Part shown: piece by piece, positions 1 through 64,000 of the stretch
Numbering within the stretch: the first letter of the stretch is position 1
Layout: each line of letters starts with the position of its first letter
NCBI RefSeq assembly: GCF_003018115.1
Contig: NZ_CP027457.1
Origin: Escherichia coli
GTDB lineage: Bacteria; Pseudomonadota; Gammaproteobacteria; Enterobacterales; Enterobacteriaceae
Reading direction: 5' to 3' (one strand)
Length of the DNA: 64,000 bases
Made by a program: the position numbers and the translations under genes
The notes under the pieces: generated by a model
What the model was told of the DNA's origin: nothing
Databases searched by the model: none
The model's input: the letters and a program-made list of their open reading frames with translations, nothing else

Positions 1-1216
1 GTCATTCAGCGCGGTAAGTTGCAGCCAGGAGAATATCGCGGCGTTTATCAACAAAATCAAAGCGTCACCGTGGTTTAAAGATACCGTCATCGTCGTCTCT
101 TCTGACCATTTAGCGATGAACAACACGGCGTGGAAATACCTTAATAAGCAGGATCGCAATAACCTGTTTTTTGTCATTCGTGGCGACAAGCCGCAGCAAG
201 AGACGCTGGCAGTGAAGCGTAACACGATGGATAACGGCGCGACGGTGCTGGACATTCTCGGTGGCGATAACTATCTCGGACTTGGTCGTAGCAGTTTATC
301 CGGGCAGTCAATGTCGGAAATCTTCCTCAATATCAAAGAGAAAACATTGGCGTGGAAGCCGGATATCATCCGCCTGTGGAAATTCCCTAAAGAGATGAAA
401 GAGTTCACCATCGACCAGCAGAAAAACATGATTGCCTTCTCGGGTAGCCATTTCCGTTTGCCGCTGCTGTTGCGGGTTTCAGACAAACGCGTGGAACCGC
501 TGCCGGAAAGCGAATACTCAGCACCGCTGCGTTTCCAGCTGGCCGATTTCGCTCCACGCGACAATTTCGTCTGGGTTGACCGTTGCTATAAGATGGCACA
601 ACTCTGGGCTCCGGAACTGGCACTCTCCACCGACTGGTGTGTCTCGCAAGGGCAGCTTGGCGGTCAGCAAATTGTTCAGCATGTTGACAAAACAACATGG
701 CAGGGCAAAACGGCATTTAAAGATACGGTCATCGACATGGCGCGTTATAAAGGCAATGTCGATACGCTGAAAATTGTTGATAACGATATTCGCTACAAAG
801 CCGACAGTTTCATCTTCAACGTCGCCGGTGCGCCAGAAGAGGTGAAACAGTTTAGTGGGATTTCCCGTCCAGAGTCGTGGGGCCGCTGGTCCAACGCGCA
901 GCTGGGCGATGAAGTAAAAATCGAGTACAAGCATCCGCTGCCGAAGAAATTTGACCTGGTGATTACCGCCAAAGCATACGGCAATAACGCCAGCCGTCCT
1001 ATTCCGGTACGCGTAGGCAATGAAGAACAAACTCTTGTGCTGGGCAATGAAGTGACCACCACCACACTGCATTTCGATAACCCAACCGATGCCGACACAC
1101 TGGTAATTGTGCCGCCGGAACCTGTCTCAACCAACGAAGGGAATATCCTCGGACACTCGCCGCGTAAGCTCGGGATCGGCATGGTGGAAATTAAAGTTGT
1201 GGAACGTGAAGGGTAA
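1..1216 (+). CDS. opgB: Phosphoglycerol transferase I (OPG biosynthesis), C-terminal part; 5' end lies outside the window
   Basis: Frame is open from position 2 and reads ...[37 protein letters not shown]..., continuous with the 116..1216 ORF; matches OpgB/MdoB as recalled. Synteny with lgoDRT and tsr. Confidence 0.85.
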
Positions 1217-1225
1217 TTTCTGACT

Positions 1226-1260
1226 GATGTGTAGGTCGCATAAGGTGCGACCTACACATC
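1226..1260. terminator. Perfect 15-bp inverted repeat with 5-nt loop between convergent opgB and lgoD; putative bidirectional terminator, REP-like tail (CCGGCCTACA)
   Basis: GATGTGTAGGTCGCA-taagg-TGCGACCTACACATC read directly; no clean T-tract follows. Confidence 0.5.
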
Positions 1261-1355
1261 TTCTCCGGCCTACAAAACATCATTGAGAAACAGAAAAAAA
1301 ACAGCGCCCAACACTTCCCCGGACGCTGCATGGCAACTTTAATAATCTCGCCTTA

Positions 1356-2378
1356 TCAGAAAGTAATTACACCCTTAATCAACTCACGATTGTTAATCAC
1401 ATCGCGCTCGTAGGTTTCTGCCAGCGTGGCGAACGGATAGCGATGGGTTAACATCATGTCGGCAGTGATTTTTCCTTCCGCCATCAGTCGACCGACTTTA
1501 GCAAAATCTTCCGGCGTGGCGTTGCGGCTGCCCATCATCGTCGTTTCTTTTTTATGGAATTCCGGATCGGAGAACTGCAACTCACCTTTAAACAGGCCGA
1601 CAAATACCACCGTGCCGCCGTGACGAATCAAATTCACGGTGTTATTCATCGCATGTTGATTACCTGTCGCGTCGATCACTTTCTGCGCCAGCGAACCACC
1701 AAACTGCGCCCGTAGCTGCGCGTCAAAATCTTCGGCTGACGGGTCCAGTAAAGGTAATTCCAGACGCGTTGCCACATGTTCACGGCGCGCCGGACTGGTA
1801 TCCGCCACCACCACCTGTGCGCCATCGGCTTTAGCGATTGCCGCCGCGCCCAGACCGATTGGCCCCGCCCCGACCACCAGCACCTGCTCGCCGGGAGCAA
1901 TGGCTGCGCGACGCACCGCATGAGCGCTAATAGCGAAAGGTTCAATCAATGCGGCCGCCTGCGGGTCAATACCGTCTGCGGGCAAAATGTTCGCCACCGG
2001 CACGCTCAAATACTCACTAAAACCGCCATCCTGATGCACGCCAATGACTGAAATTTTTTCACAGCAATTGGTACGCCCGCTTTTACACGCCGGGCATTGC
2101 TGACAGGCAACATAAGGGATCACAGCAACTTGCTGACCATTTTTAAGATCAGCAATATTTTTACCCAGCCCAACAATCTCCCCACATATTTCATGGCCTA
2201 AAACCCGTGGATAACTAAAAAATGGTTGATTTCCACCCCAGGCATGAATATCGGTACCGCAAATCCCGACAGACTTAATTTTTATTAATGCTTCATTGTC
2301 ACCCGGAATAGGTATCTCACGTTGTTTCCAGACTAATTCTTTCGGCTGCAGGCAAATTAAAACATTCATCGTAGACAT
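1356..2378 (-). CDS. lgoD: L-galactonate 5-dehydrogenase (Zn-dependent alcohol dehydrogenase family)
   Basis: Translation has GHEICGEI zinc-ADH motif and GxGxxG Rossmann region. Start set at the MSTMNVLIC Met (2378), not the upstream ORF-track Met, by recall of YjjN. Confidence 0.85.
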   Translation of the reverse strand: MSTMNVLICLQPKELVWKQREIPIPGDNEALIKIKSVGICGTDIHAWGGNQPFFSYPRVLGHEICGEIVGLGKNIADLKNGQQVAVIPYVACQQCPACKSGRTNCCEKISVIGVHQDGGFSEYLSVPVANILPADGIDPQAAALIEPFAISAHAVRRAAIAPGEQVLVVGAGPIGLGAAAIAKADGAQVVVADTSPARREHVATRLELPLLDPSAEDFDAQLRAQFGGSLAQKVIDATGNQHAMNNTVNLIRHGGTVVFVGLFKGELQFSDPEFHKKETTMMGSRNATPEDFAKVGRLMAEGKITADMMLTHRYPFATLAETYERDVINNRELIKGVITF

Positions 2379-2516
2379 GATTCGGCTCTCCATTTTTTGT
2401 TGCCTTAGATATCAATGAAAATGAAAAATGGCAGCGGAACGGAAAATCTGTTTTGTGAAAACACACGCATAAAAATGTTTTAAATCGGGTTTTAATGGAC
2501 TCACAAGGAGGAAAAT

Positions 2517-3431
2517 ATGAGTCGTTCACAAAATTTACGCCACAATGTGATTAACCAGGTCATTGATGATATGGCGCGGGGTCATATCCCTTCCCCACTT
2601 CCATCGCAAAGTGCGCTGGCGGAAATGTACAACATCAGCCGCACTACAGTGCGTCATATTCTCAGCCACTTACGCGAATGCGGCGTCTTAACGCAGGTTG
2701 GAAACGACTATGTTATTGCGCGTAAACCTGACCATGATGACGGTTTCGCCTGTACTACCGCTTCAATGAGTGAACAAAACAAAGTGTTTGAGCAGGCTTT
2801 TTTCACGATGATAAACCAGCGTCAGTTACGCCCTGGGGAAACTTTTTCTGAACTGCAACTGGCTCGGGCCGCGGGTGTCAGCCCGGTGGTTGTAAGAGAA
2901 TATCTTTTAAAATTCGGCCGTTATAATCTTATTCAAAGCGAAAAGCGCGGCCAGTGGAGCATGAAGCAATTCGATCAATCCTACGCCGAGCAGCTGTTTG
3001 AGCTACGCGAAATGCTCGAAACACATTCACTTCAGCACTTTCTCAACCTGCCTGATCATGATCCCCGCTGGCTGCAGGCGAAAACCATGCTCGAACGTCA
3101 TCGGCTACTGCGTGACAACATCGGCAATAGCTTTCGCATGTTCTCGCAACTTGACAGAGATTTTCACTCCTTACTGCTTTCAGCTGCCGACAATATCTTT
3201 TTTGATCAATCGCTTGAGATCATCTCAGTCATCTTTCATTTTCACTATCAATGGGACGAAAGCGATCTTAAACAGCGCAATATCATTGCCGTCGATGAGC
3301 ATATGACCATTCTCAGCGCTCTGATTTGCCGCAGTGACCTTGATGCCACCCTTGCGCTCCGTAACCATTTGAATTCAGCGAAACAATCAATGATTCGATC
3401 CATTAATGAGAACACGCGTTATGCTCATTAA
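2517..3431 (+). CDS. lgoR: GntR-family transcriptional regulator of L-galactonate utilisation
   Basis: 304-aa ORF with N-terminal HTH-like region and FCD-type C-terminus; position between lgoD and lgoT. Confidence 0.8.
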   Translation: MSRSQNLRHNVINQVIDDMARGHIPSPLPSQSALAEMYNISRTTVRHILSHLRECGVLTQVGNDYVIARKPDHDDGFACTTASMSEQNKVFEQAFFTMINQRQLRPGETFSELQLARAAGVSPVVVREYLLKFGRYNLIQSEKRGQWSMKQFDQSYAEQLFELREMLETHSLQHFLNLPDHDPRWLQAKTMLERHRLLRDNIGNSFRMFSQLDRDFHSLLLSAADNIFFDQSLEIISVIFHFHYQWDESDLKQRNIIAVDEHMTILSALICRSDLDATLALRNHLNSAKQSMIRSINENTRYAH

Positions 3432-3645
3432 GTACGGATTAAAAACAGCAAACTATTAGCGGGTGCACGGTTTTATCAAAAGATAAATACCGGGAAATTC
3501 CCGCTTACCTATGCTCACAATCAGTCGACTAAAAATGTTTTTGTGAGCGGTAGTAAAGTCCTAAAACTTTAACCTGCCGTTAATGTCAACCTTGCGTAAT
3601 GCACCATTACGTAAACAATTAAAATTATAAATACAGGAGTCCGGC

Positions 3646-5007
3646 GTGGAAAAAGAAAATATCACCCTCGATCCGCGTTCTTCATTTACTCCATCTTCGT
3701 CGGCAGATATTCCCGTGCCACCAGATGGATTAGTTCAACGCAGTACCCGAATTAAACGCATTCAAACCACCGCCATGTTGTTATTATTTTTTGCGGCGGT
3801 AATCAATTATCTCGACCGCAGTTCGCTGTCGGTAGCAAATTTAACGATTCGTGAAGAATTGGGATTAAGTGCCACCGAAATCGGCGCTTTGCTCTCCGTG
3901 TTTTCACTCGCTTACGGCATTGCGCAACTTCCTTGCGGCCCACTATTAGATCGTAAAGGCCCACGCCTGATGCTGGGACTGGGGATGTTCTTCTGGTCAC
4001 TGTTCCAGGCCATGTCTGGCATGGTGCACAGCTTTACGCAGTTCGTGTTGGTGCGTATCGGTATGGGGATTGGTGAAGCGCCGATGAACCCATGCGGTGT
4101 AAAAGTCATTAACGACTGGTTCAACATCAAAGAGCGCGGACGCCCGATGGGCTTCTTCAACGCAGCTTCTACCATTGGCGTTGCCGTAAGCCCACCGATT
4201 CTGGCGGCGATGATGCTGGTGATGGGCTGGCGCGGGATGTTTATTACCATTGGTGTACTGGGGATTTTTCTCGCCATCGGCTGGTATATGCTCTATCGCA
4301 ACCGCGAGCACGTAGAACTGACTGCCGTTGAACAAGCTTATCTCAATGCAGGTAGCGTCAATGCCCGCCGAGATCCGCTCAGTTTTGCCGAATGGCGCAG
4401 CCTGTTCCGTAACCGCACAATGTGGGGAATGATGCTCGGATTCAGTGGCATCAACTACACTGCGTGGCTGTACCTAGCCTGGCTTCCTGGTTACCTGCAA
4501 ACAGCCTATAACCTGGATTTAAAAAGCACAGGGTTGATGGCGGCTATCCCTTTCCTGTTTGGGGCTGCCGGGATGCTGGTCAACGGCTACGTTACTGACT
4601 GGCTGGTCAAAGGGGGAATGGCTCCGATTAAAAGCCGTAAGATCTGCATTATTGCCGGGATGTTCTGTTCTGCCGCCTTTACGCTGATAGTACCACAAGC
4701 GACAACATCCATGATGGCGGTTCTGCTGATTGGCATGGCACTGTTCTGTATTCACTTTGCCGGAACATCCTGCTGGGGCTTGATCCACGTCGCAGTTGCT
4801 TCTCGCATGACTGCGTCGGTGGGCAGTATCCAGAACTTTGCCAGCTTCATCTGCGCCTCTTTCGCGCCGATCATTACTGGTTTTATTGTTGATACAACCC
4901 ACTCATTCCGTCTGGCACTAATCATTTGCGGTTGCGTCACCGCAGCGGGAGCACTGGCGTACATCTTCCTGGTTCGTCAGCCGATCAACGACCCGCGTAA
5001 AGATTAA
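3646..5007 (+). CDS. lgoT: MFS transporter (L-galactonate:H+ symporter)
   Basis: 453-aa hydrophobic ORF, GTG start with AGGAG 6 nt upstream; matches YjjL as recalled. Confidence 0.85.
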   Translation: MEKENITLDPRSSFTPSSSADIPVPPDGLVQRSTRIKRIQTTAMLLLFFAAVINYLDRSSLSVANLTIREELGLSATEIGALLSVFSLAYGIAQLPCGPLLDRKGPRLMLGLGMFFWSLFQAMSGMVHSFTQFVLVRIGMGIGEAPMNPCGVKVINDWFNIKERGRPMGFFNAASTIGVAVSPPILAAMMLVMGWRGMFITIGVLGIFLAIGWYMLYRNREHVELTAVEQAYLNAGSVNARRDPLSFAEWRSLFRNRTMWGMMLGFSGINYTAWLYLAWLPGYLQTAYNLDLKSTGLMAAIPFLFGAAGMLVNGYVTDWLVKGGMAPIKSRKICIIAGMFCSAAFTLIVPQATTSMMAVLLIGMALFCIHFAGTSCWGLIHVAVASRMTASVGSIQNFASFICASFAPIITGFIVDTTHSFRLALIICGCVTAAGALAYIFLVRQPINDPRKD

Positions 5008-5014
5008 ACTCCCT

Positions 5015-5048
5015 ATGCCCGATAACATTTTGCTTATCGGGCATTTTT
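5015..5048. terminator. Rho-independent terminator hairpin between convergent lgoT and tsr
   Basis: ATGCCCGATAA-cattttgc-TTATCGGGCAT followed by TTTT. Confidence 0.55.
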
Positions 5049-5055
5049 ATGGCGA

Positions 5056-6720
5056 TTAAAACGTTTCCCAGTTCTCCCCGCTATCTGCCACTGCCATTTT
5101 ACGCGGCGTAGCTGGCGTCACGGTTTTTACCACAGCCGATGTTTCACGCTGCTGTTGCTGCTGTTGCTGAATCCGGAACACTGCCACAGCTTCGGTCAGG
5201 CGACTGGCCTGCTCTTCCAGCGCGGCGGCGGCGGCGGCAGATTCTTCCACCAGCGCGGCGTTCTGTTGAGTTACCCGGTCCATCTCAGCAACCGCTAAGC
5301 CAACCTGATCGATACCACGGCTCTGCTCATCAGAAGCAGAAGCTATTTCGCCCATAATGTCCGTCACGCGGGTCACAGCACTGACAATCTCCGCCATTGT
5401 TTCCCCGGCGCTTTCGACCAGCGTAGAGCCAACATCCACTTTCCCCACCGAGTCTTCAATCAGGCTTTTAATTTCACGAGCCGCCTGGGCGCTACGCTGG
5501 GCCAGATTACGCACTTCTCCCGCAACCACCGCAAAACCACGTCCTTGCTCACCCGCACGCGCTGCTTCAACCGCCGCGTTCAAAGCCAGAATATTGGTCT
5601 GGAAGGCAATGCCGTCAATTACGCTGATAATATCGGCGATTTTCTGCGAACTGGTGGAGATATCACGCATAGTCTGCACCACGTTATCTACCACTTTGCC
5701 GCCGCGTTGCGCCGTTTCAGAAGCACTTAACGCCAGGTGGCTGGCCTGGCGCGCATTCTCGGCGTTCTGTTTCACCGTTGCGGTCAGTTGCTCCATGCTG
5801 GCTGCCGTCTCTTCCAGCGAAGCGGCCTGTTGCTCGGTGCGCGAAGAGAGATCGTTATTGCCGGTGGCGATTTCGCTGGCACCGCTATAAATGGCATTGG
5901 CCCCGTTGCGCACATCACCGACGGTACGCATCAGCTCTCCCTGCATATGGCGCAAACTCTCTGCCAGTTGCCCCATCTCATTAGAGCCATCCACCTCAAT
6001 CGGTTTCACCAGATCGCCGCCTGCAATATGACGAATGCTGTCAATCAGGCGATTCATTGGCGCTACCAGCGAGGCTTTAATACCGAACCAGACGGCGAAG
6101 ATGACCGCCAGTACGACGATCATCACGCCCACCAGAATCCACATCGCCTGGCTGTAGGAGGCATTGTTATCGCTGACGGCGATATCATAGAGCCGATCGT
6201 TTTGCTCCATGTAAGCCACATACTGCTTCTCGAAACCGTCTTGATATCCCTGAGTCGGCTGATCAAAGAACTCGTTGATTTTGCCTGCACCTAACAGTTG
6301 GATCAGCTCCGCCAGCGCATTGTGATAAATATCGTAATTACGTTTGATCTCTGCCGCTGCGGCGGTGCTCTGACGCGGGTCACGCGGCAACGCTTCGTAA
6401 TCCGCCCAGTTTTTTTCCGCCTGTTTCAGCGAAATACTGGCACTCTGCATCAGCTCAGCAACGGTTGAACCGCTACCAATATTATTCTGATCCATCATGT
6501 AGCGGATACCCGCGCGGTTGAGGGTGTTACGCGTCTGCAACAACGCGACCCAGCTGCCATTCAGCGTGGATTGCTGCTGGCGAATGGTTTGTAAAACAGT
6601 GAAATTTTCTTTGTCATTCTTTAAGGCATTAAAGAACAGACCGCCTGATGTCAGTTGTAAAAGGCCAAAAACGGCCAAAACCAGCAGTAAGCTGGTCACG
6701 ATCTTGATACGTTTTAACAT
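5056..6720 (-). CDS. tsr: Methyl-accepting chemotaxis protein I (serine chemoreceptor)
   Basis: 554-aa ORF with HAMP and MCP signalling domain, methylation-region [14 protein letters not shown]-terminal NWETF pentapeptide; N-terminus [22 protein letters not shown] matches Tsr. Confidence 0.95.
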
Positions 6721-6838
6721 GGTTTCTCTTTCCTGTGGACCGATGCAAGATTTTCGGCCTGGAAAGCAAAAACTTTATGAAAAGGTGTAACCCGCCATCC
6801 ATGGAAAAACCAGGCGCTGGTTATCAGATACTAAAAAG

Positions 6839-7285
6839 TTATTCATTATCGCCCGGGATGTCTTCTTGTCGGGAATTGCCCAGAGCAATAAATTCCTCTA
6901 ACAGATGGGTTAACTGTTGCATTTTCTCGGCAGTAAACTGAGCTTCAATCTGCCGATAGGCTTCTTCAATCTGTGTCTGGGCGCGGTTATACAGCGCCTG
7001 CCCCTCTTTGGTTAGCGAGATATAGAGCTTCCGCTGATCATTGATCGGCTTTAATCGCAACACTAAACCGTCGCGTTCCATCCGCGTGAGGATCCCGGTC
7101 AGGCTTGGGCGCAAAATGCAGGCGCGATACGCCAGATCGTGAAAATCCATTGATGGGCTTTCCGCCAGAATACGCACGATGCGCCACTGTTGCTCAGTCA
7201 AATTATGCCGTTTAACGATTGGGCGAAAATAACTCATCGCCGCTTCTCGCGCCTGGAGCAACGCAATGGTTAGTGAGTCGTGCAT
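6839..7285 (-). CDS. hpaR: MarR-family repressor of the homoprotocatechuate (hpa) meta-cleavage operon
   Basis: Translation from MHDSLTIALLQAREAAM... (149 aa), MarR-type winged helix; divergent from hpaG. Start chosen at the internal Met by recall of HpaR length. Confidence 0.85.
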   Translation of the reverse strand: MHDSLTIALLQAREAAMSYFRPIVKRHNLTEQQWRIVRILAESPSMDFHDLAYRACILRPSLTGILTRMERDGLVLRLKPINDQRKLYISLTKEGQALYNRAQTQIEEAYRQIEAQFTAEKMQQLTHLLEEFIALGNSRQEDIPGDNE

Positions 7286-7507
7286 TATCTTTCCCCTGAA
7301 AAATTCAAAATCATTAATATAGAAACAGTTAATCGTCACGTTACCGGGACTGCGCTGTCCCTGCAATTCCTGATTTTATCAAAATTGATGATATTTTATT
7401 AACTTACTGATATTTAATATTTTATTATCTTTAAATGTAAATAGTTTGTTAATTAGATCACATTTATATCACTTACTTTTGCCAAACTACGCAATCGGGA
7501 ATAAAAG

Positions 7508-7531
7508 TAATCATTAACATATTAATGATTA
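7508..7531. promoter_or_regulatory. Inverted repeat TAATCATTAA-cata-TTAATGATTA in the hpaR-hpaG region; candidate HpaR operator
   Basis: Palindrome read directly, about 30 bp upstream of the hpaG start; HpaR is known to bind palindromic operators at Pg, but site identity is inferred. Confidence 0.35.
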
Positions 7532-7556
7532 AGATGATCGAATCCGAGGAGTGGTA

Positions 7557-8846
7557 ATGAAAGGCACTATCTTCGCCGTAGCATTGAACCATCGCAGCCA
7601 ACTTGATGCCTGGCAGGAAGCGTTCCAGCAATCTCCCTACAAAGCCCCGCCTAAAACTGCGGTCTGGTTTATTAAACCGCGCAATACGGTGATTGGTTGC
7701 GGTGAACCGATTCCCTTTCCACAGGGTGAAAAGGTACTGAGCGGTGCGACAGTTGCGCTGATTGTGGGAAAAACGGCGACGAAAGTACGTGAAGAAGATG
7801 CGGCAGAGTACATCGCCGGATATGCGCTGGCTAACGACGTCAGCCTGCCGGAAGAGAGCTTTTACCGCCCGGCAATCAAAGCAAAATGTCGTGATGGATT
7901 CTGCCCCATTGGCGAAACCGTGGCTCTCAGCAATGTCGATAATCTGACTATCTATACCGAGATCAACGGGCGTCCTGCCGATCACTGGAATACCGCCGAT
8001 TTACAACGTAACGCCGCACAGCTGCTGAGCGCCCTGAGCGAATTTGCCACGCTAAATCCAGGCGATGCCATTCTGCTCGGCACGCCACAGGCGCGCGTGG
8101 AAATACAGCCAGGCGATCGCGTGCGTATTCTCGCAGAAGGTTTCCCGCCGCTGGAAAATCCGGTAGTGGACGAACGTGAAGTGACCACGCGCAAGAGCTT
8201 CCCAACGCTGCCACACCCGCACGGTACGCTGTTTGCCCTCGGCCTGAACTACGCCGACCACGCCAGCGAACTGGAATTTAAGCCACCGGAAGAGCCGCTG
8301 GTGTTCCTGAAAGCGCCGAATACCCTCACTGGCCATAACCAGACCTCCGTGCGCCCGAACAATATTGAATACATGCACTACGAAGCGGAGCTGGTGGTAG
8401 TTATTGGCAAGCAGGCGCGTAACGTCAGCGAAGCCGATGCCATGGATTATGTCGCGGGCTACACCGTGTGTAACGACTACGCCATTCGCGACTATCTGGA
8501 AAACTACTACCGCCCTAACCTGCGGGTCAAAAGCCGCGACGGACTGACGCCGATGCTTTCAATCATCGTGCCGAAAGAGGCGATCCCGGACCCGCATAAT
8601 CTGACCCTTCGCACCTTCGTCAACGGCGAGTTACGCCAGCAAGGCACCACCGCCGATCTGATCTTCAGCGTGCCCTTCCTGATCGCCTACTTAAGCGAAT
8701 TTATGACCCTGAATCCGGGCGACATGATCGCCACCGGCACACCAAAAGGCTTATCTGACGTGGTGCCTGGCGATGAAGTAGTGGTAGAAGTAGAAGGCGT
8801 GGGCCGCCTGGTGAACCGAATTGTGAGTGAGGAAACAGCGAAATGA
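7557..8846 (+). CDS. hpaG: Bifunctional OPET decarboxylase / HHDD isomerase (FAH family)
   Basis: Two tandem fumarylacetoacetate-hydrolase-like halves in the translation; ATG at 7557 preferred over the ORF-track GTG at 7551. Confidence 0.9.
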   Translation: MKGTIFAVALNHRSQLDAWQEAFQQSPYKAPPKTAVWFIKPRNTVIGCGEPIPFPQGEKVLSGATVALIVGKTATKVREEDAAEYIAGYALANDVSLPEESFYRPAIKAKCRDGFCPIGETVALSNVDNLTIYTEINGRPADHWNTADLQRNAAQLLSALSEFATLNPGDAILLGTPQARVEIQPGDRVRILAEGFPPLENPVVDEREVTTRKSFPTLPHPHGTLFALGLNYADHASELEFKPPEEPLVFLKAPNTLTGHNQTSVRPNNIEYMHYEAELVVVIGKQARNVSEADAMDYVAGYTVCNDYAIRDYLENYYRPNLRVKSRDGLTPMLSIIVPKEAIPDPHNLTLRTFVNGELRQQGTTADLIFSVPFLIAYLSEFMTLNPGDMIATGTPKGLSDVVPGDEVVVEVEGVGRLVNRIVSEETAK

Positions 8847-10309
8847 AAAAAGTAAATCATTGGATCAACGGCAAAAATGTTGCAGGTAACGACTACTTCC
8901 AGACCACCAATCCGGCAACGGGTGAAGTGCTGGCGGATGTGGCCTCTGGCGGTGAAGCGGAGATCAATCAGGCGGTAGCGGCAGCGAAAGAGGCGTTCCC
9001 GAAATGGGCCAATCTGCCGATGAAAGAGCGTGCGCGCCTGATGCGCCGTCTGGGCGATCTGATCGACCAGAACGTGCCTGAGATCGCCGCGATGGAAACC
9101 GCGGACACGGGCCTGCCGATCCATCAGACCAAAAATGTGTTGATCCCACGCGCTTCTCACAACTTTGAATTTTTCGCGGAAGTCTGCCAGCAGATGAACG
9201 GCAAGACCTATCCGGTTGACGACAAGATGCTCAACTACACGCTGGTGCAACCGGTAGGCGTTTGTGCGCTGGTGTCACCGTGGAACGTGCCGTTTATGAC
9301 CGCCACCTGGAAGGTCGCGCCGTGTCTTGCGCTGGGCAATACCGCGGTGCTGAAGATGTCGGAACTCTCCCCGCTGACCGCTGACCGCCTGGGTGAGCTG
9401 GCGCTGGAAGCCGGTATTCCGGCGGGCGTGCTGAACGTGGTACAGGGCTACGGCGCAACCGCAGGGGATGCGCTGGTTCGTCATCATGACGTACGTGCCG
9501 TGTCGTTCACCGGCGGTACGGCCACCGGGCGCAACATCATGAAAAACGCCGGGCTGAAAAAATACTCCATGGAACTGGGCGGTAAATCGCCGGTGCTGAT
9601 TTTTGAAGATGCCGATATTGAACGCGCGCTGGACGCTGCCCTGTTCACCATCTTCTCAATCAACGGCGAACGCTGCACCGCCGGTTCGCGCATTTTTATT
9701 CAACAGAGCATCTATCCAGAATTCGTTAAACGCTTTGCCGAACGCGCCAACCGTCTGCGCGTGGGCGATCCGACCGATCCGAATACCCAGGTTGGGGCGC
9801 TTATCAGCCAGCAGCACTGGGAAAAAGTCTCCGGCTATATCCGTCTCGGCATTGAAGAAGGCGCAACCCTGCTGGCGGGCGGCCCGGATAAACCGTCCGA
9901 CCTGCCTGCGCACCTGAAAGGCGGCAACTTCCTGCGCCCAACCGTGCTGGCAGACGTTGATAACCGTATGCGAGTCGCCCAGGAAGAGATTTTCGGGCCG
10001 GTCGCCTGCCTGCTGCCGTTTAAAGACGAAGCCGAAGGCTTACGTCTGGCAAACGACGTGGAGTACGGCCTCGCGTCGTACATCTGGACGCAGGATGTCA
10101 GCAAAGTGTTACGCCTGGCGCGTGGCATTGAAGCTGGCATGGTGTTCGTCAACACCCAGAACGTGCGTGACCTGCGCCAGCCATTTGGCGGCGTAAAAGC
10201 CTCCGGCACCGGGCGTGAAGGCGGTGAGTACAGCTTCGAAGTGTTCGCGGAAATGAAGAACGTCTGCATTTCCATGGGCGACCATCCAATTCCGAAATGG
10301 GGAGTCTGA
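8843..10309 (+). CDS. hpaE: 5-carboxymethyl-2-hydroxymuconate semialdehyde dehydrogenase (NAD-dependent aldehyde dehydrogenase)
   Basis: 488-aa ORF with aldehyde dehydrogenase motifs (ELGGKSP, catalytic Cys in GERCTAGSR); start overlaps hpaG stop (ATGA). Confidence 0.9.
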   Translation: MKKVNHWINGKNVAGNDYFQTTNPATGEVLADVASGGEAEINQAVAAAKEAFPKWANLPMKERARLMRRLGDLIDQNVPEIAAMETADTGLPIHQTKNVLIPRASHNFEFFAEVCQQMNGKTYPVDDKMLNYTLVQPVGVCALVSPWNVPFMTATWKVAPCLALGNTAVLKMSELSPLTADRLGELALEAGIPAGVLNVVQGYGATAGDALVRHHDVRAVSFTGGTATGRNIMKNAGLKKYSMELGGKSPVLIFEDADIERALDAALFTIFSINGERCTAGSRIFIQQSIYPEFVKRFAERANRLRVGDPTDPNTQVGALISQQHWEKVSGYIRLGIEEGATLLAGGPDKPSDLPAHLKGGNFLRPTVLADVDNRMRVAQEEIFGPVACLLPFKDEAEGLRLANDVEYGLASYIWTQDVSKVLRLARGIEAGMVFVNTQNVRDLRQPFGGVKASGTGREGGEYSFEVFAEMKNVCISMGDHPIPKWGV

Positions 10310-10310
10310 T

Positions 10311-11162
10311 ATGGGTAAGTTAGCGTTAGCCGCCAAGATCACGCACGTACCGTCGATGTATCTCTCTGAACTGCCAGGGAAAAACCACGGTTGCCGCCAG
10401 GGCGCGATCGACGGGCATAAAGAGATCAGCAAGCGTTGCCGGGAAATGGGCGTCGATACCATTATCGTTTTCGATACCCACTGGCTGGTCAACAGTGCTT
10501 ATCACATCAACTGTGCAGACCATTTTGAAGGCGTCTACACCAGCAACGAGCTGCCGCATTTTATCCGCGATATGACCTACAACTACGAGGGCAACCCGGA
10601 GTTGGGGCAGCTTATTGCCGATGAAGCCTTAAAGCTCGGCGTGCGGGCAAAAGCGCACAACATTCCCAGCCTGAAACTGGAATACGGCACGCTGGTGCCA
10701 ATGCGCTACATGAATGAAGACAAGCACTTCAAAGTGGTTTCCATTTCAGCTTTCTGCACTGTTCACGATTTTGCCGACAGCCGCAAGCTGGGCGAGGCTA
10801 TTCTGAAAGCGATCGAACAGTACGACGGCACCGTGGCGGTCCTTGCCAGCGGTTCGTTATCGCACCGCTTTATTGACGATCAGCGAGCGGAAGAAGGGAT
10901 GAACAGCTACACCCGCGAGTTCGACCGCCAGATGGACGAGCGCGTGGTGAAGCTGTGGCGCGAAGGCCAGTTCAACGAGTTCTGCAATATGCTGCCGGAG
11001 TATGCCGACTACTGCTACGGCGAAGGCAATATGCACGACACGGTGATGCTGCTGGGGATGCTCGGCTGGGATAAATACGACGGCAAGGTGGAGTTTATCA
11101 CCGAGCTATTCCCAAGCTCTGGCACCGGTCAGGTTAACGCTGTTTTCCCGCTTCCCGCGTAA
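10311..11162 (+). CDS. hpaD: 3,4-dihydroxyphenylacetate (homoprotocatechuate) 2,3-dioxygenase, extradiol type
   Basis: 283-aa ORF starting 1 nt after the hpaE stop; LigB-type extradiol dioxygenase family by recall. Confidence 0.88.
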   Translation: MGKLALAAKITHVPSMYLSELPGKNHGCRQGAIDGHKEISKRCREMGVDTIIVFDTHWLVNSAYHINCADHFEGVYTSNELPHFIRDMTYNYEGNPELGQLIADEALKLGVRAKAHNIPSLKLEYGTLVPMRYMNEDKHFKVVSISAFCTVHDFADSRKLGEAILKAIEQYDGTVAVLASGSLSHRFIDDQRAEEGMNSYTREFDRQMDERVVKLWREGQFNEFCNMLPEYADYCYGEGNMHDTVMLLGMLGWDKYDGKVEFITELFPSSGTGQVNAVFPLPA

Positions 11163-11171
11163 GGACGTTTT

Positions 11172-11552
11172 ATGCCGCACTTTATCGTGGAATGTACTGA
11201 AAATATTCGTGAAGAAGCCCGCTTACCTGAGCTGTTTGCCAGTGTTAACACTGCACTGGCGGCAACGGGGATTTTTCCGCTTGGGGGAATACGTAGCCGG
11301 GCGCACTGGATCGATACCTGGCAAATGGCTGATGGCAAGCACGATTACGCCTTTGTGCATATGACGCTAAAAATCGGCAGCGGACGCAGTCTGGAAAGCC
11401 GTCAGGAAGTAGGCGAAATGCTGTTTGATCTGATTAAAACGCACTTCGCCTCACTGATGGAGAGCCGTTACCTGGCGCTTTCATTTGAGATTGCAGAGCT
11501 GCACCCGACGTTGAATTTCAAACAGAACAACGTACACGCGTTGTTTAAATAA
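11172..11552 (+). CDS. hpaF: 5-carboxymethyl-2-hydroxymuconate isomerase
   Basis: 126-aa ORF; position and size match HpaF. Confidence 0.85.
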
Positions 11553-11619
11553 ATTTGCACCAGCTTCCAGGCCGGATGATAAGGCGCAGCCGCATCCGGC
11601 AATGCCACAGGATATCGCT

Positions 11620-12423
11620 ATGTTCGATAAACACACCCACACCCTGATCGCCCAGCGTCTGGATCAGGCAGAAAAACAGCGCGAACAGATCCGCGCGATC
11701 TCGCTGGATTACCCGGAGATCACCATCGAAGACGCTTACGCGGTGCAGCGCGAATGGGTTCGCCTGAAAATAGCCGAAGGCCGTACGCTGAAAGGCCACA
11801 AAATCGGACTGACCTCGAAAGCGATGCAGGCCAGCTCACAGATCAGCGAACCAGATTACGGTGCATTGCTGGACGACATGTTCTTCCACGATGGCAGCGA
11901 TATCCCGACCGATCGCTTTATCGTACCGCGCATTGAAGTGGAGCTGGCTTTTGTGCTGGCAAAACCGCTGCGTGGGCCAAACTGCACGCTGTTCGACGTT
12001 TACAACGCCACGGACTATGTGATCCCGGCGCTGGAGCTGATCGACGCTCGCTGCCACAACATCGATCCGGAAACTCAGCGCCCGCGCAAAGTGTTCGACA
12101 CCATTTCTGATAACGCCGCCAACGCCGGAGTGATCCTCGGAGGTCGTCCGATCAAACCAGACGAACTGGATCTGCGTTGGATCTCCGCCCTCATGTATCG
12201 CAATGGCGTGATTGAAGAAACCGGCGTCGCCGCTGGCGTGCTGAATCACCCGGCAAACGGCGTGGCCTGGCTGGCGAACAAACTCGCACCGTATGACGTA
12301 CAACTGGAAGCCGGGCAAATCATTCTCGGTGGTTCGTTTACCCGCCCGGTTCCGGCGCGTAAGGGCGACACCTTCCACGTCGATTACGGCAACATGGGCT
12401 CCATTAGCTGCCGCTTTGTTTAA
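11620..12423 (+). CDS. hpaH: 2-oxo-hept-3-ene-1,7-dioate hydratase
   Basis: Translation from [14 protein letters not shown] (267 aa); start chosen at the second Met of the ORF-track entry. Confidence 0.85.
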
Positions 12424-12433
12424 GGAGAGAACG

Positions 12434-13222
12434 ATGGAAAACAGTTTTAAAGCGGCGCTGAAAGCAGGCCGTCCGCAGATTGGATTATGGCTGGGGCTGA
12501 GCAGCAGCTACAGCGCGGAGTTACTGGCCGGAGCAGGATTCGACTGGTTGTTGATCGACGGTGAGCACGCACCGAACAACGTACAAACCGTGCTCACCCA
12601 ACTACAGGCGATTGCGCCCTACCCCAGCCAGCCGGTGGTACGTCCGTCGTGGAACGATCCGGTGCAAATCAAACAACTGCTGGATGTCGGCACACAAACC
12701 TTACTGGTGCCGATGGTTCAAAACGCTGACGAAGCCCGTGAAGCGGTACGCGCCACCCGTTATCCCCCCGCCGGTATTCGCGGTGTGGGCAGTGCGCTGG
12801 CTCGCGCCTCGCGCTGGAATCGCATTCCTGATTACCTGCAAAAAGCCAACGATCAAATGTGCGTGCTGGTGCAGATCGAAACGCGTGAGGCAATGAAGAA
12901 CTTACCGCAGATTCTGGACGTGGAAGGGGTCGACGGCGTGTTTATCGGCCCGGCGGATCTGAGCGCCGATATGGGTTATGCCGGTAATCCGCAGCACCCG
13001 GAAGTACAGGTCGCCATTGAGCAGGCGATCGTGCAGATCCGCGAAGCGGGTAAGGCGCCGGGGATCCTGATCGCCAATGAGCAACTGGCAAAACGCTATC
13101 TGGAACTGGGCGCGCTGTTTGTCGCCGTCGGCGTTGACACCACCCTGCTCGCCCGCGCCGCCGAAGCGCTGGCAGCACGGTTTGGCGCGCAGGCTACAGC
13201 GATTAAGCCCGGCGTGTATTAA
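12434..13222 (+). CDS. hpaI: 4-hydroxy-2-oxo-heptane-1,7-dioate aldolase (HpcH/HpaI class II aldolase)
   Basis: Translation from [19 protein letters not shown] (262 aa) with AGGAGA 7 nt upstream; the ORF-track entry 12293..13222 starts upstream inside hpaH. Confidence 0.85.
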
Positions 13223-13223
13223 T

Positions 13224-13351
13224 GCCGGATGCGCTGCGCTTATCCGGCCTACACTCGCACCAAATCGTAGGCCTGATAAGGCGTTACGCCGCATCAGGCA
13301 AAAAGCCGTACCAAATCGCGGACCGGATAAGGCGTTTACGCCGCATCCGCC
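13224..13351. repeat. Cluster of three REP (BIME-type) elements between hpaI and hpaX
   Basis: GCCGGATGCGCTGCGCTTATCCGGCCTAC, GTAGGCCTGATAAGGCGTTACGCCGCATCAGGC and CGGACCGGATAAGGCGTTTACGCCGCATCCGCC read directly. Confidence 0.75.
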
Positions 13352-13396
13352 ATAAACCTTGTCGTACCCTACAAAAATCCCATTAGAGGAAGAAAA

Positions 13397-14773
13397 ATGA
13401 GCGACACCTCACCTGCCATACCGGAGAGTATCGATCCGGCGAATCAGCATAAAGCGCTGACTGCCGGACAACAGGCGGTTATTAAGAAGTTGTTTCGCCG
13501 CCTGATCGTCTTTCTGTTCGTGCTGTTTATCTTCTCGTTCCTTGATCGCATCAACATCGGCTTTGCCGGACTCACGATGGGACGCGACCTCGGTCTGAGC
13601 GCCACCATGTTTGGCCTCGCCACCACCCTGTTCTACGCCGCTTATGTCATCTTCGGCATTCCCAGCAACATTATGCTGAGTATTGTCGGTGCGCGACGCT
13701 GGATCGCCACCATCATGGTACTTTGGGGCATCGCCTCTACTGCCACCATGTTTGCCACTGGCCCCACCAGCTTGTACGTACTGCGTATACTGGTTGGCAT
13801 TACCGAAGCCGGCTTTCTGCCCGGTATTCTGCTCTATTTAACCTTCTGGTTTCCGGCCTACTTCCGCGCCCGTGCCAACGCCTTGTTTATGGTGGCAATG
13901 CCGGTAACGACAGCGTTGGGATCGATCGTTTCCGGCTACATTTTGTCGCTGGATGGCGTAATGGCATTAAAAGGCTGGCAGTGGCTGTTTTTGCTGGAAG
14001 GCTTCCCGTCGGTATTACTCGGCGTCATGGTGTGGTTCTGGCTTGATGACTCACCGGACAAAGCTAAGTGGCTGACGAAAGAAGACAAAAAATGCCTGCA
14101 AGAGATGATGGATAACGATCGTCTGACGCTGGTTCAGCCAGAGGGAGCCATCAGCCACCATGCCATGCAACAACGCAGCATGTGGCGGGAGATCTTCACT
14201 CCGGTGGTGATGATGTATACCCTGGCGTATTTCTGCCTGACCAACACACTTAGTGCGATCAGCATCTGGACACCGCAGATCCTGCAAAGCTTTAATCAGG
14301 GCAGCAGTAATATCACCATCGGCCTGCTGGCCGCCGTACCGCAGATTTGTACCATTCTCGGGATGATCTACTGGAGCCGTCACTCAGATCGCCGCCAGGA
14401 ACGAAGGCATCACACCGCCCTTCCTTATTTGTTCGCTGCCGCTGGTTGGTTACTGGCTTCGGCAACTGATCACAACATGATCCAGATGCTGGGGATCATT
14501 ATGGCTTCGACCGGATCATTCAGCGCAATGGCGATTTTCTGGACAACACCGGATCAGTCCATCAGCCTGCGGGCACGAGCGATCGGTATTGCGGTGATCA
14601 ACGCCACTGGCAACATTGGTTCAGCATTAAGTCCGTTTATGATCGGCTGGTTGAAAGATCTGACCGGCAGCTTTAACAGTGGATTGTGGTTTGTTGCCGC
14701 GCTGCTGGTGATTGGTGCAGGGATTATCTGGGCAATTCCAATGCAGTCCTCCCGTCCGCGAGCGACCCCGTAA
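13397..14773 (+). CDS. hpaX: 4-hydroxyphenylacetate permease (MFS)
   Basis: 458-aa polytopic membrane ORF within the hpa cluster. Confidence 0.85.
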   Translation: MSDTSPAIPESIDPANQHKALTAGQQAVIKKLFRRLIVFLFVLFIFSFLDRINIGFAGLTMGRDLGLSATMFGLATTLFYAAYVIFGIPSNIMLSIVGARRWIATIMVLWGIASTATMFATGPTSLYVLRILVGITEAGFLPGILLYLTFWFPAYFRARANALFMVAMPVTTALGSIVSGYILSLDGVMALKGWQWLFLLEGFPSVLLGVMVWFWLDDSPDKAKWLTKEDKKCLQEMMDNDRLTLVQPEGAISHHAMQQRSMWREIFTPVVMMYTLAYFCLTNTLSAISIWTPQILQSFNQGSSNITIGLLAAVPQICTILGMIYWSRHSDRRQERRHHTALPYLFAAAGWLLASATDHNMIQMLGIIMASTGSFSAMAIFWTTPDQSISLRARAIGIAVINATGNIGSALSPFMIGWLKDLTGSFNSGLWFVAALLVIGAGIIWAIPMQSSRPRATP

Positions 14774-14782
14774 GGAACGACG

Positions 14783-15673
14783 ATGTGTGACCGTCAGATT
14801 GCCAATATTGATATCAGCAAAGAGTACGATGAAAGCCTGGGCACGGACGATGTGCATTATCAGTCGTTCGCCCGCATGGCGGCATTTTTTGGCCGCCATA
14901 TGCTGCCACATCGCCACGAACAGTACTTTCAGATGCATTTCCTCAATAGCGGACAGATTGAGCTACAGCTTGACGATCATCGCTACTCGGTGGAAGCGCC
15001 CCTGTTTGTCCTGACGCCGCCGTCAGTACCTCATGCGTTTATTACGGAGTCTGACGCCGACGGTCATGTGTTGACGGTACGGGAAGATCTGATCTGGCCC
15101 CTGCTGGAAGTTCTTTATCCAGGCACTCGGGAAACCTTCGGCCTGCCGGGGATTTGCCTGTCACTGGCAGATAAACCCGACGAACTGGCGGCGCTGGAAC
15201 ACTATTGGCAACTGATAGAGCGGGAATCGGTGGAACAACTGCCTGGACGGGAACACACCCTGACGTTACTGGCACAGGCAGTGTTCACCCTACTGCTGCG
15301 TAACGCAAAACTCGACGATCATGCCGCCAGCGGAATGCGCGGAGAATTAAAACTGTTCCAGCGTTTTCATATGCTGATTGAAAGCCATTTTCATCAGCAC
15401 TGGACAGTACCAGATTACGCTAACGAACTGCATATCACCGAATCACGCCTCACGGACATCTGCCGCCGCTTTGCCAACCGTCCGCCAAAACGGTTGATTT
15501 TCGACAGGCAGCTGCGAGAAGCCAAACGGCTGCTGCTGTTTTCTGATAACGCCGTGAACAATATTGCCTGGCAACTCGGTTTTAAGGATCCGGCTTATTT
15601 TGCGCGCTTTTTTAATCGCTTAGTCGGTTGCTCGCCCAGTGCTTATCGCGCCAAAAAAGTACCTGTGACGTGA
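14783..15673 (+). CDS. hpaA: AraC/XylS-family activator of hpaBC
   Basis: 296-aa ORF with C-terminal AraC-type HTH (…DPAYFARFFNRLVGCSPSAYR…); immediately upstream of hpaBC. Confidence 0.85.
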   Translation: MCDRQIANIDISKEYDESLGTDDVHYQSFARMAAFFGRHMLPHRHEQYFQMHFLNSGQIELQLDDHRYSVEAPLFVLTPPSVPHAFITESDADGHVLTVREDLIWPLLEVLYPGTRETFGLPGICLSLADKPDELAALEHYWQLIERESVEQLPGREHTLTLLAQAVFTLLLRNAKLDDHAASGMRGELKLFQRFHMLIESHFHQHWTVPDYANELHITESRLTDICRRFANRPPKRLIFDRQLREAKRLLLFSDNAVNNIAWQLGFKDPAYFARFFNRLVGCSPSAYRAKKVPVT

Positions 15674-15923
15674 AAATCCCTTAGCCTTAACGGGAAACCA
15701 GGCATCACCTGCTATTCCCCTTTCTCCGCCTGGAGCAAGGGGATTTAGTAACGTTAAAAATCGCTAAAAGCGACCTCGATCACAAAACCGTACCCGACCT
15801 GAAAAGTACCAGCCATTGTCCCAAAAGTCTCTTCCCGTAATCGCCCCTGCAAGCTTCAATTGAATAACAAAAACAACACACAAAATTAACAATCGTATTC
15901 CGATTAATACTGTAGAGGTCGAC

Positions 15924-17486
15924 ATGAAACCAGAAGATTTCCGCGCCAGTACCCAACGTCCGTTCACCGGGGAAGAGTATCTGAAAAGCCTGCAGGATGG
16001 TCGCGAGATCTATATCTACGGCGAGAGAGTGAAAGACGTCACCACTCATCCGGCATTTCGTAATGCGGCAGCGTCTGTTGCCCAACTGTACGACGCGCTA
16101 CACAAACCGGAGATGCAGGACTCTCTGTGTTGGAACACCGACACCGGCAGCGGCGGCTATACCCATAAATTCTTCCGCGTGGCGAAAAGTGCCGACGACC
16201 TGCGCCAGCAACGCGATGCCATCGCTGAGTGGTCACGCCTGAGCTATGGCTGGATGGGCCGTACCCCAGACTACAAAGCTGCTTTCGGTTGCGCACTGGG
16301 CGCGAATCCGGGCTTTTACGGTCAGTTCGAGCAGAACGCCCGTAACTGGTATACCCGTATTCAGGAAACTGGCCTCTACTTTAACCACGCGATTGTTAAC
16401 CCACCGATCGATCGTCATTTGCCGACCGATAAAGTGAAAGACGTTTACATCAAGCTGGAAAAAGAGACTGACGCCGGGATTATCGTCAGCGGTGCGAAAG
16501 TGGTTGCCACCAACTCGGCGCTGACTCACTACAACATGATTGGTTTCGGCTCGGCACAAGTGATGGGCGAAAACCCGGACTTCGCACTGATGTTCGTTGC
16601 GCCAATGGATGCCGATGGCGTGAAATTAATCTCCCGCGCCTCTTATGAGATGGTCGCGGGTGCTACCGGCTCGCCGTACGACTACCCGCTCTCCAGCCGC
16701 TTCGATGAGAACGATGCGATCCTGGTGATGGATAACGTACTGATCCCTTGGGAAAACGTGCTGATCTACCGCGATTTCGATCGCTGCCGTCGCTGGACGA
16801 TGGAAGGCGGTTTTGCCCGTATGTATCCGCTGCAAGCCTGTGTGCGCCTGGCAGTGAAACTCGACTTCATCACGGCACTGCTGAAAAAATCACTCGAATG
16901 TACCGGCACCCTGGAGTTCCGTGGTGTGCAGGCCGATCTCGGTGAAGTGGTGGCGTGGCGCAACACCTTCTGGGCATTGAGTGACTCGATGTGTTCAGAA
17001 GCGACGCCGTGGGTCAACGGGGCTTATTTACCGGATCATGCTGCACTGCAAACCTATCGCGTACTGGCACCAATGGCCTACGCGAAGATCAAAAACATTA
17101 TCGAACGCAACGTTACCAGTGGCCTGATCTATCTCCCTTCCAGTGCCCGTGACCTGAACAATCCGCAGATCGACCAGTATCTGGCGAAGTATGTGCGCGG
17201 TTCGAACGGTATGGATCACGTCCAGCGCATCAAGATCCTCAAACTGATGTGGGATGCCATTGGCAGCGAATTTGGTGGTCGTCACGAGCTGTATGAAATC
17301 AACTACTCCGGTAGCCAGGATGAGATTCGCCTGCAATGTCTGCGCCAGGCACAAAGCTCCGGCAATATGGACAAGATGATGGCGATGGTTGATCGCTGCC
17401 TGTCGGAATACGACCAGAACGGCTGGACTGTGCCGCACCTGCACAACAACGACGATATCAACATGCTGGATAAGCTGCTGAAATAA
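15924..17486 (+). CDS. hpaB: 4-hydroxyphenylacetate 3-monooxygenase, oxygenase component (FADH2-dependent)
   Basis: 520-aa ORF MKPEDFRASTQRPFTGEEYLKSLQDGREIYIYGERV...; matches HpaB as recalled. Confidence 0.9.
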   Translation: MKPEDFRASTQRPFTGEEYLKSLQDGREIYIYGERVKDVTTHPAFRNAAASVAQLYDALHKPEMQDSLCWNTDTGSGGYTHKFFRVAKSADDLRQQRDAIAEWSRLSYGWMGRTPDYKAAFGCALGANPGFYGQFEQNARNWYTRIQETGLYFNHAIVNPPIDRHLPTDKVKDVYIKLEKETDAGIIVSGAKVVATNSALTHYNMIGFGSAQVMGENPDFALMFVAPMDADGVKLISRASYEMVAGATGSPYDYPLSSRFDENDAILVMDNVLIPWENVLIYRDFDRCRRWTMEGGFARMYPLQACVRLAVKLDFITALLKKSLECTGTLEFRGVQADLGEVVAWRNTFWALSDSMCSEATPWVNGAYLPDHAALQTYRVLAPMAYAKIKNIIERNVTSGLIYLPSSARDLNNPQIDQYLAKYVRGSNGMDHVQRIKILKLMWDAIGSEFGGRHELYEINYSGSQDEIRLQCLRQAQSSGNMDKMMAMVDRCLSEYDQNGWTVPHLHNNDDINMLDKLLK

Positions 17487-17503
17487 CGCAGCAGGAGGTT
17501 AAG

Positions 17504-18016
17504 ATGCAATTAGATGAACAACGCCTGCGCTTTCGTGACGCGATGGCCAGCCTGTCGGCAGCGGTAAATATTATCACCACCGAGGGCGACGCCGGACAAT
17601 GCGGGATTACGGCAACGGCCGTCTGCTCGGTCACGGATACCCCTCCGTCGCTGATGGTGTGCATTAACGCCAACAGTGCGATGAACCCGGTTTTTCAGGG
17701 CAACGGCAAGTTGTGCGTCAACGTCCTCAACCATGAGCAGGAACTGATGGCGCGCCACTTCGCGGGCATGACGGGCATGGCGATGGAAGAGCGTTTTAGC
17801 CTCTCGTGCTGGCAAAAAGGTCCGCTGGCGCAGCCGGTGCTAAAAGGTTCGCTGGCCAGTCTTGAAGGTGAGATCCGCGATGTGCAGGCGATTGGCACAC
17901 ATCTGGTGTATCTGGTGGAGATTAAAAACATCATCCTCAGTGCAGAAGGTCACGGACTTATTTACTTTAAACGCCGTTTCCATCCGGTGATGCTGGAAAT
18001 GGAAGCTGCGATTTAA
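17504..18016 (+). CDS. hpaC: 4-hydroxyphenylacetate 3-monooxygenase, NADH:flavin reductase component
   Basis: 170-aa ORF 17 nt after hpaB; flavin reductase-like domain. Confidence 0.9.
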   Translation: MQLDEQRLRFRDAMASLSAAVNIITTEGDAGQCGITATAVCSVTDTPPSLMVCINANSAMNPVFQGNGKLCVNVLNHEQELMARHFAGMTGMAMEERFSLSCWQKGPLAQPVLKGSLASLEGEIRDVQAIGTHLVYLVEIKNIILSAEGHGLIYFKRRFHPVMLEMEAAI

Positions 18017-18022
18017 GCTCCA

Positions 18023-18056
18023 GCCCCTTCACGCATTCGTCGAAGGGGCATTTTTA
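18023..18056 (+). terminator. Rho-independent terminator after hpaC
   Basis: GCCCCTTC-acgcattcgtc-GAAGGGGC followed by ATTTTT. Confidence 0.6.
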
Positions 18057-18101
18057 TTGTGATCTCAATCACATATCCACCCGACGAATAATTCTTGCCC
18101 A

Positions 18102-18129
18102 ACCGCTCACCGCCATTCCTGACCGCTTA
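18102..18129. promoter_or_regulatory. Direct repeats ACCGCTCA ... ACCGCTTA (12-nt spacer) upstream of btsT; candidate BtsR (YehT) LytTR-type binding site
   Basis: Repeats read directly about 280 bp upstream of the btsT start; assignment rests on the recalled BtsR motif ACC[GA]CT[CT]A. Confidence 0.45.
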
Positions 18130-18408
18130 CATCCCTAAAATAACCACTCAGTTATTTACCTTACTTTACGCGCGCGTATCTCTGGCAACATCACTGCAGG
18201 ATAGCGGTCAATTTACCTCCTCAAACGCAACGCAAACCTAGAACGGCTTCGGCCTATGATTAACAAATTACTCTATGGATTTTGGTTTGCAGGAAGGCAG
18301 CAAGTGAGTGAATCCCCGGGAGCTTACAACAGTAAGTGACAGGGGTGAACGAACGCAGCTGCCGCACCTGTAAGCCAAAAGACGACGAGTAAAATGCCAG
18401 GTTTTACT

Positions 18409-20559
18409 ATGGATACGAAAAAACTATTCAAGCACATACCCTGGGTGATTCTCGGAATCATCGGTGCATTCTGCCTCGCGGTAGTTGCATTACGTCGGGG
18501 GGAGCACGTCAGCGCCCTGTGGATCGTGGTCGCCTCTGTGTCGGTGTATCTGGTGGCGTATCGCTACTACAGTCTGTACATCGCCCAGAAGGTGATGAAA
18601 CTCGACCCCACGCGCGCGACGCCTGCGGTTATTAACAACGACGGTCTGAACTACGTTCCGACCAACCGTTACGTGTTGTTTGGTCACCACTTCGCCGCTA
18701 TCGCCGGTGCTGGTCCGCTGGTTGGTCCGGTTCTCGCCGCGCAGATGGGCTACCTGCCTGGCACGCTGTGGCTGCTGGCGGGGGTAGTGCTGGCCGGTGC
18801 GGTACAGGACTTTATGGTGCTGTTTATCTCCTCTCGCCGTAACGGCGCATCTCTCGGTGAGATGATCAAAGAAGAGATGGGACCAGTACCGGGGACTATC
18901 GCGCTGTTTGGCTGTTTCTTAATCATGATCATCATCCTCGCCGTTCTGGCGCTGATTGTGGTTAAAGCCCTGGCCGAAAGTCCGTGGGGTGTCTTCACCG
19001 TTTGCTCAACCGTACCAATTGCGCTGTTTATGGGTATCTATATGCGCTTTATTCGTCCGGGGCGTGTGGGTGAAGTCTCTGTCATTGGTATCGTGCTGCT
19101 GGTTGCCTCTATCTACTTCGGTGGCGTGATTGCTCACGATCCGTACTGGGGTCCGGCACTGACCTTTAAAGACACCACCATTACCTTCGCGCTGATTGGC
19201 TATGCGTTTGTTTCCGCACTGCTGCCGGTGTGGCTGATCCTCGCACCACGCGACTATCTGGCAACCTTCCTGAAAATCGGCGTTATCGTCGGCCTGGCGC
19301 TGGGTATCGTGGTGCTGAACCCGGAACTGAAAATGCCTGCGATGACCCAGTACATTGACGGTACTGGCCCGCTGTGGAAAGGCGCTCTGTTCCCGTTCCT
19401 GTTCATCACCATCGCCTGTGGTGCGGTATCTGGCTTCCACGCACTGATCTCTTCCGGTACGACGCCGAAACTGCTGGCTAATGAAACCGACGCGCGTTTC
19501 ATCGGTTATGGCGCAATGCTGATGGAGTCCTTCGTGGCGATTATGGCGCTGGTTGCTGCGTCCATCATCGAACCAGGTCTTTACTTCGCGATGAATACCC
19601 CGCCTGCTGGCCTTGGCATCACCATGCCTAACCTGCATGAAATGGGTGGCGAGAACGCGCCGATCATCATGGCGCAGTTGAAAGACGTTACCGCACACGC
19701 GGCGGCGACCGTCAGCTCCTGGGGCTTCGTGATTTCGCCAGAGCAGATCCTGCAAACCGCGAAAGACATTGGTGAGCCTTCTGTCCTGAACCGTGCAGGT
19801 GGTGCGCCGACGCTGGCGGTAGGTATCGCTCACGTGTTCCACAAAGTGCTGCCGATGGCTGACATGGGCTTCTGGTATCACTTCGGTATTCTGTTCGAAG
19901 CACTGTTCATCCTGACCGCGCTGGATGCGGGTACCCGTTCTGGCCGCTTTATGTTGCAAGACCTGCTGGGTAACTTCATCCCGTTCCTGAAAAAAACCGA
20001 CTCTCTGGTTGCCGGTATCATCGGTACTGCGGGCTGTGTGGGTCTGTGGGGCTACCTGCTGTATCAGGGCGTGGTCGATCCGCTGGGCGGCGTTAAGAGC
20101 CTGTGGCCGTTGTTCGGTATCTCCAACCAGATGCTGGCAGCCGTGGCGCTGGTACTGGGTACCGTTGTGCTGATTAAGATGAAGCGCACCCAATACATCT
20201 GGGTAACTGTTGTTCCGGCTGTATGGCTGCTTATCTGCACCACCTGGGCACTGGGTCTGAAACTGTTCAGCACCAACCCGCAGATGGAAGGCTTCTTCTA
20301 CATGGCAAGCCAGTACAAAGAGAAGATTGCTAACGGTACTGACCTGACGGCGCAGCAGATTGCCAACATGAACCACATCGTTGTGAACAACTACACCAAC
20401 GCAGGTCTGAGTATTCTGTTCCTGATTGTGGTGTACAGCATCATCTTCTACGGTTTCAAAACCTGGCTGAAGGTGCGTAACAGCGACAAACGTACTGACA
20501 AAGAAACACCGTACGTTCCAATCCCGGAAGGCGGCGTGAAGATCTCTTCGCACCACTAA
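18409..20559 (+). CDS. btsT: Pyruvate/H+ symporter, CstA family
   Basis: Translation from MDTKKLFKHIPWVILGIIG... (716 aa), many TM segments; start placed at the second Met of the ORF-track entry. Confidence 0.9.
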   Translation: MDTKKLFKHIPWVILGIIGAFCLAVVALRRGEHVSALWIVVASVSVYLVAYRYYSLYIAQKVMKLDPTRATPAVINNDGLNYVPTNRYVLFGHHFAAIAGAGPLVGPVLAAQMGYLPGTLWLLAGVVLAGAVQDFMVLFISSRRNGASLGEMIKEEMGPVPGTIALFGCFLIMIIILAVLALIVVKALAESPWGVFTVCSTVPIALFMGIYMRFIRPGRVGEVSVIGIVLLVASIYFGGVIAHDPYWGPALTFKDTTITFALIGYAFVSALLPVWLILAPRDYLATFLKIGVIVGLALGIVVLNPELKMPAMTQYIDGTGPLWKGALFPFLFITIACGAVSGFHALISSGTTPKLLANETDARFIGYGAMLMESFVAIMALVAASIIEPGLYFAMNTPPAGLGITMPNLHEMGGENAPIIMAQLKDVTAHAAATVSSWGFVISPEQILQTAKDIGEPSVLNRAGGAPTLAVGIAHVFHKVLPMADMGFWYHFGILFEALFILTALDAGTRSGRFMLQDLLGNFIPFLKKTDSLVAGIIGTAGCVGLWGYLLYQGVVDPLGGVKSLWPLFGISNQMLAAVALVLGTVVLIKMKRTQYIWVTVVPAVWLLICTTWALGLKLFSTNPQMEGFFYMASQYKEKIANGTDLTAQQIANMNHIVVNNYTNAGLSILFLIVVYSIIFYGFKTWLKVRNSDKRTDKETPYVPIPEGGVKISSHH

Positions 20560-20567
20560 CCGTGTTT

Positions 20568-20596
20568 AGCCCCGCTTCGGCGGGGCTTTGTTCTTA
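20568..20596 (+). terminator. GC-rich hairpin followed by TTGTTCTT between btsT and yjiX; terminator or attenuator
   Basis: AGCCCCGC-ttcg-GCGGGGCT then a T-rich stretch; yjiX follows only about 20 bp later. Confidence 0.4.
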
Positions 20597-20608
20597 TCAG
20601 AGTGAACT

Positions 20609-20812
20609 ATGTTTGGTAACTTAGGACAGGCAAAAAAATATCTCGGCCAGGCGGCGAAGATGTTGATTGGCATTCCAGACTACGACAACTACGTCGAGCA
20701 TATGAAGACCAACCATCCCGACAAGCCGTACATGAGCTATGAAGAATTCTTCCGCGAACGCCAGAACGCGCGCTACGGCGGCGATGGTAAAGGCGGTATG
20801 CGCTGTTGTTAA
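20609..20812 (+). CDS. yjiX: Small DUF466-family protein downstream of btsT
   Basis: 67-aa ORF; size, position and recalled YjiX identity. Confidence 0.75.
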
Positions 20813-20822
20813 TGGAGAGAGC

Positions 20823-21779
20823 ATGAACCCGATTGCAGTTACCCTACTCACCGGTTTTTTAGGCGCGGGCAAAACCACCCTGCTGCGCCATATTCTTAAC
20901 GAACAACACGGCTACAAGATTGCCGTGATTGAAAACGAATTCGGCGAAGTCTCCGTTGATGATCAATTGATTGGTGATCGCGCCACGCAGATCAAAACGC
21001 TGACCAACGGCTGCATCTGCTGTTCGCGCTCCAACGAGCTGGAGGACGCGCTACTCGACCTGCTGGACAATCTCGACAAGGGCAATATTCAGTTCGATCG
21101 TCTGGTCATTGAATGCACCGGCATGGCCGATCCCGGCCCGATTATTCAGACCTTTTTCTCCCATGAGATTTTATGCCAGCGTTACCTGCTGGACGGGGTG
21201 ATTGCGCTGGTGGATGCGGTACATGCCGATGAGCAGATGAACCAGTTCACCATCGCCCAGTCCCAGGTGGGCTACGCTGACCGTATTCTGCTGACTAAAA
21301 CCGACGTCGCAGGCGAAGCAGAGAAACTGCGTGAACGCCTGGCGCGCATCAACGCCCGTGCACCGGTCTACACCGTCACCCACGGGGACATCGACCTGGG
21401 CCTGCTGTTCAACACCAACGGTTTTATGCTGGAAGAAAACGTCGTCAGCACCAAACCGCGTTTTCACTTTATCGCGGATAAACAAAACGATATTTCGTCG
21501 ATTGTGGTGGAACTGGATTACCCGGTAGATATCAGCGAAGTTTCCCGCGTGATGGAAAACCTGCTGCTGGAATCGGCGGATAAACTGCTGCGTTACAAAG
21601 GGATGCTATGGATTGACGGCGAACCTAACCGTCTGCTGTTCCAGGGCGTCCAGCGCCTCTACAGCGCCGACTGGGACCGCCCGTGGGGCGATGAAAAACC
21701 GCATAGCACGATGGTGTTTATCGGGATTCAGTTGCCGGAGGAAGAGATTCGGGCAGCGTTTGCGGGGTTGAGGAAGTAA
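20823..21779 (+). CDS. yjiA: COG0523 (CobW/P47K family) metal-chaperone-type GTPase
   Basis: Translation from MNPIAVTLLTGFLGAGKTTLLRHIL (P-loop GxxGxGKT), contains CxCC motif (GCICCS); 318 aa. The ORF-track start at 20739 overlaps yjiX and is rejected. Confidence 0.85.
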   Translation: MNPIAVTLLTGFLGAGKTTLLRHILNEQHGYKIAVIENEFGEVSVDDQLIGDRATQIKTLTNGCICCSRSNELEDALLDLLDNLDKGNIQFDRLVIECTGMADPGPIIQTFFSHEILCQRYLLDGVIALVDAVHADEQMNQFTIAQSQVGYADRILLTKTDVAGEAEKLRERLARINARAPVYTVTHGDIDLGLLFNTNGFMLEENVVSTKPRFHFIADKQNDISSIVVELDYPVDISEVSRVMENLLLESADKLLRYKGMLWIDGEPNRLLFQGVQRLYSADWDRPWGDEKPHSTMVFIGIQLPEEEIRAAFAGLRK

Positions 21780-21788
21780 GGGGTTATG

Positions 21789-21819
21789 GGCCGGATAAGG
21801 CGCAGCCGCATCCGGCCTG
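21789..21819. repeat. REP element between convergent yjiA and mrr
   Basis: GCCGGATAAGGCGCAGCCGCATCCGGCC read directly. Confidence 0.6.
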
Positions 21820-21824
21820 ATATT

Positions 21825-22739
21825 TCACTCAAAATAGTCCATATCCAGTTTCGGCACCTTCAACAAACGTGAAGAAACCCCTACTTCGTTTTCGATCATT
21901 AAGTGCACCAGGCGTTCCCCATCAACCAACACCATACCCTCGACGGATTGAGCAAAGTCACGCGCCTGAGACGTAAATCCAGAAGTGGTAATAAACACCC
22001 CACGTTTCGCCTTTTGCCCAGCCAGTGCGCCGTAAAATGCCTGTAATTCTGGCCTGCCTACAGTGTTCTGCCAACGTTTTGCCTGAACATAAACTTTCTC
22101 CAGGCCAAGTTTATCAAGCGATATCACACCATCGATGCCACCATCTCCAGTACCGCCAACACGCTGCAAATCATCACGGTGGCCGCCATACCCCAGGCGA
22201 TGCAAAACATCCAGAACAATGACTTCAAAGCGCGAAGGAGAAACCTGCAATAAGTTTTCCAGAACCTCATCAGCCACCGCATCACTAAGCTCTTTTAGCG
22301 CCTGATCTAACCGATCGTCCGGGCTGCTCTTTGCAAGTTCTTCATGATCGGGAGAGTCGGCTTTCGGATCTAAATCGACGGCATCCGGCCGTGACTTAAG
22401 TTTGACATTCACAAAATCGAAGGCCAGATGGTTCGTCTCCTGCTCCGTCATTGGCTGGGGATGAGACGCAACCCAGTCAAAACCCGCAGGAGTCAGGCAC
22501 CATTTGCCACGCGACAAACTTTGCGACAACCCGGCACGTTTTAAACGGTCATGCGCCCAGCCTGCACGATTTTTATAAACAAGTTGTCCGCTGGTAATGA
22601 CTTTCGCTCGCTGGCTGTCATCCAGTCCTAATGCATCCGCGGCAGCCTCATGAACATCACGCGCGGCTGCACCTTCCGGTTTTGTCGCCAGATAACGCAG
22701 AACAGGTTCAATAAATTTGTCATAGGTAGGAACCGTCAT
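21825..22739 (-). CDS. mrr: Mrr type IV restriction endonuclease (restricts methylated adenine/cytosine DNA)
   Basis: 304-aa ORF MTVPTYDKFIEPVLRYLATKPEG... with C-terminal Mrr-cat PD-(D/E)xK region; matches Mrr as recalled. Confidence 0.9.
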   Translation of the reverse strand: MTVPTYDKFIEPVLRYLATKPEGAAARDVHEAAADALGLDDSQRAKVITSGQLVYKNRAGWAHDRLKRAGLSQSLSRGKWCLTPAGFDWVASHPQPMTEQETNHLAFDFVNVKLKSRPDAVDLDPKADSPDHEELAKSSPDDRLDQALKELSDAVADEVLENLLQVSPSRFEVIVLDVLHRLGYGGHRDDLQRVGGTGDGGIDGVISLDKLGLEKVYVQAKRWQNTVGRPELQAFYGALAGQKAKRGVFITTSGFTSQARDFAQSVEGMVLVDGERLVHLMIENEVGVSSRLLKVPKLDMDYFE

Positions 22740-22926
22740 AGTACATCCTTGCAGAATCAGGTAGATGTTTTTCGGCTACTATAACACTACCAAAATAGAC
22801 GAACACGTTAGAAATGAGTCAGTTGCTGTGACCGTGGTCATTGCCCGGAAAGGTACAGAAAGCTAAGATAAGGCGTTATGGGCCTTAAATATTTGGACAG
22901 GCCCACACAGCAATGGATTAATAACA

Positions 22927-25900
22927 ATGATGAATAAATCCAATTTTGAATTCCTGAAGGGCGTCAACGACTTTACCTATGCCATCGCCTGTGCGGCGGA
23001 AAATAACTACCCGGATGATCCCAACACGACGCTGATTAAAATGCGTATGTTTGGCGAAGCCACAGCGAAACATCTTGGTCTGTTACTCAACATCCCCCCT
23101 TGTGAGAATCAACACGATCTCCTGCGCGAACTCGGCAAAATCGCCTTCGTTGATGACAACATTCTCTCTGTATTCCACAAATTACGCCGCATTGGTAACC
23201 AGGCGGTGCACGAATATCATAACGATCTCGACGATGCCCAGATGTGCCTGCGACTCGGGTTTCGCCTGGCTGTCTGGTACTACCGTCTGGTCACTAAAGA
23301 TTATGACTTCCCGGTGCCGGTGTTTGTGTTGCCGGAACGTGGTGAAAACCTCTATCACCAGGAAGTGCTGACGCTAAAACAACAGCTTGAACAGCAGGTG
23401 CGAGAAAAAGCGCAGAGTCAGGCAGAAGTCGAAGCACAACAGCAGAAGCTGGTTGCCCTGAACGGCTATATCGCCATTCTGGAAGGCAAGCAGCAGGAAA
23501 CCGAAGCGCAAACCCAGGCTCGCCTTGCTGCACTGGAAGCACAGCTCGCCGAGAAGAACGCGGAACTAGCCAAGCAGACCGAACAGGAACGTAAGGCTTA
23601 CCACAAAGAAATTACCGATCAGGCCATCAAGCGTACACTCAATCTTAGCGAAGAAGAGAGCCGCTTCCTGATTGACGCGCAACTGCGTAAAGCAGGCTGG
23701 CAGGCCGATAGCAAAACCCTGCGCTTCTCCAAAGGCGCGCGCCCGGAACCCGGCGTCAATAAAGCCATTGCCGAATGGCCGACCGGGAAAGATGAAACGG
23801 GTAATCAGGGCTTTGCGGATTATGTGCTGTTTGTCGGTCTCAAACCCATCGCGGTGGTAGAAGCGAAACGTAAAAATATCGACGTTCCCGGCAAGCTCAA
23901 TGAGTCGTATCGCTACAGTAAATGTTTCGATAATGGCTTCCTGCGGGAAACCTTGCTTGAGCACTACTCACCGGATGAAGTGCATGAAGCGGTGCCGGAG
24001 TATGAAACCAGTTGGCAGGACACCAGCGGCCAACAACGGTTTAAAATCCCCTTCTGCTACTCGACCAACGGGCGCGAATACCGCGCAGCGATGAAGACTA
24101 AAAGTGGCATCTGGTATCGCGACGTGCGTGATACCCGCAATATGTCGAAAGCCTTACCCGAGTGGCATCGCCCGGAAGAGTTGCTGGAAATGCTCGGCAG
24201 CGAACCGCAAAAACAGAATCAGTGGTTTGCCGATAATCCCGGCATGAGCGAGCTGGGCCTGCGTTATTATCAGGAAGATGCCGTCCGCGCGGTTGAAAAG
24301 GCAATCGTCAAGGGTCAACAAGAGATCCTGCTGGCGATGGCGACCGGTACCGGTAAAACCCGCACCGCAATTGCCATGATGTTCCGCCTGATCCAGTCCC
24401 AGCGTTTTAAACGCATTCTCTTCCTTGTGGATCGCCGTTCTCTTGGCGAGCAGGCGCTGGGGGCGTTTGAAGATACGCGTATTAACGGCGACACTTTCAA
24501 CAGCATTTTCGACATTAAAGGGCTGACGGATAAATTCCCCGAAGACAGCACCAAAATTCACGTTGCCACCGTACAGTCGCTGGTGAAACGCACCCTGCAA
24601 TCGGATGAACCGATGCCGGTAGCCCGTTACGACTGTATCGTCGTCGATGAAGCGCATCGCGGCTATATTCTCGATAAAGAGCAGACCGAAGGCGAACTGC
24701 AGTTCCGCAGCCAACTGGATTACGTTTCTGCCTACCGTCGTATTCTCGATCACTTCGATGCGGTAAAAATTGCTCTCACCGCCACCCCGGCGCTGCATAC
24801 GGTGCAGATTTTCGGCGAGCCGGTTTACCGTTACACCTACCGTACCGCGGTTATCGACGGTTTTCTGATCGACCAGGATCCGCCGATTCAGATCACCACC
24901 CGCAACGCACAGGAAGGGGTTTATCTCTCCAAAGGCGAGCAGGTTGAGCGCATCAGCCCGCAGGGGGAAGTGATCAACGACACCCTGGAAGACGATCAGG
25001 ATTTTGAGGTCGCCGACTTTAACCGTGGCCTGGTGATCCCGGCGTTTAACCGCGCCGTCTGTAACGAACTCACCAACTACCTTGACCCGACCGGGTTACA
25101 AAAAACGCTGGTCTTCTGCGTCACCAATGCCCATGCCGATATGGTGGTGGAAGAGTTGCGTACCGCGTTCAAGAAAAAGTATCCGCAACTGGAGCACGAC
25201 GCGATCATCAAGATCACCGGTGATGCCGATAAAGACGCGCGCAAAGTGCAGACCATGATCACCCGCTTCAATAAAGAGCGGCTGCCCAATATTGTCGTAA
25301 CCGTCGACCTGCTGACGACCGGCGTCGATATTCCGTCGATCTGTAATATCGTGTTCCTGCGTAAAGTACGCAGCCGTATTCTGTACGAGCAGATGAAAGG
25401 CCGCGCCACGCGCTTGTGCCCGGACGTGAATAAAACCAGCTTTAAGATTTTCGACTGCGTCGATATCTACAGCACGCTGGAGAGCGTCGATACCATGCGT
25501 CCGGTGGTGGTGCGCCCGAAGGTGGAACTGCAAACGCTGGTCAACGAAATTACCGATTCGGAAACCTATAAAATCACCGAAGCGGATGGCCGTAGCTTTG
25601 CCGAGCACAGCCATGAACAACTGGTGGCGAAGCTCCAGCGCATCATCGGCCTGGCCACGTTTAACCGTGACCGCAGCGAAACGATAGATAAACAGGTGCG
25701 TCGTCTGGATGAGCTATGCCAGGACGCGGCGGGCGTGAACTTTAACGGCTTCGCCTCGCGCCTGCGGGAAAAAGGGCCGCACTGGAGCGCCGAAGTCTTT
25801 AACAAACTGCCTGGCTTTATCGCCCGTCTGGAAAAGCTGAAAACCGACATCAACAACCTGAATGATGCGCCGATCTTCCTCGATATCGACGATGAAGTGG

Positions 25901-26439
25901 TGAGTGTAAAATCGCTGTACGGTGATTACGACACGCCGCAGGATTTCCTCGAAGCCTTTGACTCGCTGGTGCAACGTTCCCCGAACGCGCAACCAGCATT
26001 GCAGGCGGTGATTAATCGCCCGCGCGATCTCACCCGTAAAGGGCTGGTCGAGCTACAGGAGTGGTTTGACCGCCAGCACTTTGAGGAATCTTCCCTGCGC
26101 AAAGCGTGGAAAGAGACGCGCAATGAAGATATCGCCGCCCGGCTGATTGGACATATTCGCCGCGCTGCGGTGGGCGATGCGCTGAAACCGTTTGAGGAAC
26201 GTGTCGATCACGCGCTGACGCGCATTAAGGGCGAAAACGACTGGAGCAGCGAGCAATTAAGCTGGCTCGATCGTTTAGCGCAGGCGCTGAAAGAGAAAGT
26301 GGTGCTCGACGACGATGTCTTCAAAACCGGCAACTTCCACCGTCGCGGCGGGAAGGCGATGCTGCAAAGAACCTTTGACGATAATCTCGACAGCCTGCTC
26401 GATAAATTCAGCGATTATATCTGGGACGAGCTGGCCTGA
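22927..26439 (+). CDS. hsdR: Type I restriction enzyme R subunit (family IA), SF2 helicase/translocase plus nuclease
   Basis: 1170-aa ORF MMNKSNFEFLKG...; motifs MATGTGKT (Walker A) and VVDEAHRG (DEAH); matches EcoKI-type HsdR as recalled. Confidence 0.95.
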   Translation: MMNKSNFEFLKGVNDFTYAIACAAENNYPDDPNTTLIKMRMFGEATAKHLGLLLNIPPCENQHDLLRELGKIAFVDDNILSVFHKLRRIGNQAVHEYHNDLDDAQMCLRLGFRLAVWYYRLVTKDYDFPVPVFVLPERGENLYHQEVLTLKQQLEQQVREKAQSQAEVEAQQQKLVALNGYIAILEGKQQETEAQTQARLAALEAQLAEKNAELAKQTEQERKAYHKEITDQAIKRTLNLSEEESRFLIDAQLRKAGWQADSKTLRFSKGARPEPGVNKAIAEWPTGKDETGNQGFADYVLFVGLKPIAVVEAKRKNIDVPGKLNESYRYSKCFDNGFLRETLLEHYSPDEVHEAVPEYETSWQDTSGQQRFKIPFCYSTNGREYRAAMKTKSGIWYRDVRDTRNMSKALPEWHRPEELLEMLGSEPQKQNQWFADNPGMSELGLRYYQEDAVRAVEKAIVKGQQEILLAMATGTGKTRTAIAMMFRLIQSQRFKRILFLVDRRSLGEQALGAFEDTRINGDTFNSIFDIKGLTDKFPEDSTKIHVATVQSLVKRTLQSDEPMPVARYDCIVVDEAHRGYILDKEQTEGELQFRSQLDYVSAYRRILDHFDAVKIALTATPALHTVQIFGEPVYRYTYRTAVIDGFLIDQDPPIQITTRNAQEGVYLSKGEQVERISPQGEVINDTLEDDQDFEVADFNRGLVIPAFNRAVCNELTNYLDPTGLQKTLVFCVTNAHADMVVEELRTAFKKKYPQLEHDAIIKITGDADKDARKVQTMITRFNKERLPNIVVTVDLLTTGVDIPSICNIVFLRKVRSRILYEQMKGRATRLCPDVNKTSFKIFDCVDIYSTLESVDTMRPVVVRPKVELQTLVNEITDSETYKITEADGRSFAEHSHEQLVAKLQRIIGLATFNRDRSETIDKQVRRLDELCQDAAGVNFNGFASRLREKGPHWSAEVFNKLPGFIARLEKLKTDINNLNDAPIFLDIDDEVVSVKSLYGDYDTPQDFLEAFDSLVQRSPNAQPALQAVINRPRDLTRKGLVELQEWFDRQHFEESSLRKAWKETRNEDIAARLIGHIRRAAVGDALKPFEERVDHALTRIKGENDWSSEQLSWLDRLAQALKEKVVLDDDVFKTGNFHRRGGKAMLQRTFDDNLDSLLDKFSDYIWDELA

Positions 26440-26515
26440 CACGGTATCATTCCCGGCAATTTCTTCTTCTGCGGCCCAATAAATTTGGGCCGCTGCTTAA
26501 TTTACGGAACACCCA

Positions 26516-28105
26516 ATGAACAATAACGATCTGGTCGCGAAGCTGTGGAAGCTGTGCGACAACCTGCGCGATGGCGGCGTTTCCTATCAAAACTACGTCA
26601 ATGAACTCGCCTCGCTGCTGTTTTTGAAAATGTGTAAAGAGACCGGGCAGGAAGCGGAATACCTGCCGGAAGGCTACCGCTGGGATGACCTGAAATCCCG
26701 CATCGGCCAGGATCAATTGCAGTTCTACCGTAACCTGCTGGTACATCTGGGCGCCGACAATCAAAAGCTGGTGCAGGCGGTGTTCCAGAACGTCAACACC
26801 ACCATTACCCAGCCAAAACAGTTGACCGAACTGGTCACAAATATGGATTCGCTGGACTGGTATAACGGTGCGCACGGTAAGTCGCGCGATGACTTCGGCG
26901 ATATGTACGAAGGGCTGTTGCAGAAGAACGCCAACGAAACCAAGTCTGGCGCGGGCCAGTACTTCACCCCGCGTCCGCTGATTAAAACCATTATTCATCT
27001 GCTGAAACCGCAGCCGCGTGAAGTGGTGCAGGACCCGGCAGCAGGTACGGCGGGCTTTTTGATTGAAGCCGACCGCTACGTTAAGTCGCAGACCAATGAT
27101 CTGGACGACCTTGATGGCGATACGCAGGATTTCCAGATCCACCGCGCGTTTATCGGCCTCGAACTGGTGCCCGGCACCCGTCGTCTGGCGCTGATGAACT
27201 GCCTGCTGCACGATATTGAAGGCAACCTCGACCACGGCGGCGCAATCCGTCTGGGCAACACTCTGGGTAGCGACGGCGAAAACCTGCCGAAGGCGCATAT
27301 TGTCGCCACTAACCCGCCGTTTGGCAGCGCCGCAGGCACCAACATTACCCGCACCTTTGTTCACCCGACCAGCAATAAACAGTTGTGCTTTATGCAGCAT
27401 ATTATCGAAACGCTGCACCCCGGCGGTCGTGCGGCGGTGGTGGTGCCGGATAACGTGCTGTTTGAAGGCGGCAAAGGCACCGACATTCGTCGTGACCTGA
27501 TGGATAAGTGTCATCTGCACACTATTCTGCGTCTGCCGACCGGTATTTTTTACGCGCAGGGCGTGAAAACCAACGTGCTGTTCTTTACCAAAGGCACGGT
27601 GGCGAACCCGAATCAGGATAAGAACTGCACCGATGATGTGTGGGTGTACGACCTGCGTACCAATATGCCGAGCTTCGGCAAGCGCACGCCGTTTACTGAC
27701 GAACATCTGCAGCCGTTTGAGCGGGTGTATGGCGAAGATCCCCACGGCTTAAGCCCGCGCACTGAAGGCGACTGGGAATTCGACGCAGAAAAAAGTGAAA
27801 TTGCCGACAGCGAAGAGAACAAAAACACCGACCAGCATCTGGCTACCAGCCGCTGGCGCAAGTTCAGCCGCGAGTGGATCCGCACCGCGAAATCCGATTC
27901 GCTGGATATCTCCTGGCTGAAAGATAAAGACAGCATTGACGCCGACAACCTGCCGGAGCCGGATGTATTAGCGGCAGAAGCGATGGGCGAGCTGGTACAG
28001 GCGCTGGGCGAACTGGATGCGTTGATGCGTGAACTGGGGGCGAGCGATGAGGCGGATGCACAGCGTCAGTTGCTGGAAGAAGCGTTTGGTGGGGTGAAGG
28101 AATGA
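26516..28105 (+). CDS. hsdM: Type I restriction-modification M subunit (N6-adenine methyltransferase)
   Basis: 529-aa ORF; catalytic NPPF motif and AdoMet-binding region (DPAAGTAGFL). Confidence 0.95.
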   Translation: MNNNDLVAKLWKLCDNLRDGGVSYQNYVNELASLLFLKMCKETGQEAEYLPEGYRWDDLKSRIGQDQLQFYRNLLVHLGADNQKLVQAVFQNVNTTITQPKQLTELVTNMDSLDWYNGAHGKSRDDFGDMYEGLLQKNANETKSGAGQYFTPRPLIKTIIHLLKPQPREVVQDPAAGTAGFLIEADRYVKSQTNDLDDLDGDTQDFQIHRAFIGLELVPGTRRLALMNCLLHDIEGNLDHGGAIRLGNTLGSDGENLPKAHIVATNPPFGSAAGTNITRTFVHPTSNKQLCFMQHIIETLHPGGRAAVVVPDNVLFEGGKGTDIRRDLMDKCHLHTILRLPTGIFYAQGVKTNVLFFTKGTVANPNQDKNCTDDVWVYDLRTNMPSFGKRTPFTDEHLQPFERVYGEDPHGLSPRTEGDWEFDAEKSEIADSEENKNTDQHLATSRWRKFSREWIRTAKSDSLDISWLKDKDSIDADNLPEPDVLAAEAMGELVQALGELDALMRELGASDEADAQRQLLEEAFGGVKE

Positions 28106-29430
28106 GTGCGGGGAAATTGCCAGAGGGGTGGGTTGAAACTCAATTAGAAAATATCGTTGATATTTTAGACTCAATGCGTGTCCCGGTTAATAATTCTGAG
28201 AGACAATCACGCATTGCAGGAAAAAAAGAAAATGAACTTTATCCCTATTTTGGTGCTACCGGTGAAGTCGGTAAAATTGATGATTATATTTTTGATGAAG
28301 AACTTGTTGCATTAGGTGAAGATGGTGTTCCTTTTTTTGATGGGCACAAAAATAAGGCTTATATGCTGTATGGTAAAACGTGGGTGAATAATCATGCTCA
28401 TGTAATAAGAGCTATCTCTGGACTAAGCCATAACAAGTATTTATGCCATTATCTTAACCAATTCGACTATCATGATTATGTAAACGGCGGGACCAGGCTT
28501 AAACTTACACAAGCGAATATGAGAAAACTACCTGTTAGTTTAGCGCCTCTCGCCGAACAAAAAATCATCGCAGAAAAACTCGATACGCTGCTGGCGCAGG
28601 TAGAGAGCACCAAAGCACGTCTTGAGCAAATCCCACAAATCCTGAAACGTTTTCGTCAGGCGGTGTTGGCTGCTGTTGTTAATGGAAAATTATCAAAGAA
28701 CACGAAGCAATGGGAAATATACTTATTAAAAAATCTTTGTACTAGCATTTCAGATGGCGATCATCAGGCTCCTCCAAAATCAGAAACAGGAGTGCCTTTC
28801 CTCGTAATCTCCGATGTTAATAAAGGGGTGATTGATTTTGATAATGTAACCAGATGGGTGCCTGAATCTTACTACCAATCGCTAAAAGAAATTAGAAAAC
28901 CATGCCAATATGATATTTTATATACAGTTACAGGTTCTTATGGAATACCTGTAATTGTTAACGACAATAAACCATTTTGTTTCCAGCGACATATTGCCAT
29001 CATCAAGCCAAACAGAAATTTAATTGATCATAGATTCTTAGCTTTCTATTTAGAATCACCACAAATTCTCAAACATGCAAGTGATGTTGCTACTGGGACC
29101 GCACAAAAAACAGTATCGCTGTCGAGTCTCCGAAATTTTGAGATCTCTGTTCCCCCTTTAAAAGAACAACACGAAATCGTTCGTCGCGTCGAGCAACTCT
29201 TCGCCTACGCCGACACTATTGAAAAACAGGTCAACAACGCCCTGGCCCGCGTCAACAACCTGACGCAATCCATTCTGGCAAAAGCGTTCCGTGGTGAACT
29301 CACCGCCCAGTGGCGGGCCGAAAACCCGGAATTGATCAGCGGAGAAAACAGCGCCGCCGCGTTGCTGGAGAAAATCAAAGCTGAACGCGCAGCCAGCGGG
29401 GGTAAAAAAGCCTCGCGTAAAAAATCCTGA
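28102..29430 (+). CDS. hsdS: Type I restriction-modification S (specificity) subunit, family IA, with two target-recognition domains unlike EcoKI
   Basis: 442-aa ORF overlapping the hsdM stop (ATGA). Conserved N-terminus MSAGKLPEGWV, central LAEQKIIAEKLDTLLAQVESTKAR... and C-terminal EIVRRVEQLFAYADTIEKQV... repeats match IA-family HsdS as recalled; the two TRD-coding stretches are markedly AT-rich. Confidence 0.9.
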   Translation: MSAGKLPEGWVETQLENIVDILDSMRVPVNNSERQSRIAGKKENELYPYFGATGEVGKIDDYIFDEELVALGEDGVPFFDGHKNKAYMLYGKTWVNNHAHVIRAISGLSHNKYLCHYLNQFDYHDYVNGGTRLKLTQANMRKLPVSLAPLAEQKIIAEKLDTLLAQVESTKARLEQIPQILKRFRQAVLAAVVNGKLSKNTKQWEIYLLKNLCTSISDGDHQAPPKSETGVPFLVISDVNKGVIDFDNVTRWVPESYYQSLKEIRKPCQYDILYTVTGSYGIPVIVNDNKPFCFQRHIAIIKPNRNLIDHRFLAFYLESPQILKHASDVATGTAQKTVSLSSLRNFEISVPPLKEQHEIVRRVEQLFAYADTIEKQVNNALARVNNLTQSILAKAFRGELTAQWRAENPELISGENSAAALLEKIKAERAASGGKKASRKKS

Positions 29431-29442
29431 ACATTATTTTCT

Positions 29443-29467
29443 GGCGCACCTTTCCGGTGCGCTTTTA
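29443..29467 (+). terminator. Terminator hairpin after hsdS
   Basis: GGCGCACC-tttcc-GGTGCGC followed by TTTTAATT. Confidence 0.55.
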
Positions 29468-29564
29468 ATTATTTCACGCCAATCATAATTCACGCAAATA
29501 TATTTAAATCACTCCAGAAATTGCCCATTTTATTCTATTTTTAGCTGGACTTTCCCTGTATTTA

Positions 29565-29580
29565 CTGATGATATATCCAG
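29565..29580. promoter_or_regulatory. LexA (SOS) box CTG-N10-CAG upstream of symE
   Basis: CTGATGATATATCCAG read directly, with an overlapping second CTGTATTTACTG half-site; symE is known to be SOS-induced. Confidence 0.5.
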
Positions 29581-29584
29581 GTAT

Positions 29585-29665
29585 TTAGCGCGGTGCGGAT
29601 GTGCGCCAACACACCCGCACCGCTCATCACAATCACTATTTATGGAGAATAGTAATCATGACTGA
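29585..29665 (-). ncRNA. symR: Approximate position of SymR antisense sRNA (type I antitoxin) opposite the symE 5' UTR/start codon
   Basis: Placed by established knowledge that SymR is transcribed antisense across the symE translation-initiation region; a 9-bp-stem hairpin GCGGTGCGG...CCGCACCGC (29590..29623) is visible. Ends are not determinable from sequence alone. Confidence 0.4.
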
Positions 29666-29999
29666 CACGCATTCTATTGCACAACCGTTCGAAGCAGAAG
29701 TCTCCCCGGCAAATAACCGTCAATTAACCGTGAGTTATGCGAGCCGCTACCCGGATTACAGCCGTATTCCCGCCATCACCCTGAAAGGTCAGTGGCTGGA
29801 AGCCGCCGGTTTTGCCACCGGCACGGCGGTAGATGTCAAAGTGATGGAAGACTGTATTGTCCTCACCGCCCAACCCGCCGCCGCCGAAGAGAGCGAACTG
29901 ATGCAGTCACTGCGCCAGGTGTGCAAACTGTCGGCGCGTAAACAAAAGCAGGTGCAGGAGTTCATTGGGATGATTGCGGGTAAACAGAAAGTCGCCTGA
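29658..29999 (+). CDS. symE: SOS-induced toxin SymE (AbrB/MazE-fold, type I TA system)
   Basis: Translation from [52 protein letters not shown]... (113 aa); start set at the internal Met with GGAGAA upstream, by recall of SymE. Confidence 0.85.
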
Positions 30000-30045
30000 T
30001 ACATTGACCCGGTAGCGCCAGTGCTACCGGGTATTATTCGCCGCG

Positions 30046-32139
30046 TTATACCAACGCGCTCTCCATCTGTTTTTCAAATGCCTGACGAATTAATCCCATA
30101 ATATAAGGAAGTTGTGCGAGGTCGCTGAAACCAATTTCCACATCGCCATTGCCCCATCGCCCAACATTTGTCACATCTTTGGCAATACCTTTCGGATCGA
30201 CCAGTTCATGAAACTGCATATTAAGCGACAATCGCAGTCGGCTTTTTTGCGGCACAACATCAACAAAATTCGTTTCAGCTTTAAACGCAATATAGAGCTT
30301 CAATACTTCCTGCGTGATCCCTGCGTCCAGGCGCATAACTTCATCGCTAAGATGATCGAATAACACCCGGCTATGCGAACCATCAGCAAGAAAAGGATAA
30401 TCACTCAGGCTGTAACTGGTTTTGTTTTCCGGCTGCCCCCGATAAACAGCTAAAACCTCTTCAGGAAGAGAAGGCGCTTGCCAGACCTGAACCGCGAGAT
30501 CGGCCAGACGATCGGCTCGGGCGTGAATGGCGGCTTCATCCCATTTTTCGCACTGTCCAAGACCGATATTCAAATAAAGCGGGCTATGCTTAAAGCCGTC
30601 TTCAATATCGCGTTTTTCCGCGAAAGGTCTGTCACTGTAGCGGGAGTTATAGCGCGTTAAAGTGAGATTCCCCAACGTATGTAACAGTTCTTTATGCACA
30701 CGCTGCCAGTCGCTTCCCAGCTCTTCGCGCCATTTAGCCGACAAATTTTCGTTCTGCGGCATAATATGTTCAATCGTAAACTCTTCCACGCGCTCTCTGC
30801 GTTTATCGTTTTCCAGTCGTCGTAACCAGTAGCTGCGACTACGGAAGTTATAGAGATCGCGAACTTTTAATTCCCGTTTAAATTCATCATCGTTGGGGAA
30901 ACGACGATATGAAGGTAGATTCAAAAAATGTACCTGAATACTTTCCAGATAATTTTCTTTATTAATAACTTTATAAAAAGTGGCAAATGTCTTGTTCAAA
31001 GAATTTGTCGGAATTGCACATACTGCACGGCGGAAAACATAAGATTCAATTAAACGAATTATGCTCAGGAAATCTTCGTGAGACAAATCGTCATTTTTAT
31101 AGTCATGATAAAGCGCCAGTAAGAAAGGATACGCCACATCAACCTTTAACTCGCGCAAATCCTGAAAAGCCGTAGCAAGCGATTTGTCACTTTCTTTTCC
31201 CAATGCCATTGCACAGTAATACTCCGCGTAGATGTGAATATCTTCAACCAGCCGATCTACGCCTTTTTCAGCAACACTCTGGCTGCGGGCATGGAGTTTA
31301 AATGCCTCATAGACTTCATCTGTCCGAGGGATCTCCCCCGTTTTTACCGTCAGATAATGACGCATAAAACTGTCAAAATATTCGCTGTAACCTTGCTGAC
31401 CAAAAGCGACTTCCATTGGACGCCAGTGATCTTCATACAACCGGGTTTGATGCTCTGGTTCGAGGCCCATCAGAATAAAATTGCGCACCAGATCGGCCTG
31501 ACTTAACGCCTTACCGGTGGAGTTCATACTTTCAAAAATCAGTTGCGGATTATCCTGACCACGATTAAGCGCCACATCGACAATTAATAACTTTGCTAAC
31601 CCACGACATAAGGGGATCAAGTCATCACCGAGTTTGGCAATTTGCTCATCAAAGAAAGTAAAGTTTTCCATTATTCGATGGGAATAGTTTTCTGGCATTG
31701 GTCTTTGTTTTATTAACGCCAGTAAACTGTCTTTATCAGTCTCGGTCAGCAGTAATTTAAAACCTTTCTCGCCGGACTCATAAGGATTGAGCAAATAATA
31801 ATTACGCAATTTCATTGCCGAAAAGCCATCAAAAACTTCGTCTTCGCCAAGATGGCGCGATAAAGCCTCAATCAGCAACATTGCGGTCGTCAGCCGCTGC
31901 TGACCATCAATGACCAGCAACGGAGAAATACCAGAAACCTGATACAATCCCTGCTCTATATAAACAACCGAACCGATAAAATGCGCTGATATATCGTCAC
32001 GCTTTCCTGCACGAATGATGTCGTCCCAAAGTTGCCGACATTGTTGCCCGGTCCATGAATAAGTCCGTTGATAAATGGGAATAACAAACTGCTGCGAACG
32101 TTTTAAAAAATCGAGTAGGCGAGCTTCTGTAGCTTTCAT
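30046..32139 (-). CDS. Single-chain GmrSD-family protein (N-terminal DUF262 ParB-like NTPase, C-terminal DUF1524 His-Me finger nuclease); putative type IV modification-dependent restriction endonuclease
   Basis: 697-aa ORF; N-terminal motifs FVIPIYQRTYSW and DGQQRLTT (DUF262); C-terminal EHIMPQ ... LGNLTL (DUF1524/HNH-like). Gene is AT-rich relative to flanks and sits where mcrBC lies in K-12. Confidence 0.8.
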   Translation of the reverse strand: MKATEARLLDFLKRSQQFVIPIYQRTYSWTGQQCRQLWDDIIRAGKRDDISAHFIGSVVYIEQGLYQVSGISPLLVIDGQQRLTTAMLLIEALSRHLGEDEVFDGFSAMKLRNYYLLNPYESGEKGFKLLLTETDKDSLLALIKQRPMPENYSHRIMENFTFFDEQIAKLGDDLIPLCRGLAKLLIVDVALNRGQDNPQLIFESMNSTGKALSQADLVRNFILMGLEPEHQTRLYEDHWRPMEVAFGQQGYSEYFDSFMRHYLTVKTGEIPRTDEVYEAFKLHARSQSVAEKGVDRLVEDIHIYAEYYCAMALGKESDKSLATAFQDLRELKVDVAYPFLLALYHDYKNDDLSHEDFLSIIRLIESYVFRRAVCAIPTNSLNKTFATFYKVINKENYLESIQVHFLNLPSYRRFPNDDEFKRELKVRDLYNFRSRSYWLRRLENDKRRERVEEFTIEHIMPQNENLSAKWREELGSDWQRVHKELLHTLGNLTLTRYNSRYSDRPFAEKRDIEDGFKHSPLYLNIGLGQCEKWDEAAIHARADRLADLAVQVWQAPSLPEEVLAVYRGQPENKTSYSLSDYPFLADGSHSRVLFDHLSDEVMRLDAGITQEVLKLYIAFKAETNFVDVVPQKSRLRLSLNMQFHELVDPKGIAKDVTNVGRWGNGDVEIGFSDLAQLPYIMGLIRQAFEKQMESALV

Positions 32140-32235
32140 TCTGACGTCTTTCCGTGAAACGATGATTTCGCAATAATAACCACTTCCTTGTGGAGGTTAT
32201 AGAGAAATCCTGTTTATCCGCGACGAACATACCCC

Positions 32236-32400
32236 TCACTCCACATCCTCCCTGCGTAACCCGATATCCCTCAACCGTTCATCACTCATCTGCTGTAACA
32301 CCCGTCGGGCCTGCATTTGCCGCCGCCAACGCCTCACCGCCTGCCAGAGTTGCACAAGTCTGATAAACGGCGTTTTGGCTTTGTTTTCGTAAAATTCCAT
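32236..32400 (-). CDS. yjiS: Small DUF1127-family protein
   Basis: 54-aa ORF MEFYENKAKTPFIRLVQLWQAVRRWRRQMQARRVLQQMSDERLRDIGLRREDVE, hand-translated (below the ORF-track size cut-off); AGGAGG 6 nt upstream of ATG. Confidence 0.7.
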   Translation of the reverse strand: MEFYENKAKTPFIRLVQLWQAVRRWRRQMQARRVLQQMSDERLRDIGLRREDVE

Positions 32401-32576
32401 CTGCTGCCTCCTCATCTTTCAGAGGCTTCATCATCCGTCTTCTGGCAGTTCACAATACAGATGCAAATATTAGTTTTATTTAACATACAGACAGGTTAAA
32501 ACAGCATCTGCATCCGGTTTTTTAGCCTCATCTGTACCGGTTTTTCTCTCTGTATGGTCCAAATAAGGAATACAGC

Positions 32577-33989
32577 ATGACGCGTTATCAACATCTGGCA
32601 ACTCTGCTTGCCGAGCGGATTGAGCAAGGGCTGTATCGTCACGGGGAGAAATTGCCGTCGGTGCGCAGCTTAAGTCAGGAGCACGGCGTCAGCATCAGCA
32701 CCGTGCAGCAGGCGTATCAGACGCTGGAAACGATGAAACTCATCACTCCGCAGCCGCGTTCGGGGTATTTTGTCGCACAACGTAAAGCCCAGCCGCCAGT
32801 GCCACCAATGACGCGTCCGGTGCAGCGCCCGGTGGAAATTACCCAGTGGGATCAGGTGCTGGATATGCTGGAGGCGCATAGCGACAGTTCCATTGTTCCA
32901 TTAAGCAAAAGCACGCCGGATGTCGAAACGCCCAGCCTGAAACCACTCTGGCGGGAGCTAAGCCGGGTGGTACAGCATAATCTGCAAACCGTTCTCGGTT
33001 ATGACTTGTTAGCCGGTCAGCGAGTGTTGCGAGAGCAAATTGCCCGCCTGATGCTCGACAGCGGCTCGGTGGTCACCGCCGATGACATCATCATCACCAG
33101 CGGCTGCCATAACTCGATGTCGATGGCGTTAATGGCGGTGTGTAAACCGGGCGATATTGTCGCGGTCGAATCCCCCTGTTACTACGGTTCAATGCAGATG
33201 CTGCGCGGCATGGGCGTGAAAGTGATTGAAATCCCAACCGATCCAGAAACAGGCATCAGCGTTGAAGCGCTGGAACTGGCGCTGGAACAGTGGCCGATTA
33301 AAGGCATCATTCTGGTGCCAAACTGTAATAATCCGCTGGGATTTATTATGCCGGACGCGCGCAAACGGGCCGTTCTCTCTCTCGCTCAGCGTCATGATAT
33401 TGTGATTTTTGAAGATGATGTCTACGGCGAACTGGCAACGGAGTATCCGCGCCCGCGGACCATTCATTCCTGGGATATCGACGGGCGAGTGCTGCTGTGC
33501 AGTTCGTTCAGTAAAAGCATTGCACCTGGCCTGCGTGTGGGCTGGGTCGCACCGGGGCGTTATCACGATAAACTGCTGCATATGAAATATGCCATCAGCA
33601 GCTTTAATGTACCGTCTACGCAAATGGCGGCGGCGACGTTTGTGCTGGAAGGTCACTATCATCGCCATATCCGGCGGATGCGGCAGATCTATCAGCGCAA
33701 TTTGGCGCTTTATACCTGCTGGATACGGGAATATTTTCCCTGCGAAATCTGTATTACGCGCCCGAAAGGCGGATTTTTACTGTGGATCGAATTGCCTGAA
33801 CAGGTCGATATGGTCTGCGTCGCGCGGCAGCTATACCGCATGAAAATCCAGGTGGCGGCAGGCTCGATTTTCTCGGCTTCCGGCAAATACCGTAATTGTC
33901 TACGTATCAACTGCGCTTTGCCGCTCAGCGAAACCTATCGCGAAGCACTGAAGCAAATTGGCGAGGCCGTGTATCAGGCAATGGAATGA
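32577..33989 (+). CDS. yjiR: MocR-type regulator (GntR HTH fused to class I aminotransferase-like domain)
   Basis: 470-aa ORF; N-terminal HTH (KLPSVRSLSQEHGVSISTVQQAYQTLE) and PLP-fold C-terminus including SFSKS (putative PLP-lysine region). Confidence 0.85.
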   Translation: MTRYQHLATLLAERIEQGLYRHGEKLPSVRSLSQEHGVSISTVQQAYQTLETMKLITPQPRSGYFVAQRKAQPPVPPMTRPVQRPVEITQWDQVLDMLEAHSDSSIVPLSKSTPDVETPSLKPLWRELSRVVQHNLQTVLGYDLLAGQRVLREQIARLMLDSGSVVTADDIIITSGCHNSMSMALMAVCKPGDIVAVESPCYYGSMQMLRGMGVKVIEIPTDPETGISVEALELALEQWPIKGIILVPNCNNPLGFIMPDARKRAVLSLAQRHDIVIFEDDVYGELATEYPRPRTIHSWDIDGRVLLCSSFSKSIAPGLRVGWVAPGRYHDKLLHMKYAISSFNVPSTQMAAATFVLEGHYHRHIRRMRQIYQRNLALYTCWIREYFPCEICITRPKGGFLLWIELPEQVDMVCVARQLYRMKIQVAAGSIFSASGKYRNCLRINCALPLSETYREALKQIGEAVYQAME

Positions 33990-34107
33990 ATTCGAATTAG
34001 TGGCGAGGCCCCTGATTTCCTCTCACGAATCGCCTGTGACTCGTTTTATCTTTGCAGGGGCATCGCCACGTTCCAGCATGGCTTAGGCAAAGTGTGCTTT
34101 GTTCATA

Positions 34108-34205
34108 CCGGATGCGGCGTGAACGCCTTATCCGGCTTACAAATCGCGCAAATTCAATAGATTGCAGAGGTAATGTAGGTCTGATAAGCGTAGCACATCA
34201 GGCAG
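34108..34205. repeat. Two REP elements between yjiR and rpnD
   Basis: CCGGATGCGGCGTGAACGCCTTATCCGGC and GTAGGTCTGATAAGCGTAGCACATCAGGCA read directly. Confidence 0.6.
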
Positions 34206-34230
34206 CTTTGCGTTTGTCATCAGTCTCTGA

Positions 34231-35165
34231 TTAGTACTCGATCCATGGATCGCGCTTGCTTTCAGGCAAGGGTTGCTCTAATGCCTGCATTTGCTCTGCC
34301 GAAAGTCCAGTATATCGTTGTATCCATTCAGGATCCGCACCGTTCTGCAAAAGCAATCTAAGGAGGCGTTGTTCCCCTTCTTCTTTCCCCTTTTCCATCC
34401 CTAACAGCCATCCATCATTATGAATTCGCTCTGCAATCGTCATTATTCGCTCCCTTTGTTGTGGCATTCGACGGGTAAGTTCACTGATAAACTCATTAAA
34501 ACGCGCTTCATCGCCAGTCAGTAAAATGTAATTTAACAGCGCAGTTATCTGGCTGTCATTAGCACACTCTGTAACCAGTAATATTACCAGTTGATCGATA
34601 AGCCCCATCAGATCGCGCTGGCGAATATGCTTTTGGATCAACTCCAACAGGGCGACTCTGCGGTGCTGCACAATCTCGTCGTCAGGCACGACAGTGACAT
34701 CCACCAGCGGGAACGCTGCAGTATAAAGTTTCCGTGCAGTAGTCGGGTCGGCAAATTCGTCCAGCCAGCACAGGGACCAGGGATAAGGACTACGGCTACC
34801 GTGATAAAACAGCATCGGGATGACCAGCGGTAACGGCCGGCGTTTATCATGCTCGATATGGCGCTGCATCACCGCCATGGAATAGCGCATCAGGCGAAAG
34901 GCCATATGAATATCCTCACGGCTCTGATGTTCAATCACCACATAGATATAGCCATCACCTTCACGGGTCTCTACCGACCACAGAATATCGGAGTGTAGCT
35001 TTCATCGACAAAGCTGGCGGATTCCAGTTTTAAGCTGTCGAGATCGCACAGTTCACGTAAATCTTTGGGTAAGTGGATCTCCATAAAATCCCGCGCGGTG
35101 TCAGGATGCGTGAGAAAGGATTTAAATAATGCGTCATGCGGCGTGCTGGTCGTGAAGTTTGTCAT
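34231..35165 (-). pseudogene. rpnD: Rpn-family (YhgA-like, PD-(D/E)xK) recombination-promoting nuclease gene split by a -1 frameshift
   Basis: Two adjacent minus-strand ORFs in different frames (34971..35165 [17 protein letters not shown]...; 34231..34941 ...[20 protein letters not shown]...). Hand translation shows the downstream frame reads ...[27 protein letters not shown] with no gap, so one missing base in the GATGAAAGC A-run near 35000..35003 explains the split. Confidence 0.7.
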
Positions 35166-35631
35166 GGCGATCCGTCACCTGTAGATAAGATGGCCCGACT
35201 GTAGCGACTAACAAAACCATTCTCACCCGGCAATTTCTCGTTCCCCGAGGTGCTTTCCAGGCTATTTTTGTTCCTCTGCAAACGATACATTTTTCCGGAA
35301 ACAGGCTCGCGTTTTACATGTCCTGTACCCGGCAGATATTCCCCTTTCCACCGCGCTCTTTTGATTAACCGCAAATTTTAATTACACTTAAGGTGTATAT
35401 TTTCTATGCAACCCATCAATTCAAGAGGTGTAATGTGCTGATGACTATTTGTAATCGTTATACATTCTGACCTGGAGTCAGAAGGTATTTCTCTGTCTGT
35501 GTGTTCACAGGCAGTGTGGTTGATTACATGAAATTCAGTACATTTGTCCTTCTCGCCTGCCTTTCGTCATTACCGACGGTATTGAATTTCGTTTTCCCCG
35601 TTGGGGTTCTCCGGACAAGGAGTTGTTTGTT

Positions 35632-36864
35632 ATGCCACGTTTTTTTGCCCGCCATGCCGCCACGCTGTTTTTCCCGATGGCGTTGATTTTGTATGATTTT
35701 GCCGCGTACCTGTCGACGGATCTGATCCAGCCTGGAATTATCAATGTGGTCCGTGATTTTAATGCCGATGTCAGTCTGGCTCCGGCTGCCGTCAGTCTCT
35801 ATCTCGCTGGAGGTATGGCGTTGCAGTGGCTGCTGGGGCCGCTTTCCGACAGGATTGGCCGCAGGCCAGTGCTGATTACCGGGGCGCTAATATTTACCCT
35901 TGCCTGCGCTGCGACAATGTTCACAACGTCTATGACACAGTTTCTTATCGCGCGTGCAATTCAGGGCACCAGTATCTGTTTTATTGCTACCGTTGGTTAT
36001 GTCACGGTGCAGGAGGCGTTCGGACAGACAAAAGGGATCAAGTTGATGGCGATTATCACCTCCATCGTACTGATTGCGCCGATTATTGGCCCGCTTTCCG
36101 GCGCAGCTCTGATGCACTTTGTGCACTGGAAAGTCCTTTTTGCCATCATTGCGGTTATGGGTTTTATCTCATTTGTTGGCTTACTGCTGGCGATGCCAGA
36201 GACGGTGAAGCGCGGCGCGGTTCCATTTAGCGCCAAAAGCGTCTTGCGCGATTTTCGTAATGTCTTTTGCAATCGGCTGTTCCTCTTTGGTGCAGCAACC
36301 ATCTCTTTAAGCTATATCCCAATGATGAGTTGGGTGGCTGTCTCGCCGGTGATCCTGATTGACGCAGGCGGCTTAACGACCTCGCAGTTCGCCTGGACAC
36401 AGGTTCCGGTGTTCGGCGCGGTGATTGTCGCGAATGCCATCGTGGCGCGTTTCGTTAAAGATCCGACCGAACCGCGCTTTATCTGGCGTGCCGTACCCAT
36501 TCAACTGGTTGGCCTCGCGCTGTTGATTATCGGCAATCTGCTGTCACCGCACGTCTGGCTGTGGTCGGTGCTGGGCACCAGTTTGTATGCTTTCGGGATT
36601 GGTTTGATCTTCCCGACCTTATTCCGCTTTACGCTTTTTTCCAATAACTTACCGAAAGGGACCGTCTCCGCATCGCTGAATATGGTGATCCTGATGGTGA
36701 TGTCTGTCTCGGTCGAAATCGGCCGGTGGCTGTGGTTTAACGGCGGTCGCTTGCCGTTTCATCTGTTAGCCGTCGTGGCGGGCGTTATCGTCGTTTTCAC
36801 CCTGGCAGGATTGCTCAATCGCGTGCGCCAACATCAGGCTGCCGAGCTGGCGGAGGAGCAGTGA
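35632..36864 (+). CDS. mdtM: Multidrug efflux MFS transporter
   Basis: Translation from [26 protein letters not shown]... (410 aa); ATG at 35632 preferred over the ORF-track TTG at 35623. Confidence 0.9.
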
Positions 36865-36904
36865 TTTTTGCGCGATCCTGCCGTCAGGCTCTATTCTTAA
36901 CGTT

Positions 36905-38185
36905 ATGAATAAACTCATTGAACTCAGACGCGCCAAAATGTTGGCGCTCTCTTTACTGCTTATCGCCGCTGCTACCTTTGTCGTTACGCTGTTTTTGCCG
37001 CCCAATTTTTGGGTGAGCGGTGTGAAGGCGATTGCCGAAGCGGCGATGGTCGGCGCGCTGGCGGACTGGTTTGCGGTGGTGGCGCTGTTTCGCCGCGTGC
37101 CGATTCCGATCATTTCTCGTCATACGGCGATTATCCCGCGTAATAAAGACCGGATTGGCGAAAATCTCGGCCAGTTCGTGCAGGAAAAATTTCTTGATAC
37201 TCAATCCCTGGTGGCATTGATTCGACGCCACGAACCGGCGTTGTTGATTGGCAACTGGTTTAGTCAGCCAGAAAACGCCCGCCGCGTTGGTCAGCATCTG
37301 TTGCAGATCATGAGCGGTTTTCTCGAATTAACTGATGATGCGCGTATTCAGCGCCTGCTTAAGCGCGCAGTCCATCGGGCGATTGATAAGGTCGATCTTT
37401 CCGGCACCAGTGCGTTGATGCTGGAGAGTATGACCAAAAACGATCGTCATCAGGTGCTGCTGGATACGCTGATCGCACAGTTGATCGCCCTTCTCCAGCG
37501 CGATAAATCGCGCAAGTTTATTGCCCAGCAGATTGTTCGCTGGCTGGAGAGTGAGCATCCACTGAAAGCCAAAATTCTCCCCACCGAATGGTTGGGCGAA
37601 CATAGCGCGGAGTTGGTTTCTGACGCGGTGAATTCTTTACTTGATGATATCAGCCGCGATCGTGCGCATCAGATCCGCCATGCATTTGATCGCGCCACCT
37701 TTGCCCTGATCGACAAGCTGAAAAACGATCCTGAAATGGCAGCGCGAGCCGATGCCGTAAAAAGTTATCTGAAAGAAGATGAAGCTTTTAACCGCTATCT
37801 CAGTGAATTGTGGGGGGATTTACGGGAATGGCTGAAAGCGGATATCAACAGTGAAGATTCTCGTGTGAAAGAACGTATCGCGCGGGCGGGTCAATGGTTT
37901 GGCGAAACGTTAATTGCCGATGATGCCTTGCGGGCGTCGTTAAATGGTCATCTGGAACAAGCCGCGCACCGCGTCGCGCCTGAGTTTTCCGCATTCCTGA
38001 CGCGCCACATCAGCGATACGGTAAAAAGCTGGGATGCCCGGGATATGTCGCGGCAAATAGAGTTAAATATCGGCAAAGATCTGCAGTTTATTCGTGTCAA
38101 CGGTACGCTGGTTGGCGGTTGTATTGGGCTAATTTTGTATTTGCTGTCGCAGCTCCCGGCCTTGTTCCCCCTCGGCAATTTTTAG
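36905..38185 (+). CDS. yjiN: DUF445-family inner membrane protein
   Basis: 426-aa ORF with hydrophobic N- and C-termini; synteny. Confidence 0.8.
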
Positions 38186-38300
38186 AAATCCATGAAAAAC
38201 TAAGTGGCTAACCGCGAGAGAGATCAAATAAACCACACTAAAAGAATGGTAATAATGTGGCCTCTTTTCATTATCTCCCGTGGTACGGGGAAGGAAAATC

Positions 38301-39452
38301 ATGTCACTTGTCACCGATCTACCCGCCATTTTCGATCAGTTCTCTGAAGCTCGCCAGAAAGGCTTTCTCACCGTCATGGATCTCAAGGAGCGCGGCATTC
38401 CGCTGGTTGGCACTTACTGCACCTTTATGCCGCAAGAGATCCCGATGGCAGCCGGTGCGGTTGTGGTTTCGCTCTGTTCCACCTCTGATGAAACCATTGA
38501 AGAAGCGGAGAAAGATCTGCCGCGCAACCTCTGCCCGCTGATTAAAAGCAGCTACGGCTTTGGCAAAACCGATAAATGCCCCTACTTCTACTTTTCGGAT
38601 CTGGTGGTCGGTGAAACCACCTGCGACGGCAAAAAGAAAATGTATGAATACATGGCGGAGTTTAAGCCTGTTCATGTGATGCAGTTGCCGAACAGTGTTA
38701 AGGACGATGCCTCGCGTGCATTGTGGAAAGCCGAGATGCTGCGCTTACAAAAAACGGTAGAAGAACGTTTTGGGCACGAGATTAGCGAAGATGCTCTGCG
38801 CGATGCCATTGCGCTGAAAAACCGCGAACGTCGCGCACTGGCCAATTTTTATCATCTTGGGCAGTTAAATCCTCCGGCGCTTAGCGGCAGCGACATTCTG
38901 AAAGTGGTCTACGGCGCAACCTTCCGTTTTGACAAAGAAGCGTTGATCAATGAACTGGACGCGATGACCGCCCGCATTCGTCAGCAGTGGGAAGAAGGCC
39001 AGCGACTGGACCCGCGTCCGCGCATTTTAATCACCGGTTGCCCGATTGGCGGCGCAGCAGAGAAAGTGGTGCGCGCGATTGAAGAGAATGGCGGCTGGGT
39101 TGTCGGTTATGAAAACTGCACCGGGGCGAAAGCGACCGAGCAATGCGTGGCAGAAACGGGCGATGTCTACGACGCGCTGGCGGATAAATATCTGGCGATT
39201 GGCTGCTCCTGTGTTTCGCCGAACGATCAGCGCCTGAAAATGCTCAGCCAGATGGTGGAAGAATATCAGGTCGATGGCGTAGTTGATGTGATTTTGCAGG
39301 CGTGCCATACCTACGCGGTGGAATCGCTGGCGATTAAACGTCATGTGCGTCAGCAGCACAACATTCCTTATATCGCTATTGAAACAGACTACTCCACCTC
39401 GGATGTTGGGCAGCTCAGTACCCGTGTCGCGGCCTTTATTGAGATGCTGTAA
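38301..39452 (+). CDS. yjiM: 2-hydroxyacyl-CoA dehydratase-like protein (HgdB/component D family)
   Basis: Translation from MSLVTDLPAIFDQF... (383 aa); multiple conserved Cys; family assignment by recall. Confidence 0.8.
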   Translation: MSLVTDLPAIFDQFSEARQKGFLTVMDLKERGIPLVGTYCTFMPQEIPMAAGAVVVSLCSTSDETIEEAEKDLPRNLCPLIKSSYGFGKTDKCPYFYFSDLVVGETTCDGKKKMYEYMAEFKPVHVMQLPNSVKDDASRALWKAEMLRLQKTVEERFGHEISEDALRDAIALKNRERRALANFYHLGQLNPPALSGSDILKVVYGATFRFDKEALINELDAMTARIRQQWEEGQRLDPRPRILITGCPIGGAAEKVVRAIEENGGWVVGYENCTGAKATEQCVAETGDVYDALADKYLAIGCSCVSPNDQRLKMLSQMVEEYQVDGVVDVILQACHTYAVESLAIKRHVRQQHNIPYIAIETDYSTSDVGQLSTRVAAFIEML

Positions 39453-39458
39453 GGAGTA

Positions 39459-40225
<767 letters not shown>

Positions 40226-40229
<4 letters not shown>

Positions 40230-40492
40230 AAGAGTTTTTATTTTTATTTCACTCCACGGTCGGCGTGATACAAACCCGCAAGGCGTTGCAGGCAGCGGGC
40301 ATGACTTTTCGCGTCAGCGATATTCCCCGTGATTTACGCGGCGGCTGCGGGTTATGCATTTGGCTGACCTGTCCCCCCGGCGAGGAAATACAATGGGTGA
40401 TCCCAGGGCAGACCGAAGCGATATATTGCCAGCAGGGCAGCGACTGGCAGTGCGTGGTGCATTACGATGCAGAAGCGTCAACCAGGCAATAA
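40226..40492 (+). CDS. Small hypothetical protein translationally coupled to yjiL (possibly DUF3343-like)
   Basis: 88-aa ORF whose ATG overlaps the yjiL stop (ATGA); contains a GCGLC motif. Family assignment is tentative. Confidence 0.45.
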
Positions 40493-40804
40493 GATCTTTA
40501 AATATAACGCCCGGATAATTGGCTGCGCATAATCCTGCATGAAGGAAGTTGTATTAAATATCTCACCTGCCATGAAATATTTCCCATCCTCAAAATGAGC
40601 GATTTTTGATAGCACCTTCCTATTGCGCGTCTAAAATACAATATACATTTTATTATACTTAAACCCATAATTATGCATAGAGAAATAAAATGATTACCGG
40701 GTGAGATAATGATAAAAGATAAGTTTCTGTGCGAAGCTTATTTTTACCCATCCCCCTGATTATTTTAGATTTATAAGAACATTTCACAATTCAAGGATAA
40801 AAAT

Positions 40805-51584: not shown

Positions 51585-51624
51585 ATACCCACATGGCTGA
51601 TAAGATACCCACATGGCTGATAAG
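51585..51624. repeat. Perfect 20-bp tandem direct repeat in the kptA-yjiH divergent intergenic region
   Basis: ATACCCACATGGCTGATAAG occurs twice head-to-tail; read directly. Confidence 0.85.
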
Positions 51625-51692
51625 GTTTTTCAGTTCCAGGAATTTTCCTGGCTCAAGCAACACACAAACACAAAAAAACAATGGGGATTGTT

Positions 51693-52376
51693 ATGACACA
51701 ACAAGGGGATGCTGTAGCCGGGGAGCTGGCGACAGAAAAAGTGGGCATTAAAGGGTATCTGGCTTTTTTTCTCACCATAATCTTTTTTTCCGGTGTTTTT
51801 TCCGGAACAGACAGCTGGTGGCGCGTTTTTGATTTTTCCGTTCTGAACGGATCGTTTGGGCAACTGCCTGGTGCGAACGGAGCCACCACCTCATTTCGCG
51901 GCGCGGGTGGTGCGGGGGCTAAAGATGGCTTTCTCTTTGCGCTGGAGCTGGCACCGTCAGTCATTCTCTCTCTGGGGATTATTTCAATTACCGATGGTCT
52001 TGGTGGATTACGCGCCGCGCAGCAGTTAATGACACCTGTGCTAAAACCGTTGTTGGGCATTCCAGGGATCTGCTCGCTGGCGCTGATCGCTAACTTGCAA
52101 AACACTGATGCCGCCGCCGGTATGACCAAAGAGCTGGCGCAGGAAGGTGAAATTACCGAACGCGATAAAGTGATTTTCGCCGCATATCAAACCAGCGGTA
52201 GCGCCATCATCACCAACTACTTCTCTTCCGGCGTCGCGGTGTTCGCCTTTCTGGGCACGTCCGTAATCGTACCTTTAGCCGTCATCCTGGTGTTTAAATT
52301 TGTCGGAGCCAACATTTTGCGCGTCTGGCTTAACTTCGAAGAACGTCGCAACCCAACGCAAGGAGCGCAAGCATGA
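51693..52376 (+). CDS. yjiH: Nucleoside-recognition-domain (Gate) inner membrane protein
   Basis: Translation from MTQQGDAVAGELATEKV... (227 aa) with GGGGA upstream; an alternative in-frame ATG at 51681 is possible. Confidence 0.8.
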   Translation: MTQQGDAVAGELATEKVGIKGYLAFFLTIIFFSGVFSGTDSWWRVFDFSVLNGSFGQLPGANGATTSFRGAGGAGAKDGFLFALELAPSVILSLGIISITDGLGGLRAAQQLMTPVLKPLLGIPGICSLALIANLQNTDAAAGMTKELAQEGEITERDKVIFAAYQTSGSAIITNYFSSGVAVFAFLGTSVIVPLAVILVFKFVGANILRVWLNFEERRNPTQGAQA

Positions 52377-52834
52377 CAACTCAGGTCCGCAAAAACGTCA
52401 TGGATATGTTTATCGATGGCGCGCGCCGTGGCTTTACTATCGCCACGACCAACCTGCTGCCAAACGTGGTGATGGCGTTTGTCATCATTCAGGCGCTGAA
52501 AATTACCGGCCTGCTCGACTGGGTGGGGCATATCTGTGAACCCGTAATGGCGCTGTGGGGATTACCCGGTGAAGCGGCAACCGTCCTTTTAGCCGCATTA
52601 ATGAGTATGGGCGGCGCAGTCGGTGTTGCCGCCAGTCTGGCAACCGCTGGCGCATTAACCGGTCACGATGTCACCGTTTTACTGCCCGCGATGTATTTAA
52701 TGGGCAACCCGGTGCAAAATGTCGGTCGCTGCCTGGGGACAGCCGAAGTGAATGCCAAATATTACCCGCATATCATTACGGTCTGCGTGATTAACGCATT
52801 GCTGTCGATCTGGGTTATGCAGCTTATTGTTTAA
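52373..52834 (+). CDS. yjiG: SpmB-like nucleoside-recognition-domain inner membrane protein
   Basis: 153-aa ORF overlapping the yjiH stop (ATGA). Confidence 0.8.
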   Translation: MTTQVRKNVMDMFIDGARRGFTIATTNLLPNVVMAFVIIQALKITGLLDWVGHICEPVMALWGLPGEAATVLLAALMSMGGAVGVAASLATAGALTGHDVTVLLPAMYLMGNPVQNVGRCLGTAEVNAKYYPHIITVCVINALLSIWVMQLIV

Positions 52835-52846
52835 CAAGGAGTTACC

Positions 52847-54019
52847 ATGATTGATTATACCGCAGCCGGTTTTACCCTGCTGCAGGGAGCGCATTTGTAT
52901 GCGCCAGAAGATCGGGGAATTTGCGATGTCCTCGTCGCTAACGGCAAAATTATCGCCGTTGCCAGTAATATCCCTTCTGACATTGTACCGGACTGCACGG
53001 TTGTCGATCTCAGCGGGCAGATCCTCTGCCCAGGTTTTATTGATCAACACGTCCATTTGATTGGCGGTGGCGGCGAAGCAGGTCCCACGACGCGCACGCC
53101 GGAAGTGGCGCTAAGTCGCCTGACGGAAGCGGGCGTCACGTCAGTGGTTGGTCTGCTGGGCACCGACTCTATCTCTCGCCACCCGGAATCCCTGCTCGCC
53201 AAGACCCGTGCGCTCAATGAAGAAGGCATCAGCGCCTGGATGCTGACCGGCGCTTATCATGTCCCTTCCCGCACCATTACGGGTTCCGTGGAAAAAGACG
53301 TGGCGATTATCGATCGTGTGATTGGCGTGAAATGCGCCATCTCTGATCACCGTTCTGCCGCACCGGACGTTTATCACCTGGCTAATATGGCGGCAGAATC
53401 CCGCGTTGGCGGTTTGCTCGGCGGTAAACCTGGCGTCACCGTGTTCCACATGGGCGACAGTAAAAAGGCATTACAGCCTATTTATGACCTGCTGGAAAAC
53501 TGCGATGTGCCGATCAGCAAGCTGCTGCCGACCCACGTTAACCGCAACGTACCGTTGTTTGAGCAGGCGCTGGAGTTCGCGCGCAAAGGCGGCACCATCG
53601 ATATCACCAGCAGCATTGACGAACCGGTCGCCCCTGCCGAAGGTATTGCCCGCGCCGTTCAGGCGGGTATTCCGCTGGCACGCGTCACCCTCAGCTCCGA
53701 CGGCAACGGTAGCCAGCCGTTCTTCGATGATGAAGGGAATTTAACCCATATCGGCGTTGCAGGTTTTGAAACGTTGCTGGAAACCGTGCAGGTGCTGGTT
53801 AAAGACTATGATTTCAGTATCAGCGATGCCCTGCGCCCGCTCACCAGTAGCGTAGCCGGTTTCCTTAACCTGAGCGGGAAAGGCGAAATTCTGCCAGGCA
53901 ATGACGCAGACTTACTGGTCATGACGCCAGAATTGCGCATTGAGCAGGTATACGCTCGCGGCAAACTGATGGTCAAAGACGGCAAAGCCTGCGTGAAAGG
54001 AACGTTTGAAACGGCTTAA
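52847..54019 (+). CDS. iadA: Isoaspartyl dipeptidase (amidohydrolase superfamily)
   Basis: 390-aa ORF with metal-binding HxH motif (DQHVHLIGGGGEAG). Confidence 0.9.
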   Translation: MIDYTAAGFTLLQGAHLYAPEDRGICDVLVANGKIIAVASNIPSDIVPDCTVVDLSGQILCPGFIDQHVHLIGGGGEAGPTTRTPEVALSRLTEAGVTSVVGLLGTDSISRHPESLLAKTRALNEEGISAWMLTGAYHVPSRTITGSVEKDVAIIDRVIGVKCAISDHRSAAPDVYHLANMAAESRVGGLLGGKPGVTVFHMGDSKKALQPIYDLLENCDVPISKLLPTHVNRNVPLFEQALEFARKGGTIDITSSIDEPVAPAEGIARAVQAGIPLARVTLSSDGNGSQPFFDDEGNLTHIGVAGFETLLETVQVLVKDYDFSISDALRPLTSSVAGFLNLSGKGEILPGNDADLLVMTPELRIEQVYARGKLMVKDGKACVKGTFETA

Positions 54020-54083
54020 ACGGTTGTCAGCCGCCCTAATGGACGTAGAATGCCCCCAAGGGCGGCTGACAGAGTAAAACGTA

Positions 54084-54995
54084 ATGGATGACTGTGGTGC
54101 GGTTTTGCATAATATTGAAACCAAATGGCTTTATGATTTTCTGACCCTGGAAAAATGCCGCAATTTTTCCCAGGCGGCAGTCAGTCGTAACGTCTCGCAA
54201 CCGGCATTCAGCCGCCGCATCCGCGCGCTGGAACAGGCGATTGGCGTTGAATTGTTTAACCGCCAGGTGACGCCGCTGCAACTCTCAGAACAAGGGAAAA
54301 TCTTCCATTCGCAGATCCGCCATCTGTTGCAACAGTTAGAAAGTAACCTTGCAGAGCTGCGTGGCGGCAGCGATTACGCGCAACGTAAAATCAAGATAGC
54401 CGCTGCACACTCTCTTTCCCTCGGTCTGTTACCGTCCATTATCAGCCAGATGCCGCCGCTCTTTACCTGGGCGATTGAAGCTATTGATGTCGATGAAGCG
54501 GTCGATAAACTGCGCGAAGGGCAAAGTGACTGTATTTTTTCCTTTCACGACGAAGATTTGCTGGAAGCGCCGTTTGACCACATTCGCTTATTTGAATCTC
54601 AATTGTTCCCTGTCTGCGCCAGTGACGAACATGGAGAAGCACTTTTTAACCTCGTGCAGCCACACTTTCCGTTACTGAATTACAGCCGCAACTCCTACAT
54701 GGGGCGATTGATTAATCGCACCCTGACGCGCCACAGTGAGTTAAGTTTCAGCACCTTTTTTGTCTCTTCGATGAGCGAGCTTTTAAAGCAGGTTGCCCTC
54801 GACGGCTGTGGGATTGCCTGGCTGCCGGAGTATGCCATCCAACAAGAAATTCGCAGCGGGCAGCTCGTTGTACTGAATCGGGACGAACTGGTGATCCCGA
54901 TTCAGGCCTACGCATACCGGATGAATACCCGCATGAATCCCGTTGCCGAACGCTTCTGGCGTGAACTGCGCGAGCTGGAGATTGTGCTTAGCTGA
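54084..54995 (+). CDS. hypT: LysR-family transcriptional regulator (hypochlorite-responsive HypT/YjiE)
   Basis: 303-aa ORF with N-terminal LysR HTH ([23 protein letters not shown]). Confidence 0.85.
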
Positions 54996-55380
54996 CATTC
55001 TCAAGCGTCGCACTGCGCCAACCGCCATTATCCCAGACCAGATCAAACGTTAGCGGTTCATCGTCGTGGTACAGCATTATCTCAAGGCTGATCGCCAGAG
55101 TGTGGCAGTACGCTTCTTTCAAATTAACCTGCAACGCCGCAATCCGTGGCTCATGAAATAACAGTGCAGAACGCAGCTGACGGCAATACCAGCTCTGGAG
55201 ATGTTTGTCGCTCGGGTTATGCACTTGCCACTCGGGCATGCCTGAAACAAGTAATGACGGTAATGCCGAATGAGGAGAATTAAAAAGAGTGAGGAGATCG
55301 CTGCATACCGATTTACGCAGCAATGACGTTTTATTGCCTGAAATTTTAGGTAAAACAGCCTGAAGTGATTGGCGCATCAT
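54988..55380 (-). CDS. iraD: Anti-adaptor protein IraD (stabilises RpoS by inhibiting RssB)
   Basis: Translation from [25 protein letters not shown]... (130 aa); 3' end overlaps the hypT 3' end by 8 bp (convergent). Confidence 0.8.
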
Positions 55381-56051
55381 TTTGCGCACTCCTGACGTTT
55401 AGCAACATATGCGGCTTGCCCTGAACACCGGGCACCACTGTATTGATGCTCATTTTCCATAGCCATTCCCTTTTGTTCATTACATCCATGTCAGTCTGAG
55501 ACAGGCTTGAATCCTGTCAGCAAAGTATAAAACCTTACTTGCCTATGAATATCTACTGACTTTTCAGGAAAAAAGTCATGATTTGATAAAAATCATCAAA
55601 CTCAAAAAAAAACCGCTAGTATATTCTGAATATTCCGAATAGTTACGTAGATGAAAATACTTGTCACCGCTGCTACTTAATTCCGGTGGGAAATTATTTA
55701 TTTCCGCATAATCAGCCATGTATCATTTGAAACAATTAGTTTGTAAATAATATAAATTGATAACATATCAAATACATCAAAAATACCATTCACAGGCATT
55801 ATTAATATAGACCTCAATATAGCAACATCAAATTCCAATTAGTAATAAGATATGCTTTTAAATTGCATGCAAATAATTTTAAATGAGCGTTTTTTGATAC
55901 TTTAGAGTGTTTCCTACCCTTTAATATCACTGTGTAGAGTTGATATCACTACAACAGAAACATGCATGTCATTTTTTTACTTCTTTTTTACTACAGAAAA
56001 ATTTATCTATTTTTCTAAACATCAGTGAAATACTCATAAAAGGTAACTATT

Positions 56052-56882
56052 ATGTCTATGCCATTAAGCAATGCCCTTCAGAGTCAAATTATTACAGATA
56101 ATCACTTCCTTCATCATCCCAAAGTCGACAATAAGTTAACACGTGAATATGAATATGCACGCATGGATACGGAAAACATCTATCTTCTGCCTCTTACTCG
56201 TGGCAATAACCATAATTATGATGGAAAAAGCGTTGTCGAAATTAGAAAACTTAATATTAGCAAACAGTCCTGGCCATTTAATTATGTGACAGAAACATGC
56301 AGAGAATTCAATGGTATTACAACAACAGGACGAATGCTCTATCGAAACTTGAAAATCACCTCAGCTTTAGACGAAATATATGGTGGCATATGTAAAAAGG
56401 CGCATGCTGCCACAGAGTTAGCAGAAGGATTATTGCTAAATTTATTTATGAAGAGCCCTTTCGATCCTGTTGAGGACTATACAGTTCATGAAATAACGTT
56501 AGGCCCTGGTTGCAATGTTCCTGGTTACGCCGGAACCACGATAGGATATATTTCAACCCTTCCAGTTTCTCAGGCAAAAAGATGGACCAATGAGCAGCCA
56601 AGAATTGATATCTATATTGATCAGATAATGACGGTAACAGGGGTAGCAAATTCTTCCGGATTCGCCCTTGCCGCATTACTTAATGCTAATATTGAGTTGG
56701 GTAATGACCCAATCATTGGTATAGAAGCCTATCCTGGTACCGCGGAGATCCATGCAAAAATGGGATATAAAGTTATCCCCGGTGATGAAGATGCGCCACT
56801 CAAACGCATGACTCTGCAACCGTCATCTCTTCCAGAACTGTTTGAATTAAAAAATGGTGAATGGAATTATATTGGTAAATAG
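56052..56882 (+). CDS. yjiC: Uncharacterised protein YjiC
   Basis: 276-aa ORF preceded by a roughly 670-bp AT-rich intergenic region; synteny and recalled YjiC N-terminus. Confidence 0.75.
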   Translation: MSMPLSNALQSQIITDNHFLHHPKVDNKLTREYEYARMDTENIYLLPLTRGNNHNYDGKSVVEIRKLNISKQSWPFNYVTETCREFNGITTTGRMLYRNLKITSALDEIYGGICKKAHAATELAEGLLLNLFMKSPFDPVEDYTVHEITLGPGCNVPGYAGTTIGYISTLPVSQAKRWTNEQPRIDIYIDQIMTVTGVANSSGFALAALLNANIELGNDPIIGIEAYPGTAEIHAKMGYKVIPGDEDAPLKRMTLQPSSLPELFELKNGEWNYIGK

Positions 56883-57022
56883 CCACTGAGAAGAATGAGT
56901 ACTAATATTCAGGTTATACAGATATTTAAACAATACCCTGCAATTTACAAAGTAATACTCATTGCGACTTCTTAATTTAAGAAAGCGCAAGGAACGTTTA
57001 CCCTTGCGCTTATTATAATAAG

Positions 57023-57796
57023 TCAGGCGTCGACTTTATCCAGCGGCCATGAATCAAAGAGATAGCCGTCAAAATAAATATCGTCAACGTTCGAGAATTC
57101 CAGCAGACGTTGCTTAACGTTTTCCAGATGCTGCCACATTGCCAGCTTCGCCGCTCGGGCATCTTTTTTGATTAACGCGGCGAGGATCTGTTTGTGATCG
57201 CCCAACCACTCTTTGCGATACAGGCTGTCATCCAGATGGCTGTGCAACTGGATCCACATTGGATTGTTTTCCCGCCACTGCCAGGACTGACGGAATAACT
57301 CCACCAGCATGCTGTTATGCGTTGCTTCGGCAATGGCGAGATGGAACTGCATATCACCGCTTTCGCTGCTACCCGGCGCGCTGGAAGCCAGTTCACGCTC
57401 TTCCAGTTGCAATGCCTGACGCATTTTGACGATATCTTCGCGGGTAGCCTGCAAAGCGGCAAACTCGGCGATGTTGCTCTCCAATAACTGCCGCGCCTGT
57501 AACAGCTCAAAAGGACCGGCATCGTTGCAGACGTTGGCATCCGGACTGTCTGTGTTCTGGCTGCCTGAGTTATCAAGAACATAGATACCGGCACCCCGGC
57601 GTACTTCCACCAGCCCTTTGATCTCCAGCATGATCAGCGCTTCACGTACCACCGTCCGCGTGACATCAAGCATTTCTGCAATTTCACGCTCCGGCGGCAG
57701 CCGTTCGCCAGGATTGTACGGCGTCTTTATGATCAGATCGCGGATCATCGCCCCGACTTCCTGGTAAGGTCTTTGCGCAGAGGTGGCAGATTTCAT
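57023..57796 (-). CDS. uxuR: GntR/FadR-family hexuronate regulon repressor
   Basis: 257-aa ORF with N-terminal GntR HTH and FCD domain. Confidence 0.9.
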   Translation of the reverse strand: MKSATSAQRPYQEVGAMIRDLIIKTPYNPGERLPPEREIAEMLDVTRTVVREALIMLEIKGLVEVRRGAGIYVLDNSGSQNTDSPDANVCNDAGPFELLQARQLLESNIAEFAALQATREDIVKMRQALQLEERELASSAPGSSESGDMQFHLAIAEATHNSMLVELFRQSWQWRENNPMWIQLHSHLDDSLYRKEWLGDHKQILAALIKKDARAAKLAMWQHLENVKQRLLEFSNVDDIYFDGYLFDSWPLDKVDA

Positions 57797-57833
57797 GGTG
57801 TTGTGTCCGTTAGGTGCGGTTAATCAAATTTTT

Positions 57834-57868
57834 GCCGGATGCGGCGTGAACGCCTTATCCGGCCTACA
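57834..57868. repeat. REP element in the uxuB-uxuR intergenic region
   Basis: GCCGGATGCGGCGTGAACGCCTTATCCGGCCTACA read directly. Confidence 0.6.
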
Positions 57869-57952
57869 ACGGGCAATTTTACGGCCCGTTAATCTCAAAC
57901 TATACCATTAGCACTGGAAGTTGGCACGTACAGGTGGACAAAAAAACGAAAA

Positions 57953-57984
57953 CTGGTCAACCAAATATCAGTTTGATTGACCAG
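57953..57984. promoter_or_regulatory. Inverted repeat CTGGTCAA-N16-TTGACCAG containing a TGGTCAACCAAAT UxuR/ExuR-like half-palindrome, upstream of uxuR
   Basis: Read directly; resembles the recalled UxuR/ExuR operator core TTGGTnnACCAA. UxuR autoregulation is established knowledge. Confidence 0.4.
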
Positions 57985-58008
57985 TAAGTCTGTAGGGTAA
58001 TCAGTTAG

Positions 58009-59469
58009 TTACAGCGCAGCCACACACTCGCGCGCACCGCGTTCGCACAGCTGCTGATATGCCGCCGTCACCGCGCCAACAAAGTCGGCATTCTGCGGCA
58101 GATCATCGGCAAAAATACCGCTCAGGCCCAGCAGCGCTTTCACGCGGTCTGCGCCCTGATACTGCGCGTTGATCTTCTGGAACTCCGCCAGCATCGGGTC
58201 GACCACGTCAATGGCATTACCCTGCTCATCCACGCCCTGGGTGTAACGCATCCAGCCAGCCACGCCCAGCGCCAGGTGACGCCAGCTGCCGCCGTTTTGC
58301 AGGTGCAGACGCACCGGGTCCAGCAGACGCTGCGGTAACTTCTGGCTGCCGTCCATCGCAATCTGCCAGGTACGGTGACGCAGAGACGGGTTGCTGAAAC
58401 GCTCGATCAGCAGCGTCGCATAGGCGTTCAGGTCCGTACCTTCCGGCATCGACAGCGTTGGCGCTTGTTCCTGCATCATCAGGGAGAAGGCCGCTTTGCG
58501 ATAATCCGGGTTAGTCATGGTGTCGGCAATAGTTTCATAGCCGCCGAGGTAACCGAGGTATGCCAGGAAAGAGTGGCTGCCGTTCAGCATACGCAGTTTC
58601 ATCATTTCGAACGGCACAACGTCTGCAACGAACTGTGCGCCCACTTTATCCCAGTCCGGACGACCATTAACGAAGTTATCTTCAATCACCCACTGACGGA
58701 ACGGTTCGCAGGCAATGGCGCACGGGTCGTAAACACCCAGCTGGTCAGCAATTTCCTGTAAGGTTTCTGGCGTCGCCGCCGGAACGATGCGGTCAACCAT
58801 GGTGCACGGGAAGGTGACGTTCTCTTCAATCCATGCCGCTAGCTGCGGGTCACGCGCCTGAGCCAGCCCCAGTACCGCGACCTTCGCCACATGACCGTTT
58901 TCACGCACGTTATCGCAGGACATCACCGTAAATGCTTTCAGCCCTTTTTCACGACGCAGACGCAAGGCTTCGACGATGTAACCAATCGCGGACTTCGGCG
59001 CAGTCGGGTTTTCCAGATCATGCTTGATCAGCGGGTTATTGAGATCCAGTTGACCGCTTGCCGCATCAGCGCAGTAGCCTTTTTCCGTGACCGTTAGAGA
59101 GACAATCGCCGTTTGCGGACGCGCCATCGCGTTGAGAATACCTTCGCAGCCGTCGATTTCCGGATGCAGCGCTTCTTTCATCGAACCGATAATTTTCAGC
59201 TCGGTGCTTTCTGCGCCTTTTTCCGCTACGGTGTACAGCAGTTGCTGTTTTTTCAGGTTTTCGATCAGCACGCGGTCGTTGCCTGGCATCAGGTTAACTT
59301 CGCAGATGCCCCAGTCGCTGTCGGTGCTTTCCAGCAGATGATGGGTATACAGCGCCTGGTGCGCGCGGTGAAACGCCCCGCAACCGAGATGCACAATGCG
59401 TGATTCCAGACGAGAATGATCCCATGACGGGCGGGCAACCGGCAGATTGCTGTCAACAATAGTAGTCAT
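58009..59469 (-). CDS. uxuB: D-mannonate oxidoreductase (fructuronate reductase)
   Basis: 486-aa ORF; mannitol dehydrogenase family. Confidence 0.9.
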   Translation of the reverse strand: MTTIVDSNLPVARPSWDHSRLESRIVHLGCGAFHRAHQALYTHHLLESTDSDWGICEVNLMPGNDRVLIENLKKQQLLYTVAEKGAESTELKIIGSMKEALHPEIDGCEGILNAMARPQTAIVSLTVTEKGYCADAASGQLDLNNPLIKHDLENPTAPKSAIGYIVEALRLRREKGLKAFTVMSCDNVRENGHVAKVAVLGLAQARDPQLAAWIEENVTFPCTMVDRIVPAATPETLQEIADQLGVYDPCAIACEPFRQWVIEDNFVNGRPDWDKVGAQFVADVVPFEMMKLRMLNGSHSFLAYLGYLGGYETIADTMTNPDYRKAAFSLMMQEQAPTLSMPEGTDLNAYATLLIERFSNPSLRHRTWQIAMDGSQKLPQRLLDPVRLHLQNGGSWRHLALGVAGWMRYTQGVDEQGNAIDVVDPMLAEFQKINAQYQGADRVKALLGLSGIFADDLPQNADFVGAVTAAYQQLCERGARECVAAL

Positions 59470-59549
59470 CGTAAACTCCAGAATCCGTCTTCAGAGAGTG
59501 ACGGCAAGGAAGAAGGAACCGGCACGGCGCGCAGCCATGCCGGTGGATA

Positions 59550-60734
59550 TTAACGGCTAAAGAAAGCGCGCTGGATCGCCAGTTCGACACCGCGAACTTC
59601 GGCCAGGCCTTTAAGACGACCAATTGCGGAGTAACCTGGGTTGGTTTTCTTCTTCAGGTCGTCCAGCATCTGATGACCGTGGTCCGGACGCATCGGGATC
59701 AGGTCTTCTTTGCCTTCCGCTTTACGACGGTGTTCTTCTTCAACAATCGCTTTCACCACTTCGTACATATCAACGTCACCGTTCAGGTGCGCCGCTTCGT
59801 GGAAGGTTTTCGGGTTATCTTCACGCATGGTGGAGCGCAGATGGGTGAAGTAAATACGCGGACCGAACTGCTTGATCATATCAACCAGATCGTTGTCAGC
59901 ACGCACGCCGTAGGAACCGGTGCACATGGTGAAACCGTTCGCCATGCTGTTTACGGTATCAACCATCCACTGCATATCTTCAATGGTGGAAACAATGCGC
60001 GGCAGGCCGAGGATCGGGCGCGGCGGATCGTCCGGGTGAACAGCCATACGCACGCCGACTTCTTCAGCAACTGGAATAATCGCTTTCAGGAAGACGGCAA
60101 AGTTTTCGCGCAGCTTCGCTTTGTCGATATCTTTGTACAGCTCCAGGTGTTTACGGAACTGGTCGAGGGTGTAGCCTTCTTCCGCGCCCGGAAGACCAGC
60201 AATGATGTTACGGGTCAGACGCGCTTTGTCTTCGTCGCTCATAGTGGCGAAGCGAACAGCAGCCTGAGCAATTTCTTCTTCGGTGTAATCCGCTTCCGCG
60301 CCTGGACGTTTCAGGATATGCATTTCGAATGCAGCGAATTCGATCTGGTCGAAGCGCAGCGCTTTGGAGCCGTCTGGCAGCACGTATTCGAGGTCAGTAC
60401 GGGTCCAGTCGAGCACCGGCATGAAGTTGTAGCACACGGTGCGAATGCCGCACTGCGCCAGGTTGCGCAGAGTCTGCTGATAGTTAGCGATCCACTGCTC
60501 ATAGTTGCCAGTGTGGGTTTTGATATCTTCGTGAATTGGTACGCTTTCTACGACAGACCACACCAGGCCTGCGTCTTCAACGATCGCCTTGCGTTTGAGG
60601 ATCTCTTCTACGGACCATACTTCGCCGTTCGGGATATGGTGCAGCGCGGTAACCACGCCAGTTGCGCCCGCCTGACGGACATCAGCTAAAGAAACCGGAT
60701 CGTTTGGGCCGTACCAGCGCCAGGTCTGTTCCAT
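59550..60734 (-). CDS. uxuA: D-mannonate dehydratase
   Basis: Translation from [26 protein letters not shown]... (394 aa); start set at the internal Met of the ORF-track entry. Confidence 0.9.
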
Positions 60735-60895
60735 GATTTTTCCTCTTTCACATAGTGGGTTCCACAGCAAAGAGACGCGGAACCCTGGAGTTGTTTAGGT
60801 ATCCGGATGAACAACCAGACCGCAGCCGTGGCGTTGCATCGGATGAGATGGCGTATAAGTTCTACCTTTTGGTAAGACATGTCAACCCGAATTCT

Positions 60896-60913
60896 GAAAT
60901 TGGTTAACCACAT
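60896..60913. promoter_or_regulatory. UxuR/ExuR-type operator (GAAATTGGTTAACCACAT) in the uxuA-gntP divergent region
   Basis: Near-perfect match to the recalled palindromic core AAATTGGTTAACCAATTT. Confidence 0.5.
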
Positions 60914-61004
60914 CACAAGAATTTCACTCTCCTGGTTGTTGCTGCAAATTGCAGCAAAAGGTAATCGATGGTTATTGATCATAGGATGTGACATTCATCG
61001 CAAC

Positions 61005-61020
61005 AATGGTTGACCAATTT
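61005..61020. promoter_or_regulatory. Second UxuR/ExuR-type operator (AATGGTTGACCAATTT) upstream of gntP
   Basis: Palindromic TGGTTGACCA core read directly. Confidence 0.5.
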
Positions 61021-61073
61021 ACATAACATGTCGCCCAAAATAACAACGGTTCAACCAGGTAAGGTAAAACGTT

Positions 61074-62417
61074 ATGCATGTGCTTAACATTCTCTGGGTG
61101 GTATTCGGCATTGGTCTGATGCTGGTACTGAATTTGAAGTTCAAAATCAATTCAATGGTGGCTTTGTTGGTGGCGGCGCTGTCCGTCGGGATGCTGGCGG
61201 GCATGGATTTGATGTCGCTGCTGCACACCATGAAAGCGGGCTTCGGCAACACGCTGGGGGAACTGGCTATCATCGTGGTGTTCGGTGCGGTCATCGGTAA
61301 ATTGATGGTCGACTCCGGCGCGGCTCACCAGATAGCGCATACGCTGCTGGCGCGTCTCGGTCTGCGCTATGTACAGCTGTCGGTGATTATCATCGGCCTG
61401 ATTTTTGGTCTGGCGATGTTCTATGAAGTGGCCTTTATCATGTTAGCGCCGCTGGTTATTGTCATTGCCGCCGAAGCTAAAATTCCGTTCCTGAAACTGG
61501 CGATCCCGGCAGTAGCAGCTGCCACTACCGCACATTCACTGTTCCCACCGCAGCCGGGTCCGGTGGCGCTGGTGAATGCTTATGGCGCAGATATGGGGAT
61601 GGTTTATATCTATGGCGTACTGGTGACGATCCCAAGTGTAATCTGCGCAGGTCTGATCCTGCCGAAGTTCCTCGGCAATCTTGAGCGCCCAACGCCATCA
61701 TTCCTGAAAGCAGATCAACCGGTAGATATGAACAATCTGCCCTCTTTCGGCGTTTCGATTCTGGTGCCGCTGATCCCGGCGATCATTATGATCTCTACCA
61801 CCATCGCCAATATCTGGCTGGTAAAAGATACCCCTGCCTGGGAAGTGGTTAACTTTATCGGTTCCTCGCCGATTGCAATGTTTATTGCGATGGTGGTTGC
61901 ATTCGTACTCTTTGGCACCGCACGTGGTCATGACATGCAGTGGGTGATGAACGCTTTTGAAAGTGCGGTGAAGAGCATTGCAATGGTGATTCTGATCATC
62001 GGTGCGGGTGGCGTGCTGAAGCAAACTATCATCGACACCGGCATTGGCGACACCATCGGCATGTTGATGTCCCACGGCAATATCTCGCCCTACATCATGG
62101 CATGGCTGATCACTGTGCTAATTCGTCTGGCGACGGGTCAGGGTGTCGTTTCGGCGATGACCGCCGCCGGGATTATCAGTGCTGCAATCCTTGATCCAGC
62201 AACTGGTCAGCTGGTTGGCGTGAATCCGGCGCTGCTGGTACTGGCGACGGCTGCGGGTTCCAACACCCTCACCCACATTAATGATGCCTCATTCTGGCTG
62301 TTCAAAGGTTACTTTGACCTGTCAGTAAAAGACACGTTGAAAACCTGGGGACTGCTGGAGCTGGTCAACTCCGTGGTTGGGCTGATTATTGTGCTGATTA
62401 TTAGCATGGTAGCGTAA
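61074..62417 (+). CDS. gntP: Fructuronate/gluconate transporter (GntP family)
   Basis: 447-aa polytopic membrane ORF; synteny with uxuAB. Confidence 0.9.
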
Positions 62418-62482
62418 AAGAACACCAGAGCCTGCCAATGGCAGGCTCAGTTCGGATTGTCGGCAAAGTGCGCTTTGTTTAT

Positions 62483-62518
62483 GCCAGATGCGACGCTGAC
62501 GCGTCTTATCTGGCCTAC
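62483..62518. repeat. REP element between gntP and fimH, after a gntP terminator-like hairpin (AGCCTGCCAATGGCAGGCT at about 62433..62452)
   Basis: GCCAGATGCGACGCTGACGCGTCTTATCTGGCCTAC read directly. Confidence 0.6.
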
Positions 62519-62591
62519 AAAGGGCTAACGTGCAGGTTTTTAGCTTCAGGTAATATTTGCGTACCTGCATTAGCAATGCCCTGTGATTTCT

Positions 62592-64000: not shown

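Follow-up and report, generated by a model that had tools for sequence, protein, structure and literature searches.

A predicted single-chain GmrSD-superfamily nuclease with a C-terminal DUF5655 domain occupies the mcrBC slot of the ICR in Escherichia coli

The 64-kb stretch of E. coli DNA that we analysed (hereafter, the window) has the gene order yjiA-mrr-hsdRMS-symE-[697-aa gene]-yjiS-yjiR-rpnD-mdtM-yjiN. Closer to the gene studied here, the order is hsdR-hsdM-hsdS-symE-[697-aa gene]-yjiS-yjiR, and both the Type IA hsdRMS genes and mrr are nearby. This region is the immigration control region (ICR), an island of E. coli whose set of restriction genes varies. The original prediction, made from the DNA alone, proposed one minus-strand gene of 697 codons between symE and yjiS, and we found exactly this: a single ATG-initiated ORF that is open over its entire length (Table 1). 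None of the neighbouring genes is a dedicated methyltransferase adjoining it.

In K-12, 7.6 kb containing mcrB-mcrC-yjiV'-yjiT lie between symE and yjiS, while the strain studied here has a cassette of 2.2 kb with 44% GC. Pairwise alignment places both junctions at stop codons, those of symE and yjiS. The cassette is located between the yjiA and yjiN anchors, its junctions are discrete, and it is mutually exclusive with mcrBC at the K-12 slot. The replacement of one cassette by another, which had been predicted, is thus borne out by the junctions and by the lower GC content. The gene is AT-rich in a moderate sense only: its GC content is 44.0%, while the window as a whole has 50.7% and the flanks have 52-55%. 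A prophage or plasmid origin of this copy was considered and rejected, given that the flanks have no mobile-element genes. McrBC shares the symE-yjiS slot with the 697-aa gene, as well as a presumed role in modification-dependent restriction within the ICR. However, McrBC is an unrelated, two-subunit, GTP-dependent AAA+/PD-(D/E)xK system, and is rarer in complete E. coli genomes.

A terminator was also predicted to follow symE. A GC-rich hairpin is indeed present between the convergent stop codons, with a predicted free energy of -20.2 kcal/mol on the plus strand and -19.6 kcal/mol on the minus strand (z = -3.2 and -2.6, respectively), but it has no canonical T-run and was missed by a consensus scan. 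K-12 carries a different hairpin at the corresponding position after symE. The same scan, which covered promoters and terminators, found none at either end of the gene, including the 96-nt spacer that separates it from yjiS. Four promoter-like matches are all internal to the gene, and are no more numerous than in shuffled sequences. Given that the spacer lacks a consensus promoter, the gene could be transcribed by read-through from yjiS.

Table 1. Features of the cassette and its anchors, in window coordinates
Feature	Position	Strand	Details
symE, conserved left anchor	29658..29999	+	annotated symE in the collinear record NZ_CP024269.1
Left cassette junction	29997..30000		similarity to K-12 stops at the symE stop codon (~29999); pairwise alignment
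10-bp GC-rich hairpin, candidate bidirectional terminator	30007..30032		between the convergent symE and nuclease stops; cassette-specific sequence
Complete CDS	30046..32139	-	ATG 32139-32137, stop 30048-30046; GmrSD_N + helical middle + GmrSD_C + DUF5655
DUF5655	30070..30369	-	residues 591-690; Pfam PF18899, E 1.8e-12
GmrSD_C/DUF1524, His-Me finger nuclease domain	30499..30897	-	residues 415-547; Pfam PF07510, E 1.6e-26
LGNLTLTRYN, second half of His-Me finger	30646..30675	-	residues 489-498 (LGNLTL 489-494)
EHIMPQ, (D/E)HxxP catalytic motif	30754..30771	-	residues 457-462; read from sequence
All-helical middle region joining both catalytic domains	30910..31464	-	residues 226-410
GmrSD_N/DUF262 (ParB/Srx-like NTPase) domain	31474..32115	-	residues 9-222; Pfam PF03235, E 4.1e-34
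DGQQR, NTP-hydrolysis motif	31894..31908	-	residues 78-82; read from sequence; invariant in homologue alignment
GGAAAG, possible Shine-Dalgarno	32148..32153	-	8 nt upstream of ATG; inferred from reading the sequence
Right cassette junction	32230..32236		similarity to K-12 returns ~3 nt beyond the yjiS stop (~32232); pairwise alignment
yjiS (DUF1127), conserved right anchor	32236..32400	-	same orientation, directly upstream of the nuclease gene

The gene is a real one and its product belongs to the known GmrSD superfamily. An HMM search recovered the DUF262 and DUF1524 domains in a single chain, as predicted, although the DUF5655 domain at the C terminus had been overlooked. In an AF2 model of the entire protein (mean pLDDT 90.8, pTM 0.78), the region between the two catalytic domains is made up of helices that span residues 228-406, mostly with pLDDT >90. 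This region lies inside the full-length matches to the PADLOC Orf5 and HEC-06 profiles. An NCBIfam search returned no family matches at E ≤ 0.01.

The motifs that had been read from the sequence are intact. Within GmrSD_N, IPIYQR forms residues 20-25, and VIDGQQRLTT (residues 76-85) conforms to the (I/V)(I/V)DGQQRLTT pattern of the superfamily. Residues P21, Q24, R25, W29, D78, Q80, Q81 and R82 of this domain are invariant in an alignment of 68 homologues. Within GmrSD_C, P461 of the EHIMPQ motif and N491 of LGNLTLTRYN are invariant in the same alignment, while E457, H458, Q462 and N498 are nearly invariant. The W...W motif of this domain is also present (WDEAAIHARADRLADLAVQVW, residues 533-553). 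Machnicka et al. (PMC4619093) described the DGQQRLTT, EHxxPQ, LGNLxL and W...W motifs, all of which we found; their fourth motif, NxxFxxKK, is only approximated by D503-R-P-F-A-E-K-R. All catalytic residues are intact, and the inactivating substitutions in DGQQR or the His-Me finger that would have spoken against the original prediction do not occur.

The DUF5655 domain consists of a helix, a 5-stranded antiparallel sheet, a conserved long loop (D648-P-x-G...G-x-G-N-G) and a long C-terminal helix. Its nearest folds are the “double-wing” domains of YdhG, YjbR and MotA-CTD, one of them in a MotA-DNA complex. Based on this modelled resemblance, the domain probably binds DNA. Two longer relatives retain DUF5655 at the C terminus after an insertion, and a third has an unassigned tail, so that no swap of modules gave a clue to specificity. 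A literature search on DUF5655 returned nothing relevant. The domain recurs in defence genes, and the PADLOC candidate PDC-S18 also carries it.

The search for known defence systems that had been suggested gave full-length matches in PADLOC. The best family is Orf5 (sub-model PDLC02693, E 1.9e-223, full-length match). Three HEC-06 models (PDLC04157, PDLC04155 and PDLC04154) match residues 14-554 over nearly their whole profiles, with E-values of 7e-67 to 2e-61, and no HEC-05 model matches the protein. Because the HEC-06 models score below the best Orf5 sub-model (224 bits vs. 741 bits), the protein is better regarded as part of a sister clade of HEC-06 than as a close member. The relatives nearest to it are DndI/“Orf5”, SspE and HEC-06, rather than BrxU or Eco94GmrSD. 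The original prediction of a GmrSD/BrxU/SspE-type, modification-dependent nuclease was right as to the superfamily, but it merged two opposite logics. GmrSD, BrxU and HEC-06 attack modified DNA, whereas for SspE and DndI the phosphorothioate (PT) mark of the host acts as a restraint, and DNA that lacks the mark is attacked (PMC11662687).

HEC-06 is a GmrSD-like defence gene that is embedded in Hma systems and blocks T4 (Payne et al. 2024, bioRxiv 10.1101/2024.01.29.577857). A Bacteroides homologue is modification-dependent in vivo; it gives protection from T4 and none from the unmodified T4-GT7. HEC-06 proteins act alone in E. coli without R-M systems. In HEC-06, Q79 and R80 (Q79A, R80A), E471 and H472 are essential (bioRxiv 10.1101/2024.01.29.577857). 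The 697-aa protein, in which Q81/R82 and E457/H458 are present, shares with HEC-06 a single chain of DUF262, helical linker and DUF1524, the DGQQR and EHxxP motifs, the lack of the RLFDS motif of BrxU and a stand-alone organization. HEC-06 differs in its length of ~560 aa, in having no DUF5655 domain (judged by the length of the PADLOC profiles), in belonging to a separate sub-clade and in its setting, which is Hma systems rather than the ICR or Type I operons.

Among solved structures, DndI (PDB 9JFL) is the best match, with a profile E-value of 4.4e-39 over residues 6-555 and a Foldseek E-value of 1.3e-17. DndI is the renamed ORF5 of the Salmonella Cerro 87 dpt cluster, and is an ATPase and nickase (Tang et al. 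2024, PMC11662687). The arginine equivalent to that of DGQQR is essential in DndI (R87A), and N541A abolishes nuclease activity and defence (PMC11662687). Both catalytic domains are shared by the two proteins, and R87, E507-H508 and N541 of DndI align with R82, E457-H458 and N498. However, the identity is ~19%, and DndI has no counterpart of the extra DUF5655 domain. Moreover, the gene for DndI is part of dndBCDE-dndFGH, on which the protein depends for its function, and self DNA with PT modification keeps it in check. The 697-aa gene has no dnd neighbours: neither dnd nor ssp genes are annotated in the collinear 64-kb region. The similarity to DndI in sequence and structure is not accompanied by linkage to dndBCDE. 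SspE (PDB 6JIV, 7DRS) was matched with a profile E-value of 5e-22 and a Foldseek E-value of 1e-14, and likewise combines a DUF262 NTPase with a DUF1524 nuclease. Its N-terminal region can be aligned, but beyond residues ~3-101 and the catalytic core the alignment fails. SspE has 771 aa with another C-terminal half, and is coupled to single-stranded PT modification by SspABCD.

The classical modification-dependent enzymes are more remote. The prototypes among Type IV enzymes that act on glc-5hmC and 5hmC DNA are Eco94GmrSD, EcoCT596GmrSD and UTI89 GmrSD, and D507 and H508 are the essential catalytic residues of Eco94GmrSD (He et al. 2015, PMC4437046). They have in common with the 697-aa protein the Pfam architecture, the (D/E)H...N site and an expected NTP stimulation, and would share its role if modification dependence holds. 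However, the prototypes are prophage-borne, have ~604-629 aa, lack DUF5655 and are ~24% identical to the orthologue APECO1_2080 (PMC4437046), such that neither what they recognise nor how they respond to the T4 inhibitor IPI* can be transferred to the 697-aa protein. The candidate identity as Eco94GmrSD itself (prophage-borne, 629 aa, 24% identical to the orthologue) was rejected.

BrxU/HEC-05 (pEFER, PDB 7P9K) also has the DUF262-DUF1524 architecture with DGQQR, and is embedded in, and complementary to, another defence operon, BREX. We rejected a BrxU-like identity because BLASTP aligns only 88 aa at 24% identity, and hhalign only ~205 N-terminal columns (94.8%, E 5e-8). BrxU itself matches the HEC-05 models of PADLOC and none of the Orf5 or HEC-06 models, and it was absent from the PDB sequence and fold search results for the 697-aa protein. 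The position equivalent to RLFDS reads QLWDD, and there is no full-length match.

Out of 5426 complete E. coli genomes, ~1409 (~26%) carry the gene and 597 (11%) carry mcrBC. Among E. coli alleles, dN/dS is 0.05-0.09, i.e., the gene is under strong purifying selection along its whole length. The frame of 697 or 699 codons is fully open in the window, in eight of ten sampled genomes and in APEC O1. Inactive alleles also exist, namely a frameshift allele in O157:H7, which splits the product into 293 aa and 387 aa, and a nonsense allele, and protein clusters contain many N-terminal fragments. A split enzyme of the superfamily, CT596 GmrS/GmrD, was active. Type I systems beside the E. coli copies belong to three families, namely Type IA, Type IB and one more, and the copies are convergent to hsd.

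Outside E. coli, linkage to Type I R-M systems recurs. In nine informative genomes that were sampled for genomic context, five homologues are in a Type I operon or follow one immediately. Of these, four lie between hsdS and hsdR, and one comes just after hsdR. The four, in Kiritimatiella, Salinivibrio, Halopseudomonas and Polycyclovorans, form an hsdS-[homologue]-hsdR arrangement with overlapping stop and start codons, and these homologues from distant taxa are at least 70% identical. Identity is likewise at least 70% from E. coli to Kiritimatiella, and is 58-65% to copies on cyanobacterial plasmids. One of the nine, from a MAG, adjoins BREX, and the Nitrincola homologue has no Type I neighbour. 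Overall, the neighbours outside E. coli are Type I R-M, BREX or Mks-like genes, but not dnd. Three metagenomic representatives at the 50% level are on contigs of 2-4 kb, whose context is uninformative. Placement with Type I or BREX systems agrees with what has been described, under the term “embedded complementary Type IV”, for BrxU and for GmrSD-like genes.

We consider it reasonably probable that the gene, placed in the mcrBC slot of the ICR, encodes an intact, selectively maintained, single-chain DUF262-DUF1524 (GmrSD) nuclease that restricts phages and plasmids autonomously. Autonomous action is argued by the three different Type I families beside the E. coli copies and by their convergent orientation to hsd. 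In the proposed mechanism, the ParB/Srx-like DUF262 domain would bind and hydrolyse NTP via DGQQR and thereby gate the enzyme, and the DUF1524 His-Me finger (E457-H458...N491/N498) would nick or cleave DNA in a reaction dependent on Mg2+ or Mn2+. The “double-wing” DUF5655 domain might give an extra contact to DNA or read the target. As the protein conserves residues that DndI, HEC-06 and Eco94GmrSD require, we infer an NTP-stimulated, metal-dependent nuclease activity. The target would be DNA that bears base modifications of phage type and gets past the neighbouring Type I system, in a Type IV logic that complements HsdRMS. Based on the analogy to HEC-06 and GmrSD, modified phage DNA is the most likely target. 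The most tentative parts of this reading are that the enzyme would require modified DNA and which modification it would recognise: DndI and SspE, its nearest relatives of solved structure, do not depend on modification, and BrxU aligns only N-terminally. Several observations run counter to the explanation: the classical modification-dependent members are remote (24% over 88 residues for BrxU, 24% to the orthologue for Eco94GmrSD), conservation in the clade is unusual for an arms-race enzyme, some lineages have an inactivated gene, and no promoter was detected.

The protein could instead sense a self mark in the manner of DndI and SspE and attack unmarked DNA, serving as a second R-M arm, where the mark could be m6A from HsdMS, given the frequent embedding in Type I operons, or PT in cells with dnd or ssp. 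Both the profile search and the fold search of the PDB put DndI and SspE first, Orf5 is the best PADLOC family, and the PT-sensing tyrosine Y25 of DndI aligns with Y23; however, Y23 is part of the general P-x-YQR motif of DUF262. Similarly, the embedding between hsdS and hsdR with overlapping codons in four genera speaks for this reading, and the high cross-phylum conservation fits recognition of a generic mark, but the E. coli copies pair with three Type I families of differing specificities, convergent to hsd and with symE in between, and there are homologues without Type I (Nitrincola) or beside BREX (the MAG). As to a PT mark, the window has no dnd or ssp genes, and the gene occurs in ~26% of E. 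coli genomes, vs. 2% of hotspot-37 loci for Dnd (PMC12707154). Given also that the HEC-06 relatives function alone in E. coli without R-M, we regard this alternative as unlikely. The hsdS/hsdR position, with its translational coupling in four distant taxa, also suggests a guard of Type I systems, kept latent possibly via DUF5655, which would fire when Ocr, ArdA or a Stp-like factor disables HsdRMS. The prrC gene occupies this position in EcoprrI. A review describes prrC solely as lying within a Type I locus, where it senses the inhibition of restriction (PMC12707154). Genes of abortive-infection type (Abi_C, Abi_2, Fic and AAA_13) are moreover embedded together with the homologues in hsd operons. 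Against this, the E. coli copies neighbour Type I systems of three unrelated families without being co-transcribed with hsd, some homologues have no Type I neighbour at all, and there is no sequence sign of a protein-sensing module, the fold relatives of DUF5655 being DNA-binding or small-ligand domains. A guard function is accordingly very improbable. If the proposal is widened to the whole GmrSD_N-GmrSD_C-DUF5655 clade, as an accessory effector coupled to Type I systems, rather than a free-standing modification-dependent enzyme, that either nicks DNA without the host methyl mark or fires in a PrrC-like way when Type I is disabled, it is still unlikely, though either variant would also explain the unusual cross-phylum conservation.

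Finally, the gene might be a decaying or silent remnant that has no current function in this strain. RefSeq/PGAP annotates a fragment and a pseudogene, frameshift and nonsense alleles are real, N-terminal fragments populate the clusters, and no promoter was found. However, the annotation that splits the intact ORF into a 387-aa CDS and an “incomplete” DUF262 pseudogene, and that recurs in all sampled genomes as well as the collinear record, is an artefact, because its evidence was propagated from the O157:H7 frameshift allele. The frame is open in the window, in eight of ten sampled genomes and in APEC O1, the catalytic residues are intact, and the dN/dS values indicate constraint. We therefore give the remnant interpretation very little weight, and favour an active restriction enzyme. 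Given that the split is systematic, defence censuses based on annotated proteins likely under-count or mis-score this gene.

The cassette had been sighted before. In 2015, He et al. (PMC4437046, Fig. 8, section 17) named APECO1_2080 as a putative GmrSD homologue that replaces mcrBC in the ICR. This is the same gene: its product has 733 aa from an upstream Met, and is identical at 686 of 697 positions (98%) from MKATEARL. A 2025 review in EcoSal Plus (PMC12707154, Table 3) lists GmrSD in 12% of ICR loci. The enzyme had been predicted to be uncharacterised, and a literature search by orthologue locus tags agrees, returning He et al. 2015 alone and no experimental characterisation. Nor did we find activity data in the searchable literature for the protein or its clade at ≥50% identity.

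In place of the mcrBC of the laboratory strain, roughly one in four complete E. coli genomes has this gene, including that of the ExPEC strain APEC O1, with O157:H7 carrying it in a frameshifted form. The target of the nuclease bears on host range in phage therapy, on how readily clinical isolates can be transformed with DNA that is modified or unmodified, and on the logic of Type I systems that are paired with an embedded nuclease. The gene also makes the DUF5655 double-wing domain experimentally tractable in E. coli. An identical protein is found on 221 contigs in public databases (e.g., CAD6017225.1, UniRef A0A1X3J7B0_ECOLX). Two high-identity matches, in E. coli records that measure 373 kb and 4.9 Mb, are labelled as plasmids but are probably chromosomal.

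The nuclease gene is real; it is intact, and selection acts on it. As the original prediction held, the gene is a single minus-strand frame of 697 codons, and all of the motifs quoted from it are found in the protein: IPIYQR (residues 20-25), DGQQR (78-82), EHIMPQ (457-462) and LGNLTL (489-494). Pfam models agree with the two domains proposed, DUF262 (GmrSD_N, PF03235, residues 9-222, E 4.1e-34) and DUF1524 (GmrSD_C, PF07510, residues 415-547, E 1.6e-26), but a third domain, DUF5655 (PF18899, residues 591-690, E 1.8e-12), had been overlooked. A 697-codon frame with these E-values is far beyond chance. In an alignment with 68 homologues, every residue that is essential in relatives is present and conserved, and the catalytic positions carry no inactivating change. 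Q81 and R82 are the counterparts of HEC-06 Q79 and R80 (R87 in DndI), while E457 and H458 correspond to HEC-06 E471 and H472, DndI E507-H508 and Eco94GmrSD D507-H508. N491 and N498 are conserved in the family, and N498 aligns with DndI N541. The dN/dS ratio among intact alleles, 0.05-0.09, shows strong purifying selection on the full-length protein.

That the protein belongs to the DUF262-DUF1524 superfamily is nearly certain. Its best PADLOC model is "Orf5" (PDLC02693, E 1.9e-223, residues 10-553), followed by other Orf5 models and then HEC-06 (E about 7e-67, full length); the SspE and mREase_IV models match only partially, and NCBIfam contains no matching family. In Salmonella Cerro 87, ORF5 is flanked by dptB-E and dptFGH (Xu et al. 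2010, PMC2978375); it was renamed DndI (Tang et al. 2024, PMC11662687). Going by the name, we infer that PADLOC "Orf5" is this gene. Among solved structures, a family profile search ranks DndI first (9JFL, E 4e-39) and SspE next (E 5e-22), and Foldseek with the full-length model (pLDDT 90.8) gives the same order. BrxU was found in neither of these searches. When taken from pEFER, it aligned with the nuclease only over the N-terminal ~205 columns, and it matches PADLOC HEC-05 models, not Orf5 or HEC-06. The comparisons therefore place the nuclease on the side of DndI, SspE and HEC-06, not on that of BrxU and classical GmrSD. The family originally proposed (GmrSD/BrxU/SspE-type) was right, but kinship with BrxU and GmrSD was put too confidently.

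The same is true of modification dependence, a term under which two opposite logics had been merged. For GmrSD, BrxU and HEC-06, the substrate is modified phage DNA (PMC4437046, PMC12707154, bioRxiv 10.1101/2024.01.29.577857). By contrast, DndI and SspE, the closest solved relatives, are not modification-dependent: they nick unmarked DNA, and the host phosphorothioate mark stimulates their NTPase, releasing the enzyme from self DNA (PMC11662687). HEC-06 blocks T4, an activity that depends on its DGQQR and EH motifs (bioRxiv 10.1101/2024.01.29.577857). By analogy with HEC-06, the nuclease would target modified DNA, and we lean towards this reading. An autonomous enzyme is favored by the absence from the 64-kb region of any dnd or ssp gene, by a frequency in E. 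coli far above that of Dnd and by the gene's proximity to three Type I families, namely Type IA (in the window and APEC O1), Type IB (in O157:H7) and another in strain GF60. Two minority readings, in which the protein would be a Type I-coupled sensor of the self mark or a PrrC-like guard of Type I systems, are both kept alive by its embedding in Type I operons.

Such embedding is seen in Kiritimatiella, Salinivibrio, Halopseudomonas and Polycyclovorans, where the homologue is flanked by hsdS and hsdR, all in one orientation and with stop and start codons that overlap; Abi_C, Abi_2, Fic or AAA_13 genes are sometimes embedded alongside. The homologue's position is that of prrC in EcoprrI. Other homologues directly follow hsdR (Oceanimonas), are convergent to hsdR-S-M (in the Citrobacter immigration control region, ICR), follow brxL (one MAG) or sit beside Mks-like genes (Nitrincola). 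A homologue with 39% identity (P0243), on a metagenomic contig with an integrase and a resolvase, adjoins an HTH regulator and no recognizable defence genes. Payne et al. (bioRxiv 10.1101/2024.01.29.577857) state that Type I and Hma systems often have GmrSD-like genes embedded in them, and the match of our sampled contexts to that report supports a role of the nuclease complementary to Type I restriction. A second E. coli allele (699 aa, 76% identical) occurs at the other end of the ICR, adjoining brnA/Fic and a different Type I system. The class to which it belongs adjoins a Type I family with an HsdM of ~780 aa and brnT/brnA, suggesting that the nuclease gene entered the enterobacterial ICR with that system and later recombined next to symE.

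The three-domain form of ~700 aa has more than 8,000 close matches, and 2,760 representatives at the 50%-cluster level fall below E 1e-30. Throughout Gammaproteobacteria, and also in Kiritimatiella, homologues reach at least 70% identity. Copies with 52-65% identity occur on plasmids of Sulfitobacter, Nostoc, Planktothrix, Picosynechococcus and Arthrobacter, and one copy is on a phage-like contig of Anaerosphaera (Firmicutes); for the alphaproteobacterial and cyanobacterial plasmids and the phage-like contig the range is 58-65%. Such cross-phylum conservation (homologues P0078, H33-H39 and H46) is unusually high for a defence gene in an arms race.

Conservation of DUF5655 is slightly below that of the catalytic domains (mean identity with the query 40% versus 49-50%); the domain is absent from some close relatives of ~560 aa and set apart by an insertion in others. 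Residues 575-697, modelled alone (pLDDT 95.8), start with a helix, continue into an antiparallel sheet of five strands, whose long loop (D648-P-x-G ... G-x-G-N-G) is conserved, and end in a long helix at the C-terminus. The fold of this model is a "double-wing". YjbR is described as having a double-wing DNA-binding motif, and the C-terminal domain of MotA binds T4 middle-promoter DNA. Given these two proteins, it is reasonable to suppose that DUF5655 may bind DNA. The PADLOC candidate PDC-S18 matches DUF5655 and no other part of the protein, and a literature search for DUF5655 returned nothing relevant.

By megablast, the nuclease gene occurs in 1,480 of 5,426 complete E. coli genomes, with at least 80% coverage in 1,358 of the 1,480 and 95-99% identity in about 1,400. 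K-12 mcrBC occurs in 597 genomes of the same set, so the K-12 state is the minority. The exact protein is on 221 public contigs, named only "DUF262 domain-containing protein". Its novelty had been overstated. He et al. (2015) reported that, in many pathogenic E. coli, "GmrSD homologs" take the place of mcrBC within the ICR (PMC4437046, section 17, Fig. 8). Their example, APECO1_2080 (733 aa, 24% identity with Eco94GmrSD), neighbors a transposase-like gene, an endoribonuclease, hsdS, hsdM, hsdR, mrr and a GTPase (PMC4437046). Translating the APEC O1 ICR, we found 733 codons open from an upstream Met; from MKATEARL on, the protein has 697 aa, 686 of them identical to the window protein, and hence it is the same gene. 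A 2025 EcoSal Plus review of 9,040 ICR loci tabulates GmrSD at 12% and McrBC at 6% (PMC12707154), the same 2:1 ratio as our counts. The original view that this specific enzyme is probably uncharacterized fits the literature, as no experiment on it appears in PMC4437046, PMC12707154 or the papers found via locus tags.

In all E. coli genomes sampled, including the collinear RefSeq record, PGAP splits the locus in two (the window gene and loci L001, L004, L005, L007-L011 and L027). From internal Met311, it calls a 387-aa "GmrSD restriction endonuclease domain-containing protein" (window 30046-31209); the second feature, named "DUF262 domain-containing protein", is marked incomplete or frameshifted. 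Translation of the DNA shows the full 697/699-codon frame open in eight of ten sampled loci and in APEC O1. Only two of the ten are truly broken: in the O157:H7 allele (ECP19-198), loss of 1 nt at gene nucleotide 800 leaves products of 293 aa and 387 aa, and in another strain codon 239 is a nonsense codon. Thus, the split of intact copies is probably evidence carried over from the heavily sequenced O157:H7 allele, and because of it, defence censuses that rely on protein records would overlook the gene or score it wrongly. In a spread sample of the megablast results, 6 of 21 full-length matches are 2,093 nt long, as is typical of the O157-type deletion. Protein clusters contain many N-terminal fragments whose varied lengths suggest repeated, independent inactivation. 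The two-product O157:H7 allele recalls the split but active GmrS/GmrD of CT596. In APEC O1 (L027 17482-19707) and the related L007-L010, yjiS is truncated and the frame opens 36 codons further upstream, hence the 733 aa of older annotations. Between rpn and yjiN, APEC O1 moreover has no yjiR or mdtM.

Locations of the nuclease gene, its alleles and homologues, and other features (window coordinates unless a locus is named)
Feature	Location	Strand	Remarks
symE	29658-29999	+	left of nuclease gene (ORF list)
10-bp GC-rich hairpin	30007-30032		between convergent stop codons; -20 kcal/mol, z about -3
Nuclease gene	30046-32139	-	ATG-initiated (ORF list)
GGAAAG	8 nt ahead of nuclease ATG		read from sequence
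yjiS	32236-32400	-	right of nuclease gene (ORF list)
O157:H7 broken allele	L002 9001-11093		
Allele with nonsense codon	L006 301-2394		
Second allele class	L011 6001-8100 (E. coli GF60); L015/L016 8001-10100 (Citrobacter)		699 aa; 76-82% aa identity
Homologues within hsdS-hsdR	L012 8001-10103; L022, L024, L025 7001-9103		70-73% identity
hsdS	28102-29430		
rpnD (yjiP/yjiQ)	34231-35165		
Pentapeptide-repeat gene	~40500-42900		
hpa cluster	~6840-18020		mapped from collinear record NZ_CP024269.1
iatD	~45475-50715		mapped from collinear record NZ_CP024269.1

Beyond symE, leftward of the nuclease gene, are mrr and Type IA hsdR, hsdM and hsdS; beyond yjiS, rightward, are yjiR, a frameshifted rpnD, mdtM and yjiN. 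In K-12 MG1655, the stretch from symE to yjiS (~7.6 kb) contains mcrB, mcrC, the yjiV pseudogene and yjiT. In pairwise alignment, similarity to K-12 ends at the symE stop codon and returns ~3 nt outside the yjiS stop codon, so a 2.2-kb cassette substitutes for the K-12 block with very sharp junctions, in line with the horizontal exchange proposed for this slot. The gene, described as AT-rich, does have a lower GC content (44.0%), but only moderately so relative to the window (50.7%) and flanking genes (52-55%). A hairpin is present where a symE terminator had been placed as the boundary, but it lacks a canonical T-run, was not called by a consensus scan and is part of the cassette, not of the K-12-like flank. 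In the 96-nt spacer that follows yjiS, no consensus promoter was found, and the nuclease gene may therefore be transcribed by read-through from yjiS.

The window is collinear with E. coli F8111-1SC3. Its hsdS encodes 442 aa, versus 464 aa for HsdS of K-12 EcoKI, and has 41.7% GC, versus 54.6% for hsdR/hsdM; this Type IA system has a different specificity subunit, presumably an exchanged one. The rpnD gene, also a pseudogene in K-12, is broken into two ORFs and is annotated as frameshifted in the collinear record. Three further regions are extra relative to K-12. A sharp GC trough (31-35%) corresponds to a gene inserted between ytiA/yjiL and yjiK, encoding a 700-aa pentapeptide-repeat protein, which in O157:H7 is an EspX6-like T3SS effector. 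The hpa (4-hydroxyphenylacetate) catabolic cluster lies between btsT and tsr, and iatD, encoding a 1,746-aa inverse autotransporter, lies between kptA and yjiJ.

Follow-up and report, generated by a model that had tools for sequence, protein, structure and literature searches.

A lineage-specific 10-bp deletion inactivates the long form of rpnD in Escherichia coli and leaves the internal RpnD-S reading frame intact

To characterize a broken Rpn-family gene, we analysed a 64,000-nucleotide stretch of Escherichia coli DNA (hereafter, the window) whose minus strand carries two open reading frames of 64 and 236 amino acids, the latter with a GTG start assigned mechanically (Table 1). The shorter frame, which encodes the N-terminal piece, matches positions 1-50 of the PF04754 profile, and the longer, C-terminal one matches positions 73-202, with fragment scores of 69.4 and 166.4 bits (cutoff 21). 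Because the two frames match consecutive segments of PF04754, they are pieces of one gene. The restored 314-aa protein reaches 289.3 bits against PF04754 and 168.6 bits against TIGR01784 (cutoff 52.1), so that fragments and restored protein alike exceed the curated family cutoffs for Rpn / YhgA-like nucleases (PF04754 Transposase_31; TIGR01784). Its score against the RpnA equivalog model, 380 bits, lies below the cutoff of 583, as would be expected of the rpnD paralogue. In RefSeq/PGAP the same coordinates bear the label 'Rpn family recombination-promoting nuclease/putative transposase, frameshifted'.

The first-pass annotation, made from the letters alone, had joined the two minus-strand frames into one rpnD-like Rpn gene and called that gene a pseudogene. 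Both claims hold: the PF04754 segments, the frames and the RefSeq 'frameshifted' annotation agree on a single gene, and the net frame error is -1. The intact orthologues that we compared are single continuous reading frames, with no stop/start arrangement at this site.

The gene order mdtM-rpnD-yjiR is common to the window strain, O145 and K-12, and K-12 rpnD (yjiP/yjiQ), which shares this synteny, is 93% identical to the window in nucleotide sequence over the gene. Matches to the locus at 90-100% identity are found in 4,243 of 5,426 complete E. coli genomes, at a single place in each. Chromosomal position and closest similarity identify the locus as the rpnD orthologue (K-12 yjiP), which borders the hsd/mrr 'immigration control' defence island. 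E. coli F8111-1SC3 (NZ_CP024269.1) matches the window at 99.95% identity across 64 kb, with 10 SNPs and one 20-bp indel separating the two and an rpnD locus that is 100% identical. Between yjiH and kptA, a 20-bp sequence is tandemly duplicated in the window (ATACCCACATGGCTGATAAG twice) and single-copy in F8111-1SC3; together with the 10 SNPs, this duplication marks the window as a very close relative of F8111-1SC3 and not that exact assembly.

Other features were recorded in the window (Table 1). Adjoining symE-hsdS-hsdM-hsdR-mrr, a DUF262 pseudogene fragment is followed by a separate GmrSD-domain CDS, and the pair has the appearance of a type IV restriction enzyme broken in two, another decayed defence gene. 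In the yjiS region two very small, overlapping CDSs are annotated ('cytoplasmic protein' and DUF1127), as against a single yjiS in O145 and K-12, and the split may reflect either a further small lesion or a peculiarity of the annotation. Between btsT and tsr lies a complete hpa (4-hydroxyphenylacetate catabolism) cluster, presumably absent from K-12; it is an ordinary strain-variable island.

Table 1. Features of the rpnD locus and of the remaining window (coordinates are window positions)
Feature	Position	Strand	Remark
rpnD (yjiP/yjiQ orthologue) pseudogene, 935 nt	34231..35165	-	ancestral allele 945 nt / 314 aa
N-terminal frame, 64 codons + TAG	34971..35165	-	first 55 residues native; sole catalytic residue kept is D11; stop TAG at 34973..34971
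10-bp deletion junction	34999..35000	-	AATTGCGGGC absent between these bases; residual A-run 35000..35002
GATGAAAGC, site of one-base insertion in silico	35006..34998	-	
C-terminal frame, open after TGA (35004..35002) to native stop	34231..35001	-	D63, E82, Q84 and R94, out of start-codon frame
236-aa ORF within the C-terminal frame	34231..34941	-	mechanical start GTG at 34941
Codon D63	34989..34987	-	
Codon E82	34932..34930	-	
Possible restart ATG (M91)	34905..34903	-	GAGGA 7 nt upstream
Promoter-like ATGACA-18-TAAATT, TG extension	34530..34559	-	~87 nt upstream of RpnD-S ATG; candidate internal promoter
Shine-Dalgarno-like AGGGAG	34450..34455	-	6 nt upstream of RpnD-S ATG; direct sequence reading
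RpnD-S ORF, 70 aa, putative intragenic antitoxin, ends WIEY*	34231..34443	-	intact; ATG 34443..34441
4-aa repeat zone	34369..34410	-	varies in 12-nt steps among alleles; allele alignment
hpa cluster	~7556..18016		complete
DUF262 pseudogene fragment, then GmrSD-domain CDS	~30046..32139	-	
yjiS region, two overlapping tiny CDSs	~32236..32434		
20-bp tandem duplication, yjiH-kptA intergenic	51565..51604		

Intact rpnD, encoding 306-318 aa in 4-aa steps, is the norm in E. coli. Sampling across the range of similarity showed an intact CDS at 12 of the first 17 loci, and intact 314- and 318-aa protein clusters in the protein database hold 1,060, 2,569 and 3,918 members. Most E. coli have previously been reported to carry a complete YjiP, K-12 being interrupted by a premature stop, for which a repaired allele was used (Kingston et al. 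2015, PMC4498929). The apparent conflict between the internal TAG of K-12 and an active 'WT RpnD' (Kingston 2017) is resolved by the use of that synthetic repaired gene, yjiPc (PMC4498929).

Sampled alleles measure 921, 933, 945 or 957 nt and differ by 12-nt blocks directly after NDGWLLG. The RpnD alleles reproduce, in the first RpnS helix, the strain-to-strain 4-aa repeat variation described for RpnS helices (PMC10400941). Comparison of alleles gave dN/dS values of 0.06 (residues 1-100), 0.18 (residues 101-244) and 0.35 (RpnS part), evidence that the gene is under purifying selection. Allelic dS is high (0.12-0.24), which fits the position of rpnD beside the hypervariable hsd/mrr island. One allele (protein P0033) has an in-frame 15-aa deletion with E82 and Q84 gone; a variant of this type is toxin-dead yet full-frame, and annotation pipelines would not flag it as a pseudogene.

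Alignment with the O145 and K-12 alleles revealed that the window lacks ten bases, GATGAAA[AATTGCGGGC]GCTACAC. When all 10-bp deletions from the O145 sequence were enumerated by brute force, the placement was unique, at gene positions 167-176 of the 945-nt ancestor, and this placement test against the O145 sequence found no microhomology or direct repeats flanking the deletion. Parts of codons 56-59 (K56-L57-R58-A59) are affected. Restoring the 10 bp yields a 945-nt gene and a 314-aa protein with 95-97% identity to intact RpnD (e.g., WP_032214570.1 and WP_000181173.1, 314 aa). These intact alleles share the length class (945 nt) and repeat number of the window's ancestor; unlike the window, they retain AATTGCGGGC and encode a continuous protein.

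The junction is rare. Among 5,426 complete E. coli genomes, an exact match to the junction 81-mer was limited to three, F8111-1SC3, O169:H41 2014EL-1345-2 and L7_E1373_ETEC, at least two of which are O169:H41/L7 ETEC strains; none of the three differs from the window in the gene sequence compared. The 3,478 other matching genomes fall within an 80-90% identity band, the best match being 89.0% over 91 bases, which corresponds to presence of the ten extra bases. No intermediate or 'repaired' junction class was found among the 3,481 genomes matched in the 81-mer search. This distribution indicates that the 10 bp were lost recently and within one lineage, O169:H41/L7 enterotoxigenic E. coli.

The deletion divides the catalytic residues of the long form, RpnD-L, between two frames that overlap by about 30 nt. 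All five catalytic codons are present in the DNA, yet D11 is now read in a different frame from D63, E82, Q84 and R94; because these residues are not united in one polypeptide, the gene is a family pseudogene and not a functional member. In an alignment of 49 homologues that includes the restored protein, D11, D63, E82 and R94 do not vary and Q84 is conserved in at least 90%, and at the deletion itself L57 is invariant and R58 at least 90% conserved. The biochemical exemplar of PF04754 / TIGR01784 is RpnA (YhgA), which shares its domain family with the window gene and has D11, D63, E82, Q84 and R94 at the same numbering; it is a paralogue and not an orthologue, and it is intact in K-12 whereas the window rpnD is broken. 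In RpnA, D11A, D63A, E82A and Q84K abolish the recombination, toxicity and SOS phenotypes, Q84A and R94A abolish recombination alone, and loss of in vitro nuclease activity was demonstrated for D63A (Kingston et al. 2017, PMC5350276).

In N-terminally damaged alleles (P0059, P0063, P0094), gene callers place the start at M91. A product restarted there or at the mechanical GTG would be without D11 and D63. The full-length nuclease/toxin RpnD-L is, as judged from its reading frames, dead. Mg-dependent DNA endonuclease activity, toxicity and SOS induction are known from experiments on RpnA-D, and overexpressed RpnD stimulates recombination independent of RecA, is lethal to recA-deficient cells and triggers the SOS response. 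The window allele is expected to lack the endonuclease activity, the toxicity and the SOS induction.

An AlphaFold2 model of the restored protein, built from the 49-sequence alignment, has a mean pLDDT of 60, which is low confidence. Its order of elements (strand 40-47, strand 63-70, strand 76-84, helix 91-109 and strand 117-125) is compatible, at that low confidence, with a PD-(D/E)XK fold, and residues 55-61 link the first and second core strands in this weak model (pLDDT 60). A Foldseek search against the PDB returned nothing at E < 0.05, its top matches being assorted nucleases at E > 0.05. A phmmer search of the PDB with the restored protein gave no match, not even to the RpnA-S crystal structure. 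The PD-(D/E)XK assignment thus draws on sequence families and the literature. None of the PADLOC defence models match rpnD.

Genes of the rpn family are genes-within-genes in which RpnL is a toxic endonuclease and RpnS its antitoxin (Zhong et al. 2023, PMC10400941), the latter being a small C-terminal protein produced from an internal start and an internal transcript (PMC10400941). This RpnL/RpnS toxin-antitoxin layout is shared by RpnA and the window gene, in which an in-frame internal start preceded by a ribosome-binding site opens a reading frame for a small C-terminal protein. The RpnD-S start methionine (M245) is invariant in the 49 homologues. A candidate internal promoter lies upstream (Table 1), although a search for sigma-70-like promoters of RpnD-S yielded 2 sites versus 2.4 expected by chance (shuffle). 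The 200 nt upstream of the RpnD-S ATG contain 2 mismatches to K-12, neither of which appears to fall inside the promoter hexamers.

In K-12, RpnS was detected for all five rpn genes and RpnL for B, C and E only (PMC10400941); RpnD-S was detected there via an SPA tag (PMC10400941), and Ribo-RET gave internal initiation peaks in five of five rpn genes. K-12 rpnD resembles the window gene in having a broken long form and an intact RpnD-S ORF, but its RpnS helix is two 4-aa repeats shorter and its C-terminal tail differs. By analogy with K-12, RpnD-S is probably still made as an orphan. The plasmid-encoded RpnP2 L/S system shares the family and the toxin-antitoxin logic with rpnD (PMC10400941) and is the sole family member with demonstrated phage defence (PMC10400941); RpnP2 L/S is plasmid-borne and intact, whereas the window rpnD is chromosomal and broken.

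Collectively, these observations make it very probable that rpnD was killed by a 10-bp deletion specific to its lineage, with the RpnD-S ORF left intact. The ancestral gene would have been a chromosomal gene-within-gene toxin-antitoxin locus of the Rpn/YhgA-like PD-(D/E)XK nuclease family. The loss at codons 56-59 shifted the frame, and the native start now yields a 64-aa peptide with D11 only. The RpnD-S ORF, its Shine-Dalgarno sequence and the sequence upstream of it are untouched, and orphan RpnD-S production probably continues. The window object is an ordinary pseudogene of a known family, already annotated and with a documented K-12 precedent.

The window lesion is the ninth that we compiled for rpnD. 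The K-12 gene carries a nonsense mutation, CAG>TAG at codon 104 (PMC4498929), distinct from the 10-bp deletion at codons 56-59 of the window and present as an exact 61-mer in 338 genomes, and O145 carries TGC>TGA at codon 40 (29 genomes); RpnS is intact in both, as it is in the window lineage. RpnS is likewise intact in strain 181.1 (1-bp deletion, codon 133), strain 67-1 (7-bp deletion, codon 130) and STEC1587 (125-bp insertion, codon 150; L024:551-675), and it is destroyed in BS-04 by a 2-bp deletion in the repeat zone at codon 260. The STEC1587 insertion (…AAGTGAGTGAATCCCCAGGAGCTTAC…GTGACTGGGGTGA…) may resemble an ERIC/IRU repeat element. A subset of O157 strains, among them SRCC 1675 (L013:286-1243), has a 25-bp tandem duplication (ATAATGACGATTGCAGAGCGAATTC), seen also in H145 and H146, that spans the RpnS start codon; it frameshifts the long form and recreates the RpnS start in the second copy, from which RpnS is intact. 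Protein P0012 shows a reciprocal-looking in-frame deletion of 7 aa (IMTIAER) that removes the RpnS start; both this deletion and the O157 duplication lie between GAGCGAAT direct repeats.

The window's sister strain 2014EL-1345-2 has acquired a secondary lesion, an IS66-family element (tnpA/B/C; L020:1268-3800) with an 8-bp target duplication (AACTTACC, gene positions 685-692), inserted 31 nt upstream of the RpnS ATG with the RpnS ORF intact. PGAP calls the stranded 70-aa RpnS ORF alone in this strain, as hypothetical protein WP_099490892.1. Decay of rpnD is continuing: this IS66 sits inside an already broken gene. Length was not a multiple of three in 6 of about 46 full-length matches from a spread sample. 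Truncated database proteins were dropped as a lesion census because many of them are cut off at contig ends within the GA-rich repeat zone, and because fragments from the C-terminal side are subject to ascertainment bias. The lesions indicate repeated, independent inactivation of rpnD across natural E. coli lineages.

Such recurrence raises the question of whether the toxin is lost adaptively, RpnD-L being costly, while the orphan antitoxin RpnD-S is retained by selection. At least eight independent lesions hit the long form across lineages, RpnD overexpression is toxic, and the O157 25-bp duplication regenerates an intact RpnS start, all of which speak for this reading. However, the lesions fall along the gene much as a uniform distribution would place them: RpnS makes up 22.5% of the gene and contains 1 of the 9 lesions versus 2.0 expected, so that 8 of 9 miss RpnS where about 7 would be expected (P = 0.36 for at most one hit), and preferential sparing of RpnS was not detected in this set. 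Moreover, RpnS is lost in BS-04, the IS66 element splits RpnS from its upstream sequence in the sister strain, and most genomes keep an intact gene under purifying selection. We consider adaptive toxin loss with selected antitoxin retention unlikely. Equally doubtful is the proposal that an expressed orphan RpnD-S is kept by selection, for example because it neutralises incoming RpnD-L alleles of the same repeat number or cross-regulates other Rpn paralogues; this orphan-antitoxin idea is allowed, but unsupported, by the small lesion survey.

A functional split or recoding, in which the two frames supply two useful proteins or are joined by programmed -1 ribosomal frameshifting, is very improbable. 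The overlap of the frames would permit it, and the M91 ATG with its GAGGA Shine-Dalgarno sequence could restart translation to give a 224-aa, catalytically dead protein with the RpnS domain. Against this stand the intact orthologues, which are single ORFs and make the split arrangement a derived one confined to 3 genomes, and the partition of the active site, with D11 on one piece, E82/Q84/R94 on the other and D63 ahead of any usable start. Programmed frameshifting in particular was rejected, as GAU GAA AGC contains no slippery heptamer and the arrangement is derived and rare.

The loss of a single A by replication slippage, which would make the window allele a readily reversible, phase-variable-like off-state, is less credible still. 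This was the mechanism proposed by the first-pass annotation, and its origin is understandable: ten equals nine plus one, the net effect is a -1 frame error, and a reader with no comparator would accordingly infer one missing A. The site also adjoins an A-run, of five A's in intact alleles and three in the window, and one A added at GAAAG, or one base inserted in GATGAAAGC, does fuse the two ORFs. The predicted fusion was correct as to the frames; the resulting 311-aa product reads ...VDEKLHSD... and is without R58-A59-L60, five residues before the catalytic D63. Every compared allele, whether intact or otherwise damaged, carries the ten extra bases AATTGCGGGC, and aligning the same locus in other strains, the check that the annotation itself had suggested, disclosed the loss of 10 bp and not of one A. 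Nor did the idea of a slip that can revert survive: the 3,481 matching genomes present only two states, with no one-base variants and no homopolymer length polymorphism, and the tract-length polymorphism with on and off states 1 nt apart that defines a phase-variable locus is not seen among them. Slippage as the origin of the lesion is already refuted by these sequence comparisons, and true reversion would need the 10 bp back via recombination with an intact allele.

An assembly or sequencing artefact in a gene that is really intact in the organism is just as implausible, for although homopolymer errors often account for frameshifts in long-read assemblies and an A-run adjoins the site, such errors do not typically take the form of a clean 10-bp deletion, and the same junction in three independent, separately deposited assemblies (the window may be one of the two beside F8111-1SC3) excludes an assembly artefact.

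The 10-bp deletion in rpnD offers a lesson in method, as a -1 frame error beside an A-run mimicked a reversible slip, and claims of reversibility need comparison with intact alleles. As a private lesion of the O169:H41/L7 ETEC clone, the deletion could serve as a lineage marker. If selected retention of orphan RpnD-S were true, the rpnD 'pseudogenes' of K-12, O145, O157 and O169:H41 would be streamlined antitoxin genes. Beyond correct annotation the significance of the finding is small: rpnD is a toxic nuclease gene at the border of a restriction/defence island, and it is often inactivated.

Follow-up and report, generated by a model that had tools for sequence, protein, structure and literature searches.

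The 64,000-nt stretch of E. coli DNA analysed here (the window) carries a perfect head-to-tail duplication of a 20-nt unit between the divergent genes kptA and yjiH. The best overall explanation, which we consider probable, is a recent and private duplication within the core promoter of yjiH-yjiG-iadA, with expression altered rather than abolished. Taken alone the duplication matters little, since small private duplications of this sort are commonplace and this one concerns a single isolate. Its value, a modest one, is that of a natural experiment, in which a conserved promoter of invariant spacing has been cut within its predicted -10 hexamer. The conserved promoter architecture is the more useful by-product, and the surrounding analysis gives a model of regulation, open to testing, for yjiHG-iadA, which has so far been listed only as sigma-S/Crl dependent.

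By direct reading, ATACCCACATGGCTGATAAG is present as two adjacent copies at 51585-51604 and 51605-51624, with no sequence between them. Tandem Repeats Finder reports the same interval with a period of 20, 2.0 copies, 100% matches and a score of 80, and the coordinates of the perfect 20-bp head-to-tail duplication given in the preliminary description thus proved exact. The array is flanked by a C (before) and a G (after), both of which mismatch the corresponding unit ends (0 bp of microhomology); since these bases do not extend the repeat, its boundaries are unique. The chance expectation for a perfect 20-nt tandem repeat in the window is 6e-8 (64000 x 4^-20). Three tandem arrays in the window reach a score of at least 50, and the 20-nt duplication is the sole perfect one. 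The duplication and its two neighbouring genes are located as follows.

51585-51604, plus strand: copy 1 of ATACCCACATGGCTGATAAG, with the ancestral upstream context kept.
51605-51624, plus strand: copy 2 of ATACCCACATGGCTGATAAG, with the ancestral downstream context kept (K-12 4560768-4560749).
Junction between the copies: GGCTGATAAG followed directly by ATACCCACATGG; the 30-mer CACATGGCTGATAAGATACCCACATGGCTG marks the two-copy allele.
50872-51423, minus strand: kptA CDS (RNA 2'-phosphotransferase), divergent from yjiH.
51693-52376, plus strand: yjiH CDS, heading yjiH-yjiG-iadA, which is followed by hypT.

The names kptA and yjiH, previously assigned from the sequence, agree with the annotation of near-identical RefSeq genomes, from which the two CDS entries above are taken. 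Upstream distances to the duplication are 69-108 nt from the yjiH ATG and 162-201 nt from that of kptA. The kptA-yjiH spacer measures 269 bp in the window, whereas K-12 and the near-identical genomes have 249 bp; three other E. coli have spacers of 248-250 bp.

Of the 5,426 complete E. coli genomes, 5,391 were matched by a 401-nt spacer query, and in 5,389 the match covered 80% or more of the query. Among these 5,389 the best full-length identity was 95.0% (381/401), with the 20-nt gap as the sole difference, and all of the full-length matches listed (70/70) span 380-382 bases in the record. Two records reach 99% identity or more and are apparently those matched only in part (5,391 - 5,389); the partial match of O157:H7 F3113 covers query positions 326-401 only. 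A 48-nt junction-centred query, which has no 28-mer in common with the single-copy allele, gave zero matches among the complete E. coli genomes. Additionally, eight of eight displayed assemblies with an identical KptA had the 249-bp spacer and no junction (24 contigs read). The junction 30-mer was absent from a scan of the whole metagenome collection, and the single-copy 35-mer was found in 84 metagenome contigs, with the junction in none of the 80 that were retrieved. There was no copy-number polymorphism at the site, every sampled spacer being single copy (5,389 E. coli genomes cover the spacer). The preliminary description had proposed comparing this region among other E. coli and took two copies in all strains, with no expression difference, as the sign of an old neutral feature; the comparison gave one copy in every other sequence examined, clearly at odds with two copies in all strains.

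Compared with the ETEC lineage-7 strain E1373 (NZ_LR882990.1), the window differs over 64 kb by nine substitutions (8 transitions and 1 transversion, at 3948, 8786, 13312, 22286, 25453, 26694, 38324, 55722 and 58077) and by the duplication as the sole indel. Two further genomes, F8111-1SC3 and O169:H41 2014EL-1345-2, are as close to the window as E1373, and the nearest genomes are otherwise identical across the kptA-yjiH spacer. Because the unit is single copy in all other sequences examined and only nine SNPs and one indel separate the window from E1373, these comparisons strongly support a duplication that is real, recent and private to this ETEC lineage-7 (O169:H41-like) strain, in line with the earlier suggestion of a recent strain-specific change.

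Short tandem duplications are familiar as bacterial promoter mutations, from slippage or template misalignment, from experimental evolution and from the lacI CTGG hotspot. Like slippage duplications, the yjiH repeat is perfect and head-to-tail, is single copy in relatives, lies in a regulatory region and is expected to be reversible by loss of a copy. Unlike them, it has neither flanking microhomology nor a pre-existing repeat, and its 20-nt unit is longer than the classic ones; short flanking microhomology is a usual though not obligatory mark of simple slippage, and its absence here is less typical. We conclude that it is an ordinary spontaneous tandem duplication, a known kind of mutation of which this is a new instance.

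In order to place the duplication within the intergenic region, yjiH-upstream regions from Escherichia, the Citrobacter amalonaticus group, Pluralibacter, Salmonella arizonae/diarizonae and Entomohabitans were aligned. A block of about 95 bp beside yjiH (window 51541-51633) is strongly conserved, and similarity is lost on the kptA side. In order, the block contains CTATGC-N7-GCATAG, GA(A/T)ACAT(A/T)CTTGCATTTT and CC..ATG.CTG(A/T)TAAGGT. The elements of the block, the element created at the repeat junction and the hairpin that follows are listed below.

51541-51559, no strand assigned: dyad CTATGC-N7-GCATAG (core ATGC-N7-GCAT, T-N11-A type), conserved, centred at about -63 from the inferred start.
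51572-51577, plus strand: TTGCAT, invariant, complementary to ATGCAA of the dyad.
51598-51606, plus strand: junction-born predicted extended -10-like element TGaTAAGAT (hexamer TAAGAT at 51601-51606, 4/6 to TATAAT).
51618-51626, plus strand: ancestral extended -10-like element TGaTAAGGT (hexamer TAAGGT at 51621-51626, 3/6; T-12, A-11 and T-7 present).
51633, plus strand: invariant G, 7 nt after the hexamer, the putative ancestral start (K-12 equivalent near 4560740).
51636-51651, plus strand: hairpin CCAGGAA-TT-TTCCTGG, starting 3 nt after the putative start and containing two Dcm CCWGG sites.

The spacing within the block is rigid. From the start of the dyad core to TTGCAT it is 29 nt, and from the start of TTGCAT to CTGATAAGGT 25 nt, and the sampled loci of five genera show no indel in the block; the distance from the -10 to the ATG varies between 75 and 100 nt among sampled orthologous loci. 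The spacing was also invariant in 78 of 80 metagenome contigs, and wherever else the examined E. coli spacers vary in length, they do so by one nucleotide in a homopolymer outside the block. CTG(A/T)TAAGGT is identical in 14/15 orthologous loci, the exception being one Citrobacter MAG with CTGGTAAGGT. Hafnia retains the upstream block and has TGgTATGTT one nucleotide further along. The duplication breaks this otherwise invariant spacing.

In Citrobacter and Salmonella the upstream neighbour is a same-strand yjiJ-like transporter gene and not kptA. The block is retained there, and we therefore assign it to yjiH. The earlier view of the region as a divergent promoter for both genes thus finds support for yjiH, by phylogenetic footprinting, and none for kptA, since the block travels with yjiH past yjiJ-like neighbours. 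A simple sigma-70 scan returned a promoter-like match only in the direction of kptA (51468-51441, 117 bp from the duplication) and no promoter in the direction of yjiH, in a scan that does not model extended -10 promoters. An effect of the duplication on kptA is unlikely, because its only promoter-like match lies at 51468-51441 and the conserved block is unrelated to kptA.

The arrangement of the block leads us to a promoter model for yjiH-yjiG-iadA. The ancestral layout would comprise the dyad near -63, TTGCAT at -41 to -36, the extended -10 TGaTAAGGT at -15 to -7, the start G and a 5'-proximal hairpin. We infer the identity of the -10, the start site and the dependence on an upstream factor from conservation and geometry. 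A start near 51633 fits, because it combines a near-terminal 5' hairpin with a length-constrained region ending at the -10 and a leader of free length. The duplicated segment would correspond to -28 to -9, including the TG and four bases (TAAG) of the -10 hexamer TAAGGT.

Extended -10 promoters (TGnTATAAT) of sigma-70 and sigma-S lack a good -35. The yjiH element resembles them in having a TG one base before a hexamer with T-12, A-11 and T-7, in the lack of a -35 at 16-18 nt, in its invariance across genera and in the conserved purine 7 nt downstream. It differs from the consensus in that the predicted hexamer is weak (TAAGGT, 3/6). The activity of this -10 probably needs the conserved upstream block. 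Two other assignments of TTGCAT were rejected: as a -35 of the conserved -10 it would leave a spacer of 23 nt, which is too long, and as a -12-like element of a sigma-54 promoter it has no GG at the required -24 spacing in any of the species. The yjiHG-iadA genes are listed as one transcription unit, assigned to the Crl/sigma-S regulon and to no known transcription factor (PMC6469107). Papers in which yjiH, yjiG or iadA appear offer hints of co-regulation (sigma-S/Crl; decreased together with the gad genes) and no promoter data.

The dyad CTATGC-N7-GCATAG is likely to be an operator or activator site. Its core ATGC-N7-GCAT is invariant, and its placement at -63 depends on the proposed start; occurrence in the window is uninformative (2 matches vs 2.3 expected). 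We take the dyad to fit the T-N11-A box of LysR-type regulators. Promoters of this type (BenM/CatM, CbnR) combine a T-N11-A dyad near -65 with an activation site near -35. The yjiH region may be similar in its perfect ATGC-N7-GCAT, predicted to lie near -63, in a half-matching repeat 20 bp downstream and in the syntenic LysR gene hypT, which follows iadA in E. coli, Citrobacter and Salmonella arizonae. It departs from the classic layout in that hypT lies downstream on the same strand and is not divergent. Further, the HypT footprints reported at fhuA, TTACGTTATCATTCA and AACCCTTCCTTTTCA, are unlike ATGC-N7-GCAT (PMC6397515). HypT was therefore set aside as the factor binding the dyad and is kept only as a candidate lead.

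A stable hairpin begins 3-6 nt after the invariant G in six of seven lineages; the Hafnia hairpin follows the shifted -10 directly. Stem sequences differ between lineages: CCAGGA/TCCTGG in E. coli, CAGGCC/GGCCTG in Citrobacter, TGGGTT/GACCCA in Pluralibacter, GGCGG/CCGCC in Entomohabitans and CTAGCC/GGCTGG in Hafnia. These hairpins fold better than shuffled sequences (z -2.1 to -3.7). Stem pairs have changed on both sides in 6/6 cases, where the arms were those that each sequence formed in its own fold, which makes the percentage paired partly a product of construction. The pattern suggests a conserved 5'-terminal mRNA stem-loop just after the putative yjiH start. An Rfam search returned no match down to E = 1. 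A 27-codon ORF (MADKVFQFQEFSWLKQHTNTKKQWGLL, 51613-51696) begins in E. coli at the ATG of the repeat unit, and its TGA overlaps the yjiH ATG (ATGA). A leader peptide from this ATG is probably not real, as its frame, its stop and even the ATG vary across species.

Under the promoter model, the duplication would create two -10 elements 20 bp apart. In a pattern test, the junction element, and not the original one, stood in the ancestral register with the whole upstream block. The junction -10 would thus have all upstream elements in their native register and would be one base closer to TATAAT. Its discriminator is altered, with the C-rich ACCCAC replacing TTTTTC (downstream context TTTTTCAG changed to ACCCACAT), and a more G+C-rich discriminator could shorten the lifetime of the open complex. 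The original -10 (51618-51626) would keep its native discriminator, start and hairpin, with the upstream block 20 bp (about 1.9 turns) further away; at the -35 position of this element the sequence has changed from TTTCCC to TGATAA. The main start would shift about 20 nt upstream, to an A at 51611 or 51613, and in the mRNA the conserved hairpin would be preceded by 20-22 nt of additional, unpaired 5' sequence.

Transcription is therefore likely to persist in this model, at a level that is probably changed but not abolished; judged by sequence, the net level may rise, fall or stay the same. The earlier proposal that the duplication doubles a regulator site or alters promoter spacing is plausible in this light. 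Repeats in promoter spacers are known to tune expression, as with the TA repeats between hifA and hifB in Haemophilus and poly-G in Neisseria porA. The yjiH case resembles the hifA/hifB type in that the promoter elements of two divergent genes may change in geometry when the distance between them changes. Unlike the hifA/hifB and porA repeats, which are short, hypermutable, multi-copy and variable both between and within strains, it is a single event without population polymorphism, and the putative -10 region itself is duplicated, which goes beyond a change of -35/-10 spacing. A comparison with E1373, nine SNPs apart in the window, could show the start of yjiHG-iadA and the register requirement of the dyad. 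We give little credence to an adaptive mutation, in which the better -10 (TAAGAT), in register with a candidate operator possibly bound by HypT, would raise or rewire expression of the transporter-like pair YjiH/YjiG, of the isoaspartyl dipeptidase IadA and perhaps of hypT. If this were true, the duplication would amount to a natural one-step dissection of an uncharacterised promoter.

Several other explanations were weighed against a change in the core promoter. The true -10 could instead be CATACT (51567-51572), with a start near 51579 (K-12 4560774-4560776), which would place the duplication in the leader at +6 to +45, lengthen the 5' UTR by 20 nt and add a second unproductive AUG. CAT(A/T)CT is invariant except at its fourth position and resembles the sigma-S-preferred TATACT, and with this -10 the dyad would extend into the -35 region, as expected of a site for a repressor. 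The reported Crl/sigma-S dependence of the operon also suits this reading (PMC6469107). Nevertheless, we regard it as rather unlikely: there is no purine at the usual start distance (TTTTCCCC follows), the ORF from the ATG of the unit is not conserved in frame or stop as a leader ORF, and the covarying hairpin lies directly after the other candidate start. Additionally, the length from CATACT to CTGATAAGGT is fixed in all species and the length after GGT is variable, which fits a promoter spacer better than a leader. A different alternative takes the invariant CC, ATG and CTG of the unit, which extend beyond the -10, as belonging, wholly or partly, to the binding site of a transcription factor, such as the promoter-proximal activation site used by LysR-type regulators; doubling of the site would alter regulation. 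In its favour, the upstream dyad at about -63 fits T-N11-A and is followed 20 bp downstream by a half-dyad GAAA-N7-GCAT, and hypT is syntenic in the three lineages named above. We consider this doubtful, as conservation is lacking in the left half of the putative proximal dyad, the transcription unit is without a known factor (PMC6469107) and the fhuA footprints of HypT are dissimilar (PMC6397515); such a site would in any case be compatible with the duplication of a core promoter.

The invariant spacing of the block (five genera, 78/80 metagenome contigs) implies strong constraint, and together with the change of the junction discriminator from TTTTTC to ACCCAC it could be read as inactivation of the promoter, the native -10 being uncoupled from an essential activator site and the junction copy non-functional. 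This appears improbable, since the junction copy keeps the upstream elements, the TG and the -12, -11 and -7 bases and is improved at -8 (G to A), and since the proximal copy, shifted by 20 bp or nearly two helical turns, may also stay on the same face. The absence of the two-copy allele from every other sequence examined would also fit an assembly or sequencing artefact, or a laboratory-passage mutation of the sequenced clone. We hold this to be very unlikely. The lack of any other indel, with only 9 substitutions, relative to the closest relative over 64 kb indicates that the assembly is not indel-prone; single short reads span 40 nt, and a perfect 20-nt duplication is not normally something that an assembler invents. 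Even if acquired on passage, the mutation would be a genuine allele. The direct repeats, intergenic as they are, could finally recall the target-site duplication or footprint of a mobile element, or a phase-variable contingency repeat, but this is hardly conceivable here: the copies are adjacent with nothing between them, the sampled spacers elsewhere measure 248-250 bp, the common IS elements of enterobacteria leave target duplications shorter than 20 bp, and phase variation is contradicted by the lack of copy-number polymorphism in 5,389 genomes.

Some additional observations concern the surrounding genes. A 1,746-aa inverse autotransporter, iatD (window 45475-50715), lies between yjiJ and kptA. 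As kptA directly adjoins yjiJ in K-12, iatD represents variable content at the locus. In O157:H7 F3113, the strain with the truncated spacer match, yjiH is annotated beside iatD. In E. coli CEA601S (NZ_CP166713.1), a divergent strain with 89.8% identity to the spacer query from the window, kptA is annotated as a frameshifted pseudogene and the yjiH promoter block is intact. Elsewhere in the window, an imperfect 24/72-nt tandem array at 42613-42796 (7.7 copies of 24 nt, 81-89% matches) is a coding repeat inside a gene annotated for a pentapeptide repeat-containing protein (about 40805-42907). Directly after the yjiH-yjiG-iadA-LysR cluster, Salmonella arizonae and Citrobacter sp. R56 carry a gene of the Asp/Glu racemase family convergent to the LysR gene (at about 10300-11080 of the loci from these two species), at the place where E. 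coli has iraD. This racemase gene may have a bearing on the aspartate/isoaspartate theme that marks the cluster.

Follow-up and report, generated by a model that had tools for sequence, protein, structure and literature searches.

The window analysed in this study is a 64,000-nucleotide stretch of Escherichia coli DNA in which the annotated gene order iadA, hypT, iraD (minus strand), yjiC (plus strand), uxuR is found. Between the start codons of the divergent genes iraD (55380) and yjiC (DUF2686; 56052..56882, with its start codon at 56052) lies a spacer of 671 bp (55381..56051) with a GC content of 31.9%, compared with 50.7% for the whole window; just 1.4% of 671-bp sliding windows are equally AT-rich. 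In the 50 kb of annotation considered, no other gap between conventional genes is as long, the runners-up measuring 467 and 393 bp, and published work has described the region upstream of iraD as “unusually large”. The GC content falls along the spacer, from 48% (55381–55520) through 29% (55521–55800) to 26% (55801–56051). The preliminary description of this DNA, made from the sequence alone, gave the extent and AT-richness of the gap correctly, but wrongly termed it non-coding: RefSeq places idlP, ytiD and ytiC (or a shorter ORF) within it, and translation of all three has been published.

Relative to K-12 MG1655, the spacer carries four substitutions (55507, 55724, 55931 and 55975) and a 1-bp indel (55984), none of them in a described element, corresponding to 99.3% identity over 671 bp. 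With only 5/671 differences, the experiments and literature on K-12 transfer to this spacer. The iadA-hypT-iraD-yjiC-uxuR synteny, together with the near-identity to K-12, identifies it as the iraD P1/P2 promoter-leader region, that is, the iraD control region of E. coli that is already well studied, and as such it is nothing new.

Two iraD transcription start sites have been mapped in K-12, at −417 (P1) and −137 (P2) (Park 2017; Sass et al.), which correspond to 55797 and 55517 in the window. For P1 (55797..55831, minus strand) a promoter scan returned the match TTGATG-16-TATATT, with the −35 hexamer at 55826–55831 and the −10 hexamer at 55804–55809, ending 7 nt upstream of 55797. For P2 (55517..55529, minus strand) a −10-like TATACT at 55524–55529 was read from the sequence, and dependence on σ70/σS is described in the literature. 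The published start sites and the promoter elements upstream of them bear out the earlier expectation that the spacer holds the iraD promoters; the yjiC promoter presumably also lies inside it. P1 is regulated, and part of the induction of iraD by AZT and in stationary phase comes from it. Because the published P1 start maps to 55797, iraD leader transcripts cover approximately 62% of the spacer (55381–55797), and the length of the spacer is largely due to this 417-nt 5′ leader rather than to an unannotated small transcript.

The transcriptional inputs reported for iraD are ppGpp, SspA, DnaA-ATP (genetics) and HusR (a SELEX site). The putative “−81” DnaA box, TTTTCCATA (55453..55461, plus strand), is present in the window, and a relaxed DnaA-box scan returned only this box and another one-mismatch site at 55742–55750. 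Both genetics and EMSA were positive for DnaA at the −81 box (Sass et al.); however, DnaA ChIP-seq did not detect binding at iraD, and for this reason the DnaA input is disputed. PMC12844172 reports a HusR (YnfL) site at iraD from genomic SELEX, and this sequence, CCGCTAGTATATTCTG, is also present (55613..55628, plus strand).

The iraD-proximal leader contains idlP (ORF27; 55377..55460, minus strand), which encodes the 27-codon iraD leader peptide AAAATGATG according to RefSeq and whose TGA stop codon overlaps the iraD ATG (ATGA). The iraD Shine-Dalgarno sequence AGGAGTG (GGA at −12), placed from the sequence at 55387..55393 (minus strand), is invariant in seven Escherichia lineages; it is sequestered in a hairpin and does not bind CsrA (Park 2017). 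RNA folding likewise predicts a hairpin surrounding the iraD AUGA, and the P2 leader alone folds no better than shuffled sequences (z = −0.3). The GGA motifs of the CsrA sites BS4, BS3, BS2 and BS1 are found on the minus strand at 55456–58 (−78), 55467–69 (−89), 55485–87 (−107) and 55512–14 (−134), respectively, with BS3 overlapping the idlP Shine-Dalgarno sequence. All five GGA motifs (−134, −107, −89, −78 and −12) match the offsets of Park 2017 exactly, while CsrA binding itself is taken from the K-12 literature. In that work, CsrA footprints were obtained at the four leader sites, ORF23, ORF47 and ORF27 were found to be translated, and iraD was found to be coupled through ORF27; CsrA represses iraD entirely by blocking idlP translation, and BS1 is effective only on P1 transcripts (Park 2017).

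A megablast search of 5,426 complete E. coli genomes found the locus in almost all of them; it exists in two haplotypes. The arrangement of the window is present in approximately 90% of genomes; in the ∼490–530 genomes without yjiC, the iraD–uxuR gap is only ∼413 bp and the AT-rich segment 55645..57022, which takes in P1 with the distal part of its leader as well as yjiC and the DNA upstream of it, is replaced by ∼150 unrelated bases. Homology between the two haplotypes extends from inside iraD to 55644, at ∼72–77% in the leader, and stops beside a palindrome at 55622–55641. In the yjiC-less type, iraD and its leader are ∼72–82% identical to the window, and the flanking uxuR and hypT genes 94–96%. 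Outside E. coli, this type is seen in E. whittamii and in one further Escherichia species; three separate equivalog models exist for IraD in NCBIfam. In E. albertii, yjiC is diverged (63% amino-acid identity) and the spacer measures 654 bp, of which only the proximal 277 bp aligns (80%), together with a 22-nt patch, AAATGAGCGTTTTTTGATAC… (55881..55902, plus strand), that is the only distal spacer sequence shared with this species. In both species the patch and the start of yjiC are ∼150 nt apart, and it is a possible candidate for a yjiC control element (promoter or operator). No paralogous copies of the distal AT-rich segment were found in the E. coli genomes searched, where it is single-copy.

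The part of the spacer conserved across the genus is the proximal 264 bp (55381..55644, minus strand), which holds the P2 leader, the P2 promoter and a cluster of inverted repeats and shares 72–80% identity with its counterparts in E. albertii, E. whittamii, E. coli without yjiC and others. Among 12 haplotype-A genomes, 4/264 sites are variable in this block, compared with 29/393 in the iraD coding sequence (54988–55380) and 42/407 in the distal spacer (55645–56051), and the numbers of genomes at least 99% identical to the window are 4,777, 714 and 956, respectively. The proximal block is significantly less variable than the iraD coding sequence (Fisher p = 4e-4), in which 18 of the 29 variable sites occupy codon positions 1 or 2. 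The IdlP protein is identical in 12/12 haplotype-A genomes, and its 27 codons and the ATGA overlap are retained in 7/7 lineages of the Escherichia leader alignment (the window, yjiC-less E. coli, E. albertii, E. whittamii and others). Of eight genomes spread at random, two have an iraD pseudogene (internal stop, frameshift) and three a disrupted yjiC (IS1 insertion, frameshifts). A scan of a genome collection with IraD returned six loci, all from Escherichia except one on a contaminated contig: NZ_ABFU01000118.1, a 605-bp sequence filed under Bacillus coahuilensis m4-4 that carries idlP, the end of hypT and an IraD 98% identical to that of E. coli, has almost certainly entered the Bacillus assembly as E. 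coli contamination.

The P1-specific leader contains two further small ORFs. ytiD (ORF47; 55576..55719, minus strand) is translated (RefSeq, Park 2017), and ytiC (55698..55799, minus strand; RefSeq, Pfam PF23685) has 33 codons as annotated in K-12 and a shorter version in some annotation; ORF23 of Park corresponds to an internal ytiC start at 55766, the 22-codon version of PGAP. The annotated ytiC ATG (55799–55797) coincides with the published P1 start site, so that ytiC would have to be expressed by leaderless translation, from another start site or from the internal ATG at 55766. Searches of NCBIfam returned a model neither for YjiC nor for any of the three small proteins. In 3/12 sampled genomes a C>T change at 55717 converts the ytiD start codon from ATG to ATA and W28 of ytiC to a stop codon. 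Since this single change removes the ytiD start and truncates ytiC, both small proteins are dispensable in those strains, which fits the finding that ORF23 and ORF47 have no effect on iraD expression (Park 2017). YtiC has no match outside the main haplotype and YtiD matches there over its C-terminal half only; in one yjiC-less sequence, translated by eye, the ytiD frame contains a stop codon.

Several inverted repeats cluster upstream of P2. The repeat ATGATTT-gataa-AAATCAT pointed out in the preliminary description is real and lies at 55578–55596, one base away from the position first given; an alternative 8-bp register is available on the iraD-strand RNA at 55581–55601. Across the seven lineages the 55578–55601 repeat keeps 91% of its pairing potential with no compensatory change. 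A second repeat, TGACTTTT-n6-AAAAGTCA (55557..55578, 8-bp arms), is located just upstream of the P2 −35 region; it is invariant in the 12 haplotype-A genomes, and across Escherichia only 73% of cells are paired. It may be a UP-like A/T tract or form an RNA hairpin in the P1 leader. A 20-bp imperfect palindrome, TATTCTGAATATTCCGAATA (55622..55641), adjoins the haplotype breakpoint, homology with yjiC-less genomes ending at 55644, and a further inverted repeat with 8-bp arms is found at 55995–56016. When perfect 7-bp arms with loops of 3–10 nt were counted, the spacer gave five hits (three distinct) against 0.8 ± 1.2 in dinucleotide shuffles, an excess of about sixfold that 1% of shuffles reached. 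Direct repeats are less convincing. The 8-mer ATATCACT does occur twice, as stated earlier, at 55924–55931 and 55943–55950 (plus strand), but the number of direct repeats in the spacer (four observed, 1.0 expected) is reached by 5% of shuffles and is only marginal, and strains differ at the final base of the first copy (T in 6/12 genomes, C in 6/12 and in K-12). This repeat is probably due to chance.

The segment 55518–55657 folds better than shuffled sequences on both strands (z about −3.0 and −3.7), with flanking coding DNA near zero. As the folding excess is present on both strands and concentrated in this segment, it reflects the inverted repeats as such and not strand-specific RNA structure. 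It may be that the cluster at 55557–55641 consists of upstream or regulator-binding DNA of P2, or of weak hairpins in the P1 leader. A definite form of the former, in which the repeats are not RNA structures at all and instead serve as operators for DNA-binding regulators of P2, HusR or others, deserves tentative consideration, although we would not expect it to hold. The repeats lie at about −40 to −125 from the P2 start site, the palindrome at 55622–55641 shares bases with the HusR SELEX site, the repeat block is invariant within the haplotype and both strands are equally self-complementary, all of which suits operators. However, the HusR site at iraD is a SELEX peak only, the other haplotype keeps the repeats only in part, and the G·U pairs of the 8-bp register favour the RNA strand.

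The same region bears on the proposal, made when the spacer was first described, that its size and composition point to an unannotated small transcript. In its broadest form this would be an independent small RNA, or else a stable fragment processed from the P1 leader, that might for example bind CsrA or Hfq. On the iraD strand, the 280-nt P1-to-P2 segment folds far more stably than its shuffles (z = −4.8 and −4.2), but the opposite strand shares the folding excess (z = −3.2 for this segment and −3.7 for 55518–55657). Permissive covariance searches of 54500–57500 with Rfam models yielded only sub-threshold noise from eukaryotic snoRNA and lncRNA models, the best scores being 25 and 20 bits for eukaryotic snoRNA models whose gathering scores are 50–52. 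A terminator scan found no terminator-like site in the spacer, and no 3′ end inside it is listed in the published Term-seq supplements searched. Explicit pair counting in the seven Escherichia leaders found no pair changed on both sides in three hairpins, and the covariation term given by RNAalifold for the same leaders is only −1.35 kcal/mol; sequence conservation is the main reason why pairing potential persists. The near-invariance of 55518–55644 in the main haplotype, where iraD is variable and sometimes a pseudogene, could be read in favour of an RNA with its own role, yet the P1-specific part is missing from E. albertii and yjiC-less E. coli. The response to AZT, which co-induces ytiC 260×, ytiD 33×, idlP 18× and iraD 14×, could also be taken to favour such an RNA. 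The two-promoter leader model does not by itself account for so steep a fall between ytiC and iraD; however, a gradient is expected if P2 raises the uninduced baseline of idlP and iraD. Taken together, with no credible Rfam match, terminator-like site, Term-seq 3′ end or covariation, the small-transcript claim is not upheld, and we regard a separate RNA from the spacer as very improbable. It is just as doubtful that 55518–55644, a block that includes the 3′ end of ytiD and three inverted repeats, plays a separate part on the P1 transcript, either as an element for leader read-through or processing or as part of a stable, trans-acting ytiC–ytiD RNA induced by replication stress.

Hairpin-plus-U-tract attenuators in the P1 leader were also considered and rejected on reading the sequence, the U tracts being located away from weak stems of A/U pairs only, in keeping with the negative terminator scan. 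Outside the spacer, a published Term-seq 3′ end converts to ∼56889, just past the yjiC stop codon (K-12 4555483, plus strand in K-12); it is annotated as antisense to yjiC, in a table taken to be the Rho-dependent set, and may represent read-through from uxuR.

The distal, AT-rich part of the spacer falls within a published promoter island, “4554354_526 yjiC(−)/iraD(+)”, of 526 bp (PMC3661553 Table 1), which by conversion from older K-12 numbering is inferred to span ∼55517..56041. The island is one of 78 listed and is reported as associated with predicted foreign genes (Panyukov and Ozoline 2013, PMC3661553) and as H-NS-bound in two of three K-12 data sets, those of Kahramanoglou and Oshima (PMC3661553). 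These published ChIP summaries lend support to the nucleoid-protein binding anticipated from the composition; a scan for the high-affinity H-NS motif found a single, uninformative one-mismatch hit in the spacer. The spacer contains four promoter-like sites against a mean of 0.74 per 671 bp of the window (top 3.6%), and its TAnnnT density is in the top 2%. Against composition-preserving shuffles the count is five versus 4.5 ± 2.0, which is the level set by composition, the original island criterion being PlatProm. The presence or absence of the low-GC segment 55645–57022 among genomes agrees with the horizontal association described for such islands. Elsewhere in the window, the densest promoter-like cluster (up to 12 per 671 bp) occurs at ∼42,000–43,000, within the AT-rich gene of a pentapeptide-repeat protein, and may be another H-NS-type region.

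We infer that the distal AT-rich part belongs to the dispensable low-GC segment associated with yjiC. Carried to its conclusion, this would make it no more than silenced DNA beside a yjiC islet gained by horizontal transfer; it would regulate nothing itself, and P1, ytiC and ytiD would be by-products of AT-rich, promoter-like sequence. Such a reading agrees with the absence of 55645–57022 from ∼10% of E. coli genomes and from several other sampled Escherichia genomes (E. whittamii, Escherichia sp. E1V33), the lack of recognisable conservation in E. albertii, the variability of 8–14% of distal sites among 12 genomes, the loss of both ytiC and ytiD through a single SNP in 3/12 genomes, the lack of effect of ORF23 and ORF47 on iraD expression (Park 2017), the shuffle-level number of promoter-like sites (5 vs 4.5 ± 2.0) and the listing of the region in the literature as island-associated and H-NS-bound. 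In this strict form it is unlikely, against it being that P1 is a real and regulated promoter adding to iraD induction in stationary phase and after AZT, and that BS1 acts on P1 transcripts only. For the distal part, it complements the explanation preferred here more than it competes with it.

Our preferred explanation, which we hold with high confidence, is that the spacer is a divergent iraD/yjiC control region most of whose length belongs to iraD, comprising P1 and P2, the CsrA–idlP leader and a low-GC distal part. The elements of this explanation were established in K-12 and are confirmed here only as sequence at the same offsets. In the mechanism shown for K-12, as applied to this spacer, P1 (start site 55797) would give rise to a 417-nt leader and P2 (start site 55517) to one of 137 nt, with both promoters answering to ppGpp and replication stress. 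Of the three translated leader ORFs, idlP alone would matter for iraD: CsrA bound to the GGA sites around the idlP start would block idlP translation and would repress iraD because iraD is translationally coupled to idlP. DnaA-ATP (through the −81 box), SspA and HusR may act as additional transcriptional inputs. The half extending approximately from P2 to yjiC, low in GC and correspondingly rich in promoter-like sequence, is reportedly coated by H-NS and would have been gained or lost together with yjiC.

IraD stabilises the stress sigma factor RpoS, and this spacer is the point at which the general stress response receives signals of starvation (ppGpp, SspA), of carbon status (CsrA) and of replication stress (DnaA, RIDA). 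Since its biology is already established, the finding by itself adds nothing new; the modest added value is the population picture. The proximal leader/P2 block is far more tightly constrained than iraD, and P1, ytiC and ytiD travel with the dispensable yjiC. This suggests that E. coli lineages wire iraD induction differently.

The closest known system is the ytiC-ytiD-idlP-iraD region of K-12 itself (Merrikh 2009, Park 2017, Sass 2022), which is the same locus with the same synteny and a spacer 99.3% identical. The P1 and P2 hexamers, the four CsrA GGA sites, the idlP ATGA overlap, the DnaA box and the HusR site are all found at equal offsets, and the two differ in five nucleotides, one of which results in N26D in YtiC. 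The spacer also resembles promoter islands such as those at appY, leuO and the fim switch in being AT-rich, richer in promoter-like sites than most of its window and located beside predicted foreign genes (Panyukov and Ozoline 2013). However, promoter islands are described as almost silent in transcription, whereas this spacer contains at least one well-documented productive promoter, P1, and borders P2. With the CsrA-repressed leaders of glgC, csrA and pgaA, iraD shares multiple GGA sites in the 5′ leader, repressed translation and faster mRNA decay. In those leaders, CsrA occludes the Shine-Dalgarno sequence of the target itself, whereas at iraD it spares the Shine-Dalgarno sequence and blocks the upstream idlP, from which coupling transmits the repression.

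Follow-up and report, generated by a model that had tools for sequence, protein, structure and literature searches.

The control region between the divergent uxuA and gntP genes of Escherichia coli does hold a perfect palindrome, which occurs in nearly all E. coli and only in Escherichia. Comparison of alleles suggests that it varies as little as the known operators do, an island of conservation that looks selectively preserved. We propose this palindrome as a candidate operator of an additional factor, a reading to which the sequence comparisons lead us to give a little under an even chance, and we regard it as a modest lead for one extra regulatory input. The control region itself, its two UxuR boxes and its CRP sites were already known from the literature and are confirmed here; they are not new, whichever reading of the palindrome holds.

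The uxuAB and gntP genes allow E. coli to grow on glucuronate and fructuronate released in the gut. The textbook picture of their control is a simple circuit of UxuR/ExuR and CRP. If a genus-specific dyad is maintained by selection in the middle of this region, that picture would still lack one regulatory input, in the bacterium that has been studied best.

The divergent uxuA-gntP control region

In the window, which is the whole 64-kb stretch of E. coli DNA that was analysed, the control region spans 339 bp from 60735 to 61073, equivalent to positions 4551297-4551635 of MG1655 (NC_000913.3) in reversed orientation. It shows 100% identity to an E. coli chromosome, and a single occurrence was found in 5404 of 5426 complete E. 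coli genomes. Four intergenic differences (60932, 60959, 60982 and 61030) separate the window from K-12, none of them within the palindrome. The preliminary description had proposed a divergent uxuA-gntP control region carrying two hexuronate-repressor boxes and a palindrome. RefSeq annotation bears out the arrangement, with uxuA on the minus strand from 60734 and gntP on the plus strand from 61074, and all three sequence features lie where they had been placed. The UxuA translation is 394 aa long. The RefSeq annotation of the K-12 records places uxuB and uxuR on the far side of uxuA and fimH on the far side of gntP.

To compare genera, we looked for the divergent uxuA-gntP arrangement in one genome of each species that has GntP. 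It was found in 3 further Escherichia lineages, eleven Citrobacter, Klebsiella spallanzanii and 1 Enterobacteriaceae MAG, and 16 intergenic regions were aligned. The features referred to below are as follows, with genome counts taken from this alignment.

57951-57966, no strand: third UxuR-type box (AACTGGTCAACCAAAT), upstream of uxuR; pattern search, 2 mismatches
60732-60734, minus strand: start codon of uxuA (D-mannonate dehydratase); transferred to the window from the RefSeq annotation of K-12 and MG1655
60880-60885, minus strand: -35-like hexamer TTGACA of the uxuAB promoter, read from the sequence; inside the block ACATGTCAACC, invariant in 16/16 genomes
60898-60913, no strand: UxuR-type operator 1 (AATTGGTTAACCACAT), uxuA side; 12/14 match to AATTGGTNNACCAATT, core kept in 15/16 genomes
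60902-60917 (centre 60909.5), no strand: CRP-like site 1 (GGTTAACCACATCACA), overlapping operator 1; consensus scan, 8/10 of the core
60939-60957 (centre 60948), no strand: perfect 9-1-9 palindrome TTGCTGCAA-A-TTGCAGCAA, exact in the window; candidate operator
60987-61002 (centre 60994.5), no strand: CRP-like site 2 (TGTGACATTCATCGCA), upstream of gntP; consensus scan, 9/10 of the core
61004-61019, no strand: UxuR-type operator 2 (CAATGGTTGACCAATT), gntP side; 12/14 match, kept in 16/16 genomes
61024-61029, plus strand: putative -10-like hexamer TAACAT of the gntP promoter; kept in 15/16 genomes, TAATAT in Escherichia sp.
61074-61076, plus strand: start codon of gntP (fructuronate transporter); RefSeq annotation, 447 aa in the list of open reading frames

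UxuR-type operators flank the spacer

The left box (60896-60913) reads GAAATTGGTTAACCACAT, with a perfect TGGTTAACCA core inside, and the right box (61005-61020) reads AATGGTTGACCAATTT and contains TGGTTGACCA. A search of the window for AATTGGTNNACCAATT at up to 2 mismatches gave 3 matches against 0.27 expected, a number reached in 0 of 100 shuffles. All three matches are in expected places, namely at operators 1 and 2 and upstream of uxuR; the last one belongs to the same regulon and lies outside the uxuA-gntP intergenic region. Both operators have the core TGGT-NN-ACCA, with a gap of 2 nt between GT and AC. Since UxuR motifs are described with a 2-nt and ExuR motifs with a 3-nt gap (Suvorova et al. 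2015, PMC4494728), both boxes are of the UxuR type, not generic UxuR/ExuR boxes. The earlier view of them as hexuronate-repressor operators is supported by their conservation across genera, and is refined in this respect. An ExuR operator (TGGT-NNN-ACCA) was considered and rejected, as the best match to AATTGGTNNNACCAATT (10/14, at 60898-60914) is the 2-nt box read out of register.

In genomic SELEX, purified UxuR gave a single peak, at the gntP/uxuA spacer only, and its binding was weakened by glucuronate (PMC5934670). At the resolution of that experiment the two boxes are not separated, and the palindrome as the bound site is also possible. No E. coli site for gntP or uxuA is given in the supplements of PMC4494728. 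The UxuR/ExuR-CRP hexuronate regulon (Rodionov 2000; Bates Utz 2004; Suvorova 2011/2015) comprises the same genes (uxuAB, gntP and uxuR), and its operators and CRP sites are found here as expected, with the 2-nt gap and the third box upstream of uxuR, and with no difference as regards the boxes. The palindrome appears in none of the descriptions of the system that were accessible.

CRP-like sites and promoter geometry

Multiple CRP sites have been assigned to the gntP-uxuAB spacer, and both gntP and uxuA are known CRP targets recovered by genomic SELEX (PMC3105977). Two CRP-like sites were found by consensus scan. In CRP-like site 1 the TCAC(A/G) half is kept beyond the UxuR box in the cross-genus alignment. 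CRP-like site 2 keeps TGTGA unchanged in 16/16 genomes, as well as the TC-CA positions of its other half, and UxuR box 2 comes directly after it. The block ACATGTCAACC, which contains the -35-like hexamer of the uxuAB promoter, is invariant across Escherichia, Citrobacter, K. spallanzanii and the MAG, and UxuR box 1 follows 11 bp further on. From this geometry we infer a uxuA transcription start near 60848. On the other side, the position of TAACAT would fit CRP-like site 2 at about -41.5 of gntPp. A simple sigma-70 scan of the control region gave no strong promoter, as is expected for CRP-dependent promoters. In the literature search, an RpoH holoenzyme SELEX peak also surfaced.

The layout suggests how UxuR may act on each promoter. 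On the uxuA side its operator would overlap a CRP site near -61.5 of uxuAp, and therefore UxuR would block activation by CRP. On the gntP side the operator would stand between the CRP site at about -41.5 and the -10 region, and therefore UxuR would occlude RNA polymerase.

The length of the spacer is kept across genera

The alignment of 16 intergenic regions resolved into two conserved modules, one proximal to uxuA and the other to gntP. Conservation of the operators, CRP-like sites and promoter cores extends over four genera and was seen in Escherichia, in ten Citrobacter genomes and in K. spallanzanii, whereas the intervening spacer is not conserved. The operator centres are 106 bp apart, or about 10 helical turns, in 4/4 Escherichia lineages, 104-105 bp in ten Citrobacter, and 159 and 219 bp in two other genomes; the distance is thus 104-106 bp in 14/16 genomes. 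The spacer is 74-77 bp long in 13/16 genomes, and this stretch of about 75 bp is unalignable between genera (38% identity between E. coli and C. werkmanii). Because the distance is kept while the sequence cannot be aligned, length and not sequence is the spacer property that the genera have in common. The fixed operator distance is consistent with cooperative or looped repression by UxuR.

The gal repressosome offers a likeness, with O_E and O_I about 11 turns apart and HU between them, compared with two UxuR operators about 10 turns apart here. As in gal, the operators flank or overlap promoters, their spacing is kept while the spacer sequence drifts, and a distinct element lies inside the would-be loop. 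Here, unlike in gal, looping by the repressor is presumed, and the centre of the palindrome lies some 10 bp away from the midpoint.

A single-copy palindrome restricted to Escherichia

The palindrome corresponds to 4551413-4551431 of MG1655 and is perfect in K-12. Position 60959 has two common alleles, and exact searches with a 30-nt word for each of them found the palindrome with its standard flanks in 4188 and 1085 genomes, so that no fewer than 5273 of the 5426 complete E. coli genomes carry it. Random sequence should yield by chance, per 64 kb, some 1.3 perfect palindromes whose arms are 9 nt long and whose gap is 0-3 nt, so the mere existence of one in 64 kb is not significant. The window holds two distinct ones, at 60939-60957 and as a hairpin just after gntP (62428-62448). 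Within the 339-bp intergenic region, the expectation is about 0.007. It is the comparative evidence, not the symmetry itself, that lifts the palindrome above chance. An inverted-repeat search at arm length 12 reported nothing, its arms being 9 nt.

Across 5401 genomes the palindrome is single-copy, with a median of one place per genome, and no copies at up to 4 mismatches were found in 114 kb, made up of the 64-kb window and 50 kb of K-12 sequence next to it. A dispersed repeat, either REP/BIME-like or the end of a mobile element, is ruled out by this single place per genome and the lack of near copies. The palindrome is absent from the Citrobacter, K. spallanzanii and MAG spacers, where no palindrome beats shuffled controls. 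Since the element is absent outside Escherichia, the common UxuR/CRP logic works without it. A literature search for the palindrome or its 11-bp core matched only unrelated primers.

By the putative transcription starts, the palindrome would lie at about -100 from that of uxuA and about -88 from that of gntP. Its distances to the operator centres are 42.5 and 63.5 bp, or about 4 and 6 turns.

The palindrome is less variable than its surroundings

We compared 12 Escherichia alleles, obtained from the species scan, an E. coli strain sample and one metagenome pattern scan that excluded the common allele. Of the seven hits of the metagenome scan, one was unrelated and matched by chance. The divergent alleles represent distinct lineages, with gntP identities to the window of 89-94%. 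The spacer alleles of strain E69 and E. albertii are absent from the 5426 E. coli genomes, in which the best identities were 83% and 79.5%. Variability among the 12 alleles was distributed as follows.

60920-60938, no strand: left spacer part; 12/19 columns vary, at least 0.95 events per site, unalignable with Citrobacter
60939-60957, no strand: palindrome; 3/19 columns vary
60958-60986, no strand: right spacer part; 17/29 columns vary
Operators, CRP sites and promoter/5'-UTR segments: 0.11-0.17 of columns vary

The 3/19 variable columns of the palindrome, against 29/48 in both flanks (Fisher p=0.001), constitute moderate evidence of conservation, because the test is post hoc and about five independent lineages are involved. 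When a 19-bp window was slid over the spacer, the minimum of variability fell exactly at the palindrome. Four-fold degenerate sites of the same lineages were 63% variable in gntP and 38% in uxuA. The probability of at most 3 variable columns of 19 is below 0.0001 on the gntP rate and 0.037, which is marginal, on the uxuA rate. The left spacer part evolves at least as fast as the four-fold synonymous sites of gntP. By this comparison with four-fold sites, the flanks are roughly neutral and the palindrome is below neutral.

Changes within the palindrome fall mainly on one symmetric pair

Five substitution events were inferred within the palindrome, all of them at 60942/60954 or at 60951, and none is compensatory.

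60942, C to T: E69 and L093
60942, C to A: L091 and L094
60951, G to A: common to the E69-like and L091-like lineages
60954, G to A: E. albertii
60954, G to T: strain SX4

The symmetry-related pair 60942/60954 takes 4 of the 5 events, in four different lineages or strains. This pattern argues for a protein site and not a hairpin, because the changes fall mainly on one symmetric pair and are never compensatory. A dimer site with one unread position per half-site would predict it, with TTGnTGCAA-A-TTGCAnCAA as the effective motif, whereas selection on a hairpin or cruciform would be expected to leave compensating changes. We propose that the palindrome arose in the Escherichia lineage and was kept there by selection, and that an additional dimeric DNA-binding protein bound to it may modulate one or both of the CRP-dependent promoters. 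The suggestion that the palindrome serves another regulator is favoured by the conservation island in Escherichia and by the uncompensated symmetric changes, and it is weakened by the lack of a match to any tested regulator and by the absence of the element from Citrobacter and Klebsiella.

Symmetry without function, or symmetry as structure

A functionless palindrome that perpetuates itself is a serious rival because of an extension in E. albertii and of degraded cores in other lineages. In E. albertii the dyad is 29 bp long, ACTCTTTGCTGCAA-A-TTGCAACAAAGAGT, with 14-nt arms and 13/14 pairs, and this form was seen in the type strain and three metagenome contigs. Four changes clustered in the left flank, together with one in the right, gave rise to five extra complementary pairs, and the chance of such an extension of symmetry is about 0.001 per lineage. 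Clustered substitutions that raise the complementarity of the arms are the expected signature of template-switch mutation at quasi-palindromes. Such sites are said, in work by Ripley and by Lovett, to be hotspots of template-switch mutation in E. coli, and the E. albertii allele carries the same kind of clustered, complementarity-raising substitutions. The palindrome might then be a neutral quasi-palindrome, produced by chance or by an old hairpin-templated (template-switch) mutation, in which switching keeps or extends the symmetry without any function. This we consider possible, though rather unlikely. It accords with the 1.3 or so such palindromes expected per 64 kb, with a spacer constrained across genera in length only, and with the absence of the element outside Escherichia. 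It accords also with the degraded cores of the E69-like and L091-like lineages, two Escherichia lineages in which strain E69 and three metagenome alleles are down to 7/9 pairs through two uncompensated changes, and with the E. albertii extension, which resembles template-switch mutation and is not needed by a typical dimer site. The hotspot process would explain the origin and extension of the symmetry, but it does not explain the low rate in the core or the missing paired changes. Variability in the 19 bp is markedly lower than in either flank and at synonymous sites; homogenisation by template switching should give paired compensatory changes, of which there are 0 in five events; and the variable positions are concentrated on one symmetry-related pair instead of being spread along the arms. 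If the palindrome is neutral, it is a clean natural example of a spacer constrained in length and not in sequence, and of palindrome growth by template switching. If it is an operator, the E. albertii form would document a functional operator extended by a template-switch mutation.

The symmetry could also act as structure, either as a DNA cruciform that absorbs negative supercoiling between the promoters or as an RNA hairpin in a transcript initiated upstream. As single-stranded DNA, the palindrome forms a stem of 8 bp closed by a loop of 3 nt (-8.3 kcal/mol, z = -3.3 relative to shuffled sequences); it lies between divergent promoters, and its E. albertii version is a longer, near-perfect inverted repeat. 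However, none of the five events is compensatory, and they leave stem mismatches in four lineages (C-A, A-G and C-T, plus one T-G). A T-run or terminator-like context is lacking, a terminator scan of 60700-61110 was empty, and the intergenic region has no Rfam match. Lying upstream of both putative starts, the palindrome is probably not transcribed, and arms of 9 bp are short for cruciform extrusion. We therefore find a structural role hard to credit. For an intrinsic terminator or a structured RNA element in particular, the missing T-run, compensatory changes and Rfam match rule it out.

Candidate factors for the palindrome

The preliminary description had held that the palindrome does not match the UxuR/ExuR box, and this proved correct, as the consensus scan found no GT..AC core in it. 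Consensus scans for CRP, FNR, UxuR, ExuR (with its 3-nt box), GntR, KdgR and a CytR octamer pair gave no acceptable match at the palindrome, so that the check for an already assigned site gave it to none of the tested regulators. For CRP, the best overlapping 16-mer (60943-60958) matches TGTGA-N6-TCACA at 6/10 only. The glucuronide repressor GusR (UidR) was rejected, since the dyads of uidR-uidA (CGAACGTTCG; CTGTG-N5-CACAG) are unrelated to the palindrome. So was the IclR-type protein YjhI: its gene lies at a distance of 26 kb, in the E. coli-specific element KpLE2, and the dyads upstream of it, GTTCAGCATGCTGAAC and TGTTGCAACA, differ and do not match. Judged by eye against their consensus sequences, sigma-54 -24/-12 elements, LexA, even-centred boxes of the PurR/Cra type, HexR, NsrR and MarR misfit in spacing or sequence.

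The nearest described motif is that of CytR, which might bind the palindrome, contact nearby cAMP-CRP and anti-activate uxuAB and/or gntP; if true, this would tie hexuronate use to nucleoside availability. CytR recognises TGCAA-N2-3-TTGCA or TTGCAA, usually as imperfect inverted repeats between two CRP sites and with flexible spacing of the half-sites (PMC3454398). The inner 11 bp of the palindrome, TGCAA-A-TTGCA, consist of perfect pentamers and loosely resemble this motif; the palindrome lies between two CRP-like sites, and both promoters are CRP targets (PMC3105977). In these respects it is like the CytR operators of deoP2, udp and cdd, which combine inverted pentamers between CRP-type sites with CRP-dependent catabolic promoters (PMC3454398). 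The details fit poorly, however. The pentamers are spaced by 1 bp instead of the described 2-3 bp, for which octamers lie 0-4 bp apart, or about one turn; the half-sites of the octamer GTTGCATT match at 5/8 each and overlap; and the invariant outer TTG/CAA triplets lie outside the CytR motif. Between the centres of the CRP-like sites there are 85 bp (about 69 bp between their edges), compared with about 52 bp in CytR operators and with a rule of 10-40 bp (PMC3454398). No strong CRP-like site lies within about 27 bp of the palindrome and none of at least 7/10 lies nearer than these two, the best being 6/10 at 60913-60928. By chance alone, 64 kb should contain TGCAA-N0-3-TTGCA 0.83 times. Conservation across Enterobacterales holds for known CytR sites and not for the palindrome; uxuA and gntP are missing from PMC3454398, and the literature search found no paper with them as CytR targets. 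A CytR operator is accordingly improbable.

A more specific form of the operator reading, which we put forward tentatively and think rather doubtful, is that the palindrome is an Escherichia-gained operator of a regulator new to hexuronate catabolism, which may be an uncharacterised transcription factor, or CytR or Fis in an unusual geometry. If true, uxuAB and gntP, which have been implicated in gut colonisation, would have gained an input specific to the genus. The palindrome shows a partial pattern that we take to be Fis-like, with G/C at +/-7, an AT-rich centre and variable positions at +/-6; it fails at +/-3 and +/-4. It differs from the KdgR consensus, to which it has no sequence similarity, and no cognate regulator gene lies nearby. 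In architecture, it shares an odd-centred dyad with tetO (TetR) and with boxes of the KdgR/IclR type (AATGAAACA-N-TGTTTCATT), operators of 19-21 bp. Like such operators of dimeric repressors, it is a 9-1-9 dyad that occurs once, in the control region of an operon for sugar acids.

Spacing of the UxuR operators and drift of the intervening sequence

In Escherichia, 106 bp separate the two UxuR-type operators that enclose the palindrome in the uxuA-gntP control region; in ten Citrobacter genomes the distance is 104-105 bp. The sequence between them (window positions 60914-60986, and the equivalent spacers in comparison loci L002-L014, L038, and L050) could not be aligned between the genera, and within a genus it varied at about the rate of the four-fold degenerate sites of gntP. 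This comparison suggests that the spacer may be under length or helical-phase constraint, possibly arising from looping between the two UxuR operators. The four-fold degenerate sites were variable at 63% in gntP (61074-62417) versus 38% in uxuA (59550-60734) across the same Escherichia lineages, the uxuA set having one lineage fewer. The higher variability of gntP may reflect recombination or hitch-hiking beside fimH.

In E. albertii, as represented by the type strain (L003) and three metagenome loci (L088, L090, and L092), the arms of the palindrome are 14 nt long, ACTCTTTGCTGCAA-A-TTGCAACAAAGAGT, with 13 of the 14 positions paired, and the extended dyad occupies the equivalent of window positions 60934-60962. 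The extension arose from four clustered substitutions in the left flank and one in the right, a pattern that looks like template-switch (quasi-palindrome) mutation. Citrobacter genomes (e.g. loci L038, L009, and L050) carry a conserved block of their own, ATGTAAACATGTAACGCAA, immediately 5' to the CRP site on the gntP side, where the Escherichia counterpart reads GGTTATTGATCAGAGGA. This block may be a different lineage-specific element within the same spacer.

Among the binding peaks listed from genomic SELEX with the RNA polymerase sigma-32 (RpoH) holoenzyme is one of intensity 5.0 (cut-off 3.0) that falls in the gntP<>uxuA spacer (PMC5493296). Inspection of the intergenic region (60735-61073) by eye found no convincing sigma-32 promoter.

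Palindromes and repeats in neighbouring regions

A second perfect palindrome, GAGCCTGCCAATGGCAGGCTC, is located at 62428-62448, 11 nt past the gntP stop codon. It lacks a T-run on the gntP strand and has a TTCTTTT run on the opposite strand. As gntP and fimH are convergent, the hairpin between them may be a terminator. REP-type repeats of the form GCC(G/A)GATGCG...CTTATC(C/T)GGCCTACA were present in two gaps:

62462-62515, REP-type repeat, gntP-fimH gap
57836-57870, REP-type repeat, uxuB-uxuR gap

The repeat at 62462-62515 matched Rfam naRNA4 below threshold, scoring 31 bits where the gathering score is 59.5.

Upstream of uxuR (57951-57990), a partial second box, GATTGACCAGTAAG, comes 15 bp after the UxuR-type box AACTGGTCAACCAAAT; the two could form a tandem operator through which autoregulation acts. 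Upstream of yjhI, an uncharacterised gene of the IclR family, lie a 16-bp perfect palindrome, GTTCAGCATGCTGAAC, and the 10-bp TGTTGCAACA, within 25804-26105 of the MG1655 sequence L095 (MG1655 4525804-4526105); both are candidate autoregulatory operators.
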